A stretch of DNA of 64,000 nucleotides from Geosiphon pyriformis uo1 (lineage: Eukaryota > Fungi > Glomeromycota), in assembly GCA_016748015.1 (NCBI GenBank), contig JAAOMT010000684.1, positions 124,001 to 188,000 on the forward strand. The letters run 5' to 3'. The notes beneath the pieces were generated by a model, which searched no databases, was not told the origin of the DNA, and saw nothing but the letters and a program-made list of their open reading frames with translations. Numbering within the stretch: position 1 is the first letter of the stretch; every line of letters begins with the position of its first letter. Shown in pieces: positions 1 to 64,000 of the stretch. Position numbers and translations under genes: made by a program.

Positions 1-3000
1 AAAAAGCTTGAAAGTTTAATCAATTTAATTTTAAGATTATTTAACTTAAAAACAACAAAAGTATAAATATTAAAGCTTACAGTTAGTATATTAGTAACTT
101 TTATAAAAAAAACATCTAAAATTATATTTGAATTAAAAGCCAGTATCAAAAAAAATATCAGTCTGTAGAGAAAAAATGACCAAAAACAATACATTAAATT
201 TGGAAAACATACTTAAAATCTTATTTAATAGTAGTTCTAAATTTTGCTTAAATATATTCAATCTTAATTTCAAAGTCAAAAACCCAAATTTTAAAAAGGT
301 TTTATCTAAAGTGTACTTAAATTATTATTATGTTCAAAAAAATAATTAAAAAAACTATTTATACTTAATATTTTTTATTAAAAACAATCAAATATAAAAT
401 ATAAACATTTTTTTTGCATAAAACTAACAAGTTAAGTTTAATTTAAATCTGATAATATATGTTTAACAAATTTTTGGTTGAACTTTTAAAAAATTATATT
501 TTAATTCAATATAACTAAAATATTTACAATTTTTATAGTAAGTTTAATTTAAGACAAATTAATTTTACTAAACACTAAAATTATACAATAAGTTTTATTT
601 AAATATTTTTTAGTTTTAAAACAAATTGTAATATATCTTATTTTATTATTAATAATAAAATTATAATTAATAATACATTTATTTTTCTTATAATTTTTTG
701 TTTTAGCTTAATAAAATATAATTAAATTAATATTATCTTATTAAACTTAAATACAACTATAATAATTGTTTTTTTAAAAGCATTTATTAAAATTTTTTAA
801 CAATTATTACTAATTTAAATATACAGAAAATTTTTTAAAATTATTATTTACCAAAATATTTTTATTTGTAATTAATATTATAGTTTTTTTTAAACTAGTC
901 TTTAATATAAACATAAATCTAATAATTTTCTAATTTTTTTTAATAATTTATAAATTAATATTCAAAACAAAATTATTTTTTAATAATTATTTATACTAAC
1001 TAATTAAATTTCAAAACAATAAAAAAAGTAGATAGAATTAATCTTTTTTTATTATTAAATAGAAAAAATACTAATTTATTGGTATTTAATCTTTTTGCTT
1101 TTAAAATATTTGTTTAAGAGATCAAAAAAGTTTTACTATTATTATCTGTTTTAAATCTAATATTAATTACTATAAGTCATTTTATCTTCTTTTTAAATTA
1201 GTTTTTATGTTGTTATATTTCTTAATATTAGCCAAACTTTTATCCAAAAACAAAATTATTTGAGTTTTTAATATTTTTATTTATGTTTTTTGGCTTTTTT
1301 ATAAAAGTATTATCAATAAAATTATAATTAATTCTTTTTGTTACCTTTTTTAAATATATTGTTACTAGTAGTAGTTATTAGTTTCTAAACAAAAAAATTT
1401 GTATTTTGTAAAAGTATTAAATAATAAAACAGAAAAAAACAAAAACTTTTTTTTTTAAGAAATTTGGAGAAAAAAGAAGTTTTTTTATTTTATAGATAGT
1501 AATTAATATGTATTTGTTAAATAAAATAATAATTAATAATATATGTTTTATTTTTATTTAAATTAGATAATTTTATATATTATATAGCTTAATTTATATA
1601 TATAAATTTTCTTTAATATTATCAATAATTTTGTTTTTAATATTTCAAATTTTTTTATCTTTTACTGTTTTTATATATATATTAATAAAGATAAATTATT
1701 TATTTATTATTATTTTGTATTAATATATTTGATATATGTTTTTTGTTATAATTTAATAAGTTGTATCTTAAATAATTTTTTTAATAATATTATAAATAAA
1801 ATTCTCTATAGTTTTAATAAATTTTTTTATTGTTTTTGTTAATTTTATTAATTTGGCTAAGTATTAATCTGAAAATATAATTGTTATAATAGTTTAAAAA
1901 ATTAATTTATTATTAATTTAATTTAATGTTGAACAATAAAATTAATTTATTACAAAAACAAAAAAAAATAATATTATATTTATTAATTATTAAAAGTTAT
2001 TATTTGTTAAAAATTGAAATTTATTTTTTTAAGCTAAAAACTATTTATATATATACATATTCGTAATAATGCAAAAGAATAGTGTAAAAGTACTATTTAA
2101 AAACAATTATTAAGTTATAACAACTATGTTAAATTATTTTAAGTTATTTTATATTATTTTATATTATTATAAATTAATATTTTACAATAATTATTTGTTG
2201 TAAATTATTTTTAATTAAGTTAATTACTGTGCTAATTATATAACTAGTTAGTAAATAATTTAATTATTAATTTGTATTTGCAGAATTTTATTTAGATAAC
2301 AATAATTACTTCTTTATTAATGTTTAAAATTTAGGTTTAATATTTTTGTTTGTAATAATATTCTCTTTTTTAGTTAGTTTAATTGCAATTATTTTCTTAG
2401 ATTCAAATCAGAATAATATTTCTAATTTTTAAAAAAATAAACATTTTTTTAAAAACTATTAATAATATTGAATAATTTTTTAACTGTTAATTTTTTATAA
2501 ATTAAAACAAAGATGTTGTTTTTTTTAAAATAATTATGAAAAATCATCTTAATCTTTATATTATTAAAGCTTTTATGTTTAAAGAAGATTAAAAATAATT
2601 ATATTTAACAATACAACTATTTTTTAATTTGTATTTATATTTGCAAAGATTTTATTATTGCTGTAACTTAAATTGGAAATTTTGTTATTATTTACATTTT
2701 GATTAGGACGGTAATTCGTAATTGGTGCTTTTTTGCAAAATTCAAATAAGTAATAGAAAAATTAAATAATAACAAGAAAACAGTAGACTTTTTCTTAGAT
2801 GCTTTGGTTTTTTTGGTTATTTGTATTGTAATTAATAATAGAATTTAAAAAAATAATAGTTTGGTTACTAATTTGTTGTTAAAATTCTTGGGATTTTTAG
2901 CAGTTATAGTAATAATACTAGAGTTATTTTAAGTGTATTTTTTAATTAATAACAGACTTTTAATAAATGCAAATAAATTGTTTTTAAAGTTTTGTTTGTT

Positions 3001-3400
3001 TCTAAAATATCCAAAAATGGTATCTTTGTAACAGTTTGTTTATTTATCTTATTTTTTGTTTTAATTATGATTATAAATTTTAAAGAAAAAAATCATTTTA
3101 TATATTTAAATATTAAAAAAACTTTATTTACATTTTTATTAAAAAATATTATGTAAATAAAATACAAATAATAAGAGTTATAAAAAATACATAAATTAAA
3201 TTATATACAGTATTTTAAACTTTACATAATTTATAAAAATTCAACAAAATTAAAGAAAACATATTAAAACTTTATTTTTAAAAATAAAAAATTCAAAAAT
3301 AATTGCTAATAACAAATTAAATTCAGTTTATCATGAAAAATTTCGGTATTTAACAACAAATTTTTAGATATTTAATGAAACTATTATAGTAAACTTGCCA
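1..3400. other. Extremely AT-rich, C/G-depleted block, probably heavily mutated repeat/transposon-derived DNA
   Basis: No ORF of 60 aa or more; G and C are rare and CpG is almost absent; composition normalises near 3.4-3.7 kb. Confidence 0.55.
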
Positions 3401-3694
3401 TTATCTTTGAAAACAAAAAGAAAAAAAGTATTTAATTAATGTATTGAAATTTACAAAATCAACTGAATTTACAAGGAACAATATATATTATTATCGAAAT
3501 TAGGACTAGAATAACATATAAATAGAAGGCTATTAGCATACACCCAACTAATAAAAATTAATTTACATTCCACTTGCAAATATAAATATTATCAATAACA
3601 ATAATAATAATACTTTTAATAATAATAAAATAATAAAAATTTGTGTTCATCAAAAGATTGCATCATCAATAGACATTAGTATGCAAATTTTTCA

Positions 3695-4400
3695 TGGGTA
3701 CACGACAGCCAATCATAAATTCGGGTGCATTTTCCACAAAAAACGGCTTAGCTATTCGACTTGCATACTTGGGATCGTTATCTTCTTGAAAGCGTCACTT
3801 CTTCCCAAGTATTCCATTAAATTCCCAACATCTGGTACAAAATTTCAAAATAAAGCCTGGCATTCATGATACGCCGAAAATAAATTGGACAAACTGGCAA
3901 TTTTTCTCTGTGCAAATGTTCAATTGTGTTTGGCAACAGTTGAAACGCTGTTTCATCCAAAATAACGTTTTTTTCAGTCATAAGCATTGAATAAACCATA
4001 TATCTAATATAAAGCTTCCATATGCTTCACCAGTCATACGTGAAAGAGTACGAATCAAATGATTCAATTCTTGTCCGCTAATCCATCCACTTTTAACAGT
4101 CGCTCGTGTATAATCAGAGTTGTAAAGCTCTCTTTTATGACAGCATGCACAAAAATTTTCATGTAAATTGGTGCTTATAAAGGATTCGTCTGTCAAAAGA
4201 ACACATTGCCAATCCTCTTTGATTTAATGATTGTAGGTTTTAGTCCATTATAACAATGATTTCTTTAATTTTAATTGTTTAAGATGATCTTAACACAATT
4301 AGTGGACCATCCAAATTTTTACACCAGACATACCTTCTTTCTTGAGCATTTTTACCGCAAAAAATTTATTTTTACAAAGATCTTTTTGGGGACCCATTTG
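3695..4400 (-). mobile_element. Degenerate Tc1/mariner DDE transposase relic (copy 1)
   Basis: The minus strand gives VILDETAFQL (first catalytic D), IMNARLYFEIL and, after a frameshift and stop, RFQEDNDPKYASRIAKPFFVENAPE, matching the Tc1 FQQDNDPKHTS motif. DNA-level similarity to 25410-25640. The upstream boundary is uncertain. Confidence 0.8.
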
Positions 4401-5824
4401 TGTATACATTTCGATCTTCAAGTCACTCTTTAATTAATAATAAAAACAAACAAAGACGAATATGAAAAAATAACCATGCAAGTACAAATTTAAGGTTGTT
4501 GGTATTATTGCAATCTTTAAATTTCTTTACGATTTCTAAAAATAGGCCCAATTTTTTGTGACCCGTCTGTTCATAATACGCAGTAGATATGAATCTTTTG
4601 GTCAAGGAACTTAAAAAGCGAAAGCTAATCTACTTTTGTGGTGAGGGTGAACATTCGGTATCAAAATTAAGTAAACTCCTATTTCAATTGTACGATAAAA
4701 TTACAAAAATTGACCACAAAGGAGGTAATGGGTCATCGCAAGATTACAGCACATTTTTCGAGAAAAGTGGGTTAATATGTTCATAAAAATTCTTCTGTCT
4801 CTGTGAAAAATTGCTACTAAACTATATACAGAGGGGATTGGGTAAAAAAAATGAAAGTTTTACACTGTATAATGTTTCAAAACTTTTGACCAATCGTAAT
4901 AATGCAATTATTTTCGAGATTAGCGTAAAGTGGTGCTATTATTAGAGCAATATCCAGCTAGTCCCAATGGCGTTTTTTTTAATCAAGTAGCATATTGAAA
5001 ATAATTACAAAAATATGCACAGAGCCTTTTTGATTCAAAATGATATATATATCATAACCAATAGCACATTTTTGCGATATACAAACTGAATGGAAGATCT
5101 CCCAAATCAGAGAGAATGAATGATTAATAATAAATTCAAAAATTTGTAATCGAATTTTTTGATTAAATACGGTTAAATGTCGATCCTTATGTAAAAATAA
5201 ACTTCAAGGTTGTCCAGAAAGTTGTAATAAATGAGATCCAAATATCGTAGGTTCCATGGAATGAGCTGCTGACGACTCCAGATATTATGTAAATTGTTAA
5301 AACATGCATAAATAATTCGGGGTTTGCAAAATTCTCCGATATCTTATTCTCCGTGATTGGCAAGGCATAAAAATGCTTAAACTTTTTGGCGCGACCAATT
5401 ATTCATTTTAATTTGGGATTAACTGGTTAGCTGTGTTAAAAAAAAGTCCTTACACTTACTAAAGTGGGTTTTAATAAAAAATTCACCTCAACAGTTGTCA
5501 TATCAAGAGAAAAGGTTCAAAATCTTTTTGAAGAGATATGAATTAAAGATTAAGGTTTAAGCACAACGAGGTTTTCGAAAGTAATAGCAATGGAAAATTC
5601 ACTTTAATCCCAAAAATGGGCCGTACACTCAAATTTTTTTTGAGTTTTGAATTTGATTGCTCCAAGCCAAAATTTTACATTATCATCTTTGCCTCCATAT
5701 TTGTTTTTTTGAGAAACGCTGAAAGAAATAAAAAGACCGTCTTGTTTTTGTTGAGTGATTGTGGGCACAAAATTACCTCATTTTATGAATCTTTTAAGAC
5801 ATAGGAAAAATAATTTTTTCGACA

Positions 5825-6812
5825 ATGAATAATGATTTTAATTCTAAATTGTTAAAAGTTGGGTTGCCATCTGCTATTCATTCTGCCCCTTTTCCTCCAA
5901 AAATTACGTCGGATGAATTGATGGCAAATTCACTCGAAAAATTGAAGAAAACTGGGAAAATTGGCAAAGTTCCAAACGCTTTTATGGCCTATCGCATGGC
6001 ATTAAAGAAAGAAATCGCTGAAATGGGATTTCGTCCAACCATGAGTGAATTATCTTCTCTAGCTGGAAATTTATGGGAGAGAGAACTTGAGCATGTGAAA
6101 AATGCCTATTCAGCTATCGCGCAGGATGCAAAGGTTCGTTTCGAAAAGGAATGGTACATAAAGGAAATACAAATTTACCAGGTACGTACTGTATGAGACT
6201 ATTTTTTAAGACCCCTCTGATTATCGAATTAAATTGTCTGATCAGATGTTTTTTAAAAAATGTTCAATGATTATCAAATTTCAGTTTGAAAGCTCAATCG
6301 GTCATATCTCTCAGGAATTCGAAACCAACGCTATGCCTGAACCTGGCGCAAATTCACTCCAAGAAATTCATTTTTTTGAGAATTCAAATGAAGACCCAAT
6401 GGCCAATTCCTCAAAACCATCTCTTCCACTCCTTACAAATTCTTCCGATTTCAATGACCAAGAACTTATGACAATTGGTCATAGTAATACAACTGAAAGA
6501 AATAATGAAACTTCTACAATGATTCCTCTCTATGCCCAGGGAATTCCAGCAGCTGTCAGACAAGACAATTGCTTCATGGGTCAGGGAATATCTGGAATTG
6601 TGAGTCAGGAAGATTTGGTTTATTTGACAAATTTTGATAGTCGTTTAATCTTGCTTGAAACCATGGTGATAAAATTGCTCTCAGAACGAAACTACACTTT
6701 GTCAGCAGTCTTGCCTATTGATGACATAGATCGTATTGCTTTTCTTGAGCAACTTGTTGCTGTGTTGTATGCTGAACCACAACAACAACAACAACAACAA
6801 CAAGAACATTAA
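5825..6812 (+). CDS. MATA-type HMG-box transcription factor, paralogue 1 (exons 5825-6181 and 6285-6812, ~294 aa)
   Basis: PNAFMAYR...LSSLAGNLW...VKNAY HMG box. A GT-AG intron at 6182-6284 joins the two ORFs in frame. C-terminal poly-Q. Confidence 0.92.
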
Positions 6813-6827
6813 CAACAACAACAACAA
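6780..6827 (+). repeat. Interrupted (CAA)n tract spanning the HMG1 stop codon
   Basis: caa repeats before gaacat-taa, five more caa after it, then tga. Confidence 0.9.
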
Positions 6828-7530
6828 TGAAAGCATATGCAAAATACCTTTAGTGTTTATTAATTAAGTTTTAAAGATTTTAAGTAAAGTTTAGAAACCC
6901 ACATTACGAATGAACCATTTGAAAGAACATTCTTTTCAAAATATTAAGATTTTTTAAGGTTTAAATTTTCCTCCCAAGATTTTTTTAAGCAATTAAGTTT
7001 TTGATCAAATTACATTATCTAGTTTAACATGTTAAAAGATCAAATATTTAGAATAAAAATGCATATATGAATAAAAATAAAAAGTTTTTGATATAATCAC
7101 TATGCGAATCTACTTGATTTCCTGTTCTAAAATGTTATTATGGTTATTTTTATTTAGAATGAAATTTTTTATTTTTATTAAGATTTATCTTGGCTAAATT
7201 TATATCAATCAACAATATCTCGAGTGATTTTCGCTATTTTGAAAAAAGAGGATATGATGTCATAAATTACTGTGTGATATTTTTTTTTAGCAATAATTAT
7301 CCCATTGTAATAGATTTATCACACTTGCCAAGAAAAATCTTTAGATGAATAATCAAGAAAATGGATCGTCGTTAACCCAGCCTCCTAGAAAAACGTGACC
7401 AAAAGCAAAATCATATGTGATAAAGGCAATAATAAACCAATTTTAAAATAGTATTTCAGATATTAAAAACCTTTTTTTTTTCTATCAGAGTTTCATTGTT
7501 ATAATTAATAAGTTGGTTGTTTGAATTAAG

Positions 7531-7532
<2 letters not shown>

Positions 7533-7588
<56 letters not shown>

Positions 7589-7610
7589 GTTATTGTTATT
7601 ATTATTGTTA
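7533..7610. repeat. (ATT)n microsatellite
   Basis: Long attattatt array with a few gtt variants. Confidence 0.95.
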
Positions 7611-8173
7611 TCAGTTTTTATTAACAAATTCCTCGATTAAAAATAACGGCCAATCGGCATAATTTGAGACTTAATATATATACTGCCAAGGATTAAAAAA
7701 ATTTAATCTGGAAAAGCGGTCCAAAAAATTGGTCCAAGAATAAAGAATATTATAACCAAATTCTTTTATTAGCAGCATGTATATCAAAAAAAAAAAGGTT
7801 AACCTTGCTAGTAACTCTGTTAATTGAAGAATGACAAACATGGGTTTGGTAATCTTGGATAAAAGAATTTTCCTACGCTAAAAAGTTTGTATAACAAAGT
7901 CGATCATGAATTTCTATTTTTGAATATATTAAAAAAAAAAAGCATAAATACAAAAGAAATGTTTTGACTTTTGAAGCAGAACGTTGGGAAATTTTCAATT
8001 TAAATGTCAAAACTAACTTGAAATAATTTATTTATATGAGTAACTTTTAATTTTTGAAGCCTACTTTTTTCATTTAAAATCTCCACTGAGAATTCAAAAT
8101 TTTTTTTATAATCTTATTTCCGGTAAAATAGAACCCATATTCAAAAATTTTTTCAAGAATCCTTCCATTGAAA

Positions 8174-9088
8174 ATGTTCAATCAATCCCAGACTTCTTCT
8201 CAATTCATGTTCTCATCTCCATATATTAAACCGGACTTCCCTCCGGATCTTACTCATAAAGAATTATTGGTCAATGCACTGGAAAAATTAAAAGTCACTG
8301 GAAAAGCTGGTAAAACACCAAACGCTTTTATGGCCTATCGAATGGCTCTTCGAAAACAAATATCCAAAACTGGATTTCGACCAACAATGGGTGAACTCTC
8401 GACGATTGCTGGAAATCTTTGGGAAAGTGAGCCTCAAAATGTCAAGGAAGCTTATCAAAAACTTTCACGTGAAGTAAAAATAATGTTTGATGAAATGTGG
8501 CAAAAATCTCAACAAGTAAAATTGGTGAACCCAATTTCATCAAATCATGCTATCGAGTTTAATCCTCAACACAATTATATACCATCCAATCAAAATTCAG
8601 AAAATTTTACCACGGAATTTCAACTTTTTGATTATGAATTATTATCTTTTGAACAATCTCTTGCAGATTTAGAAACCTCAGAGCAAACAAATATTCAATA
8701 TCAACTAAAACTTCCCTTAAATTATTCAGAGAAGGAGGAATATATTAATTCATCATTCCCAAATCAGTCTCAAATTGAGCAAATTGATTTAAATCTATCA
8801 TCTTCGGATTTCTCTGATGAATCACAGATGGAATTTTCTCCAGAAATTTATAATAATAATAATAATGAGCCATTTATGAGCTTCGCTTTTAAGGATAATG
8901 CCTTTGAAAATATCTCCGAGATTAGTCTAGAGTATCGAGTATCAATACTTGAAATTTTAATTAAAAACCTTTTAATACAACATAAATTTAATATTAATCT
9001 ACATGATGCTCTTCAGGGAAATGTAGCGCAAAAAGTAGCAGTGCTTGAAAATCTCACATATGAATTCATGCTGAAAGCGCAGAATTAA
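8174..9088 (+). CDS. MATA-type HMG-box transcription factor, paralogue 2 (intronless)
   Basis: IKPDFPPDLT...GKTPNAFMAYR...LSTIAGNLW...VKEAY. First ATG is at 8174; the ORF track starts at TTG 8168. Confidence 0.93.
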   Translation: MFNQSQTSSQFMFSSPYIKPDFPPDLTHKELLVNALEKLKVTGKAGKTPNAFMAYRMALRKQISKTGFRPTMGELSTIAGNLWESEPQNVKEAYQKLSREVKIMFDEMWQKSQQVKLVNPISSNHAIEFNPQHNYIPSNQNSENFTTEFQLFDYELLSFEQSLADLETSEQTNIQYQLKLPLNYSEKEEYINSSFPNQSQIEQIDLNLSSSDFSDESQMEFSPEIYNNNNNEPFMSFAFKDNAFENISEISLEYRVSILEILIKNLLIQHKFNINLHDALQGNVAQKVAVLENLTYEFMLKAQN

Positions 9089-10644
9089 AATTTTATAAAT
9101 AGTATTTGAAAATTAAAAAATTAATATATTAGATGTAAAAGCATTCACTTTTTTTTCTCTTTTAATATAATTCACCTAAAAATTTTATAGATTTTATATG
9201 CGTAATATATCCTAAGAATCCTATGATTGCTTTCCATTACCACACTTTCTGATCTGGAAAATATACATTTTTATGCTCATGAAAACAAAATAAAAGCTAT
9301 TATATATGATTAAAAATCATTTTTTAAAACAAAACCAACTTTACATAAAAGCTGTTATATTTGATTAAAAATCATCTGTTAGAAAAAAAAAATTTTCTAG
9401 AATTTTTTTTTAATATTATAATATTGCGTCATATAATATCATTTATTGTGCACAAAAAAAAATACCGCTTGCACCTTTTTTTAGGGAGTTATATATTCCC
9501 GGGATGCCAGAAAAGATTACTAAAGGATTACTATTCTTGGGTGTGTACCATTTAGTTGATCTTCATTGACGAAAAATCAATATTTGCGTATGTCATATGA
9601 GTCACGTAATTGAATTATTAATACCCAAAAAAGATATTAAAAATGATTGTATCCCGTCAATCATCACCATTTTTTTTCATTCTTTAACGGCCTTCTGATT
9701 GGTTTCTCACTTGATAAATTTCGGCACTTTTTTTTTGATTTCAAACAATTCTTATTGAATTATCTCATTTTGGTTTGGATCACTTTATCATAATAAAGGA
9801 AAAAAAAAATTTAAAAGCATTCAATAACGAAGATATTAAAGGTTCATCATATGTTTACCAATGAATAATTTTCAATTCCTTTATCTTCTTGAAAGTGGCA
9901 AAACCTTTAAGCAAGCCACCTAAACCACAATCTAAGAAGTGCAGAACTTGAGGTAATTGTATCTCTTAATTAATGTACAGTTGTAAGAAATTATGCAATT
10001 CCTATCCTATGAACAAAAATTATAATCTACACTGAAACAAGTCTCACAAATTAAACCTTATTCAAAAAAAAAATTCGCGAAATAAGAAGCCCTAATAGTA
10101 AGAATTTTTCCTTCAAATTTAAGTAAATAAAATCAATATCAAAAATTACTAAAAAAATTTTTAACCAAAAATCTCGAATTTGAACCCAAATAAAACTTGT
10201 ATTTTGATGAGGCTTGAAAATGATATAACGTAGATTGCTAATTCTTGAACCACTACAAATCATCTTTCAATAAAGTGAATTGTTAATTCCCTTTTTCATG
10301 TCAACCCTTTATTGTTGCGTTTTCTAATAATGGGTTAAAAGAGAAGATATTGAAATGCTTTAATATGGTGTTTTTCATAATTTTTTATTCATAATTTAGA
10401 GATTACAATGTTCAAATTGACATTTTTAAAAATATAAATACCTACGCATTCACTCTTTAATTTAGCAGGGTAATAACTCCTCACAAAAAATGAGATTTTA
10501 AAAAAGATTTCATTTTTATTGAAAATAAAAGCTTGCAACGATCCATCGCTAAAAACGACCTCTCTATCGTATAAGTTCATCAAGCCTACTTAAAAATTTC
10601 TGATCCGAGATTTTCTAAGTGAAAATAAACCCAGAATATCTCAA

Positions 10645-11598
10645 ATGTCAAGTTATAGATCAAAAATTCCATCAGGCTCACTTTCTTCGCTTTTTATCAA
10701 GCCCGACTTTCCTCCCGATCTCACCAAAGAAGAAATAATTTCTAATGCCCTTCAAAAACTTCAAACTACGGGGAAGGTTGGTAAAACACCAAATGCTTTT
10801 ATGGCTTATCGAATGTCTCTGAAAAAACAAATCGCCAAAACTGGATATCGACCTACAATGGGAGAAGTATCCACCATTGCTGGAACCTTATGGGAAGAAG
10901 AACCAGATGATGTAAAAGCGGCCTATCAAATGCTCACTTATGAAGCGAAAATCTACTACGAACAAATTTGGCGTTCATATAATCCGTTTCAGATCGTCCA
11001 GGTTCAACCAAACAACGTTGTTAATGTAGAATCACAAAGTTTAGCAGATAACGTTCGGGGTTACCACTTTACTCCTACTACTTATTATTCTGTAAATGAA
11101 TTTAATAGCTGGGGAGAGCAACCCACCATAATTACGGACTCGCAAGGCTCCGATGCGTCGAAAAATTTATTCCAAAATAATCTACCGTTGAACAATTCAG
11201 AAGCGGAGCCTGCAATTGATAATAATAACTTTTGCGGTAGGGTTTTAAAAAAACCTGCATATGATTCTGAAACAATTGATCTTGGATTTCCCACATTACA
11301 AGATCAATCCGAATTCAGCTTCTCTCAACTGCATACCATGATGGGAGAATCAGACACGACAACTAGTTTGCCTTGGTGCGAAGAAGGAGCTACATTCCCT
11401 TGGTTTTCCGATATTTCTCCGATTATGACCCCCAAAGAAGAAAATAATTTTGTAAATAGAGTAGCGATACTTGAATGTCTGATTGAAAGTTTGCTACATG
11501 ACCGAAAGTTGATCATGCCAAAACCATTCCCGGAAAATTTACTTGAAAAAGTGTCACTTCTTGAACAACTGACGAGTACGCTTCTTAGCCAGCCATAG
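10645..11598 (+). CDS. MATA-type HMG-box transcription factor, paralogue 3 (intronless)
   Basis: IKPDFPPDLT...GKTPNAFMAYR...VSTIAGTLW...VKAAY; 317 aa ORF. Confidence 0.93.
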   Translation: MSSYRSKIPSGSLSSLFIKPDFPPDLTKEEIISNALQKLQTTGKVGKTPNAFMAYRMSLKKQIAKTGYRPTMGEVSTIAGTLWEEEPDDVKAAYQMLTYEAKIYYEQIWRSYNPFQIVQVQPNNVVNVESQSLADNVRGYHFTPTTYYSVNEFNSWGEQPTIITDSQGSDASKNLFQNNLPLNNSEAEPAIDNNNFCGRVLKKPAYDSETIDLGFPTLQDQSEFSFSQLHTMMGESDTTTSLPWCEEGATFPWFSDISPIMTPKEENNFVNRVAILECLIESLLHDRKLIMPKPFPENLLEKVSLLEQLTSTLLSQP

Positions 11599-12899
11599 AA
11601 TCAAGCTCGTTTGAGAGAATAGAAAGATAAAAAACTCATCCATTTTTGTTCATGCCCATTAAGATAAAACACATTATGATATTAAATACGCTACAAATAT
11701 GACATTTTCTTAAGATCATCAATTATTACTTAAGGTCTAAAAAAAATTCATAAAGATAATACCCAGAATATAAGACTCATTCAATATAAACTGATCCCTC
11801 ACCTTAGGTGAAAAGGAAAATCTTATTTTGACATATTATTAACGAAAGGAAATTTATTTTGAAAACAAACAACCTTTTTTAAGCTTTGTATTTTCTTTGG
11901 GATAAAAAGTGTATTTTTCATAAGCTAGTTAATAAAACCCAGCATACTGAAAAAAGAAGAGAGTCTGGTAAATGATAGAAATCATAGGCCAAGTAAAACC
12001 AAAGGGAAAATAAAAAAGAGAAACACCTTAAAGAAAAATATAACAGTCGACATATGACCACAGAATTGAAGCTAAAAACTTAAAATTTAAAATCCAGTAT
12101 TTTAAGTATTTGACAAAATTATGTATTACATTATTATGATTGGATTGATCAGTCTTTCCCTATTAAAAATAAACAACCTTTTTTTCAAACAAGATTATGT
12201 AAAATTAATCGTTTATAGGTGGCTGGAAAATTTCTTGTTTGTATTGGATCGAGACACTGTTTAGTGACAGCACGTGCATGAATGACCAAAATTGATTCTA
12301 TTGTGAAGGGTGGGGATCAATGAAATTATTACTGAATGGTGTTCCTCGCGGGGTGAAGGCTGCCAGAATTAAGCATGATCTGTTCAAAATATGCCACTAA
12401 ATTGCATTTCTTTGCCGTTAAGCAAATATATAGTGCCGGTCCGAATTACTAATTGCTAGACTTACAAATAGTAAATCTTGGAATCTCAAAATATCAATGC
12501 AAAATACATTGTTCATCATACAGAATGTCAAAGTTATTGCAAAAAAAAAAAGAATAACCAAACATTAATAATTTTCTTTCTAAAATTTTATCAAAATACA
12601 CCTAAAATCAGAACGAAATGTCTGTGGAGGACATTCATTGAAATGCTTTTGGTTTCAGCTTAAAAATCCAAACAAAGTCAGTTTTTTGAGCTTTGAATAA
12701 ATTTCAAATATAAATCTCGATCATCTAATATTATAAAGATGAAACTTGAAAATATTAAAGCAAACAAATTTGCAAATATATGTAAAGTTGATTGAGACCT
12801 TAAAATTTTAAAAAATTTCTGAAGCTTTCAATGTCAAAAAATTTACTTTGAAAAAAAATTTACTACCTTTCAAGTATTTGCTAGTATACGAAATAAAAT

Positions 12900-14807
12900 A
12901 TGGAGAAATCATCCAGAATAGAGGAAAGCATGGTAAAAGAAAATTTCTATTTGGTTCAGCATCTCAATTAACTGAACGTGTTTGAAGAATTGAAGATCTT
13001 GTTATATGTCTATAATCTTTGAAGAAGAAAATTGCTTTCAAGTCTGAGCCCACTAGCCGTTTTAAATTAAACCTTGATCAGGCACAAAGTCCTTTGTCAT
13101 TACTCACCTCTCTAAATAAAGCACAAGGTATTATATCGTTGTCTAAATAATGAAAGTGGAAACATTGTATATATGTAAAAAAATTTAAAAAACCATTATT
13201 CGGTTATATTACTTAAACCTTGATCTCATTAGCTCTCACCTTTGGATGTGCATGGCTTGGTTGGACCTTGAACTCTTTTGATTTTGCAATCTTAATCTAT
13301 GCTTTACCTCATATTGCTGAAGAATTCGATATGAAACCATCAGTGATTGCTTCAAGGTAAAAGATTCTTCTCAGTTTTCTTTATCTAACAATTCAATTTA
13401 ATTCAATTCCATTCATTTTCTCATAAAATTTAACAGCATCACTATCACTTTGTTATTTCGACCGCTTGGTGGCTTAATATTTGGTATAGCTGCAGAACGA
13501 TGGGGGAGAAAATATCCCTTAATGATAAATATAATTTTATTTAGCATGCTAGAACTTGCTTCTGGCTTTGCACCTAATTTCAAAGTATTCTTTGTTTCAC
13601 GTGCCCTTTTTGGGATCGCGATGGGCGGAGAATGGGGGTTAGGTGCAACTTTGACTATGGAAAATTTACCAATAGAAACCCGAGGGTACAAATTTTTTGA
13701 TTTAGTATCAAAGGGTTTTGTATACTAACTGGTTTTAATAATACTAATAATAATATTCCTCGTCAAATTTAAAGATTTTTTTCTGGAATCTTACAGCAAG
13801 GATACCCAATTGGTAGTTTACTAGCTGCTGCACTTTATTATGCTGCGATAAATTCTCTCGGTTGGCGAGCCATGTTTTGGATCGGTTCATTCCCGGCACT
13901 TCTTGTAGTCATAATACGAATTTGGGTGCCAGAATCAGAAGTTTGGCTTCAACAACGTGATCAGCAACGGGTCAATGTGGAGAAATGGTCACAAAAAATC
14001 AAGCAGTTGATAATCAATCATTGGGGAATATTTTCTTATGGAATGCTTCTCATGGGTTCTATGAATTTTTCTCGGGGTATGTCTGCATTACAGAGTACCT
14101 CTAAAACTTTTGTGAATTAATTAATTTTTTTTTTAATTATATATAGGTGTATATGACCTATTTCCGACGTACTTGAAGATACAAATGGGATTTAATCCTA
14201 GAGAACTATTTCTTAGCTCACTGGTTACATGTGTGGGAGCTATTAGTGGTGCGCCCATATCTGGATATTTCTCCCAATACTTAGGACGTAGGCGAACCAT
14301 AATAATTCTCGTGATTCTGCAGACATGTTTTATTCCATTAATTGGATTGGCACAAAATTCTTTTGTCATTATAACCGGATATTTTTTTATCTTTTTTTTT
14401 AATCAAGTAAAAATTTTCTACTTTAGAAATTTCAAAATTTAAGTTACCAAAATTTATTTGAAAATTTATATATTTATTTTCTCAATCAATAGGGCTATTG
14501 GGGAATAATTCCAGCCTATCTTAGCGAAATAGCACCACCATCTGTACGCAATGTCTTTGTCAGTTTAACATCTCAAACCGGCATTCTATTTGGTTCTTAT
14601 ATGGCACAAGCTCATTCTCAATTGGCTGAGAAATTTCCGCTGTCCGATGGGAGACCAAATTATGCGGTAGTTCAGGCAATATCCCTCGCCATCGGTACGG
14701 TATTGGTGGTTACAATTTCTGCATTTGGAAAGGAAGCAAAAGATATCAACTTTAGACAAAACACAGAAGAGAAGGAAAATCTAGAAATAAAAGACATGAA
14801 AATCTAG
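12900..14807 (+). CDS. MFS carboxylate transporter, Jen1/sialate:H+ symporter (SHS) family, multi-exon
   Basis: Exons encode WLGWTLNSFDF, LFRPLGGLIFGIAAERWGRK, RALFGIAMGGEWGLGA, GILQQGY, GRRRT and WGIIPAYLSE, separated by GT-AG introns. The start at 12900 is tentative. Confidence 0.88.
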
Positions 14808-14968
14808 ATTCTAGACTAAAAAATAATCTTATCATTGGTCACTGATCATTTGATGTTGAAAATATTTGTTTCTAAAAATACTCACCAATAATAAAAGTAC
14901 ACGTTTGCATGTTAAATATAAATAATGTTTCCATCCCAAACTACTTCATCCAACGTTAAAAATTATCC

Positions 14969-17796
14969 ATGTTTCCAATTGAGGAATTCGATTATAACAA
15001 GCAAACAGTTATTCTTCCAGGGAGCAAACAACCTGGACAAACAGGTTAAAAACTGAAAGTCCCTATCTATAAATTATTTTAAAACATGAATTGATTAACC
15101 CTTCAATTATTTTCAAAGGAATATATAGAAATGCTCTCTCACCGGATAAACTCATTAAAAAATGGCACCCTGAAATCAGCACTATGTATGAAAATTTCCA
15201 ATATGGTGAGTAAACTGAGCGCTTGCAAATTAATACAAACAAAAAAGGATAGGTATTTATAAACATTACAATTTTCGTTATCAAGCTCTTAAAAAAAGGC
15301 CAGATAATCGATGCTTAGGCCACCGTCCATTTAATCACCAAACTAAGACTTTTGAAGATTACTCATGGCAAACTTATGCTCAAGTTCATGAAAGATTTAC
15401 TCGGTTTGGTAGTGGATTATTACATATAAGCGAGCATGTCATAGGAAACCGTGGATCGACAAAATTTCATGTGGCAGTCTGGTCTCGTAATCGCCCCGAG
15501 GTAATTTTCGTTATTTTCTCGATTAATTATGAGTATCTAAAACAAGCTCTTCATTCTCTCTCTAGCACCATATTACAGATCAAGCTTTAGCCGCCTATAA
15601 TCTTGTTTCAGTACCTCTTTATGACACCGTTGGCACTGAAGATCTTGTTTATTGTCTGAATCATGCGGAAATTCCAATTATTGTTTGCTCGGCAGACCAC
15701 TTGGTAAATTTGTTGGAAGTAAAAGATCAGATTCCTGGTTTGAAAGTGATCATTTCCATGGATGACCTCGTTCAAATCTCAACATATGCGTCAAATCCAG
15801 TTTCATCATATTCAATATCAGACTCCCATAAGGCATGGGCCTCTAGCAAAGGTGTTTCCCTCTTTAACTTTGTAGAAATAGAGAATATTGGGAAGGAATA
15901 TCCGCGGGAACACATTCCACCAAGGCCGCAAGATCTCTTTCTCATCATGTACACTTCAGGCACAACCGGAACATCAAAAGGAGTCATGATGACTCACGAA
16001 AACATAAATTCTGCATTGTCTGGCATTGCTGCCAATCTACCTTACTCTGACCTTCAAATTATAATATCTTATTTGCCACTTGCTCATATTTTTGGTCGTC
16101 AAGTTGAAGCGATTGTTATTCAAGCATGTGGTGCTATTGGTTATTATCATGGCGACCCTTTAAGCCTTCTTGAAGATGCGCAGTTGTTGAAACCTACTCT
16201 TTTTGCCTCTGTCCCTCGTTTTTGGAATGCACTTTACTCTGCTATTGCACCAATTACCTTTGACGCTAAAGGCTTCAAGGGTGCACTTGCACGCCGTGGT
16301 ATTGCAGTAAAACTAAGCAATCTTGAACAATATGGGACCATAACCCACCCACTTTGGGATCGTCTGATGTTTAATAAGATTAAAGGACTTCTTGGTGGTA
16401 ATGTAAAACTAATAATAACAGCCGCAGCTCCAATTGGACGAGATATAATTCAGTTTCTCAGAATTGCTTTTGGTGCGGTGGTACTTGAAGGTAATTCAAG
16501 GGAAAACCTCTAAACTTTTGATTGATCCTCATGTTAAATGATTTCAATTCATGTTAATTAGCATATGGCCAAACTGAGACGCACGGTGGTTCATGCATCC
16601 AAGGTTTGTTACCAAACCTTTTACATTTAAATATATAATATATGAAATTAATCATGATTTTTGAAAAGTTTATGGTGACATGTTACCGGGAAATGTGGGA
16701 ATCCCCTATGTGAGGTAATGAAATTTGGATCTCCTTTATGTTGTAAATTCTTTCACCTTGCTTATGAGTTAGGTTATTATTAAAGTTCAGAGATAAAGCT
16801 TGTTGATATCCCATCAATGGGATATACAAGTGAAGATAAACCTTACCCTCGGGGAGAAGTGTGTGTCCGTGGCCACACCCTGATGACAGGCTATTTCAAG
16901 GACGAAGAAAAAACTCGTGAGACAATCGATCAAGTAAATCAGCGTTTATTCGACGTTAACTGAGCCGTGAAATTTTGAAAGTGGATTAACTTTTATTCCT
17001 TTGACTATAAAAAGGAAGGTTGGCTGCATAGTGGTGACGTTGGGCATATTGACGAACGAGGATGTTTAGTTATCTTTGATCGTGTCAAAAATATCTTTAA
17101 ATTATCACAGGGCGAATATATTGCCCCTGAGAAGGTATAAAAATAGAGATAATTGGGTTTGATTGTTTTTTTTGAAGGTCAATTTAATTGAATCTCTTTA
17201 TATTCAGATTGAACAAGTTTACCTTAGGCTTCCCATTATTGCACAACTGTACGTCCATGGTGACTCATTACAATCCGAATTAGTGGGCATACTTGTTCCT
17301 AATCCCGATAACTTTGTGCCCTGGGCCAACAAGGAAATTATTGGTGAGTATAATTTTCAAACGCTTGTAAAAGATAAAAGAGTACAAAAGGCTTTATTGG
17401 AAAAAATGAATCAAATTGGACGGCAGAGTGGATTAAGAGGGTAAGCATATAATTGTGCAAGTTATTCTTGAGGTCAAAGGATCAAAAAACTTGTTCCTCT
17501 AATGATTTGTTTCTTTCAAATAGGTATGAGCTGGTGAAAAAGATTTTTATTGAGATTGAACCATTTTCAATCGAGAATGGCTTGTTAACTCCTACGTAAG
17601 GCCCTCTCCTATTAATACAAAGCTTTGCAGGTTCCAGTGCTTCACATTTCTCATCAAAAAAAACATTCTCGTTTCTAGGTTAAAAGTGAAACGTCAAGTT
17701 GCCGAAAAAAAATACAGGACACATATTGATAAAATGTATAAAAATAAAGAAATTTTATCATTATCAAGTCCGTCTCTCAATCTCGCAAAGTTATAG
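14969..17796 (+). CDS. Long-chain fatty acyl-CoA synthetase (Faa/ACSL family), multi-exon, C-terminal PTS1 (AKL)
   Basis: AMP-binding [74 protein letters not shown]; the last exon ends NLAKL-stop. Confidence 0.95.
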
Positions 17797-19110
17797 TGCA
17801 ATAAGATTTTGTGGCGAAAGTTAAACTCGAAATAAAATGCTATTTAATCTTTTATTTTGTTCGTTGTCATGACCACTTAAGCTCTGACAGTAAATTTCAA
17901 TAGCTTAGTGTGAAATTTACAATAATTCATCGAATTTAAACTTGACCTCATGAAAAAAACTTGAATAGGTACTGCTGGAATTATAAAATCTTAATTTTCA
18001 ATATGTAATAGTTTTGATTCAAATATTGAAATCAAAAAGTCTTCAAAAAAATCAAATTTGCATATCATGTTACCAATTTTTATTAAAGCTATTAAAAATA
18101 GTCCTAGCCCTTCTCCTTCAATACATTTATTATTTGGGAAGAATCAAAAGTTCATGCTCTTCCGAAGCTTTCAGTCTAATTGGCTGAAAGTAGTCTTGTG
18201 GATCCCAAAAATGGGGAAGTTCCCTCACCAAACATTGATCACTATGCATGATTATTGGACCAAAAATAATTAAAATTCAAAAAATATTTCGACCTTTCGA
18301 TTTTCAACATTTGTTGATGCCTTTCAGAAGACATCTATTGGCTGTTTCCAATTTGTTTTTCTTATCGCATCAAATTTAAAATCACGTTTATTTTTCGTGA
18401 TATCAAGAATAGGTCGCTTTTTTTCGATTCTCGAAACATTGTAATTTTTCAAGTTTACATCTTGAAAGCAAATTTAATTCCCAAGTTCGAGATCTGTATC
18501 ATGAAAACACTGGGTTTCCTTTCTTTAACCTTTTAGTGAATTTTTTATATATTCTCGGAAATTTAAATCTTTAGGGTATTATGTTTGAAGGGAAAAACTC
18601 CTATACCCTATTTGTATTACAGTTCTTATCTCCTTTTCAGGTAAATTTGAATAATCTAGGGAGAGTTCCTTGTTGCTATTTATCTCTTAGGTCACTGATG
18701 CTCCTGCATATGCATGATTGTAGATTAATTCTTGATGATTAACATCCTTAATAGGATCACAGGTATACGGGTGTTGGCAATTTTGGATAAAAGCCTGTTG
18801 AAATTTGGTCAAGGATTAATCGTATTTAATTTACGTAGAAGTATTTATTTTTATTTATTTCTGCTTTTTTTCCATGCGGTTTTGATAAGGAAACAAAAAC
18901 TTAAAGGTTTCTATATATAGGAATAATAGTGAAGAGATTGTCTATTGTCGTCTATGTGTACGCTCTTGCTAATTCTGACAAAATAATATAAAATAAACTT
19001 TAAATTCATTAAGAAAAAAACAAATTATGATTATTGAATTCTGACAATCTACAAATTCATATATCTAGCTTTGGCATATTCAATCACCAATTAGTTTAGA
19101 TTATGATCAT

Positions 19111-20030
19111 TTAACTGTATCTCACCCCAATATTTTGCTGGAAAAAATTCGACGTTATCTGAATGACCTCATCGACTCTTTTTGCAATCAGTTGTTTTGA
19201 AAAATCACCTTGTGAGCTGGCGAAACCATGAGGCATGTCTTCGAACCTTTTATGGATTATCTGATGACCAAATGGCTCTTTTCTTAGATACTCTGTGAAT
19301 GGCCTCTAATCAAAGAAGAAAATTTCAGAAATAAAAGGGAAATTAGGGATATTTTTCATATAGTAAAAAGTAACAATAAGATAGGGCTCTCTCACACTTA
19401 CAAAGTCTGGCTCGTCTTTTGAGAGAAGAATTGCTATAGGACATTGAACCCCGATTGCATCATCATCATTTACTAATACAGGATGTATCATTACAGAAGC
19501 TGTGAACGCGTCTTCATAAGATGCTAATACCGCCAATTTACCACCCCAACAAAGACCAAGAATTCCAAAATTTTCTGCTCCATCGTTCCTCAATTCAGCT
19601 ACAACATTTTGAATGTCATCTAAAACATTCTCCCATGGGATATTTTTATTCATCCAATCTATAAATGCCTGTATTCTATACAATAGAAGTAGTAACCTAA
19701 AATTATCATTTTTTCGAGAAGAAACTCAAAAAAAATGAAGGCATATTAAAATATAAATTACCCTTCAGCCCTTAACCGTTCGATACCCCACCAATTACCA
19801 CGAAAGAAATCAGGCATTACTACACGATAGCCTTGGGCAGCAAGTAGATCACATATCTGTTCCAAATTTGGATGAAACCCAACAAATTCGTAAGCACAAA
19901 TTATGGCCTTTTTTGAATTTCTCGACCCGCTGTCATATGCTGTCATATTTGCAATTTCTATATATGAACCAACTGCTTCATAATCGCTTTGCACGGATGG
20001 AATTGATCTACCAACTGCCACAGGAGACAT
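19111..20030 (-). CDS. Dienelactone hydrolase family protein (3 exons)
   Basis: GYRVVMPDFFRG, nucleophile motif GLCWGG, C-terminal HGFAS. ATG at 20030, stop at 19111-19113. Confidence 0.92.
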
Positions 20031-23000
20031 TATGAGAAAAAAATATTGTTCATGTATAAAATTAGAAGTTGAAAAATCAATACTTTTAAAGACAATTCTT
20101 CTCTTTTTATACAACTAATCTGATAGAATTTAGTCAACAAACAAAAATTTACAATTGGACCTCTCATGATCGATCGCAGGCATTGTTAACTAATGTGACG
20201 TCATTAAAACATCTAAGTAGTTCTCTTTATGGTTAATTATTAACCCTAAAGAGATCCATTAAAAGAGATCTGGATCACAATTTTTGTTATCTTCAAATGA
20301 ATTTTGCGATTTGGATAATTTTCTTTTAATCGAGAAATTAAGTTCAGAGGCTTAATAGAAAACATATCATAAAGAATCTAAAATCGCATGATTAAAATTT
20401 ATGAAAATATGTGACCTGAAAATAAAAATCATGAGATTCATTGTTTTTAGGATCGTTTATTAAATTGTTATTTAGTAGTTTCTCTACAACGAGATATTTT
20501 AAACCTTTCTCAGATTGGGCTCTCAACTTGATGGTATCTTTTTATTTTTAACGAGTTTGACATATTTCAAGGTAAAATTCCTTAAATAATAAACATATGA
20601 ATAGAAGAATCGATAGATTATGTTCATGGTTTATTTACATTAATTGAATCGTATCGAGAAATTAAAAGAACTTATGCAATTCTAAGTCAAATTAAATTGA
20701 TCTCAAATTATTGGCATAATATATGCTATGATGACATCGGGTAATTATTTTACATATTTATTTTTGTGTAGCAAGACTTATTATGACAATATATCTAAAA
20801 TATCTTGAAGTGCACTATTAATGCTGAGTAGACGTTCAAATTTTTTCTTTTACCTTTAAGCGTCATTGTTAAAAACATTCCGAAAGATTCAATTTAGCAA
20901 AACGTGTCATTTGAAAATGTGCTTAGAAATTAAGTAAGACAATAGAACAAAAAATTGGTCCAGACCACAAAATTAAGCGATCAAAAGATCTTTTAAATTT
21001 AATATGTCAATGACTATTATGTAAGTATTAATAAAGGAGATAAATAAGCCGGAAGTCTGGAAAAATCTGAGGACGTCAAAAAAAACTCGGTACAAATATG
21101 ATAAAAAGATCTAATTTTGTTTCTTTAAGCTCTCGCACACTTTTCGGTTAATGAAGTTACCAATTAATCCCAAGAGCAACGTCAGCCTAACACATATAGA
21201 AAACATACTTATAAGCAACCAAACAATGCCTTCATGATAAATGCTAACCCTAATCAGTTGTTGGGATAACATAAACTCCTTAATAAACAATGAAATCTAT
21301 AAAAAGTCACAAAAGTGTTTAGTTGTCATGGATCCAAATAGAATATTAGACAAGCGGATTTCTAATGATTCACATGAATTCATATTGACTAAAATGAAAT
21401 TATGCAATCTCTTACTTACGCTAATGAATAGAACAGACTCAAGTCCTTCGCGGAAAACGAAAACAAAATAAAAAATAAACAATGCTGTTTTTTTTTGTTT
21501 TTCCATGGCAGATCTCAATTTGCTTTCCTAATGACAATCATAGCAATCAAAGTGAACATTCCCTTGGAAGGGGAGATTGATAAATATTCTGAAGAAGGAA
21601 AAAGTGCCGAAAAAGGAAGGCATCAGTCTTTCGTATTATTAGACTGGGTTTGGGATCAAGAACCCCGATTCATTAGGTTTTTGAATTTTATAGGGTTTAA
21701 TGATGGCGTAAAAAAAATATAAAGATTGCGCCAACGAAAATAGCAAAATAGTTTAAGCTAAATTTTCGGCCCAGATTTATTTTTTTAAAATTTATCACAA
21801 AGCATCGTTATTCAGGTACAAAAGGGAAATTAAAATCACAGAAAATAATGAGGCACTCACTGTGGGATATTAATTAAAAACAAACTGGGAGAAGGTAAGA
21901 AAATGCGATTCGACTTTCCCTCGAAAAATTTTTGAACTAGACACGCTTGATTGTCAAACAATGGTCTCCATTTAAGGCAAAATAAACAATTCAATGATCT
22001 TTTTACATGAATTGAAAAAAGTTTGTTAAATATTAATGAAAAACAAATGCTGTCATCTGCAAAAGAAAAAAGATTGGTTAATTGAAATAATTTTCTTGGT
22101 ATTTCTTATAGAAGGTGGAATTTTTTTCTAATAATTCAAGTCTCAAAGAAAATCCTGTTCATTCATAAATTCTTCTTTAAACTGAAATTTTTTTTAAAAA
22201 GAAATCGTTTATTTAGCGCAAGAATTTCTACCAGCTTACCCTCTAATTTTTTTTAATGTAAAAATGAATTAGGAAATGTTCAACTTTTTTTGAAAAGTTT
22301 TTATTGCTAAATTAGTATTGTAAAGAAACAGACTTCACCTTTCTTCTTACAAGTTTCGATCCTCAGGATGCTTCAGGTTGCCATCAAAAACTGATACCAT
22401 GTTTTTCTTTTACTGAGGCGCTTTTAATGTTGTTTGCATATCAGCAATAAATATTGATAAATTTATAATTCCTTTGGAAAGTTATTTGATTTAACGAAAA
22501 GCAGTAAGACGTATGGGATGCTAGCAATATTAACTTTCGAGTTTTTTGCTTTTCAAGGTAGTATTTTTTTTCAATTTTATAAATTTCTGCTTAAAAGAGA
22601 AGATTATAACCTTAAGATCTAATGATTAAATTTTCTTTGTTTCGTTCTAGATTTTAAACGTTATGATGCATATTTTAATTAGTAGTACTCGAGATTAAGG
22701 GGCTTTTCAAAGCTTAATTTGCAAAAGAGAAAGGTTTAAAATTTGCTCATACTTTTATGTGTAATGACAATAGAAACTAAAAATGAAAAACCTTATTTCT
22801 ATTTTAAATTCTGAATATTTTTTATGTTTTAAATTCTTAATCACATGAATATATAAATACAACTATTAAAACTAAATTTAAACTGTGCTATGTTAAAAAT
22901 CAATATTCTTCAACAGCAAAATAGTTTTTGACATAAAGAGCTGGATGGATCATTCACCTCCGTAAAAGTAAAATATCGGTCAGAAAATGAATTATAATAT

Positions 23001-24659
23001 TCTTTAGCAGCATTTACTTTGGCAAGAATTTCCAACAATCAATTTTAATATAAACTTTATTAGCTTTAGCCTTAGCAAATTTTAACAGCTGGCCAAAATA
23101 TAAAACAAACCAGCTCATTTATGTATTAGATGTGAAATTTACAGCCATTTTGCTAAGAACTAATATTTATAAACAATTACCACTTAACAATGTGAAATGA
23201 ATTTTGTACCACATGATTAATAACAATTCTTCTCGAAAACATAAACATATAAACAATATTTTATATCATTCAATCAAAAATGAAACAACTTTTTTTAAAC
23301 AAACTCAATTAAAACTTTATAGAGGTGTAATTTTTATGCTTCTCAAAATGACTTTTTAGATTCTTTTATTTTTAAATTTGTGTTTAAAATTTATAATTTT
23401 CATATTTATTATTTAAATGACTGATTTTTTTGTGTTAATTTATTAATTTGTTTGTCTTATTTATGTATTCTTGTGTATTTTATTAAAATATAAAATTAAA
23501 AATATATTATAAATTAAAACATAACTTTGATAATAATAAAATAATATTGCAACATAATCTACAAATATTTGTGGCTTATTTTTCTTTTATTTTTAAAATT
23601 TTACAATTAAATTATTTAATTGTTTATTTTAAGATGTTTTGTTGAATATGAAAGCTTTTTTAGTAAATTAATTTTTAAAATTTAATAATATTAAAATTTG
23701 ATTATAATTATTTTAATATTGATTTTAAAAATATTGATAATTTTTGGCTCTTTTAAGTATAAATGAAAATAATAACTTTTATTGATTTTTTTAATATAAA
23801 GCAAGGATAATCATAGAATTAAGAAAGCTTTGTTTAATTTATAATTTGTCATTGGAGCTTTTTATTGGAAGAGAGCCAAGCAATCATGGAACATTAAGAA
23901 GAGATTAAATTTTGAGTTATTGTTAATTGCTAATGAGCAAACGTTACGGAAGAGCTATATCCAAAATTTTTGTTACCTTCTTGCGTACTAATTCTCTCCA
24001 ATGATATTCTTGAAGGATCCAAGAAAATCAAATTTAAGGTCTAAAGCTTAAATTCTTAAAAAGCTTTCCCATTGGTTTTTTTCTCCTCGTCAACTTGCCC
24101 ATTATAAATTTCAACAATTTGTGAATTAATTATACTTTTCACAGATTTTAATTTAGTTTATCGATCTGTTTTCTAAAGTCCTTGAATTACCTGCTCAAGT
24201 CTAGTTTAAACAAGCTTTTTTCAAGATTCCACAAGATAACACTGAGCTCTTTCCAAGAGACATATTTGGCTTCCTGAAAATACAAGTCGTCAAAATAAGT
24301 AGTACGAGTGATCTTAAAATTCAACACGCATGAGGTATTAAAACGTAATTGGATTTGAATCTATCCGATATATACATATAGTGAACTACTAAAAGAGTTT
24401 TTGGCATGCCGAGAGATATGGTGAGCAATGCAGTTCATATTAAGGTTCCTTATCTGTGGTGTTGGCCATAGTTCCAGATTATTAGATTTAAACCTAACCT
24501 TTTTTATAGTTTAAAACATTCGAATGGCATATCTAGGGAAGCATACATTTCAGAGATTGACTTTACCTCACACTTAACAGCTCCAAAAAGTCGCAAATTA
24601 AAGAATGGCCGACATTGCAAAATTGGTTGATGTATGTACTGCCTTGCTGGTCATTCAAT

Positions 24660-25149
24660 ATGTTGTCCGATTCTGAAAGCTTTATTTTTTAATCTGGAAA
24701 TTCAGGACCAAATTACTCAAAATTCTATCGCTGTCTATGGCAAGACCAAATGTCCACACACTATAAAGAATCATTTGAAAAGTTAGGCTACAACTTTTTT
24801 ACATTGGATCTTGATACCATAGGTATAAAAAACGTTCTTGTACAGAAAATTTCAAAATCTAAAGATCTCTGATTTCAAAGTGTAAAACCGATCATTATAT
24901 TCTAAATATTACTTGACAGCCAATGGTCAAGCTATTAAAGACTACGTTTTAAGAAAGACCAACAAAAAAACGGATCCATATATTTTCATCAATCAAAAAC
25001 ACATTGGGGGCAAGTTATGTTTCATTATCACTTTTGCCTTGGAAAAATTCCCTTAATCAAAATTTTTTGGCCTTTCAAATTATCTAGGTAACGATGAATT
25101 AGAAATCGCAATAGCCAATGGAACCTTGGAAAGTCTTATCAAAGGTTGA
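24660..25149 (+). pseudogene. Glutaredoxin-like gene with frameshifts (absent from the ORF track)
   Basis: Segments read IQDQITQNSIAVYGKTKCPHT / ESFEKLGYNFFTLDLD / NGQAIKDYVLRKTNKKTDPYIFINQKHIGGNDELEIAIANGTLESLIKG-stop. Two introns, the second with a GCAAGT donor at 25010. Frameshift after CPHTI. Confidence 0.8.
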
Positions 25150-25409
25150 GGCTTTTATTTTTTTAGATATCGGGTGGCTACGAACTGGTCAAGATAGATT
25201 AATGTTGACTGTTCATTCAAAATTTATAAGTTTTTAATTATCTTCCTGATTGGGTAAATTACCAAAATGAGAAAAATAATTTTTCGGCTTTCAATTGTAA
25301 AATAATCGAAATAATTTAAATTTAGTTGTTCTACTTCCAATATGATAAAGATGTTAATTTTTTAAAAGACAACATTTCAGAATGCATCTTTAAAATTATA
25401 AAGCTTGAA

Positions 25410-25640
25410 AAAGGGTTAGATCCGGACTACACGACAGCCAGTCAATAACTTCGGGTACATTTTCCGCAAGGAAAGCCTTAGCTATTCGACTTGTGTGCTT
25501 GGGATCTTTATCTTCTTGAAAGCACCACTTCTTCCCAAATTTCAATGTAAAACTTAGGATTCATGATACGCCGAAAAAAAATTGGATAAACTGGCGATTT
25601 TTTTTGTACCAATGTTTAATTGAACAGTTGAAATGTTATC
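25410..25640 (-). mobile_element. Degenerate Tc1/mariner DDE transposase relic (copy 2)
   Basis: The minus strand reads GKKWCFQEDKDPKHTSRIAKAFLAENVPEVIDWLSCSPDL, matching Tc1 FQQDNDPKH...WPSxSPDLNPIE; homologous to ~3700-3950. Confidence 0.88.
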
Positions 25641-25764
25641 ATTAAGATGAAATTTGGCCCATTCAACATGTTTTTGCTTTTGAAATTTCATAGAATTTTC
25701 ATATATACAAGTGATTTTAAATGTGCGATATAAAATGTCTACTTCAGTTTAGTAGTTTTTCGCA

Positions 25765-26320
25765 GAGAGTACCTTGGTCCCTAGCGAATCAAGACATATT
25801 GCTCGCGCAGCGTTTATCACTGACCTAGGTCTATGTCAGCCGGCTAATTCTTTTGGAGAAAATAAAATTTATGGGGTTCTCCCATTCGTTGCGCCAGAGG
25901 TTTTGAAAGGTCAACCATATACTCAAGCCTGCGATGTCTATGGTTATTTACGAGCTTTATACGGGACGTGTCCCTTTCTGTGAAAGAGCTTTTGACAATT
26001 ATTTAGCACTTGATATATGTAAAGGGGTTAGGCCAACGCTTCCTTATCATATCCCGAAATGCCTAGCTGAAATAATCACCCAATGTTGGGATCCAGATCC
26101 TACAAACCGCCCTAATGCCAAAGATTTGAATAAAAGTGTCATGTCGTTTCAAACATCTGATTATAATGCATTTAAAAAGGCAGATAAACAAAGACTGAAA
26201 AAGCATGTATCTGAAAACGTCTTCACATCAATGTGTACAAGCAAGCTTCTTGAAGTTCAAGATGACCTTTATATTAGTGCTCTTAAAACTCTAGTGTTTT
26301 TTTTATCAGATGACGAATGA
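25765..26320 (+). pseudogene. 5'-truncated, frameshifted TKL-like protein kinase (C-lobe only)
   Basis: ITDLGLC, YGVLPFVAPEVLKG, DVY then frameshift, CWDPDPTNRP; no N-lobe or HRD segment visible upstream. Confidence 0.85.
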
Positions 26321-26949
26321 AGATAACACATAGTCCCTTTAAATTAAACATTTTTCTTAAAACTTCAATAAAACATATTGTGAAAATGAAATTAATTGCA
26401 AATATTCAAATCAAGACTACAAATTCGCCAGTAAGTCAAAATTTGATATCCTCAAAGTAAAAATTGTTAATCTAAATGCTTCTTGAGGAAACCATTAATA
26501 CAGACTGAATGACTTCAATTTATTTACTATTAGATATCGAATCTAAAGTAATTTGTTCATGCAAGCGAAGCTTTTTGTAAACTATGATTTTCAAGATAGA
26601 GCCTGAAAATGCAGAAAGTTATTTCACCTGACTTTAATGATGTTTTTTATGAAAATAACCTATTTTTCTCGATACATGTCCCGTAATCTTCTTGCGATGA
26701 CCATTACCGCATTTGTGCTTAAAATTTCCTGCTTTTTGACATTGTACTGTGCGATTGAGATATGGAGGTTAGTAAGTTTCCTTAATTTTGAGACGGAATA
26801 TTCACCCTGATTACAAAAGTATAATAGCTTTGTCTTGCTACGTTTCTTGATTGACTAATTTATTTATTTCTAATGTGAATTATGCAAATTAAATTCCGCT
26901 TTATTTGGATTGGATAAAAAAATGAAACATCAAGTTTTTTTGTCACACA

Positions 26950-28200
26950 CACTGTAAATCTCCATCGTCCTCTTACATCATATCCAAGTCATTAGGAATC
27001 GAAGTCTCATCTAAAGTAATTTAAAACCCATTATTTATAAGTTTTGACGAATTCTCAAAGATACTAAATTTATAAACAACGTACCAGAAATTTCAACCGT
27101 TTGTAAATTGATAGATTTACTGAAATACAATTCTTTTGGTCGATATATTAGATGGGAAGGAATTATAACTTTTTATTCTCCCATTATCTGCCTCTTTTAA
27201 TTCGTCATATTCAGATTACTCAATGAGCCAAAAACGTTATACAGCTCTTGAGCACTTGGACGATTATTAGGATTAGAATCCCAACATTTTTGAAACAAAT
27301 TGACAAGAAAATCTGGCGTGAAACTGGGAATCTGACGATAAGTCCTTGATCGTATACTCTCGTCGTGAAAGGAACCTGGCCAACATACAGTTCGTACATG
27401 ACCATCCCAGCACTATACATATCGACTGCTATTGAATATGGCTCTCCCCTCAAAACCTCTGGGGCAACTAATGGAAGAATTCTAAACACGTCTTCTTTTG
27501 TTAAATTGATTGATTTGCACAAACCAAGGTTAGTAATTAAAGTCCCACCAAAAGGAGTTGATCAATTGCCAAAAAATTTCCTCCATGCAAATCTTTACGC
27601 ACATAGCCTTTTGGTCTATATTCTTGAGACCAGCTGCCATAAATACAAAAAAAAGCAATGATTGCCCCCAATCGAGCTTTTTCCAACAGCTTAAAACTAT
27701 TGAATGAAGAGTACCGCAAGGCTGATATTCAGCAACCATAAGATATTCTTTGGTGATTGGATCTTGAGTAATTCCAAATAATTCATTAATCCCCGAGGAG
27801 CCATTAAAAGTGAGTTGAGCTTGAAACTTGAAAAAGGATTGATATTGCTCAAAGTCAAAAGAAAGAGAATACATAATTCCTTAAAAAACTTTTCGTCAAG
27901 ACCCTTCGAATCTTTAAGCTTTTTCAAGACTACCATGTTATCCCCCGGTCTTCGTCGCATTTTTCCATTCTCATCCAAAATTTCTTTGGCATATTGAATG
28001 GCAATATGACCATCTATCCATCGAGCTTTGTAAACACTAGCAAAACCTCCATTCTATCACATTTGATATCGATTTTGCTTCAAGCTGAGAATAAAAGATA
28101 ATTTCATCAAGTTTCTCATTCCCACTTGTCCATTTGTCAAAGCCCTTTAAGAAATGGCGAGCATAACAAGGGTTTCAATAAGGAGCGACTACCATCTGGG
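26950..28200 (-). pseudogene. TKL-like protein kinase pseudogene with multiple frameshifts
   Basis: WTSGNEKLDEII, GGFASVYKARW, VVLKKL, LFGITQDPITKEYLMV, RKDLHGGN and VAPEVLRGEPY lie in different frames. Confidence 0.88.
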
Positions 28201-28583
28201 TATCGCATTGAGCGCACTTCATAGTTTAGAATATGATTTGAGAAAGATAATGGTTTTACGAACTTATTACATTTATAATGAATATGAATGTAAGAACTAA
28301 TTGAACAATAGTAACAATGCAGAAATGCGTCATCCTTAAAATGCACTGTAATCCACAATTTTCCCTAATAAATCTTAATTTTCGCTATTTTTGGCAAAGA
28401 CAGAGAAAATGCTAGTCCTCTTTTTAACTCTTTTGGCTACACACAAGTCAAACAAAATATATGGTAGTTGCACTCAAAGGTTACATTTCCATTTCGACTG
28501 TATTGACATATCGCTTAAAATGCAAAAGACAAATTTCTCAATTCTGAAAAGGGAGATTTATTATACTTTTATATTTCGAAGTC

Positions 28584-29550
28584 TCAACATATGATTATCA
28601 ATAAAATCGTAATTATAGTAAGGGCAACCATTCGATAATTTGTTAAATGAGGACTGGTTCCAGAATCAAAAAAACTGTCGATTGGACTAGTTGGAACAAC
28701 AACTATTGTTGTTCTTGAAGGAACCTCAATTTTTGGAAAAGTATATCCTTTTGGAGGATTAATAATTCCACGCATTCCTTTTTCACAGCTAGTTTTATTA
28801 TCGAACAGGAGATGTTAATTTTGTGTTTAAATTTCAAAGGAGAATAAAGAAAACAAATCCATAAAACTTACTTTTCTTTTACTTGGCAATAAAATACGAT
28901 CGGTGAAGTATCGTTTATCATATATGAAAATGTGTATGATGGAGAATGTATTCTCGAATCGAGACCTTTTTTCCATTTAAAATTAGGATTTCAGGGAATT
29001 GGTTGAAATAAATAACATTAAAAATTCTCTATAAAATTATCATACCTCTCAATGAATTCTTCGAACACGGTTTTTCCAAAGTTGACTGAGTTACAGAATG
29101 GGGCCCACTTTTCCAATTCCACAAGATTGTATCACCAGGCTTTGCAGTGAAGTTAGCTGGAGAAAATATTAATTTATTATTAGGACCAACATCTACAATT
29201 ATTGTTTTACTTGCAGATCTTGCTGAAGTACTACTAGTTGCGGAAGGCGTAATTGTTCCATTACTATTTGTAGTGCTAATAGAAGTAGATAATGGAAGTA
29301 CGGATGTTTCAATTTCAGACGGCGGTGGCGAAGGTTCAGGAGTTGGGGTAATAACTGGAGGTGCGATAGTACTTGGAACTGGGTTAGTGGTTGGAGGGAG
29401 AGTTTGTGAAGTATTTAATATCGAGGTAGATGAAGCTTCAGTATATAATGCAGTTGGTTGAATAGATTCTGTAATGTTTAGTATTTGAGCTCGATTTTTC
29501 ACAGCCAAAGATACTACGATCATAAATGATAATATTTTGGTCGCCAGCAT
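28584..29550 (-). CDS. Secreted, C-terminally anchored Ser/Thr/Pro-rich cupredoxin-domain protein (3 exons)
   Basis: Signal peptide, S/T/P-rich stalk, VDVG...FSP...PGDTI.W...HSVTQST...PC, spliced FYCQVKENCEKGMRGIINP, hydrophobic C-terminus. Confidence 0.85.
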
Positions 29551-32500
29551 TGTAAAAATTAGGAAGTTTTACGGCGTGTATAAAATGGTGTCACGCAAAA
29601 AGGCTTATTGAATTCAAAGAAGCTTAATCTTTCAAGTTGTGTTTCCAGATAAAAATATTTTTTATTAACAAATATTTTATTGTTAGCTGATATTTTTAAT
29701 TGTTGACTTGATTAAAAATACAAGTCTAAATTCAGATGCTGAAAAGTTGTATGAACCTGATGACGATTCTATATTCGCAGTAGTTTATACAACCAAACCC
29801 GTCTTCGACTGAAATGAAATTTCAAAGTCTTTTATAACCCATGATAGATGGTATATTAATGTTAAGATCAAAACAAATGATTTCTTATCCTCTTATCCGA
29901 TTTTTATTTATCTTTGGGTTCAATTTCTCAGAATATTGAAATATTGACAGAATTGTTTTGACATAAACCTTTTTTTGAAATGTAACTTCAAAAAAAGGGA
30001 GTTTATCTAACTCAGAATACATTACTCTAGATATTCATGGATATTTGATCGGTATTGTTATGAGAAACAGAATATTTTCCGTTCGGGTTAAATTTTCGCA
30101 AATTCACTGTGTACTATTTATAATTTTTTCTCGAAACACTTTGTTTGCTTCTATATTTCATGGTACCACAAGATATATTGGTTTCTAAATTTGTCATTCC
30201 TCAGATCTCTCAACAAAACCTTTTTGCGATTCATCGTCAACTTGAAATCATTGAATATTAAACATTTATTTTATATGATTTTTTCTTTGTTGAAACTTAG
30301 ATTTCTTACAAGTTTTCTTGGAGCTAAATCTGCTCTTTACTAAAGATTCTGTATAAAAAAATGCTTTAAAAATGGTTTGATATTAACAGATAATTACGAA
30401 GTATAGTTTTTACATATTATAAATGTATACTATTTCAAAAAAGTTAAGAATGGATACTAAAAGTATCTTTAGCATTTCAAAACCCTGGTCCAGGATCAAA
30501 TGCATGGTTTCGAAAAGTTCATTGTTCTATAAAACTTTTTTTTTATGCATAATCAACATTGGATATTTGATCACAGCCTGAAGATTGGCTCAAAACCAAA
30601 TTTCCCAGGATAATAAACTTTTGAAGCAACTTTAATTGGTTGTTACCCATTCTTTCACACGTAATTGGGTTATCCTAAGCTTGAAATTTTCAATCCTTCA
30701 AAAAAATTACAAGTTTAGTCATTAAAATTTTGCTATTAATTGGGAAAATCTTTATATTAAAGAAATTCAATTTTTTGCCTAAAATTATTTAAAGCTAATA
30801 TATATATATAAATATTGTCTTTATCAGAAGCTTAAAAAGAATAAATTGAAATAAGATCCATAATTGTTGTTATTTTAGAATTTCGACAGCTTTCCAAAGT
30901 AAAAAAATATCAAGCATTGGGACAATATGATAAATACCTTAAAAAATAATTTTTCAGCTCTCTATGCAATTCCAAATATTTGACATGATGAATCGAAAAT
31001 AAATACTACAACGTCATTCTTCATGTTTAAGATAGCTTTGATAGAAAACACTATATTTATTTTAAGACCCACCTGTTAGGATCTTTATTTCACCAAGTGA
31101 AAATCTTTTTCCCTTTGAAATTCTCACATTTCCTGAAAACTTTCATTTTTCCATGTACAATGTCTTACTAAAAAATTGTCTGAAGGTTAGCGAGCTATTC
31201 GGTTTACTCTTTGAGTCCTAAGAAATTATGTTGAAAGATGCCGAAAAGAAAATGAGAAATTTCAAACATATCATTGAAAGATACTCTGCTTCAGTAAATC
31301 GAAAGAACTTTCAAATCTCAAATTTTATTTTTGTCTGATATATCTGAAAACTTGAAGAATGATTTAAGAATAAATAAATAAAATTTAAATTTCCGGTATT
31401 TTAAAATACTTTGAGCAAGTTTTGCTAACTCAAAAAATTTTGATTTAAATATTAACATTTTTTATTGTTTCAACATCAAATATAATTAATTTTTTCTTGA
31501 AAGGTAAAAAAATAATCAAAATATTTAAAATGCTTTCAATTTGTGAATCAATTCAAATTTAAAGCCAAAGCCTTAAAAGCTTAATTGTTAAGATTACTTT
31601 ACTGTTACAAGAAAAGCTAATGAACTATAATATGTCAATTAAATAAAGCTCAAGATAACTTATTTAAAAAGGCATTTGCTATTACCAGACTTATTATAAT
31701 TGGAAAATTTAAATTTTGATTCATATAATTGATAATAAAATATTTTTTTAGAATTTAAATAATATGATATGAAGCTTTAAACTTAAGCCTCTCAATTATT
31801 ATATTATTTTTAAATTAATCTATTTTTTAATATTTAAAAGATTGTAATCAATTTTTATCTGTTGTAAAATAACCAAAATAATGAATGCAAATTTTATATT
31901 TATAAAAGTTATTTCAATTTCAAAATAAAAACTTTATTTAAGCGAAACATTTTGGTTATAATTTAATCATGTTTTATGGTTTAGCTTTTATAGCATAATA
32001 TTAATATCAAATTTTTTTTTTGCAAATAAAATAAATGAAGCCAATTATTTAATAATCTATAAAAATTTAAAAATAAAATAAACTATTATAAACAATAATT
32101 ACAAACAAAAAAGCTTGACTAGTAATGTGCTTGTTATTTTTTGAATTAATATTTTGCATTAATTGCTATGATAAATACTTTTACCTTTTAAATATTTATT
32201 TGAAAAATTACTTTTGATTTACTACTCAATTTGGACTTGGTACTTTATGTCTAATCATTCGAAATCATTTGATTGTAGATGCCATAATTATTTAATTTGG
32301 AGAGATCTGGTATTTTGGTAGATAAGTAAAGGTGAAATAAGTATAGATATTTCTAGACGAAGAGTTATTGGTTTAAATCTTGGATCGAGAGATTTGTTCG
32401 TTGCAATTTGAAATAAAGGAATATTGCAAAATTTTTTGAATAATAGAAAAAACAGAAGCTAGATAAGTTTCAATCGAATTATGCTATTTATTTATTTTTG

Positions 32501-34589
32501 AAAGAATATACTTTGTATAGGACACGTATATCCAGCATCTAAATAAATAATTCCCCCCCCCCATAAATTGCTTCATTTCTCATGCGGTTGAAAGTAAGTG
32601 ATGTAATTACCACAGCATCAGAAATGTCATATCGCATTAAGGAGGGTACCTCTTTTTCACAATCATATCAATCGATCGATCTTTTGCGACATTTTCATGG
32701 TTGAACAATTTTTATCAAATGAATAAAACCTCTCAGCGCATTAATTTGATTTTCAAATCGATAAGATACAAAGTTAGGCCAGGCACACCTTCAATGTCTA
32801 AATAGTCAGAGGGACCTCAAGCCCTCGTTCGTAGTATGAGCAGATCTAATATAAAGATAAAATCCCAAAAAACCTACTCCAAAGCAAGTTCAAATATAAA
32901 CATAATTTGATAAGGCATAGGAATTTCTGAATAGCTCACACTCATGAGAATTCAATCTTATTTTGTGAATTTTTCATTCATGAAAATTCCCTTTTCTCGC
33001 TGAATAATAAATTTTGGACTGCCCTAGATTATCAAAACAAAATTCATTGATATCTAAATCATGGGACATAAGTATTCTTGGAAACACAAATTTATGTATC
33101 ATAATTAACATAGATTTATATTACTCCTGATGATTCATAAAAAGCCCCGAGATATCATAAAAAGCTGGAATTTTTAAAAGTTTTCTGCTAATCAAGCGAA
33201 ATATTTCGAATCAACGACAAAATTAGATGAATTCAAATCTCAGGTAGCACACCGATTGTGAACATATTTTGATTGTCCAAAAACGTGAAGGCAAAATATT
33301 GATTGCTTCAAACAATTGCAAAATCGCATGTGGAACCTATTAACTTTCCCTTTGTTGATATCAGAAAAGTCTTGGCTGCAAACTCAAAAGCCATTACATT
33401 CTATTTTAAGCCATAAGGTTCTTATCGATTATCATACATCCCGGTTGATTTATGCCATCTTGGTTGAACAAAGACTGCATCATTCCCCTTAAGATATAAG
33501 TGTGCCCAAACAAAACAAATGGTTTGTTCTGTTAGCTCTTTTTTAGTGAACCTGTCCTCGGTGGGGATTGGCTAGTCTTCTCTGCTTTGATAAATAATCG
33601 AACATTCTGTGGTAGTGGCCTTGTCTACTACATATACTATTTTCGTTTAAGTGTGATTGCAAATGTTAAAGTTTTTATGAAGAAAATTTGGGTCGCGAAA
33701 TCCTTTTTAAGCGTTTAGATGAAATGGAAAACGTAAAAATGGTGATCCAGAACCAAAAAACTAGCTCGAAAATTGTTTATACAGCTTCTCCTCTTTAAGT
33801 GACAAATATAATTAATAAATTCAAAAAACAGAAATTTATTACCCCATAAGATAATTTTCGAGTTTATTTAGTATTCGATTTGATAATTTCTATTTCACTA
33901 GGCTCAATTCTTTGACGAGAATTTATGGAAAATAAAGCAACTTTATGGACTTTTTGCCTGCCAATAATTGTCGTATTACTTTTAAAAACAGTCAACCAAA
34001 ACAAAACATATTAAAAAGTTTATTGTACCCTAAAATCCCTCTGGATATTAGAAAATATTTTTAGTTTAATTAAAAATATTTCCCTTTGGCTGCAATTTTT
34101 ATTTGCATTTTTATTGACCATCGTACAAAGTTAACGGGGCGAACAAGATGATAACAGATAATTTATTATGTCAACTAAATATAACAATTAAAGGTCTATA
34201 TTATTCTTTAAATAAGATTTCCACCTATGGAACAATAGACAGTCAGGTAACAGCAGCCGTTTTAAAGTAGCAACCTCAAGTATTTTAATGGCCAAAAATT
34301 TCAACCATCTGCCGAACATTTTGGCTTAATAGAGATATTTTGAATTGAAAGCACATATCATTTATAGACTTTAAATTCGCATTAGCTGTTTTAGAATGTT
34401 TACTGCTGAATTATATCGAGACTCAAGTGTTTGTGCTATTCAGTTTTTAAATTTCATTTATATGTTTGTTTCGCTGTTGTACCACCAAATCAAGTTATGA
34501 GATTATATCTGCTATCTTTACTTTAAATTCCAATATAAAAGAGAGTAAAGTTTTGTGCAAACAATGTATCCACTCTCATTTTTGCCATT

Positions 34590-37500
34590 ATGAGTTCAAA
34601 GAGTTACTACCAACATATATCAAAGCCCGTTCCTCATATGCTACCACATTATGATGTGGTAGTTATTGGATCGGGTTATGGAGGTGGAATTGCGGCTTCC
34701 CGCATGTCCCGAGCTGGTAAAAGGGTAGCTCTATTAGAACGAGGTAACGAATGAGCGCCACAATTCATTACCAATTTTCGCTGCTGGTGTCGACATTAAT
34801 CAATGATTTACCCTATCACTTGAAAAGGTCAAGAAAAATGGCCGGGTGAGTTTCCGGAGAAGTTTCTAGAAGCTGCGAAAGAGGTTCATATATCTAAAAA
34901 TAGCCACGATTATGGGAATAAAGTTGGAATGTATCGCATTTACTTTGGTGATGAGCAAGATGCGGTTGTTTGCAATGGGTGAGTAAACCAAGAATCACAT
35001 GGAAACTAAGTGGCGTTAAAAAACACATTTCTCAACTTAAACACTATTATAGCCTCGGGGGGACTTCATTGATTAATGCTAATGTTGCTTTGAAAGCCGA
35101 TGAAAATGTCTGGAATATGAAATTATGGCCCGAGGAAATTGAAAAAGCTGAGATTGAAGAAGGTAATATATTAAACTTAGATATTTGAATTTAAAATTTT
35201 TTGACATGATACGATTATTTTTTCCTTCACAGGATATAACCGTGCTCAGCACATGCTTCAGCCACAACCATATCCCGAAAATTGGCCCGAATTACCCAAA
35301 CTGACGACACTCGAGGAACAAGCAACCCTTTTAGGCGTTAGAGATCATTTTTATCGACCACCTCTCACAGTAACTTTTAAACAAGGAGTCAACAATGCCG
35401 GTGTTTACCAAAAGGCATCAACATTAACTGGCAATGATACCACAGGTGTCAATGATGGTAGCAAAAATAGTACTTTGATGAATTACATCCCCGACGCTTG
35501 GAATCATGGTGCAGAAATATTTTGTGAAGTCGCTGTAAAGCGAATAAAACAAAGCAAAAAAACCAAAAAATGGGTTATTTTTTATGCTTGGTTGGGTGTA
35601 AGCGTTTTCGATATTTGGCGAATTAATTATTTCCATTCTCGGTTGATTATAAATTTAACGAATTTCAACGCAGGATCCACGATGCAAATTTCATGATGAT
35701 TTTGAAAACTCTTATTTCTTTGTAACGGCAGATGTGGTCTTTGTCGCGGCGGGTACCTTGGGTACAAACGAGATCATGTTAAGATCAAGAGCTTTTGGAT
35801 TGAAGACAAGTAGTAACTTGGGAAAATCGTTCAGCGGAAATGGCGATGTAAGTTTTCGAGTTATTGCGTTGATTCGGCTTTTCAAAACCTAGAATAAAAA
35901 TTCTTCATTTTTGAAATCTTTTTCTAAAGATTCTTGGCTTTGGATATAACAATAATCGACCTGTTAATGGTACGCTATATTTTTATGAATATTATTTATT
36001 TATTTATTTATCATTTAAATTTAGATGTTGATTATAAAATTTCTCAACCTTTTACACTTGAAACTTTATTTTAGGTGTCGCTATGGGCTGCAAAGACCCA
36101 AACGGATTCAAAATGAAAGTTGGACCTTGCATCACCGGAATAATTGACATGCGGACCCCGGTTGAAAATGTTTTAGATGGGTATGTCATTGAAGAAGGGG
36201 TTGCTCCAGCTGCAATCGGTCATATGTTCAAAGCTTTATTAAAAGTTAGTAAGCGTGTTAACGGGAAAAAACCTCAAGGTCTAAGTTTTAAAGAAAATTT
36301 TCGTAAGGGTGTGAGGGGATTCTTCTCTCCTTTCCAAGGACTTTATGGTGGTGCATTACACCACACACAAACTTATCTCATTATGTCACATGATGATGGC
36401 TCTGGTGAATTCGAGTTCAAAAATAATAGACTTCAAATGGGTTTTAAGGGTGCTGGCAAAGCCTTACAAATTGAAAAATTGAATAAGATTTTAGCCGATG
36501 CAACGCATAAATTGCACGGAACATTCATTCCAAATCCGTTGTGGACCAAAGTGTTTAAAAATTCACTTGTTACCGTTCATCCGCTTGGAGGTTGCATTAT
36601 CGGTAGAAACGCTGAATCCGGTGTTGTTAATCATAAAGGCCAGGTAATTAGAGATCTTTTTTTATGTTCATTCCATCCGGTATCGTTGGTTGTTTCTCAT
36701 TTTCGAGTTTTAGGTCTTCAAAGTCAAAGAAGGCAAAGACGTCTATCAGGGCTTATATATTTGTGATGGTTCGATAGTTCCTACCTCACTGGGAGTTAAT
36801 CCATTTTTCACAATCTGTGCCTTGGCCGAAAGAATCTGCGAGAAAGCTGCCGAAGATTTTCAATGGAAAATTGATTATCATAAGGTCACAAAACCAATAA
36901 ATTTTGAGGATCCCCTAATTTCATATTCAACTCAGGAAGAATTGGCAGAAAGAAAAAGACGAAATTTTGACATGAAGAATGGCGGTTTATTGTTCTCAGA
37001 AGTTATGAAAGGTTATTTTTCCACTGAAATCACTTTTCCTGAACCAACAATAGAAACATATCTTATCGCTGAGAGTATGTTATCGTATTTTTTATTTTTG
37101 ATGGAGTTGCATGTCTTTAAATATTTTAAACGAACAACACTCATAATTACTTCTTACAATGAAAAGCCCAAGCCAAATCGGCTGATTCCACAATGTCATT
37201 TTTGCTTTCTATTACGGCTTATGACGCTGAAACATTGGTTAAGATGGAAAATCATGCTGCTGATCTTTTCGGCACCGTCACTTGCCGTGCCCTTTCCCCA
37301 GATCCTTTAATAATCACATCGGGTTGCTTTCGTCTTTTGATCAGTGATGAATCCGGAGTCGATAATTCCAGAATGGTGTATAGTTTAGACTTACTGAGCA
37401 CCGATGGAGATGAATACAAATTTGAAGGTTATAAACTGGTATCCAATTCCCTTTTCGGTAACGGTTGGAAACAAACTACCACCCTATACGTAACCGTTAG

Positions 37501-39144
37501 AACCAAAGAAACATCAGAAGCTGTTGGACATGGGGTATTGCACATAGGCCCTCTTGATTTTGGAAAAACTCTTATGACTCTTAAGGTAGATTTTGCTGAA
37601 TTCAGTTATTTTGAAAATTTTTCTTTCAATGTTGCCTTAATATTTCTTTGATATAGTCTACATCCCCCACGTTGAAAGGGAGAATTAGAACTTGCCTCCA
37701 ATTCGGCAGTTTCTTCTGTGGTCGTATGATATCTCACTATTGCCCAGTTCTCATCCCTCTCAAATATCCTGAAGACGCTTTACCCATTAAACCTTTTAGA
37801 AAGCACTCTGAGCCAGAGATCTATAGTGTCACTGCGAAAGATGGTGTTCGTTCTTTATTGACTAGATTTAAAGGAAATGGACAAGATCCTCAACATCTTA
37901 AAGGACCTGTACTTTTTGTATGTTTTCAAGATGAAGTGTGTTTGGAATGATATTATCTTTGACATTGATTTGGTTCATTTCGATTTTAGGTTCACGGGGC
38001 TGCGATGACCCACGAAATGTGGACAACAAGTTTAGTTGAACATAGCATAGTTGACGTGCTTATCGAGAAAAATTATGATGTTTGGCTGATCGATTATCGC
38101 ATTTCACCACAAAATAAATCCTCTCACGAGCAGCACACAATTGACTCGATGACGTTGGATATTGCTGCTGGTGTTGATAAAATTCTTGAAATAACTAAGG
38201 TAGAAAAAATAGCCGTTATCGCACACTGCATTGGATCAATTGCTACATTCATGGGGCTACTGGATGGAACAATAAAAGGTGTCGGATCATTAATTGCCTC
38301 ACAAGTGGTATGCTTTCTAAAAAAAAATTTATTATGTCCCAAAATTTGTAAATATCCACCTTTAATTTATCTTCATCATCCTTACTAATCATAAACTTTG
38401 AATTTTTAAGGGTATGCATCCAATGTTGCAGTTATTTAATAGTATCAAAGCCCATCTTGGATTAGTCTTTATATGGCGATATATTCTACGGCAAGAATTC
38501 TTCGATGTACGCACCTCAAGAAAAACTGACTATTTCAACGGCTTTCTCAACCAATTGCTTCGATTCGTCCCAGTTGGTCGTTCACAAGTGTGTCGTAACG
38601 CAGTATGTCATCGTGCGTCTTTTGCATATGGATTGCTATGGCAACACGAACATCTCCATCAACAAATTCACGACCATGCCCATGAGTTTTTCTCTTATAT
38701 CAATGTAACAACCCTTCATCATCTTACGAAAATGGCACTAAAAAAGAAAATTTATAGCTATAATGGTGGAAATGTCTATGTAACGAAAAAGAACATTGAA
38801 GATAATTTGAAGTTCCCTATCACATTCATTCATGGTGATAAGAATTCTGTGTAAGTATTAGGCCGCAGTGTTGGCTTATGGGTATTTCATTTAAAAATTA
38901 CCGAATGGCTGTCTTACCCTTTCTTCATTATATCTATAGTTTTTCTCCGGAATCAACTAAAAAGAGTTTTGAAACATTACGAGAGATTAATGGCCCAGAA
39001 TTCTATAAGCGTTGGGAGATAGACAATTACGGCCATTTAGATTGCTGGTGGGGAAAAGATGCTGATAAAGACGTGTTTTTCCGTGTCATCGATCACCTCC
39101 AGTCTGCCGCAAGTTATTATGGATATCAACCAAATTTTGAATAA
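34590..39144 (+). CDS. GMC oxidoreductase (cholesterol-oxidase-like) fused to a C-terminal alpha/beta hydrolase domain, multi-exon
   Basis: YDVVVIGSGYGG FAD motif, LGGTSLINANV, AAGTLGT, TVHPLGGC, SLGVNPFFTI; then VHGA, AHCIGS, FIHG and YGHLD hydrolase motifs. Confidence 0.92.
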
Positions 39145-39479
39145 GCTGCTTCTGCTAAATGAGTATCCCTATTTAACCTGACTCCTCTCTTCAAGAAGGG
39201 TAATTCCGAATTATTATGATCTCATTCAAAGTTGTGAGTTGTACAAATTATACGAAGCATCATATCCCAAAAACTGGCATATGAAGTTCGCGAAAAACAT
39301 TGAATTTAATTTATCAAGTTTAACCTTTGCCAAGATATTATATTCCAATAAATTTATTTTGAATTATAAAGTCTAGAAGACTTGACAAAGAGAATTAATT
39401 AATTTTTACTTATTTTCTGACTTGAAATCACCAAACAAAAGGATTAAACGATCTTTAGAATACAAAATTCCCAAGTTAT

Positions 39480-39790
39480 CATTACCATTGGCGAAGTTTT
39501 TGTTTTATGCTCGTTTCCGATTGCGGTTACTATTTAGATTGCCGTTGAAGTATCCTCGATTCGCGTTACCATTTAGTTATCATTATCGTTGAAGCTTCCG
39601 AGGTTGTTGTTATTAGAGTTACCACTGAAAAATTCTAAATTATTATTTCCATTGAAGTTACCAACCGTTGCCGTTGCCATTGAACGACCTTTCTTCATTT
39701 TCCTCATCTGCTTGGACAATAGCAAATGAAATGAGAGTTAACCAGATAATTCCAGCTAAAAATGCTGTTTTGACAAAGTAAATATATAAA
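39480..39790 (-). pseudogene. Decayed small secreted Asn/Gly-repeat protein
   Basis: Signal-like YFVKTAFLAGIIWLTLISFAIVQA without an adjacent ATG, then SFNGNGN / GNFNGNNN / GSFNDNDN / GYFNGNLN units broken by frameshifts. Confidence 0.55.
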
Positions 39791-40505
39791 CAAGGTTGGA
39801 GGCACAAAGTTTTCTGAAGATATTTAGCGATGAAATGGAGATTTTTATAAACCTCAAGCTCTAATAATACAATAAATAGTTTGACTGTAATGACACAGTT
39901 TCCCCTCGTCATGAGAAGTTTCTTTTATACAAAAACTTCATAGTGAAATTGTAAAGAAGTCGTGACTGATTTTTGCAATATAACGAGAGGCTTTGGGAAG
40001 AATTCAAGATTTTGAACCAATTCGACGGAAGCCACACTCTAGCATTGTCAACTGTCGAATATAAAATTATTACAATTGCAAGCTTACAGGGTTCTAAGAA
40101 ATCATCAAAATCTTTCAGTGATTTTCTTTCGAGAAAGATCTTTTAAGCAAAGCCGTTATAAACCTAATTTTCTTCATTTCCAGATGGTTGCTCCAAGGAA
40201 GAATTTAGGCTTTGAATTTTTATGATAGTATTTGGTGATTCATCTTCTGTCTGAATGTCAGATAAGCAAAAAAAAATTTAAGGCTGTTCATCGATTTCTT
40301 CATTCAAAAACAATGATTAGTTTTTTATACATTTTTTTTGGGCTTTTCTTTATTTTCATCCAAGTTCTACGACCTGTTAATGATGGCAGTATTCTTGAAC
40401 AAGAAATTTTAAAAAATTTTTTTTTAAAGTCAATTTCTGAAATAGCCAATCAAAAGTTTAATCTCAATTTATGCAAACAGATAAATTTTTCAGAGATGAA
40501 TTTAT

Positions 40506-41924
40506 TTACTTTGGACAGAAACCCATCATATGACCAAAATAAGGACCATTATGAGCAACACTACCTATATTAATATATTGATTATTGCATTCCTTTAAGA
40601 ATCAAAAGATTGTAAAATTCTTAAAAATTTTCAAGGCTGAAAAAAGCAAATTTTCTTTGAATTTACAACTTAAACTTGAAATCTTACCTGACTTTCATTT
40701 CTAATTCTTTTTATTCCATCAACTAAAGGTCCTTGACAAAACCAAACTTTCTCAATTATCTTCATTTTATCATTCCAAAATTTGTCGTCTCCATCTTTTT
40801 CACAATCACATTTATATACATGCTCAACCCAAAATTCATTCCGTTGATGTTTCCATATTAATGCTGAATTTTGTGACTGTTCACTGTAATCAAAGGGCAA
40901 TCTTGAAACAAAATCATCCCCAATTGTAATTCGAAAAGTTTTTAAAATTTTCTTGCCTATGGAATCAATATAATGAGAAAATGCCTGATCACCAAGACGA
41001 GGTTGTCCAAAAGTGTATACTTCAATTAGGAATGGAAATTTGGACGGAAGATGAGGTACAGTGAAACTTATTCCTGCGATCATTGCAAATGCTTGAAATA
41101 CAAATAATCTTTTATTCAGAATTGTCTTAATTCGAAAATATGAAACTTTAATTTAATAGACGTAATTCAAAAACGAAATGGAAATAATATTTTTATTTAC
41201 CTCCACCTAATCCATGCCCAATAAACATAGCCTTCTGAATTTTTTTGGTCCCTATTTCTTTCAAAATTTTTTGCTCAATATTTCCTCGAATAAGTCGAAA
41301 CTGATTTTGGAAAAACTTTTCAATTTTGATCATTCTAAGGTTATAATGTCTTGCCATCACAAATTTTTTCACTCGCCATTCATCAAGTGTATATTCGGAT
41401 TTAAAAGTGACAATTAGTATTTGTTTTTTATTGGTCATGTCTTTGATCGCTTTTGCCTTGACTAAAAAACGACAAATAGAATATTTATTAATGTCAATAT
41501 ACAGTATAAGAAATTTTTAAAGAAAAGTTACCATTTTACCAAAAACATCAAGACCAACGGCATCACGACTTTCTTGATTCATACAATACGAAAAACTCGC
41601 TTCTCTTGCAGAAAACTGTAAATTTGACAGTCTAACTTTAAATTGTTCTCCAATCAATTGAATTTTTGAACTTCCATCTTCTCTGAGGTTTAAATTGTTA
41701 AAATTTGATCTCTTTATTAGCAAAGTAGTTGAATTTTTGAAATAAAAATTTTGTAGTGATATTCTCTGTGTTGTATTAAGAATTTTTATCATTGATATTT
41801 CAATTTTAGATGTTAAACTTTTTTGAAGGAATCTTAAAGTTGATGATAAAAGATTGGATAATAAAATAATGAGAAGGCATATATTTAAAAATAATTTATA
41901 TTTCTTCAAGAATATGTTCATCAT
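40506..41924 (-). CDS. Class-3 lipase-fold protein lacking the catalytic Ser (4 exons)
   Basis: N-terminal hydrophobic segment, SYC, FIGHGLGG, YTFGQPRLGD, DFVSRLP, EFW; last exon ECNNQYINIGSVAHNGPYFGHMMGFCPK-stop. Confidence 0.87.
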
Positions 41925-43479
41925 TTGATGATTTAACGATTAAAAAAAGCTTTCTTGATATAATTTGCTGCATCTCACTATAAAATAAAGTTGTATTCAT
42001 TACAAAAATTTCAACTCTTATCATACGATTTAATGTTTGGTAATTTCAAAAATAAAGATCAAAGAACTTATCTAAACAAATTGTGTCAATTATTTATATG
42101 TGTACTAATAATAAAAATAAGATACGAGGTTTTCATTTATTGTTAAGATCGAATCAAGGTAGATTTATGGTGAAATTTTCTATGATTGAAAATATTCCTA
42201 AAATGCATACAATACAAGGTTAAATCATTATAATATATTTTACCAGGAATGTAAATAATTCTTTTTTTTTATAAATTCAACCGAAATCAAAAAATTTGGT
42301 TTAAAATACTTACACAAAAGATCAAGTTTTTTTTATGAAACATAACTTTTTTAATGATTTTACCAACTTAAAGGCAAGAAAGAATTGATATTTCAAAAGA
42401 ATACATATTTCCTTTTACTTTTTAGAAATTTTCAAATTTTAAGCTTGCAAGATTTTTTTCTCTTTATAACATGACTTTTGAATTAATATTTATTTGATAA
42501 AAATTTATATCATCAAATTATATTTGGAGATATTCCAAATTTATAACCTTTTCCTAATGTTCTTTTAAAAATTCGAATTTCTAATTGTTTTTAACTATTC
42601 ATATATGCAAAATGTGAATAAAAAAATTTATAAATTCACATCGAAAGTAAATTAAACCTCTTTTTTAAGGTTTCAGTATTTTTTTATCTCACTGATTGTC
42701 ATTCCCTAAAATATTTATTTGGTTCTATTATCAAAAAAAAAAAGTAATTACTTTGGTTTAAATTTTCTATTCAAATTTTCCAATAATATGCCTACTTAAA
42801 ATTTTTCATGTTTGCTGAGAAACACATGGATTTTTATTCAAAGCTTCTATGGTATTAGAGGATTTTGTTAAGTAACATGAAATGAGTAAAATATTTTAAC
42901 CTTTAGATTGTAGCTCCAAAATTATTTTATCTTTGCCAAGAAAAATCCTCACAAGGTGTATATTACTTTCGGGTTATCTTAAACAAGGACATCCAAAAAC
43001 TCACATCGTCTAACAAAAATCTGAGAATCTGCATTAGGACGTTCATTTTGCTTAAGGGCTGAAGATAGCCGATGGTTACAAAAGAGTTTTTGAGTTTCAA
43101 GAGATCTTCACACCCGTTAACCTATTTCGACAAAAGAAATTATCACAAAATGCAAAGCGGGTCATTGATGTTGTATTTTATTATTCTGAAACGGGGATTA
43201 AAAAATTTGTCATCTTTCATTGAAGTTATACAATGTAAACTTCGTCATCATTAGCTATACTAAGTCATCAAGACTTACCCGTTTGAGCCTTTTTTTACCT
43301 AAGAAAAATAGGGAACACTTAAAATTTTTAAATTCATAATAAACATTTTAAAAGGAGCTTTTTCGGGTAAAAAAATGGAATGCAATTATTTCACATGTTC
43401 AACTTAATTTTCTATATTTATCTTTCACAAAAAACCGCACTAGACTTTTGCAAACTTCCAAAACAGATCAAGAAACAAT

Positions 43480-44866
43480 ATGTTTAAAGGATTAGCTATT
43501 TTTTATTTATTGCTTCTTACGGTCTCTGAAGGAATCCCACCACTTCCCGGAAACTGGCCACTTTATGATCTATCCCCACCCCCAGTAAACGCATGGAATG
43601 ATCTTGTTAATTTAACAGCTTTATCAAGAATTTCTTTAGGGGGAGAAACTTGTCCATTAAAAGATAATTATTGTAGCTGGAGGTGTGGTGCAAAATGTAC
43701 TCGTGATACCGATATTGTAGTTTGCCCACAGAAGAAAGGTATTAAAAAGAATGAAATTCGGATTATAATTTAGATTAGGTTTAAAGTATTTGCTGACTTT
43801 TTCCTTTACAATTTTACTTTTATTCATAATTAGATTGGGGTTTAAGGTAAAATTCACTTTTTAAATAAAAATTAGAATTAGTAAACTTTGAACTTTGCCC
43901 TGATAGATGTAAAGCTAACAATTTTTATAAATTTTATTTACATTCTCAAAAAGTTTTGACGATGGCCCATCGTAAGTTCATTTAATCTTTATGTATAAAG
44001 AATAAAGTCCTAAAAACTTAACAAATTTCATCTAATTGCTTTTCTGAAGAAACTTCACTTTGACTCTATTAAATTATTTAGCTTCACAAAAGATTAAGAC
44101 AACTTTTTTTGTTCTGGGCTCACGAGTAGTTGAATACCCACAAATTCTAAAGCAAGCCTATGATGCAGGTAAAATTTATTAATATTAAGCTCCTCGGTTT
44201 TTTATCCTTCAATCTCAATTATCAATCTAATACTATATAACACTCATAGGACATGAAATTGCTGTCCATACGTGGTCACACGCAAAATTAACAACCCAAA
44301 CAAATGAACAAATAATCGCAGAAATTAAATGGACAGAATTAGCAATCCAGAAGGCTATTGGAGTTACTCCAAGATTTATGCGTCCTCCTTATGGGGATAT
44401 TGACGATCGAGTGAGATCTATCCTTAAACAACTGAATTATACACCTGTTATTTGGGATTCAGACACAAAAGATTGGACATCAATTTCAGATAAACAATTC
44501 GATTTTAATTGGATTGAAGGAAATTTCTCGGATTGGACAAAAATTGTTTCTAATCAAGGTCATATTTCTCTTCAACATGACTTGTATCAACAAACCGTGA
44601 CTCAAGTACCCCAAGTATTATCGATATTAAAAAATGCTGGCTACAATATAATTTCGATTGCTAACTGTGTTGATCGTCAACCTTATCAAGAAAATGGAGT
44701 ATCATTGGATTCATCTGTTACGAATGTGACTTCAACAATACAAAACACTTCACCAACTAACTCACCCTTGGACAATCACATTTCTAGTGCAAATTTAATT
44801 CTTAATCACTGGATTACATTAAACATTTTTATACAATTTGGCATTATATTTTTTTTGTATATTTAA
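43480..44866 (+). CDS. Chitin deacetylase (CE4/NodB domain), secreted, probably GPI-anchored
   Basis: Signal peptide; WGLSFDDGP assembled from micro-exons 43834-43846 and 43954-43971; HTWSH, MRPPYG, LQHD; S/T-rich linker and hydrophobic tail. Confidence 0.95.
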
Positions 44867-45311
44867 AACATCTAGAAACTTTAAAATTAGAAAGATTATG
44901 TTTAATATCTAATATTCTTAATTAATTGGGATATCATAGATTTCTTCAAAGTATAGAGTAATACAACTAAAAACAAATTTATTAGAATCTAAATTTTAAC
45001 AAGTTCATTATTTTAAAAAAAATGCTAATCTTGGTAAATAATTATTTGATTTTCAAATTGTAATAATCTTTATTTTGATTAATTTGGTTATAAAACTGAT
45101 ATTTATTAATTTTAATATTAATTTTAACAGTTAAAAAAATAAAATCTTTCAATATGATGCATTTTATGACAAAAAAATATGTTGTTTTCTAAATTTTAAA
45201 AAAATATATTATTTAATAAAATTTCATACCTAATACTTTTATATATAAATTTTTCTTGAAAAATGGCTTTATTATTTATAAATTGTATTTTCATGTTTTA
45301 ATATATATATA

Positions 45312-45726
45312 CTATGGAGGCTTCTGAAGTTTTTAGTGATAAGTCTGAGGCTGTTATGGGGATCGTTAATTTTGTACGAGATTTCGCGATCCAACACAGA
45401 TCGGACGTGTGGGTGCCTAACGCCGCCCTGAGACGGTTTTACGAGACCAATAGTCTGCTACCGACAGAAGATAAATGTACCTTCGGTTATGGGTGACCTG
45501 TCTTGTGAGATTTCAGATGCGGATGTTCGTATTTTGGGTTTTAGTCGGGGGATTTCGGTTAATTTTGGTATCAACTTTCCGTTAGCTTTACTGTCGTTCG
45601 ATTTTTGCGGTGGCACCTGTGCCACTCGCGTTATTAGGGTGTAGGGCCGCCTTGTCCGGCTCGAGTGGCTGGTCACGTGTAGAAAACGCATGAGCCACTC
45701 GTAAAATAAAATAAAATAAAATAAAA
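45312..45726 (+). mobile_element. 5'-truncated non-LTR retrotransposon 3' end inserted in a (TA)n tract
   Basis: GC-rich ~410 bp island, 3' stem-loop CGAGTGGCT/AGCCACTCG, (TAAAA)5 tail, (TA)n on both sides. Confidence 0.75.
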
Positions 45727-46166
45727 TATATATATATATTAATCATTTATTTAAGATATTGATCTGTTCAAAGTTTTCAAAAACAACATTTAGTCACTCT
45801 CTTGTTCTCTAACGTTCATATAATAAATACGCATAATCCAAAGTAGATATTATCGACGATTCATTTTGTTGACAGTTTTAGAATAAAAAACACAATGTTA
45901 TTTCAAAATTATCATATTTCCTGATATTAATTTAGTTAAACCTAAAGTTTCTTTGAGGAATATAATGATTCTTAAATCTTTAGTTTTATATACAAAGGTG
46001 TGTTTGAATTGCTTCTCGGTATTTTAAGTATACTATATAAACATGAATCAAATCGGAAAATAGCAAATATGTTGGCCATCCGAGAATCATAAATCATCAA
46101 TTTACATTTAGTTATGGCTTCGTCTTTCAAAAACATAGACCATTAAATGCAATCAATTTAATTAAG

Positions 46167-48239
46167 TCAAACCTCGGAAAAAGCTGGAATAAATTGTGCT
46201 CGGGTGATTTGACTATCCCTCATTGGATGAGATCGTGTCTCTTCTCTTTGCCGCGCAGAGCTAGTCTCTGAATTTTCAGAACCAGATCTAGTTGTCGTAT
46301 CTGAATTTTCCACAACAGCTCGAGGTACCTGAGTATATAGATGACTCGATGTTAAAGACGAGCCATCTACATCTCTAAATTGTCGTAAGAAACTTGCATC
46401 GGCCACAAAATCTCTTAAAAAAAGTTCAAGGGAATCGTATCGCCTTTGCAAATGAAGAATATACTGATTCAAAGTATCAGTATCTGAAGTAATTGGATAT
46501 TGAAGACGGGTATTATCATACATGGGAAGCACAGGAAACAATTCACGTATTTGTCGGTTTGTCTTTTTAGCGAAACAACAACCATAAAAGTGAATAAGGC
46601 CCCAAGGTTGAATCAATTCATTACCTGATAAAACTTGGTTATCACAAGCATACTAAAAAAATCAATCAAAAACGGTTAAAAAAGTAAACCTTTTACCAAA
46701 GATCATTGTATATATTAACTTCATTAGACACAAAGCTCCACCAAATAAAGCAAATAAATTTACAACCTATAAAAAGAAATTTTGAATATTAAATTTTTAA
46801 TCATTGTGAACATTCTCATTTTGGAAAATTCATTTGCTTACCGTGTGACACCTGAACATCTCGAAAAAAAAAAATTAATTAATTTTGCGTAGGATTTTTT
46901 AGTTTTGTTTGATTCATTTAATTTTGAATTATTACATAAAGTACCTCTCTTCGGTCTCTACATTAACCAAAAATGTTTTTGGAATAAGTGAAAGCCGGGC
47001 AAAGTATAATGAATCAGTGATATTTTCTCTCAGAGATCCACTCTCTGTAACAGAATAAATGAAGATGAGCTTAAATTATGTATAAAAATTATGTAAAGTA
47101 AAACATATAAATCATAATAAGTAACCTAGGGAAGTAGTTATGTAAGGAAGAAGAATCTGATTTTTTGTTTGGATTCCTAACGTTTCCAATCCTTTAGAGT
47201 ATATTCGCTTTTTGATTGTCCGAGCGAAAACGAGAATATATGCCTAAAAAGTTGAACACGAAGAGAAAATTCTGAATAAAATTATAGGTTTTGGGTTTAC
47301 ATTCAAAATTTATCAATCAATCAATTAATCAATCAATCAATTAATCAATCAATCAATTAATCAATCAATCAATTAATTAATCAATTAATCAATTAATGAA
47401 TGAAAAAGCCCACCTGACGATATATCAAATAATGTGAATTTTTTGAAAAAAGAGTTCGCCCAAATTGTTTATTTGAGCCCAAATTTTGTATCTTGAAGGG
47501 ATTAAGTTCTTCAATGAAATCAAATCAAGCAGAAGATGAGTTTCGAAAATCATTGAAAATCTAAAAATCTCTTTTTTCTAAAAGTTTTACCTCGATCATA
47601 TGCTGAAAGAAGAATGGGACTTTGAGTATCTATACTTGAGTTGTAAGCTGGGTCTGTAAGGAAAAAATAAAAAGTAGTTCCTAGAATTCCTTTGGGATCA
47701 AGTTTTTTTGGCTTAATATTGATAGTATGGCCAACAGTAAAATTTCCAATATAGGCTTGGTCATCTTTATTAAAAATAGGTTGATTTATATACTGGTTGC
47801 AAATATTATCCCTCAAATTATCTTCGCTTTCATCTAATAAAAATTTTTTGGATACATTTATTTTAATCAAATTTCAAAGTTACCCCAAAAAGTTTTTCAA
47901 ACTCTACTCACCATTGTAATTGAACACACAACTTATTTTAAATGAGGTCCTGAATCTCATAAATAAATCTGCGTATTCATTTGTTAAAAAATGAAATTTT
48001 TATATATAAAATCGTGTTATTTGTATAAAGAGAAAAGTGACACTACCTGGTATTGGTAATTCCAAACTCCAAAAGTTTGTAAAGCGAACAAGTTTTATAT
48101 CATTTAAAATTCCAGTAATCAAAATGATGAGGTACCCACAAATGCAAACAAGAAAAGTGAATTTTACTACAAATCGAACCACTGTGATGGAAATGTGCTC
48201 CCTTGAACGATATTTTTGAAAATAATGTTTTAAATCCAT
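46167..48239 (-). CDS. Two-TM membrane protein, PAC(TMEM206)/DEG-ENaC-like architecture, paralogue A (multi-exon)
   Basis: TM1 ...FLVCICGYLIILITGIL then LELPIP; Cys-containing beta-rich loop; LIPKTFLVNVETEERCHT; TM2 VVNLLLLFGGALCLMKLIYTMIFG; PWG..CC; LQRRYDSLELFLRDFV. The gene is well supported, but the channel assignment is inference. Confidence 0.75.
47312..47400. repeat. (TCAA/TTAA)n tetranucleotide array within an intron
   Basis: atcaatcaatcaatta units repeated. Confidence 0.9.
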
Positions 48240-49615
48240 GAATTTGAATGAAATATTTTTAAATTGTTTGGTAAAATTTTTCAAAAGAACAAAAACAAGT
48301 GAAAATAATTTTCTTGAGAATAAATATTCTGCTTAAATTGATTTATAACAGGAATTTCTTCTTTTAGATATCGAATTAGGAATACTTGTAATAATAATTA
48401 CTATTTCCTAGTAACTTGCTAACCTCTTTGTGACAATCCTTTGTTTAATTGAGAAATTAATTGAAATTAATATTGTATTACTCTATCCAAAGATTGATGT
48501 TGATCATACCTTTAATAATACTGCTCCCTATTTTCTTATTCTAGAAATTAAATGACATCTATCATGTGCATCGGCCAAATATTACCTGTGTTGGAATGTA
48601 AACCCTATTTTCTGATATTTGAAAGGATAAAATGACATCTATAATCAGATATTGACCCTTTTTTGTTAGAAAGGGATGTACCATTTCGATTGTTCTAATC
48701 ATATTTATAGACAAAGTAAAAAGATTTAACTCTATTCGGAAGAAACTTTTTGCCAACATAAAAAATTTATTATTATTATTAATGAAAGGAGAACGTTCTG
48801 ACTTATATATAAATTGTCCTGGAAAGGAAATTTATATTTGAGCAAAAGTTTCAAATACTCCTTAATTAGAAAGGAACCTCAATTTAGTTTTTTTATTTAT
48901 GAAAAAGGAACTATCCCCGATATGTATTCGAATGACAAGTGAAATAAATTTTAATAATTTTTTAGTTAAAAGAATTATTTAAATTTGTGATTTTTCATAT
49001 TTATGAATATTCATTTCTTCGCTTTTTTGTAAAGTTTCAAAATTTAAGTGTCATTAATTAGTTTTTATTAATTCTTATGTCTTTTTTTTTCATTAAGTAA
49101 AAAGTCAAGAATTAAATACTTTAAACATATTAAAATGGATAGGTCTGCTGCTGCGGTTTTCTTGAACCTTAATCCTTTAGACTTAAAATAAAAAATTAGG
49201 GGTTATTTTGAATAAAATAGTTTAATAGATGAGTTACAGCTTTCACAATAAATCAATCATGAAAATTTTCTTTTGGACCGAGAAAAAGAAATTTTATAAG
49301 GTTAAGTTCTAGGATCATATTTATTCAGATATGGTAAGTCCCAGAGACTTGAAATTTTTTCAATAAAAATAAATAAAACTAAACGATTACATCGACAAGA
49401 GCATTCAAAAGATATTGAGTTTTTCATAATGATATTGCATATAGAATATTTTACATATTTATTTTCTTTGTAATTTAACTCATATTTATACAAAACTACA
49501 GAGATTCTATACATTTTTACAGATATATATTTTAAACGAAACACAACAGAACAGAACAGAACATGAATAAAATGATAGTAATTTTTTATCGAGAATATAA
49601 TTTTTTTCTTGAATT

Positions 49616-50872
49616 TTAAGATGAAACAGTTGGCTGAAATTGCCCTAAAAAAGCAGTATTACCGTAATTTTCAAATGATTCAATTGGCAGTGAGGGTAAC
49701 TTTATTGTTGATGATTCTTGTGAACAGAGAGTGTCAAAAAAATTGGAGGGAAATTCGTCAATGGTTAAAGTGTCTTCGTCAATCTCAGCCTCAATTGTAG
49801 TGGATTCATGATCGGTTTGAGAAACAAGAGATTGTTTTCGAGATGGTACCGGAGTACTTGTACCCCAAACGTGATTTCCTAAACAGACTCCCAAAGGATA
49901 GGGTGATTCATAGAAGTGAGATTGATTATTTAAAATCGGAGGAAGCAGACAGTAATGGGTATGTATTAATTGTGGCGCTGACGCTGACGCTCGAGAAGAA
50001 ATGGGAGATTTAAAAATTGGAGCCAAGTTAATATTACAGTTTGGAACATCCTTTGACCAGCAGTGAATGTTTTCATCAACCAATTTATTGCCATTAAATG
50101 AAATATTGGAATAAATATTTGAATAGATTGGAGCAATATTTGAAGAATGAGATTCTTGAAAATCATTGATTGAAGTTTGTGAATGCTGAGAAGATTCAAA
50201 AAATCCTTCCGAAAGTTGAATGATTGGAGAGGTTGAGGCTGAGCAGGAGATATCTTGGTGAAAAATCGAATGTTGATTGGTTGAGTGTTCGGTAGAAAGC
50301 GAAAAATTTTCGTTTGGAATGGATCCAAAATTAGAGCTAAGATTTGGGGATAACATTTTTCGTTGAGCAATTGGACGGGCCAGAGCTAAGGGATCAATGT
50401 AAAAGTTCGATCCTTGGGTGATAGTGTTTGAGAAATCATTGATTTCCTGTTGGGAAGGATGATAGTATTCTTGGTTTGATAAGATATATTGTTCTGAGCC
50501 ACGACGAAGATAAAGTTTTTCCGCTTGCAAGGATAAACGCGTGTAAGTATCTTTAACAAACTCTGATTCTTGTTTCCAAGAACGTGAAATCATTGGACTA
50601 AGCTCAGTCATAGAAAGATGAATTCCCTGACTCTTGAGATATTGAACATACTCTGCTCGATAGATGATAAAGGCGTTCGGAAACCGTGCTAAGGTTTTTT
50701 TGGTAGAAATTTTTGAGACCAATCGTTCGGCATCAGTAATTGGAGGAAAAGGTAGAGGAATAGGGGGCAAAACAGTTGTTGGTTTTTTCGTTGCAAACCT
50801 CAATCTATGTTGCATCGTACCGTTTTTTTTATTTGAACCGCCCTGTCTTTTGGTTTCTTTCATGTTTGGCAT
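49616..50872 (-). CDS. MATA-type HMG-box transcription factor (fourth, divergent; intronless, 418 aa)
   Basis: PFPPITDAERL...RFPNAFIIYR...LSPMISRSW...VKDTY; long Ser-rich tail. Confidence 0.92.
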   Translation of the reverse strand: MPNMKETKRQGGSNKKNGTMQHRLRFATKKPTTVLPPIPLPFPPITDAERLVSKISTKKTLARFPNAFIIYRAEYVQYLKSQGIHLSMTELSPMISRSWKQESEFVKDTYTRLSLQAEKLYLRRGSEQYILSNQEYYHPSQQEINDFSNTITQGSNFYIDPLALARPIAQRKMLSPNLSSNFGSIPNENFSLSTEHSTNQHSIFHQDISCSASTSPIIQLSEGFFESSQHSQTSINDFQESHSSNIAPIYSNIYSNISFNGNKLVDENIHCWSKDVPNCNINLAPIFKSPISSRASASAPQLIHTHYCLLPPILNNQSHFYESPYPLGVCLGNHVWGTSTPVPSRKQSLVSQTDHESTTIEAEIDEDTLTIDEFPSNFFDTLCSQESSTIKLPSLPIESFENYGNTAFLGQFQPTVSS

Positions 50873-51090
50873 TTGATAAAGCTTTAGATTTTTTGTCTTA
50901 ACTTACGGCAAATTTGATCTTCACTTTTTATTTTGAGTAAAAGGAGGAGTGAAGAAAAAAAAAAGCAAAGGAAAGGAGATGGTCTTTATATAAGATATTT
51001 TGATGCAGATAAGACAATGAAATAAATGTGAAATGTATAGAATAAATATATATTTGAACATGCACTAGGTTTTCAATTACTTGCTCTAAA

Positions 51091-51183
51091 TTTATTATTA
51101 TTATTTATTATTATTATTATTATTTATTATTTATTATTTATTATTTATTATTTATTATTTATTATTTATTATTATTTATTATT
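51091..51183. repeat. (TTATTAT)n-like low-complexity repeat upstream of the fourth HMG gene
   Basis: Tandem ttattat units. Confidence 0.85.
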
Positions 51184-52062
51184 GTTGTTATGATCGTTAT
51201 TATTAAATTTCTCTTTAGAATTGATCGTGAGTACCTTCAAGTTTTTACTTTCCTTTCGTTGATTTGTGACATATAAATTTTTATTGTAATATTTTTAACA
51301 TGATCTTTTTTGAATTCAAAGATTGCCATTTCGGATTTTTTTAATTTTAGTTTAGATTCAATGGGCTATAATTAGAGAGTTCTTTAAATTTTTAAGAGCA
51401 TTTATGGGAAAAGAATATCAAATTCAAACCTGTTTTTTTTTATTGTCCAGTACTACTAATGATTTTTTTACAACAATGGGCTTCCTTTCATTGAAGTCAT
51501 TGATTTTAAAAAAGACTGAAATAAATCTGGTGACGTTTTTTTTTGTGACACCTTAAAATGAAAGGGGTTAACCAATTCTGAAGAGTAAAATAATTTGAAA
51601 AAGGATTATATATAATTTTTTGATAAGAGAAAAAAAAATTTCTCATTTTATATGAAAACACCATTTTGTATTCTGAAATATAATATTTCTTTGTATTTAC
51701 AATTGTAATTTCTGATGTTTAATTTTACATAATTAACCGGTAAGATTTCTAGAAAAGGGGGTGGTGGAGTACACGATTCAAGGATCCTAAACTAAAATTA
51801 TTTTTAGAATAATGTAATTGATTTTGAGTTTTTTTAACAAATTCATAATTAGTTTACTGAAGATCACATCATTTTGATTTAATCATTTCTTTTGTTTCAC
51901 AAAAGAGTTAAACCTTTTAAATGATAAATTTTATTTAGGTTGATAAAAGATATGTATTACTTTTATTTTTGTAATTGTACCTTTTTGCTTATTTTATGAC
52001 CGTGCTGCGTTACCAATTTATTTTCAAAACGAAAATGTATTCTTTGTATGGGGTAAACAGTT

Positions 52063-52063
<1 letters not shown>

Positions 52064-52107
<44 letters not shown>
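52064..52107. repeat. Poly-T run (~44 nt)
   Basis: Uninterrupted T homopolymer. Confidence 0.95.
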
Positions 52108-52114
<7 letters not shown>

Positions 52115-53085
52115 CATTAAAAAATTTGAATTGTTTCTTTCTCAAAAGTTTAATGAGATTGTATTAAAAGTTGAATGATGTTTTCTAAATAAATTGTTCT
52201 TTCGTATCCTGGTGAAACCATGTCCCCCATTTCGAATTTTAAAAAAAAAAACTGGAATATTGTTTTGAAAATAGACTGAATTTATTAATAGAGATTTTTA
52301 TATATATAACTCTGCTTTATTTATTTAAACCAGTTGCGCGCAGGATTAACGTATAATATAATATATATATATATATATTTTTATATTTCGATTTAATAAA
52401 TCGTTTTCAAAAAGTCTCGGTGATTTAATTTCAAAAAAAAAAAGATGAGTTTTACGCTTTAGTCTAATGTAATATCAAAATTAAGCGCCAAAATCGGCAA
52501 AATCTAGACACATGTGACATAATACTATACATAAATAGATACGAAATTTGACGATTTATTCCGAAAATAATTTCAAATGGGTTTCCAAAAAAGTTTGGTT
52601 CCAAAAAACATTTTTAGATGTTTTTTCTGCAAGACGAAATGTGAGTTTCCCGAAATAGTTTTTCCCAGATTTGATCTAATTTTTAATTTTTTTTTTTTCA
52701 AGTCTTTTTTGAATGAATATTAAGGATAACCCCCGAGTAAAACGAAATTTTTTGTAACAAAAATAAATAAATGAAATTTGGTTTCTATTTGGAAAATTTT
52801 ATTTCTGATAAAAATTTATCAAAAATGAGTATTAAAAAAATAATAATCAAACTGATGATCTTATAAATATTAATAAACTCACATTTGCATGAGACTATGC
52901 AAAGTGAAGTCTCTAGCGGATCATTAAGTTAAATTTAGACTAATATGTTTTAGTTATATTATCATTGTGAATGGTAATAGAAAAGAACCTTGAATAAAAT
53001 TGTTCCGTTACGCCCTCCAACAGATTTTTTTTTCCAACTTATTCTTTATGAAGAAAATCCCCCAAGTCTAAATTTGAGTTCTAGA

Positions 53086-53088
<3 letters not shown>

Positions 53089-53128
<40 letters not shown>
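53089..53128. repeat. (ATT)n microsatellite
   Basis: Direct reading. Confidence 0.92.
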
Positions 53129-55896
53129 TTGTAAAGAAAATTTAAAAAGATTAATACTTTTTAGATATAGATAAATTTTAAATTAAACTTCCCTGCATTA
53201 ACGAGTGCTATGGTCTTTAAAATCTTTAGCTCTGTGTGACCAAATATTAAAAATATGAATCTTCAAAGCACATATTGATAATTCTCTTCTTAATCTAAAT
53301 ACCGAATCATTAGAATTAAAAATAGCTCGGGAATTCAAAATAATATCTTTATTTATTTTATTTCTAATAAAAGAACTCTAATCTTTACTACTTGTTTAGT
53401 TTAGAATGAACCAACTTTTTTTTTTGATATACAATAGCATGCAATGCATATCAATCTTGGATTGTTGAACCACAATAATTTTTTTGTGGGAATACAAATT
53501 TTTTTATTAAGTCTGTACCGCACGGAAGACAGCGTCGTGTACCGTAAACAGGTAAAAAACTAGAATAAACTTGATTCGTGTTGATCAACTTCTTCCAGAA
53601 GTTTCTTTTAAAAAAATGAGGGAATCTTGCATATTAATCATTTCGATAATCTCGGAAATTAAACATTTGAAAATCTATATATTTGCTTGAAATTTGCAAA
53701 GAACTTTGGAAATAATTTTATTCATGATTATATTTTTTTTTTTAAAGATTTTAAAAATGATAGAATAAATAATATTTTTTTTTTTGGGTTCACTTTCAAA
53801 GAATTAATAATCAAAGAAAGAATTAATTTTATTCATCTTTTCAATTTTGAAATTCTAAAGAAAATAAAAAATCGAAAACAATATATATATTATTAGTGTT
53901 ACTTCATGGATGGTTAAACATGAGAAAATACGTAAGACTTTATAAATTTTTTTTTCAAAGGTCATGTAAAAGAAACAATAAACTATTCCTTTAATAGATG
54001 ATGTTTATTATTAATTAACTCAAAAAAAGATAATTTTAAATCATCTTCAAGTAACTTAGTAGAATTTATAATTAAATGAAGTTTATCATTTTCACTTTAT
54101 AAAGTAAAAAATTGAAACGATTAAAAAAATTAATTATTTACTGTGATATAAAAGGTTTTTTTTATGCCGAATTTATTAATTTGATTCTCAAAAGAATATA
54201 TTAATACTTTGAGTTTCATAAAAATATTTGATTTCCCTACTTGTGCAATTATTAGTTGAAAATAAATGCTAAGGTATTTTAAGACTAAAAATGGCTGAAC
54301 AGCAGCATATTAAAAGGAGAACAAAGAAAATTCTTTTAAAAAAAAACTCAAGTCAGGTTGATTCATAGTAAAATAATGTTTATTGTCTCTTGATTGGAAG
54401 GAATTATAATTAGATTTTGTGTATAAAAATAGACTTTTTATAAGTCATTTTACTATTTTTATTAAATCTTTGTAGAACATTCTTTTTAATCTTATTCTAA
54501 AAACAGGTGCCCTAAAAGTTCCCATTCAAAAATTGAATAAAACCTGGATTAGAGTTTATTAAAAATGAAACTAGATTTTTTGTAAGCTAGTGAATACCCT
54601 TTCAGTAATTTTTCGTATTTTCTCATTATCCTGTAATTGGTTTAGCAAATTTCAATTATACACTTATAAAGTAGAAATTTTTCTTTCCAATATAGGTCAA
54701 GGCAAAATGGAATTTCAACAAGATATTATCAAAAGGATCGGGAATTCATGGTACATTCAACGTAAAACCTATCATTCCATTTTTAGAGAATAATAAGAAA
54801 TTTGGGTTTGGAGTTACTTCGTTTTTTGTGTCCGAAATTTTCGATTTTAATCAACTTCGCGCATATATCTGGAATATTGACTGATTGAAACTTTTTTTCT
54901 CGGTTCACAAAACTAAAATGATCTCATTCTTCCAAAATAGATACTATGTGAAAAATAAATAAATTATCACATACTATCTTTATCTTGGAGAAAAAAACAT
55001 TTTTTTTTTGACATGTCAGATATAGATCATTAATTTTTCCCAAGACAAAGGACTTTAATAAAAAAGGAAATATCAAAGAGGCGTAAAATCTAAAAATAAA
55101 CAGGCATCACAGAACAAAAATTTTGTACAAGGTAATTCAACGGGGAAATCAAGATCTAGATGAATTATATTGTGTGTTATCGAAATACTATAATTTTTAT
55201 CGAGTTTAATTTCAAGCTTTCAATTAAACTATCCCACAATCTACAGCGAAAGGAATTTTTGGTGGGTAAAACTTTTATGGTTTACACCTTTTTCTTAGAA
55301 AAATTTTAAGTTTCGTGTATCGGAAAGAATTTTTCCACAAAAAGTTAAAGCTTTCCGGACGGGACATATTTACTTGCTGAGTTTTTAAATGGAAAATTTT
55401 ATTGTTGAAAATTTAATTATGTGCCTTTATATTTTTAGCTTTTTTCTTTTAATGATTATTATAATAAAGCGGAATTAATCATGAGATTATCTACAAAATT
55501 GCTTTTTCATATAATTGGAGAAGAGTTTTTTTGTATTTCAATTGAAAATTTATAGCAAAATAAAAGATTCATATGAATAAATTCGAATAACAAATAAAAA
55601 AAAGTCAAATATTTTATTGCTTATGAAAGGGGAATGTAATTTATTTATTTTAATCAAACAAATCAATTTTTTGTAAAATGACTTTTCGTTTGATCATTTT
55701 TGTTAATATTATTATATTTTTTGACAGAAATTATTATTATTTTTTTTTGACAAATTAATTTTAAATGTAAAGATAAATTTTTATGATTACTTTATTTTAT
55801 TTTAGTATATTAAAAATGTAATTATCTTTCTAATTGGCTAATTGTTTTTTTTTTAAAATTTAAAAAATAATAATTTATAAAAATAAACATATTAAA

Positions 55897-55913
55897 ATAA
55901 ATAATAAATAATA

Positions 55914-55967
<54 letters not shown>

Positions 55968-55978
55968 TAATAAATAAT
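55897..55978. repeat. (AAT)n microsatellite
   Basis: Direct reading, with a few interruptions. Confidence 0.92.
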
Positions 55979-57492
55979 CATGATAATATATTTTAATATT
56001 TAAATTTTGAATTAATAACTTATTTATTATCGTTTTTTTTAATTACTTTATTATGGTATTAAAATATAATTTTTATCATATTTCAAAATTAATTGATATT
56101 TTTTTTTGATTATGTCACTTTTTTAAATATATTCAAAAGAATATAATTATTTTATCAGTGGTTGGTTTCATAGAATTTAATCACTGAATTTTTTCAAACT
56201 TGGTTTATATAGAAAATTATCACTAAATCTCAATTTATTCAGAATTCCCATTTTTTATCTAATATTTGCAATTATAATTTACTAAAATTTAACATTTAAA
56301 AGTTCAAAAATATCACATTATTTGAAGTATCCGAACCTTTAAGACACATGACTGACAAAATTTATTATTTTGATTAACCATGTACAGCCAAATAAAAACC
56401 AGAGATACAAAATAAGGGGAAATAATATTGGAATAGTAGATATACAGCTTACATTATTGTTTCAGAATATAAAATGTGATATTTTAATGACAATAAATTT
56501 CTCATAAAATTTGGAATGTCATGACATTTAGACCATAACCAATGAATTTTAAAGTGAAAACCTCCGGTCAAATAAGGAAGATTATTTATTAAAAATATTT
56601 ATATTTTACCTAATATATTAATATGATATAAATATATCTAGGGAAAAACTAGATGAAATTTTCTATCTCTTTTAAAATCATAATTTTTCCTTATATAATA
56701 ATAACTAAAATTTATTTTCAAAAAGAAATTTCAACTATTTAATTTTTGTGTAGCGAACGTATTTCAAATTGAAAAACGTGCTTAAAATTTTGTTTCATAA
56801 AAAAAGAGGCAACTTTGTAAAAAGTATTTGTCTTACATGGTTACTTGCAATTATTGCTTTTAATATCAGTTAATGAAGATGTTTTTGAATACTACATTTC
56901 TAATTTGGACTTTAGGATATTGTCTACGGAGTCAAGCCTTTGCAGTTTTGATTGTTGAGAATTCTGAAAAAAACATTAAATTTCAAGTCCATGTACTTTT
57001 TCTGTGATAAACTCTAATATTTATTAATTCAATTATATGAACTACATGGGGAACGATAACTTTTATCGTTTACCTAGTGAAAACGATAATCATCATTTAT
57101 CCCCAAACCAAAAAAAAATTGGGACAAATATTATGTTGAAAAGCTGCGAAATTGAACCTGTCTTAATATGACTCCATGAAGGAAAGAATCACCAAAGATC
57201 ACTCTATATTAGCTATTGTAGATTCTCCATTAGCTAAAGTTCAAATTAAATTGTATCAAAGAAAATCTTCTAATGTCAAATTAAGTGAAAATTAAGTGCA
57301 TAGTATTAAAAAAATCAATGGCTTTAGCTTCACATTGTTATTTCGAGTGTTTTGATAGGGCCCTACCTAGTGCAAAATATTCATTAGTTTCAGAAAACGA
57401 GAAAATTATTGATTGTGATAATTATTGATTATGATAAAATTTGAGCAAAAATTTAAAGAATAAAAGAAATACTCTTCTCATCATTATCATAA

Positions 57493-60445
57493 ATGAAAAG
57501 AATATCTCAAAGTTCCTTGTCAGCTCTTTTACCACTCCTTCATTTAAACACACATGTCATTGGATTTACGGAACTACAAGATGAACTTTTTGCACATCAA
57601 ACAGAATCTTACTTTGATGGAACTTTAATCACACAAATGTCAAGGCGTAGAAAAAATATTTGTCTAGAGCCAAAAATACAATTTCGAATTATTCTCAGTT
57701 AAAAGTTGGCGATTTTAATTATTGCAATGATACAATTCAATTCTGGATGCCAGAGAAAGACCACATATTATTGTCATATTTGAATGAAATAGAAAGTGGA
57801 GGCTCAAAACAATAATATTTAGAATCATTAAGAGTTTCGTTAGAGGGAAAAATTTACGAGTAGAAAAATTTCAAACTTATCAAGAATTTAACAATGCTTT
57901 TGATCGTTTCAAATTTTTAACTAAACCTTTGATTCTTATTCTCGAAAAGAAAAATTGTTTTTGGACAAACCTCAGATTTACTCTTCTTAAGTAAGAGGGG
58001 ATCTGTTATTATGGGTCCAAAAAACTCAACTTTTCACTTATGGACACAACCTAATGAATCTAAAAGTATTTTATGCATTATTTCTTCATAAGGTAGGTCA
58101 AAAAATAAGTATCTGTATTTGTGAGATTCTAAAACTCAATTTAAGAAAACATCTTTTCTTGTTTCAAAAACGTGATAACAGTCTACTTCAAATAAATAGT
58201 AGCAAGAATATAGATTTCGAAAATATCGTTTCTTATTCGAAATATCCATTGAGAGGAGGCGACTTTGGAATTGGTAATGACGACACAAATAATTGATAGA
58301 AGCGATTCTGGGAATAGTTTCACCGGGAAACTCAATGATGTCTTTTTACCAAAAAAAGCTCTTGATAGTAGCACAGATAATTCCTTACCACCAAGTTCGT
58401 CTCTAAAAACTAAACCTGACTTTTCACCATCTCCTGTTGTGACTAATTCTATTCTTAATTCCAACTCGAATCGAAATTCAAACACCATTTCTAATTTTAA
58501 TTCTAATTCCTACCAAACCATCCCAAACGTGCCCCTGACGATCAATTCTCAAATTCCCAATTCATCCCTTCTGAAAAACAACAGCGCCAACTCAACTTCA
58601 ACTTCAATTTCAACTTCAACTTCAATTAAAAGAACAGGAGGAGGGAACAAGAGAAAAAGGGACATTTCAAAAACAATGAACTACTCAGCCAAAGTGACTG
58701 GCGCTGTTTCTCGAGATGTGGCTAAAAGAAATTTTGAAAAGAGATTATTTTTACAACAATCAGATATTCAACTAAACGACAATAATACTATTTCTGTTGA
58801 GAAGTTAATTACTTATTATGGCCTTTCTTGCAAACAAGATAACGGTAAGCTCTTTGAAAGATTATAGGAAGTTTATTTTAAAATCTCACCTCTTATAAAT
58901 AAGGTTTGCCTGGAGGTACAAATGAAAAATTCTCCATCAACCTATCTTATGATACTATCAAATTGTTCGCGAATTTATATGATAGGATTCATATTGTGGC
59001 TAATGCTTCAAACGAAGTTTACCTATATCGAATAATTTCCGCTGATAATGACACCACTGATATCACGCTTTCCGAGATTCCTACAAATTGTATAACACCA
59101 AATTTGATGCCAATAATACACTTTGGTGTTTTCTGCCAGCTGCCAAGAATGTTTGGAAATTTATTTTAAAAGATATATCCTTAATAAATGGTAACTATTT
59201 TTTAATGGTTGCATACTCTTCTAATTATGTCCCTGGCTGATTTATCTTTTGGGCTTTTTATAACTATGATCATTATTTGGAGACGGCGTGAGATTAGCCT
59301 TCCAATAATTTTTCGTAAACATCATCGTCAACCTAAACTTGAGCAGGGAAACATAGATGGCTTGGACATAAATACAATCACTTTTCGTGAAAACGTGGAT
59401 CTTTAAAACCTTTTTTCATTGATTCAGATCAGCTGATTGATCCACTGACGTCCTCAAACATAAATAGTATGTCAGCTAAAGAAGTATGCTAATTTCAAAA
59501 ATGAATTTTAAATTTTCATTTATAAATCTATGTAACTGACATAATTCTTTTTTAAAGTACAAATTCTATTACCTATAAGAATACCATTCGACTATTCAGA
59601 ATCACGAAGGAGTCAAATTACGCTATTCATTGGTTTTGCAATATGCGAATAATGGGACTATTTGGCTCTTAAAGTTGAAAACCTGACTTGGAAAGAAAAA
59701 CTTGCTCTGGCTTCTGACGCTTCTTCTGGTTTGCAACATCTTCACGCTAATGGAATTCTGCACAGATACCTTGTAATATTCGTAATTTTATAATTCTTGA
59801 ATCGCCCGAAACTTCAGTCTTAAGACTTTAACGATTTTAAACTTATTTATTCACAGCATTCCATGAATATTTTGATTCATGATCGTGTTTCACTACTAAC
59901 AGATTTTTGGCTTGTCCAAAATGGTCGACGTCAGTAATGACACACTTCCCAGTCTCTACATGGGATGATACCTTTTATTGATCCTGACCGACTACAAAGT
60001 GCGAGTTATCCTCATGATTTTCGAAGTGATATATGTGGATTAGGGGTCATTTTTTGGGAAATTCGAGCGGTTATTGGCCGAGGCTGGAGAATACAGCTTA
60101 TTGGTGGATATAATAAACGGAAAGCGTGAAACACCAGTTCCTGGTACGCCAAAGGAGTATATTTTACTTTATCAAGAATGCTGGGACTATAATCCCGAGA
60201 ATCGTCCAAATATTGTAAAAGTGGTGGAGCGATTGGAAATTATGCAGGAAAAACAAGAAAAGAAAATCGGTAAATATGAGTTTGATTTCTATAGCCAAAA
60301 ATTGAGAAATAATCTAACAAACGTCTTGTTTGGAAACAATAATTCCCATCCAGTTCCGACAAATAGAAATATACAAACTGAGGACTCACGACAGATTTTT
60401 CTGTCAGTACCCACTATATTGCCACCAACCGGATCAATGGACTAG
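57493..60445 (+). pseudogene. Decayed putative single-pass receptor-like TKL kinase
   Basis: Kinase motifs from ~59600: LTWKEKL, GLQHLHANGILHRYL, HSMNILIH, TDF/GLSK (frameshift), FIDP, GKRETPVPGTP, CWDYNPENRP. They follow a hydrophobic segment ending WRRR (~59215-59290) and fragmented upstream ORFs. The kinase part is firm; linkage to the upstream ORFs is tentative. Confidence 0.6.
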
Positions 60446-60923
60446 AGGAACAAACTAATTTCATCGAAAATATTACGATTCAAAAGATTACTTGATGACT
60501 TGCTTTCTCCTTTGAGACCAGAGAATAGGAAATAAAAGAGGACATATTCATCTCATAGATTCAAGTTCATGCTCTTTTGAAAAATTTACCGTTCACCTGC
60601 CATAATTTGATCTTTTGTTTTATGCAAACTGTCAAATTCCTGCTTATTTCTTTAATTAGCTTTCATGGTCGAGGTTAATGTTTAATTCAGAAAATAGGTC
60701 TCTCAATACTAATCAGAGTCAAGGAGGCAGCGAGGTAAATAAAATATAAAATTTGAATAACATTAAAGATTGTAGACTTTAAAAAGTAAATTTTAGAGTT
60801 CAAGAACAATTAAATTATTAATTAAAATTACAAATATTAATAACAGGCCAAATTTGCAAATATACAATTTTAATACCCAACAATTGTCCGTATTTTGTTT
60901 GGTTTTTTTTCCTCCAAAATCGG

Positions 60924-62989
60924 CTAAAACATGTTATACTCAACTCGGGCGGTTTCACCCAAACTATCACTTGGTAATAAATGAAGAGAGGGTCGATGTT
61001 CGTTGGTTCCATAAATAATTTGTGGTAAAGCATCGTCGGTTGTATAATCCGAGAAGGCAATGCCGCAAGCTTGCTCGTTATAAATGCTTGAATCTAAATC
61101 TGATCCGGAATCAGTATTTTCTGTTGGGGATCGAGACCGGAAAGCTGTAAATTGCTTCCCTTCCTCAAAAGTTGATATTGGAGAAAAAGGAGCCGCTTTT
61201 TCTTCTCTATATTCAATTTTTCTTTCCATTGGTTTATTTATTGACTCAACCGGTACAACTCTGTTTTCAAACTTTGTGCTGACACGCTCTAAAGGTTCAA
61301 TATTCACAACATATTCTTTCAAGAATAATTCGAGAGCAGAAACACGTTGTTGCAGATGAAGGGTTAATTTTTCTCCGCTCAATGACTTCACTTCATTTTC
61401 ATTTTTTGAAGTCTGAAAAAAAGAGAGAATTGGAGAAATGTTGGCTAGATTTTGTTTGGTCTTGCGAGCCAGCCCGCAGCAATGACTTTGAATGAAACCA
61501 AATGGGCGAAGTGCATTTGAACCTTTTCATAAATAAATATTAATGGTTTAATAGTTGATAGGATATAATCAATTGTAAGAATTTAATTACCATACCAAAA
61601 AGAATTGTATAGATCCCTATAGCCAGAATCCATGCTCCACCTATCAATCCTAAAGACCCTAATATCTATATATTTATGAAGCCACAAAATAAATTACCAA
61701 ATACAGCCAGTAGTCTCACACTACTTGCTTAATAAAAAAAAATGGCTTACCGTGTGTGAACTAATATAGGCGAAATTAAAAAATTTTCAATCAGTACAAG
61801 AAATGAATTTGCATTTTTATTTAGCTTTAAAACTCACCGTTCCTCTGACTCGATATCTACTATAAAGTTCCTTGGCCATAGAGAAACAGCTGCATAATTA
61901 GCAGTCTTTGGGGAAGTTGGCATTGGACCAGTGACTATTATTGTGGAGAAAAAATGTTATGAATATCAAGTCAAATATTATCCATTTCTGCGCTTGTCTG
62001 AAAGATTACCAGAAAGTGTTCTCACAAAGGGAATTTTTTGTTTATCTATCAAAGGTAAACCAAGCATTCCGATCGATTTTGTGGTCAATTTTTCTTTAAT
62101 ACTTCGAGAAAATACTAAAACATTGGACTGAAAAATGACTGAGAATTAGATCGATTGAAAAATTCAGGACGAAGTCAATTGATCTAGTTACCTGCTGATA
62201 TTGAATTGGATAAGAGTTTAGACCAGCTAATCCTTTCAAGAAATTAGCATCATCAATCTCTGGATGTTCAACAAATGGATCGAATCCTTAAGAATAACGA
62301 AAATAAAATTAATTTTCTTTAGTTTTTTTAATGATTTTTTAAACTCGTCCCTTTGCATATTCACCTGGATCATACGCATTTACAGTTATAATATTAACAC
62401 CTTTGAAAGCATTTTGATCATTTGTGTCCACCATCACAGTGACTCCCAAGATTCCATTCTGATCCAGGGTTGAGCTTGATACCGTAAGATCTTTGCCTGA
62501 TTTAAAGAACCCAATATACGTTCCATCCTTGTCTTTAGTTGGTTTGCTAATATACTGATTGCATGCATTTACATCTGTACCAGCTATTAAACAAAATTGA
62601 AAAGATAAATTATTATGGTGACGACTGCCAAAAATTTTTAAAATGGAAAAATACCACTGACCATCTGATGAAAAATAGCAAGAAATGTTGAAGTTTTGCT
62701 TATATTTAAATCTGAGAGCTTTATAATATGTCGAAATCGATTAGAAAAATTCAGCAATTGAAAAAGGGGTCAATGGCTCTTTGAATTGCAACCGACCTGG
62801 TAAAGGAAGGGTATCAGAATTTTCATAAGAAATTTGCAGAATCGGCCCAGCGAAGATTATATCCAAGAAAAGAATAGTAATGTATCCCGAAAATATGGCT
62901 AACAATAAAAGTGTCACGCCACACCTAAGTGCTAATAGTTGAGTCGGCTCACTACGACGATATCCAGATAATGCTTCATTAAAAAACAT
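60924..62989 (-). CDS. Two-TM membrane protein, PAC(TMEM206)/DEG-ENaC-like architecture, paralogue B (multi-exon)
   Basis: TM1 VTLLLLAIFSGYITILFLDII then GPILQISYENSDTLPLP; loop; LWPRNFIVDIESEERSHT; TM2 ILGSLGLIGGAWILAIGIYTILFG; PFG...CC; LQQRVSALELFLKEYV. Confidence 0.78.
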
Positions 62990-64000
62990 TTTTGGGGCAC
63001 TTATTGGCTCAGACGGTTTGACTTTTTTGATGTAGAGTTATCGAATTGTTGATGGAAAAAACTGTTTTTTTTTTATTTTTGAATGCAAGCTCTTAACTTT
63101 AGAAAGAGTTACCCTGTATTTAAAAACAAATTGGTCCCGATAGATAAAGCACATTGGAAAAGTTTCACATATTTCGGAGAAATTCATATAATGTTTTGGC
63201 TCAAAAACTTTGTAGATCTCGTCAAAAAATTCTATTCCGTTATCTCGGATATTATATCTACTATCTTTTATCAAATAATTAGAATATGCATAAAAAATTT
63301 ATTAATGTGTCAGAAATTAAGTTGAACTATTCTTCCCTAAAATCAATGTATGTTCCTAAGAATAAAATTTATTTTCATATAAAAGAACTGAGTTTTGTCA
63401 AAAAATCAATATATATGTGCAAAGGCAAAGCCAAATTCATCACTCTGAGCTTAAAGCATCTTGGTCAATAATAAATGTCTTGATTTTAAAGCATTCTCAC
63501 AACAATCCAATCAGGGCCGAGGTATCAGCCAACAAAAATGAAAAGGCTCTAAACATGAAAGAAGTTCACCCAAAATTGTCTCAAGACTTTAAGGCTGGGT
63601 GTTTTTTCGAAACTGATGAAAAAATATTGAAAAACTTAACATGATAGAAGGCCAATTTAAATAACAAAACAGTTACTTTACAAACATTTGGTATCGTGAT
63701 CGTAGAAAATTATTGATAATTACGATCCATTGCATTCGTTTTTTCACATTGCAAATGCTCAATTCAATCAAGAGATGAATAAGTCACTTATCAATGAAGG
63801 GGAATTAACTAAAAAAGCCATTGGATCGCTTTTCAAAAGAGATTTCCATTAGGCAAGAGCCTAAACTTTGTTCATGTTGGAAATGAGTGAAACAGAAACT
63901 TTGATTGTTTAAGGTTTTGGAGGAATTAATGGAAACTTTTAATATCCCTCACTAATTTGAAAATGCAGTTAAGCAATTGTTCCTCAATACCTTTTATTTT

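Follow-up and report, generated by a model that had tools for sequence, protein, structure and literature searches.

A tandem triplet of HMG-box genes

The window (the whole stretch of DNA analysed, 64,000 nucleotides) contains three co-oriented, neighbouring HMG-box genes of Geosiphon pyriformis, here genes 1, 2 and 3, each of which ends in a short C-terminal tail. A fourth HMG-box gene on the opposite strand served for comparison. The features are as follows.

5825..6181, + strand: gene 1 exon 1, 119 codons; N-terminal extension and HMG box (~5972-6151); open reading frame with a GT donor at 6182
6182..6284, + strand: gene 1 intron, 103 nt; GTACGT...TTCAG, GT..AG, frame kept over the junction
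6285..6812, + strand: gene 1 exon 2; disordered linker, tail at ~6624-6779 (motifs RLILLE at 6642 and RIAFLE at 6732), poly-Q end, stop
8174..9088, + strand: gene 2, 304 aa, intronless; HMG box ~8315-8494, tail ~8918-9079 (motifs RVSILE at 8936 and KVAVLE at 9032); predicted protein P0002 (304 aa)
10645..11598, + strand: gene 3, 317 aa, intronless; HMG box ~10786-10980, disordered linker, tail; predicted protein P0001
11431..11502, + strand: gene 3 tail helix A, residues 263-286, RVAILE at 11458; AlphaFold2 block pLDDT 83-86, heptad analysis
11539..11589, + strand: gene 3 tail helix B, residues 299-315, KVSLLE at 11548; AlphaFold2 block pLDDT 81-90, heptad analysis
49616..50872, - strand: fourth HMG-box gene, 417 aa, of a distant subfamily; Pfam HMG_box E 3.2e-7

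Genes 1-3 score 29.7-31.2 bits against Pfam HMG_box (PF00505), for which the gathering cut-off is 25.4, and show a weak second match to MATalpha_HMGbox. In gene 1 the box covers residues 50-109 (E 5.3e-7). The predicted protein P0017 (294 aa) is as long as the spliced gene 1 model (119 + 175 aa); its residues 26-70 are found in the exon-1 frame (locus L003) and its end is the exon-2 tail, which the tail profile matches at E 5.8e-19. A gene for an MFS sugar-type transporter and one for an AMP-binding enzyme lie 3' of gene 3.

Between the gene copies, a DNA repeat search could still align only the HMG box (62-71% nucleotide identity) and 33 nt of helix A; the duplication is not recent, and no promoter block is shared. 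Synonymous sites are saturated between genes 1-3 (pS 0.58-0.78), which makes dN/dS uninformative for them, yet the tail pattern persists. An earlier note on this DNA had called the middle regions unalignable, a fair description of segments that are predicted to be disordered and reach 28-33% identity in forced global alignment.

A patterned helical tail ends each protein

The earlier note had also described a pair of [R/K]-h-x-x-h-E motifs, spaced by 30-32 residues, that closes each gene. All six are present at the positions listed above, separated by 30, 32 and 30 residues in genes 1, 2 and 3. Composition-preserving shuffles of each protein placed two such motifs within the last 70 residues with P = 5e-5 to 6.5e-4; chance does not account for the double motif. 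Overall, the tails of genes 1-3 are 23-37% identical, and forcing the linkers into alignment gives values just as high. What is conserved is a pattern (L-E-x-R-h-x-x-L-E with a hydrophobic periodicity) and not the sequence. The proposal of a real, conserved and unannotated module held up, in that the motifs were confirmed and a search of ten tails against Pfam returned no family at threshold.

The motif falls into a heptad register with R at g, V/I/L at a, L at d and E at e. In a logo of 17 double tails, hydrophobic occupancy reaches 80-90% or more at successive d, a, d, a and d positions, and the second half of each helix carries extra hydrophobics at g and e. Across the family the first motif position is R in 67 cases and K in 17, and the spacing between the helices stays near 30 residues. 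Helices A and B are connected by a Pro/Gly loop, and each comprises ~2.5 heptads with about five core layers, a small number for a coiled coil that forms on its own. The best profile matches in the PDB are the reovirus sigma-1 coiled coil and the GCN4 variant 2o7h (LENRVARLEKL), with a resemblance in the motif only.

The AlphaFold2 model of gene 3 is confident at both ends of the protein. Residues 20-112 have pLDDT above 90 (block values 89-98 over residues 21-110), residues 124-262 fall below 50, and the full-length pTM is 0.39. Residues ~40-119 superpose on Sox11, HMGB1, LEF1 and Capicua (Z 7.0-7.8; 7.2-7.8 for the first three) in the L-shaped three-helix HMG fold. Modelled alone, the tail forms the same two helices with pTM 0.56. 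The AlphaFold2 monomer arranges the tail as an intrachain antiparallel hairpin, an outcome proposed earlier as refuting and obtained here in a single-chain model only. Structure searches with the tail (Foldseek against the PDB; the ESM Atlas by shape and by features) returned generic hairpins (Z 5-6.6) or nothing.

The tail marks a clade of the MATA-HMG expansion

Searching for the tail with a hidden Markov model, as had been proposed, brought up further copies, with every significant genome-wide match in an HMG-box open reading frame. A profile built from the three window tails found four more in the 128-Mb genome (three at E <1e-3), all four inside HMG-box frames, and a 17-tail profile run over all six frames gave 14 matches at E <0.01, of which 14 of 14 lie within HMG-box frames. 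When gene 3 or an alignment of 13 paralogues served as query in a word-index protein search, only 2-3 Geosiphon proteins were returned, and the distribution given here comes from the HMMER search instead.

A census of the G. pyriformis genome yielded 82 HMG loci. Among the 77 open reading frames that were classified, 12 carry the double module, 7 a single helix and 3 a CxxC-plus-zipper form in which a CxxC is followed by a 3.5-heptad zipper of textbook leucine-zipper pattern at the same position in the protein as the tail. Ambispora leptoticha, A. gerdemannii and Rhizophagus clarus have double modules as well, and one-helix forms, identified by pattern match only, are present in Glomus cerebriforme, Funneliformis, Diversispora, Paraglomus and Scutellospora. 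With these one-helix pattern matches included, the tail spans four orders (Archaeosporales, Paraglomerales, Glomerales and Diversisporales). On a tree of HMG domains it sits on 52 of 89 leaves of one clade, compared with 5 of 105 leaves outside it. The fourth HMG-box gene of the window lies outside the tail-bearing clade on this tree (G_L082), and searches with the tail profiles gave no match in it, in agreement with the earlier statement that it lacks the module. The module is not, as first conceived, a property of the triplet: by its sequence distribution, it characterizes a clade within the expanded MATA-HMG family across Glomeromycotina, beyond these three genes alone.

A candidate oligomerization module

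These sequence patterns and structure models argue, with moderate confidence in our judgement, for a clade-wide C-terminal oligomerization module that tethers several HMG boxes. Genes 1-3 are, on this reading, old tandem duplicates within one subfamily of MATA-type HMG-box factors that expanded in Glomeromycotina. Their proteins share a plan comprising a folded DNA-binding head (a 30-residue N-terminal extension plus the HMG box), a linker of ~140 residues that is disordered and evolves fast, and a C-terminal helix-loop-helix of 50-55 residues, in which both helices open with L(d)-E(e)-x-R(g)-V/I/L(a)-x-x-L(d)-E(e) and continue with hydrophobics at g, a, d and e. Acting most likely as a small coiled-coil or helical-bundle domain, the tail would connect two or three HMG boxes by way of the flexible linkers, and boxes so tethered would bind clustered or paired sites with higher avidity; a shared tail grammar could allow paralogues to mix. 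The analysis shows the three-part plan, the motif register, the confidently predicted helices, the coupling of the tail to HMG-box genes only and its conservation across Glomeromycotina; from there we infer oligomerization, its stoichiometry (a dimer of hairpins or a parallel trimer) and any heteromeric pairing. The oligomerization reading is supported by the motif register, the coiled-coil matches in the PDB and the zipper in the sister architecture, and is weakened by the shortness of the helices, the generic nature of the monomer hairpin and the low identity among tails.

The earlier note had gone further and proposed that the three paralogues themselves form homo- or hetero-oligomeric, possibly trimeric, DNA-bending complexes serving as a combinatorial regulator or compatibility system. 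The published trimer motif, R-hxxhE, is defined as Arg(g)-h(a)-x-x-h(d)-Glu(e), with I/L/V/M at h(a), L/I/V at h(d) and a strictly conserved Arg, and has been called a strong determinant of trimer formation where the coiled coil is short (PMC3653964). Its letters stand in exactly this register in helix A of all three genes and in helix B of gene 1; the sigma-1 and 2o7h matches point the same way, as do weak Pfam matches among the tails to 'TolA binding protein trimerisation' and poxvirus A27. The letters, the register and the matches with coiled-coil or trimerization names support the trimer claim in part. On the other side, helix B of genes 2 and 3 (KVAVLE, KVSLLE) has Lys in place of the strict Arg at g, two of the six motifs in all, and R-hxxhE has also been described in dimers and in trimers of antiparallel type and is effective only as part of a trigger sequence (PMC3653964). 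The clade-wide occurrence of the tail also fails to single out genes 1-3 as partners. The tail core, moreover, has V/I at a and L at d, a pattern that Harbury et al. in 1993 are said to have found to favour dimers. We consider this trimeric or compatibility reading of the triplet quite unlikely.

Another use for such a tail is activation or cofactor docking, in which the two helices, amphipathic and acidic, would have a coactivator or corepressor as their partner and not each other. C-terminal amphipathic acidic helices of transcription factors can serve in this way, and many HMG/Sox activators have a C-terminal element after a disordered linker, the arrangement seen here. Helix A of genes 1-3 contains an L-x-x-L-L-like stretch, and the helices form in the AlphaFold2 monomer without a partner chain. 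Set against this are the R at g, the E at e and the strict heptad core, which describe a defined helix-helix interface and not a fuzzy activation domain, together with the near-constant helix-helix spacing and the canonical zipper that takes the place of the tail in a sister clade; we hold docking to be unlikely. A tail that folds back on its own HMG box and strengthens DNA binding by the same chain would have a precedent in Capicua, whose distant C1 domain reportedly acts jointly with the HMG box. The tail has no sequence similarity to C1, the match to Capicua (7m5w) spans only residues 43-113 of the model, which is the HMG part, and the low full-length pTM leaves the position of the tail relative to the box unfixed; we hold such a fold-back to be very unlikely. 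Least probable of all is a leucine-rich nuclear export signal or other short linear motif with an incidental helix pattern: the tail stretches are Leu-rich and C-terminal, but the closing hydrophobic-x-hydrophobic pair of PKI-type signals is found, by eye, in none of the six window helices, and a linear motif needs far less than a pair of helices, each of 17-23 residues, in which R and E are conserved.

Relation to known systems

The SoxD proteins (Sox5, Sox6 and Sox13) are HMG-box factors with a coiled-coil or leucine-zipper dimerization domain. In SoxD, and as predicted here, one sequence-specific HMG box is combined with a separate coiled-coil element that joins boxes on paired sites. The SoxD coiled coil is long and N-terminal to the box, whereas the tail is a short helix-loop-helix at the extreme C terminus of a fungal MATA-type protein, and we saw no sequence relationship between the two. 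Short parallel trimers (coronin-1, ccbeta, GCN4p-M3 and the reovirus sigma-1 tail) have identical motif letters in the same register; those, however, are single continuous helices of proven stoichiometry, in contrast to two 2.5-heptad helices with Lys in two of six motifs. In Capicua as here, disordered sequence lies between the HMG box and a distant, conserved module at the C terminus, but C1 packs on the box and contacts DNA, and the tail shows no such superposition in the 7m5w alignment, which covers the HMG part only.

Among fungal transcription factors, the Gal4-type Zn2Cys6 proteins have a similarly short L-E-x-R-L-x-x-L-E-x-L coiled coil, Gal4_dimer. Membership in this family (PF03902) was rejected: three of ten tails, those of paralogues L008, L014 and L023 (none a window gene), reach 11.4-13.2 bits over profile positions 8-27 against a cut-off of 22, and genes 1-3 give no match. 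Gal4_dimer also sits on a different DNA-binding domain, and the likeness is one of resemblance only. A bHLH-type domain was likewise set aside; it shares the helix-loop-helix layout alone, and no HLH family appears among the Pfam matches listed for the ten tails at E up to 10, where filters drop most matches above ~0.1.

The proteins belong to the same HMG subfamily as the expanded MATA-HMG factors of arbuscular mycorrhizal fungi and SexM/SexP of Mucoromycotina, with which they share a tendency to cluster. The Mucoralean sex-locus neighbours, a TPT transporter and an RNA helicase, are absent among the eight larger window open reading frames scanned. The coexistence of two Rhizophagus isolates is reported to induce HMG-box genes of the MATA-HMG kind (PMC7490403, citing Riley et al. 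2014). By itself, the tail shows no role in mating or compatibility. It would be a bold and improbable step to suppose that tail-bearing paralogues pair selectively into a combinatorial network of homo- and hetero-oligomers that reads AACAATG-type arrays and lies at the regulatory heart of a hidden programme of mating or nucleus recognition in fungi in which sex has never been observed. Neither the whole window nor the surroundings of the triplet are enriched in AACAATG words (22 found, 18 expected).

In arbuscular mycorrhizal fungi the MATA-HMG genes have multiplied to dozens of copies. They have so far been described by the HMG box only: the accessible text of Halary et al. 2013 makes no mention of 'coiled coil', 'C-terminal' or 'leucine zipper', and that of Mateus et al. 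2020 none of 'coiled'. The tail, which is conserved, coupled to HMG-box genes only and probably self-associating, offers a second functional handle. If it does oligomerize, MATA-HMG factors would work as multimers and may mix. Two tail profiles, A4 and A7, split the family into classes with a double helix, a single helix, a CxxC-zipper or none of these.

A C-terminal double module coupled to HMG-box genes

The window is AT-rich fungal DNA, extremely so over positions 1-4000 (GC 12-19%, versus about 30% across the remainder). Three of its HMG-box genes, the triplet, lie head to tail; a fourth serves as comparison.

5825-6181 and 6285-6812, + strand: gene 1, two exons, product 294 aa
6182-6284, + strand: gene 1 intron, 103 nt, GT..AG
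8174-9088, + strand: gene 2, product 304 aa
10645-11598, + strand: gene 3, product 317 aa
49616-50872, minus strand: fourth HMG gene, grouped by the HMG-domain tree with the tail-less part

Gene 2 is given from its first ATG (8174), its ORF listing beginning at a TTG (8168). The library proteins P0017 (294 aa), P0002 (304 aa) and P0001 (317 aa) are consistent with the models of genes 1, 2 and 3, and a protein of the same family is annotated at NCBI as 'hypothetical protein G9A89_004496 [Geosiphon pyriformis]'. For gene 1, each exon served as a separate query, with P0017 as its library protein, and the exon translations were joined for motif counting and shuffling only. Pfam HMG_box scored above cut-off in each triplet protein.

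Each protein ends in a tail of two [R/K]-h-x-x-h-E motifs, on helix A and then helix B. The six motifs reported by the earlier note lie exactly where it placed them, spaced 30, 32 and 30 residues apart. In shuffled triplet proteins, two motifs fell within the last 70 residues at P values of 5e-5 to 6.5e-4. A profile of the three tails, searched in six frames against the whole Geosiphon genome (G000; 792 contigs, 128.3 Mb in total), gave four further matches, three with E <1e-3, and all four sit at the C-terminal end of other HMG-box ORFs. A 17-tail profile returned 14 genome matches at E <0.01, every one inside an HMG-box ORF. These shuffle P values and profile matches demonstrate that the tail is a real module, beyond chance, and that in this genome it is coupled to HMG-box genes only. 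Gene 1 closes with eight consecutive Gln directly after helix B (window 6776-6805).

Distribution of the tail

We fetched all of the HMG-box matches in G000, which number at least 82, and scanned them for tails. The full double module is present in 12 loci: the triplet (L001-L003), L007, L008, L011, L014, L017, L020, L021, L023 and L027. Counting by a looser pattern also gives 12, with L010 added and L008 moved to the CxxC class. In about ten more loci the tail consists of one such helix, or of a CxxC pair with a single 3.5-heptad zipper after it.

When a 13-paralogue profile was run with full HMMER against 1.84 billion representatives, it gave 1076 matches at E <=1e-3, the best 150 of which were scanned by tail profile and motif pattern. 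Among these best 150, double modules beyond Geosiphon occur in Ambispora leptoticha, A. gerdemannii and Rhizophagus clarus, and CxxC-zipper tails in Ambispora. One-helix tails, assigned outside Geosiphon by motif pattern as sole basis, occur among the same 150 in Glomus cerebriforme, three Funneliformis species, Diversispora epigaea, Paraglomus brasilianum and Scutellospora calospora. All 27 looked-up proteins with an organism name are from Glomeromycotina; four more had no name.

In an HMG-domain tree (194 rows; quick IQ-TREE run, LG+G4), the triplet and one Ambispora protein form a single clade (SH-aLRT 88). Tail-bearing leaves make up 52 of 89 in one half of the tree versus 5 of 105 elsewhere (odds ratio 28, one-sided Fisher P 2e-17, a value that overstates independence because the leaves are related). 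The tail is thus clade-wide rather than triplet-specific: the conserved module that had been noted as unannotated is real and matches no Pfam family at threshold (ten tails), but it is not special to the triplet, extending to 12 G000 loci, Ambispora and R. clarus. The fourth HMG gene falls in the tail-less part of the tree, in agreement with its reported lack of the module. A sister clade has a different tail, a CxxC pair that leads directly into a single leucine zipper of 3.5 heptads, with K in the g position and E in the e position.

G000 L018, L025 and L026 (contigs C541, C704) and Ambispora P0033, P0041, P0063, P0067 and P0079: CxxC-zipper sister clade

Protein anatomy and structural likeness

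The gene 3 protein was modelled by AlphaFold2 with a family alignment of 20 sequences as input. Its head (residues 21-110) is predicted confidently (block pLDDT 89-98), residues 124-262 form a disordered stretch (pLDDT ~40), and the tail comprises helices at 263-286 and 299-315 (block pLDDT 81-90). The isolated tail gives the identical two helices (pTM 0.56). Modelled inside the folded head (pLDDT >90), outside Pfam HMG_box coverage, is a conserved extension with the consensus K-P-x-F-P-P-x-L-T-x-E-E-L-x-x-N-A-x-x-K-L-x-x-T-G-K.

5882-5971, 8231-8314 and 10696-10785, + strand: ~30-residue conserved extension N-terminal to the HMG box, also in all close paralogues

The linker of paralogue L014 holds a very long poly-Asn run, apparently spliced out in library model P0004 (312 aa versus a 402-aa ORF).

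The logo of 17 double tails reads L(d) E(e) x R(g) V/I/L(a) x x L(d) E(e) x h(g) h(a) x x L(d) h(e). Its conserved letters share a single heptad frame and therefore give five core layers per helix, with a wider hydrophobic face in the second half. Motifs are a median of 30 residues apart, 26-32 in 14 of the 17 and 22, 39 and 77 in the others (77 being a regex outlier); the second starts a median of 18 residues before the C-terminus, and the interhelix loop usually contains Pro or Gly. Overall pairwise identity among the triplet tails is only 23-37%; what is conserved is pattern, not sequence.

Sub-threshold Pfam matches of the ten tails were poxvirus A27, 'TolA binding protein trimerisation', Sugarporin_N, SlyX, PspB, bZIP_2 and Gal4_dimer. 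Against all PDB sequences, a 12-tail profile matched best the reovirus sigma-1 coiled coil (E 0.003) and the GCN4 variant 2o7h (E 0.0035), which contains LENRVARLEKL and is presumably an engineered trimeric GCN4. Judged on sequence, both likenesses are at motif level only. Structure searches with the head found Sox11, HMGB1, LEF1 and Capicua (Z 7.0-7.8), and those with the tail found generic antiparallel helical hairpins only (Z 5-6.6, rmsd ~2 A).

The tail as a putative oligomerisation element

In short coiled coils, Arg(g)-h(a)-x-x-h(d)-Glu(e), with Arg and Glu strictly conserved, is a strong trimer determinant (PMC3653964). The logo likewise has R at g and E at e, the right register for this motif. 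The best reading of the tail is an oligomerisation element, which would tether several HMG boxes via long flexible linkers. Four features point to it: the heptad register is strict, R and E do not vary, the tail is coupled to a single kind of DNA-binding domain, and a canonical zipper takes its place in the sister clade.

Two geometries could serve such tethering. In one, two copies of the intrachain hairpin of the AlphaFold2 model could form a four-helix bundle, with which the wide a/d/e/g hydrophobic face is compatible. In the other, like helices from two or three different chains could associate in parallel, an arrangement compatible with the R(g)/E(e) staple. Because R and E are identical across all paralogues, partner selectivity, if any, would come from the variable core and loop length. 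The earlier note's interpretation is borne out in part: the module and its register hold, but the trimers, the combinatorial regulator and the compatibility role that it raised are conjectural.

SoxD proteins use a coiled coil for binding paired sites. There the coiled coil joins HMG boxes, and the Geosiphon tail may, by analogy, do likewise. HMG-box factors that carry a coiled-coil oligomerisation element are an already known kind, and the tail is apparently undescribed for the mycorrhizal HMG family. The papers examined on mycorrhizal HMG genes mention neither a coiled coil nor a C-terminal module.

Genomic setting and tandem arrays

AACAATG, the classic Sox/MATA-HMG site, is enriched neither across the window (22 found versus 18 expected) nor near the triplet. 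Seven such words stand within 1.8 kb at window 20181-21963, where no small CaaX-ending ORF was obvious among ORFs of >=25 aa. The Mucoralean sex locus is flanked by a TPT transporter and an RNA helicase, whereas the downstream neighbours of gene 3 are neither; window 13220-14810 and 15701-16513 holds a multi-exon MFS sugar-type transporter and an AMP-binding (acyl-CoA-synthetase-like) gene.

Synonymous sites between the triplet genes are saturated (pS 0.58-0.78), and at DNA level the copies can still be aligned only over the HMG box and 33 nt of helix A, indicating that the duplications are old. Tandem arrays are the rule for the family in G000, half of the 82 genome matches having a neighbouring HMG match within 20 kb. 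One array packs 12 HMG-box matches into 70 kb, mixing double, single, CxxC-zipper and tail-less types.

Contig C541, 16-86 kb: array of L004, L009, L013, L018, L020, L021, L024, L026, L028, L029, L045 and L053

Another contig, C343, carries eight HMG matches.

Follow-up and report, generated by a model that had tools for sequence, protein, structure and literature searches.

Two paralogous genes of Geosiphon pyriformis belong to an unnamed fungal family with the predicted fold of PAC and DEG/ENaC ion channels

What kind of membrane protein do two neighbouring genes of the symbiotic fungus Geosiphon pyriformis encode, and could it be an ion channel? Both genes lie on the minus strand of the 64,000-nt stretch of contig JAAOMT010000684.1 analysed here (the window), where a first-pass annotation had placed them at 46167-48239 and 60924-62989 and read them as paralogues encoding a putative trimeric channel. 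The gene models bear out these coordinates, with splice sites and phases in agreement. Gene A (ATG 48239, stop 46167) comprises 447 codons in nine exons (48239-48047, 47968-47912, 47833-47591, 47508-47414, 47243-47126, 47044-46945, 46851-46842, 46766-46697 and 46624-46167), with GT-AG introns, fitting phases and no stops. Gene B (ATG 62989, stop 60924) comprises 485 codons, also in nine exons (62989-62797, 62718-62662, 62583-62365, 62286-62192, 62127-62010, 61934-61838, 61760-61751, 61665-61596 and 61522-60924), and equals the deposited G9A89_001023 (P0003), which together with homology set exon 2 at 62718-62662. The exon sizes in A/B are 193, 57, 243/219, 95, 118, 100/97, 10, 70 and 458/599 nt; the phases are identical between the two genes, all introns are GT-AG, and exon 7 is a 10-nt micro-exon in both. 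The deposited gene A product (KAG9287126.1, G9A89_001020) is a 181-aa fragment covering exons 7-9 only, and our model therefore corrects its annotation; exons 8-9 are identical to P0002. For expression, one sequencing run came to light, of low coverage and probably of DNA.

Six-frame searches of the 128-Mb genome matched the two genes to each other in exon 3 (E 1.5e-5) and exon 9 (E 2.4e-5). Against the family HMM, seven of the eight testable gene A exons are significant (E 1.6e-26 to 7e-3), exon 4 taken alone is not (E 0.28), and all eight are collinear. Judged from these sequence matches, genes A and B are paralogous, resembling each other beyond chance. Constraint on gene A may be relaxed, to judge by its long branch and its loss of the conserved Pro49.

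The short N-terminus, TM1, Cys-containing loop, TM2 with GGA and P[WF]G..CC motif listed by the first-pass annotation were each found in both genes. The N-terminus of gene A carries the basic stretch YRSREH ahead of TM1, and that of gene B carries YRRSEP; the motif conserved there in the family is R-[RK]-[ST]-E-P. TM1 covers approximately residues 20-44 in both proteins, at 48108-48182 in gene A (minus strand; from the translation, aligned to family HMM positions 1-64) and at 62858-62932 in gene B (minus strand), where it corresponds to AlphaFold2 (AF2) helix 16-46 and aligns to PAC TM1. Counting introns, the ectodomain coding region stretches from the end of exon 1 through the 10-nt exon 7 (46842-48101 in gene A; 61751-62851, residues 47-262, in gene B; both minus strand). 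In the AF2 model, the gene B ectodomain forms about 14 beta strands with pLDDT >90 over most of its length, and it carries the post-TM1 motif GPILQISYENSDTLPLP, the conserved C78 and C91 and an ESEER wrist motif. The TM1-TM2 loop spans about 217 aa, with C78 and C91 nearly invariant; the family medians are 212 aa, 2 Cys and 3 sequons in the loop. Exon 8 encodes TM2 on the minus strand of each gene: FALFGGAL... at 46697-46766 in gene A, with a Lys one position before the equivalent of PAC Lys319, and LGLIGGAW at 61596-61665 in gene B (residues 264-286, an AF2 helix over the same residues). It is followed on the same strand by PWG...GCC in gene A (46575-46607), a candidate palmitoylation pair, and by PFG...CC in gene B (61476-61505). 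The cytosolic coiled coil that had also been proposed held in part: a conserved amphipathic C-terminal helix is present in gene A (46377-46472, minus strand; L..R...LE.FL.D.V.D..FL) and in gene B (61284-61364, minus strand; residues ~340-366), and because its conservation spans only about three heptads, the coiled-coil form itself is only plausible.

The two-TM topology also stood. Across the family, the N-terminus has a median of 3 Lys/Arg residues and the part after TM2 a median of 6, compared with 0 for the first 15 residues of the loop, and this bias, the sequons and the two AF2 helices support a predicted N-in/C-in arrangement. TM2 and the post-TM2 region are the most conserved segments, with top-residue frequencies of 0.64-0.66 vs 0.37 in the ectodomain; G273, Y282 and G287 in TM2 are invariant, and acidic residues D43, D47, E256 and E258 are conserved at the outer membrane edge.

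The fold was assessed by comparing the predicted gene B model (mean pLDDT 81; 208 residues at 90 or higher) with solved PAC, ASIC and ENaC structures. PAC/ASOR chains fill the first 18 places in Foldseek (E 3e-12, TM by target 0.65), with ASIC next. VIA-align superimposes model residues 17-290 on PAC 65-331 with Z 13.8 and an rmsd of 3.7 Å over 235/270 residues, covering 87% of the PAC chain, and structural alignment gives Z 13.4 for ASIC1, 12.8 for FaNaC and 11.7 for ENaC (DEG/ENaC range about 11-13.4). An unbiased scan of 48,161 representative chains places only PAC, ASIC, ENaC and FaNaC at ranks 1-11 (Z 10.5-13.4). Thus the palm-like, beta-rich ectodomain and the superfamily match on which the channel reading had been staked are both seen in the model, which supports a PAC/TMEM206 - DEG/ENaC/ASIC fold for the gene B subunit with PAC as best match. 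The annotation's further likeness to P2X fared worse, with no P2X chain among the top 50 matches of either Foldseek or the 48,161-chain scan; P2X-like ATP-gated channels (PF00864), which share only the gross architecture of two TM helices and a trimer, are scarcely credible here.

Outside the superfamily, the scan returned Erv41p first (Z 8.2) and then noise below 7. Erv41/Erv46 (ERGIC2/3) are two-TM cargo receptors of the early secretory pathway with a luminal beta sandwich between terminal TM helices, an architecture that the fungal proteins would share, and the shape search of the Atlas also lists an ERGIC/ERV cluster (TM 0.47 and 0.39). However, the Erv41p match covers 164 residues of the ectodomain, leaves the TM helices unaligned and scores far below PAC and ASIC; Erv41/Erv46 are not channels, no family member matches PF07970 (COPIIcoated_ERV), and bona fide PF07970 genes lie elsewhere in the genome on contigs C392 and C631. 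We consider it highly improbable that genes A and B encode cargo receptors of this type.

PAC leads in sequence as well as in structure. The family profile searched against the PDB ranks PAC first (E 0.017), and with an N-terminal sub-profile the six distinct PAC sequences all come out on top (E 0.004-0.048); a mid-ectodomain sub-profile gave an unrelated match at E 0.043, showing that borderline values such as those of PAC can arise by chance. The PAC strings that the first-pass annotation had quoted proved accurate: in the HMMER alignment the post-TM1 motif falls on human PAC H98-P114, and the GGAW/CGAF pairing in TM2 fits both the structural alignment offset of 39 and the published PAC residues I307, L309 and G312 (PMC6663466, also the source for Lys319). 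Both groups have a two-TM, N-in/C-in plan, an ectodomain that is beta-rich and, at about 215 aa, minimal, the motif P-x4-S-x2-[E]-x-D-x2-P-x-P ... S-C after TM1, and a G-A-aromatic motif at the G312 position of a TM2 that is predicted to lie on the axis of a trimer. Such likeness could suggest that the fungal proteins are true orthologues of PAC/TMEM206 and, as such, proton-activated chloride channels, whether by inheritance or by acquisition from animals. Yet the structural alignments give no more than about 7-13% identity to PAC, PF15122 (TMEM206; PAC is also known as ASOR or PACC1) matches none of 40 family members at E up to 10 and neither locus in a six-frame genome scan, and ASIC/ENaC score almost equally well (Z ~13). 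In members with a residue at the His98 equivalent (P0003 residue 48), it is A/D/G/E/V/Q/T and never His. Of 29 members counted at the Lys319 equivalent (column 280, offset 39), 26 have A/G/T/S and 3 have I/V/F; a member beyond these 29, P0019, has Arg there. In contrast to PAC, reported as a single gene only from vertebrates and a hemichordate (PMC6663466), the fungal family is large, intron-rich and multigene, and it adds a cytosolic tail of about 100-200 aa with RPWG, CC and the conserved helix. Orthology to PAC is thus very unlikely.

With DEG/ENaC/ASIC/FaNaC the fungal family shares the predicted superfamily fold, a trimeric two-TM architecture (the trimer being predicted on the fungal side) and a GG..GL pattern in the beta12-TM2 stretch, whereas its ectodomain is about 150 aa shorter. 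Only about 235 of some 420 ASIC residues align to the gene B model, and the large Cys-rich ectodomain with thumb, finger and knuckle is absent: DEG/ENaC ectodomains carry about 14 Cys, compared with the two conserved Cys of the fungal loop. PF00858 (ASC) matches neither the 40 family members nor the genome, and neither a GAS belt in TM2 nor an HG motif before TM1 was found in the family. Bringing GG..GL into register with DEG/ENaC puts the fungal A-x-Y where the GAS belt would lie, the alignment shown ending before GAS. The one PDB protein found with the beta12-TM2 stretch is BRTNaC1, a DEG/ENaC channel, and its E of 1.1 is not significant. By sequence, the fungal family is a separate branch and not a member of PAC or DEG/ENaC. 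With a PAC-like TM1/beta1 motif and a DEG/ENaC-like GG..GL motif, it might even be a third deep branch that links both animal families by sequence, a suggestion we regard as tentative and lean against.

The trimer modelling called for by the first-pass annotation supports, in silico, a homotrimer with TM2 lining its axis. The model reaches an ipSAE of 0.66 vs 0.00 for the best control, and at least 77% of contacts recur between runs, with partner pLDDT of at least 69; of solved homomeric pairs, 21 of 30 attained the ipSAE mark, and of single chains 0 of 23, counts that for three copies hold only roughly. The TM2 segment with GGAW lies at the axis, where L270, G272 and G273 meet their copies (contacts 270-270 and 272-273). 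The model may owe this result to solved PAC and ASIC trimers that it has memorised.

Sharing the fold need not mean conducting ions, and the family could instead form a membrane receptor, sensor or scaffold that relays an ectodomain event to the cytosolic tail. The tail is long and conserved with no counterpart in PAC, TM2 lacks a conserved charged pore residue, and a shape search of the Atlas matched model residues 3-341 to a 1002-aa Kelch-domain cluster from Mucoromycota (TM by query 0.60); such fusion of relatives to Kelch propellers hints at a receptor-like role. Against this stand the strong conservation of TM2 with its three invariant residues, its position at the three-fold axis in the modelled trimer, and the fact that, among the matches listed, the solved proteins with the full two-TM and ectodomain fold are channels without exception. 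We therefore hold a non-conducting role to be unlikely, while giving it more weight than any other alternative to a channel.

We favour, with a probability of roughly 0.6, the reading that genes A and B belong to an unnamed multigene family of trimeric, ectodomain-gated ion channels with the PAC/ENaC fold. Each subunit, built on the PAC/TMEM206 - DEG/ENaC/ASIC fold, would begin with a short N-terminus in the cytosol and continue through TM1, a beta-rich, glycosylated ectodomain of minimal, PAC-like size, TM2 and a family-specific cytosolic tail made up of an RPWG turn, a CC pair that is possibly palmitoylated and the amphipathic helix. Three subunits would most likely come together with the Gly/Ala-rich TM2 (LGLxGGAWGLA..Y..LFG) lining the central axis between them, and gating would come from the ectodomain; conduction is the step we infer. 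Such a channel need not be proton-activated or anion-selective, since the pore lacks Lys319 and the wrist lacks His98; any bias from the conserved acidic residues at the membrane's outer edge would be towards cations. The earlier suggestion that it senses pH or ligands is speculation. The annotation's uncharacterised channel family stands as an unnamed family with a predicted PAC/ASIC fold, an in-silico trimer and a putative channel function.

The family comprises 119 cluster representatives, with about ten loci in the G. pyriformis genome. The 34 named relatives in the sample all belong to Glomeromycotina (Geosiphon, Ambispora, Paraglomus, Rhizophagus, Glomus, Funneliformis, Gigaspora, Racocetra and Entrophospora), so that the annotation's "early-diverging fungi" is borne out for this group and, in this sample, not beyond it. 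One further named match, archaeal, was a coiled-coil false positive. A dedicated survey reported no Deg/ENaC sequences in Fungi (PMC10507113), and our full-text literature searches found no paper linking the PAC or DEG/ENaC families to Glomeromycotina. Judged by predicted fold, the presence of this channel type in fungi would be new with respect to published searches. The architecture would then reach beyond animals and a few protists into the fungi of arbuscular mycorrhiza, and the requirements of the core fold for gating and ion selectivity could be studied on a minimal, divergent template. Were the third-branch suggestion true, trimeric two-TM channels would predate the split between animals and fungi, and arbuscular-mycorrhizal fungi would own ligand- or proton-gated channels, possibly at the acidic symbiotic interface. 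The family would also add candidate sensors or conductances to a symbiosis in which few fungal ion channels are known.

Gene A (48239-46167) and gene B (62989-60924), both on the minus strand, each comprise nine exons, with 447 and 485 codons, respectively, in models obtained by reading the minus strand and verified by a scripted check. The exons measure 193, 57, 243/219, 95, 118, 100/97, 10, 70 and 458/599 nt (A/B where the two differ), the phases are the same throughout, and every intron is GT-AG. Both genes keep the 10-nt micro-exon, which specifies (R)CHT for gene A and (R)SHT for gene B. The position of gene B exon 2 (62718-62662, with AG/GT borders) follows from the deposited protein sequence and from the consensus F.ISC.F of the family. 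The gene B product is identical to the NCBI entry "hypothetical protein G9A89_001023 [Geosiphon pyriformis]" (P0003, whose numbering we use for the family), which identifies the genome as that of this Glomeromycotina fungus. The deposited gene A model (KAG9287126.1, G9A89_001020; P0002, 181 aa) begins with an ATG that lies a short way before exon 7, the 10-nt exon, and lacks exons 1-6, which encode transmembrane helix TM1 and the entire ectodomain. Gene A was searched exon by exon, and gene B via P0003, the protein used for folding. The family HMM is matched by seven of the eight testable gene A exons (E 1.6e-26 to 7e-3) at HMM positions 1-64, 67-83, 87-157, 195-231, 236-263, 269-290 and 293-392; exon 4 falls in order at positions 174-192, with an E of 0.28 that is not significant alone. 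The ordered exon-by-exon matches show gene A to be a full-length family member. In six-frame searches of the 128-Mb assembly, genes A and B match each other (exon 3, E 1.5e-5; exon 9, E 2.4e-5), which, together with the exon models, confirms the two paralogous minus-strand genes of the first-pass annotation. The one sequencing run found in the expression check contains no more than two short contigs, both unspliced; it is probably DNA and thus speaks neither for nor against expression or splicing.

The window, part of contig C348, is AT-rich (GC 12-37% by 2-kb bins), with very AT-rich stretches at its start (1-4000, GC 12-19%) and at 51090-51220, 52058-52128, 53070-53145 and 55850-56000, including an approximately 50-nt poly-T run. 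The (ATT)n/(AAT)n arrays pair over a distance of about 4.7 kb as long, imperfect inverted repeats, and an 8-nt microsatellite, (AATCAATC/AATTAATC)n, of approximately 16 units (47291-47418) occupies much of gene A intron 4. Between genes A and B lies a single-exon HMG-box ORF of 418 aa (49616-50872, minus strand; PF00505, E 3e-7), and a class-3 lipase domain is encoded by an exon at 40670-41083 on the minus strand (PF01764, E 7e-10). A plus-strand ORF (60074-60445), convergent with gene B and ending about 480 bp from its stop, contains the text CWDYNPENRP, which resembles the last protein kinase subdomain; it has no Pfam match at E 0.001.

Family profiles match approximately 10 to 12 loci within this genome, with further loci on contigs C537, C615, C700, C474, C657, C571, C787, C718, C352 and C667. 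Several loci lie inside about 15 kb on C352, and the C615 copy has in-frame stops within its exon-3 match, which may represent an intron or damage. Among 1.8 billion proteins, a profile of the C-terminal exon retrieves 119 cluster representatives, and all 34 named relatives looked up belong to Glomeromycotina (Geosiphon, Ambispora, Paraglomus, Rhizophagus, Glomus, Funneliformis, Gigaspora, Racocetra and Entrophospora). One archaeal match, P0113, was set aside as a false positive owing to its coiled coil. A homologue search returned few matches, as it scored no more than the 8000 candidates with the most words in common with the query. Maximum-likelihood analysis of the TM2-to-helix region (C-terminal 120 columns) joins gene A to P0005 (99/84) and next to a Geosiphon/Ambispora pair, and gene B to a Gigaspora clade (90/87). 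Because genes A and B do not pair as sisters, a recent tandem duplication is rejected and the pair represents an old duplication. P0005, the closest relative of gene A, is an uninterrupted 409-aa ORF on a 1365-nt Logan contig (L005, SRR14039561), which is probably a transcript contig from a related fungus, because it is without introns while the family genes carry eight. In one predicted Funneliformis geosporum protein (P0004, CAI2166479.1, 727 aa), the complete family module, TM1-ectodomain-TM2-tail, occurs twice in tandem, as the result of either a real fusion or the merging of two neighbouring genes in prediction.

The anatomy and conservation of the family were read from a 40-sequence alignment (A2). 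An R-[RK]-[ST]-E-P motif at the N-terminus precedes TM1 with Y36, followed by an acidic D..D.P turn at the outer membrane edge and a post-TM1 strand motif, P-[IV]-[IL]-x2-S ... P-x-P. Two cysteines, C78 (31/32) and C91 (38/38), are nearly invariant, and we infer that they form a disulfide. A "wrist" motif, E-x-E-x-R-x2-T, is kept directly before TM2, whose consensus reads LGLxGGAWGLA..Y..LFG (G273 in 32 of 33 sequences, Y282 in 32 of 32 and G287 in 36 of 37). After TM2 come, in order, RPWG, a CC pair, LP.IP, a variable linker and a short amphipathic helix, L..R...LE.FL.EYVVD..YL. Conservation peaks in TM2 and the next 15 residues, with a top-residue frequency of 0.64-0.66 versus 0.37 in the ectodomain. 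The numbers of K/R residues and the N-glycosylation sequons are consistent with an N-in/C-in arrangement in which the loop lies outside, in agreement with the two membrane helices of the predicted structure and supporting the two-TM topology first proposed.

The AlphaFold2 model of P0003 (residues 1-400, with alignment A2) has a mean pLDDT of 81 and a pTM of 0.68, with most of residues 20-280 above 90, and consists of helices 16-46 and 264-286 enclosing approximately 14 strands. In a Foldseek search against the PDB, the best 18 matches are all PAC/TMEM206/ASOR, followed by ASIC, in line with the PAC/DEG-ENaC-like channel that the first-pass annotation had proposed; the best PAC match has an E of 3.0e-12, a probability of 1.00 and a TM by target of 0.65. 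VIA-align superposes model residues 17-290 on residues 65-331 of human PAC (7sqg) with a Z of 13.8 and an rmsd of 3.7 Å over 235 of 270 residues, and gives Z 11-13.5 for ASIC, FaNaC, ENaC, BRTNaC1 and PDPNaC1. A Foldseek-independent scan of 48,161 representative chains places only members of the PAC–DEG/ENaC superfamily at ranks 1-11 (Z 10.5-13.4). Erv41p comes next, with a Z of only 8.2 and the ectodomain alone aligned, which led us to reject an Erv41/46 reading; the remaining chains are helical hairpins below 7. P2X, also named in the original proposal, is rejected as well, as none is among the matches listed in the structure searches with the P0003 model. An ESM Atlas shape search matches a PF15122 cluster at TM 0.46/0.49 and, at TM 0.50, a PF27811 (Y80K_N) cluster named "Transmembrane protein" that is most frequent in Ciliophora; a separate feature search points, at 0.86, to a PF27811 cluster in which Streptophyta predominate. 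The shape search also returns an ERGIC/ERV cluster, and the two-TM module in 1002-aa Kelch-propeller, 708-aa and 277-aa clusters, all from Mucoromycota. The two-TM fold may be more widespread among eukaryotes than Pfam indicates.

At the sequence level, Pfam searches of single exons and full-length relatives give chance matches only, and six-frame genome scans with PF15122 (PAC) and PF00858 (DEG/ENaC/ASIC) find nothing at the gene A and gene B loci. Searched against all PDB sequences, the A2 profile ranks PAC chains first (7ji3, E 0.017), and PAC accounts for six of seven matches; when the profile is cut to residues 12-150, the six distinct PAC sequences all lead (E 0.0039-0.048). The aligned stretch covers TM1 and the post-TM1 motif, pairing H98-P99-V-M-S-V-S104-Y-K-E107-V-D109 ... 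P114 ... S127-C128 of human PAC with D-x-P-i-i-x-t-S-x-e-e-x-D-s-l-P-x-P ... S-C of the family, so that the likeness to PAC noted by eye recurs in the profile alignment, at borderline E. As these E-values are borderline and the mid-ectodomain sub-profile has a single, unrelated match (2i71) at E 0.043, the sequence evidence counts only together with the fold. The TM2 sub-profile matches only BRTNaC1, a DEG/ENaC channel, at the equivalent beta12-TM2 position with GG..GL in common; at E 1.1, this link is suggestive and not significant. The candidates of Elkhatib et al., who used Deg/ENaC queries across Fungi and other eukaryotic groups, are confined to holozoans, one alveolate and stramenopiles (PMC10507113), and our full-text literature searches returned no paper that connects Rhizophagus or mycorrhizal fungi with PAC, TMEM206 or acid-sensing channels.

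Trimer modelling in silico agrees with a homotrimeric assembly. Three copies of P0003 residues 12-320, folded with ESMFold2 without the family alignment, score an ipSAE of 0.66 (runs 0.65-0.67) versus 0.00 for the best of three controls; among solved structures, 21 of 30 homomeric pairs and 0 of 23 single chains reach this mark, counts that apply only approximately to three copies. Runs share at least 77% of contacts, with partner pLDDT of at least 69, although the pass may stem from the model's memory of solved relatives. Among the interface segments are beta1 (50-57), helix 169-183, strands 226-230 and 247-252, and TM2 (265-277), with symmetric contacts 270-270 and 272-273 on the axis.

The family is nearest to PAC in size and sequence, yet it is not recognized by the PF15122 sequence model, differs at both functional residues compared and carries its own cytosolic tail. 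PAC His98 is the proposed proton sensor (PMC11059273), and the aligned column is never His among family members with a residue there. Published PAC TM2 residues are W304, I307, L309, G312, L315, A316 and K319 (PMC6663466); with a structural alignment offset of 39, G312 corresponds to G273 and Lys319, the anion-selectivity determinant, to residue 280. Column 280 is Ala/Gly/Thr/Ser in 26 of the 29 members counted and Ile/Val/Phe in three; one further member, P0019, has Arg, and gene A has a Lys one position before the Lys319 equivalent. Of the DEG/ENaC motifs, the family has neither the GAS belt nor HG. With His98, Lys319, the GAS belt and the HG motif missing, there is no basis for assigning the family proton activation or a selectivity for anions or sodium. 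The main rival to a conducting protein is a non-conducting receptor of the same fold; mechanistically, a predicted trimeric ion channel is the favoured reading, with a probability of roughly 0.6. Leaving aside P2X, the results support the interpretation in the first-pass annotation: the products of genes A and B form a fungal branch within the PAC–DEG/ENaC structural superfamily.
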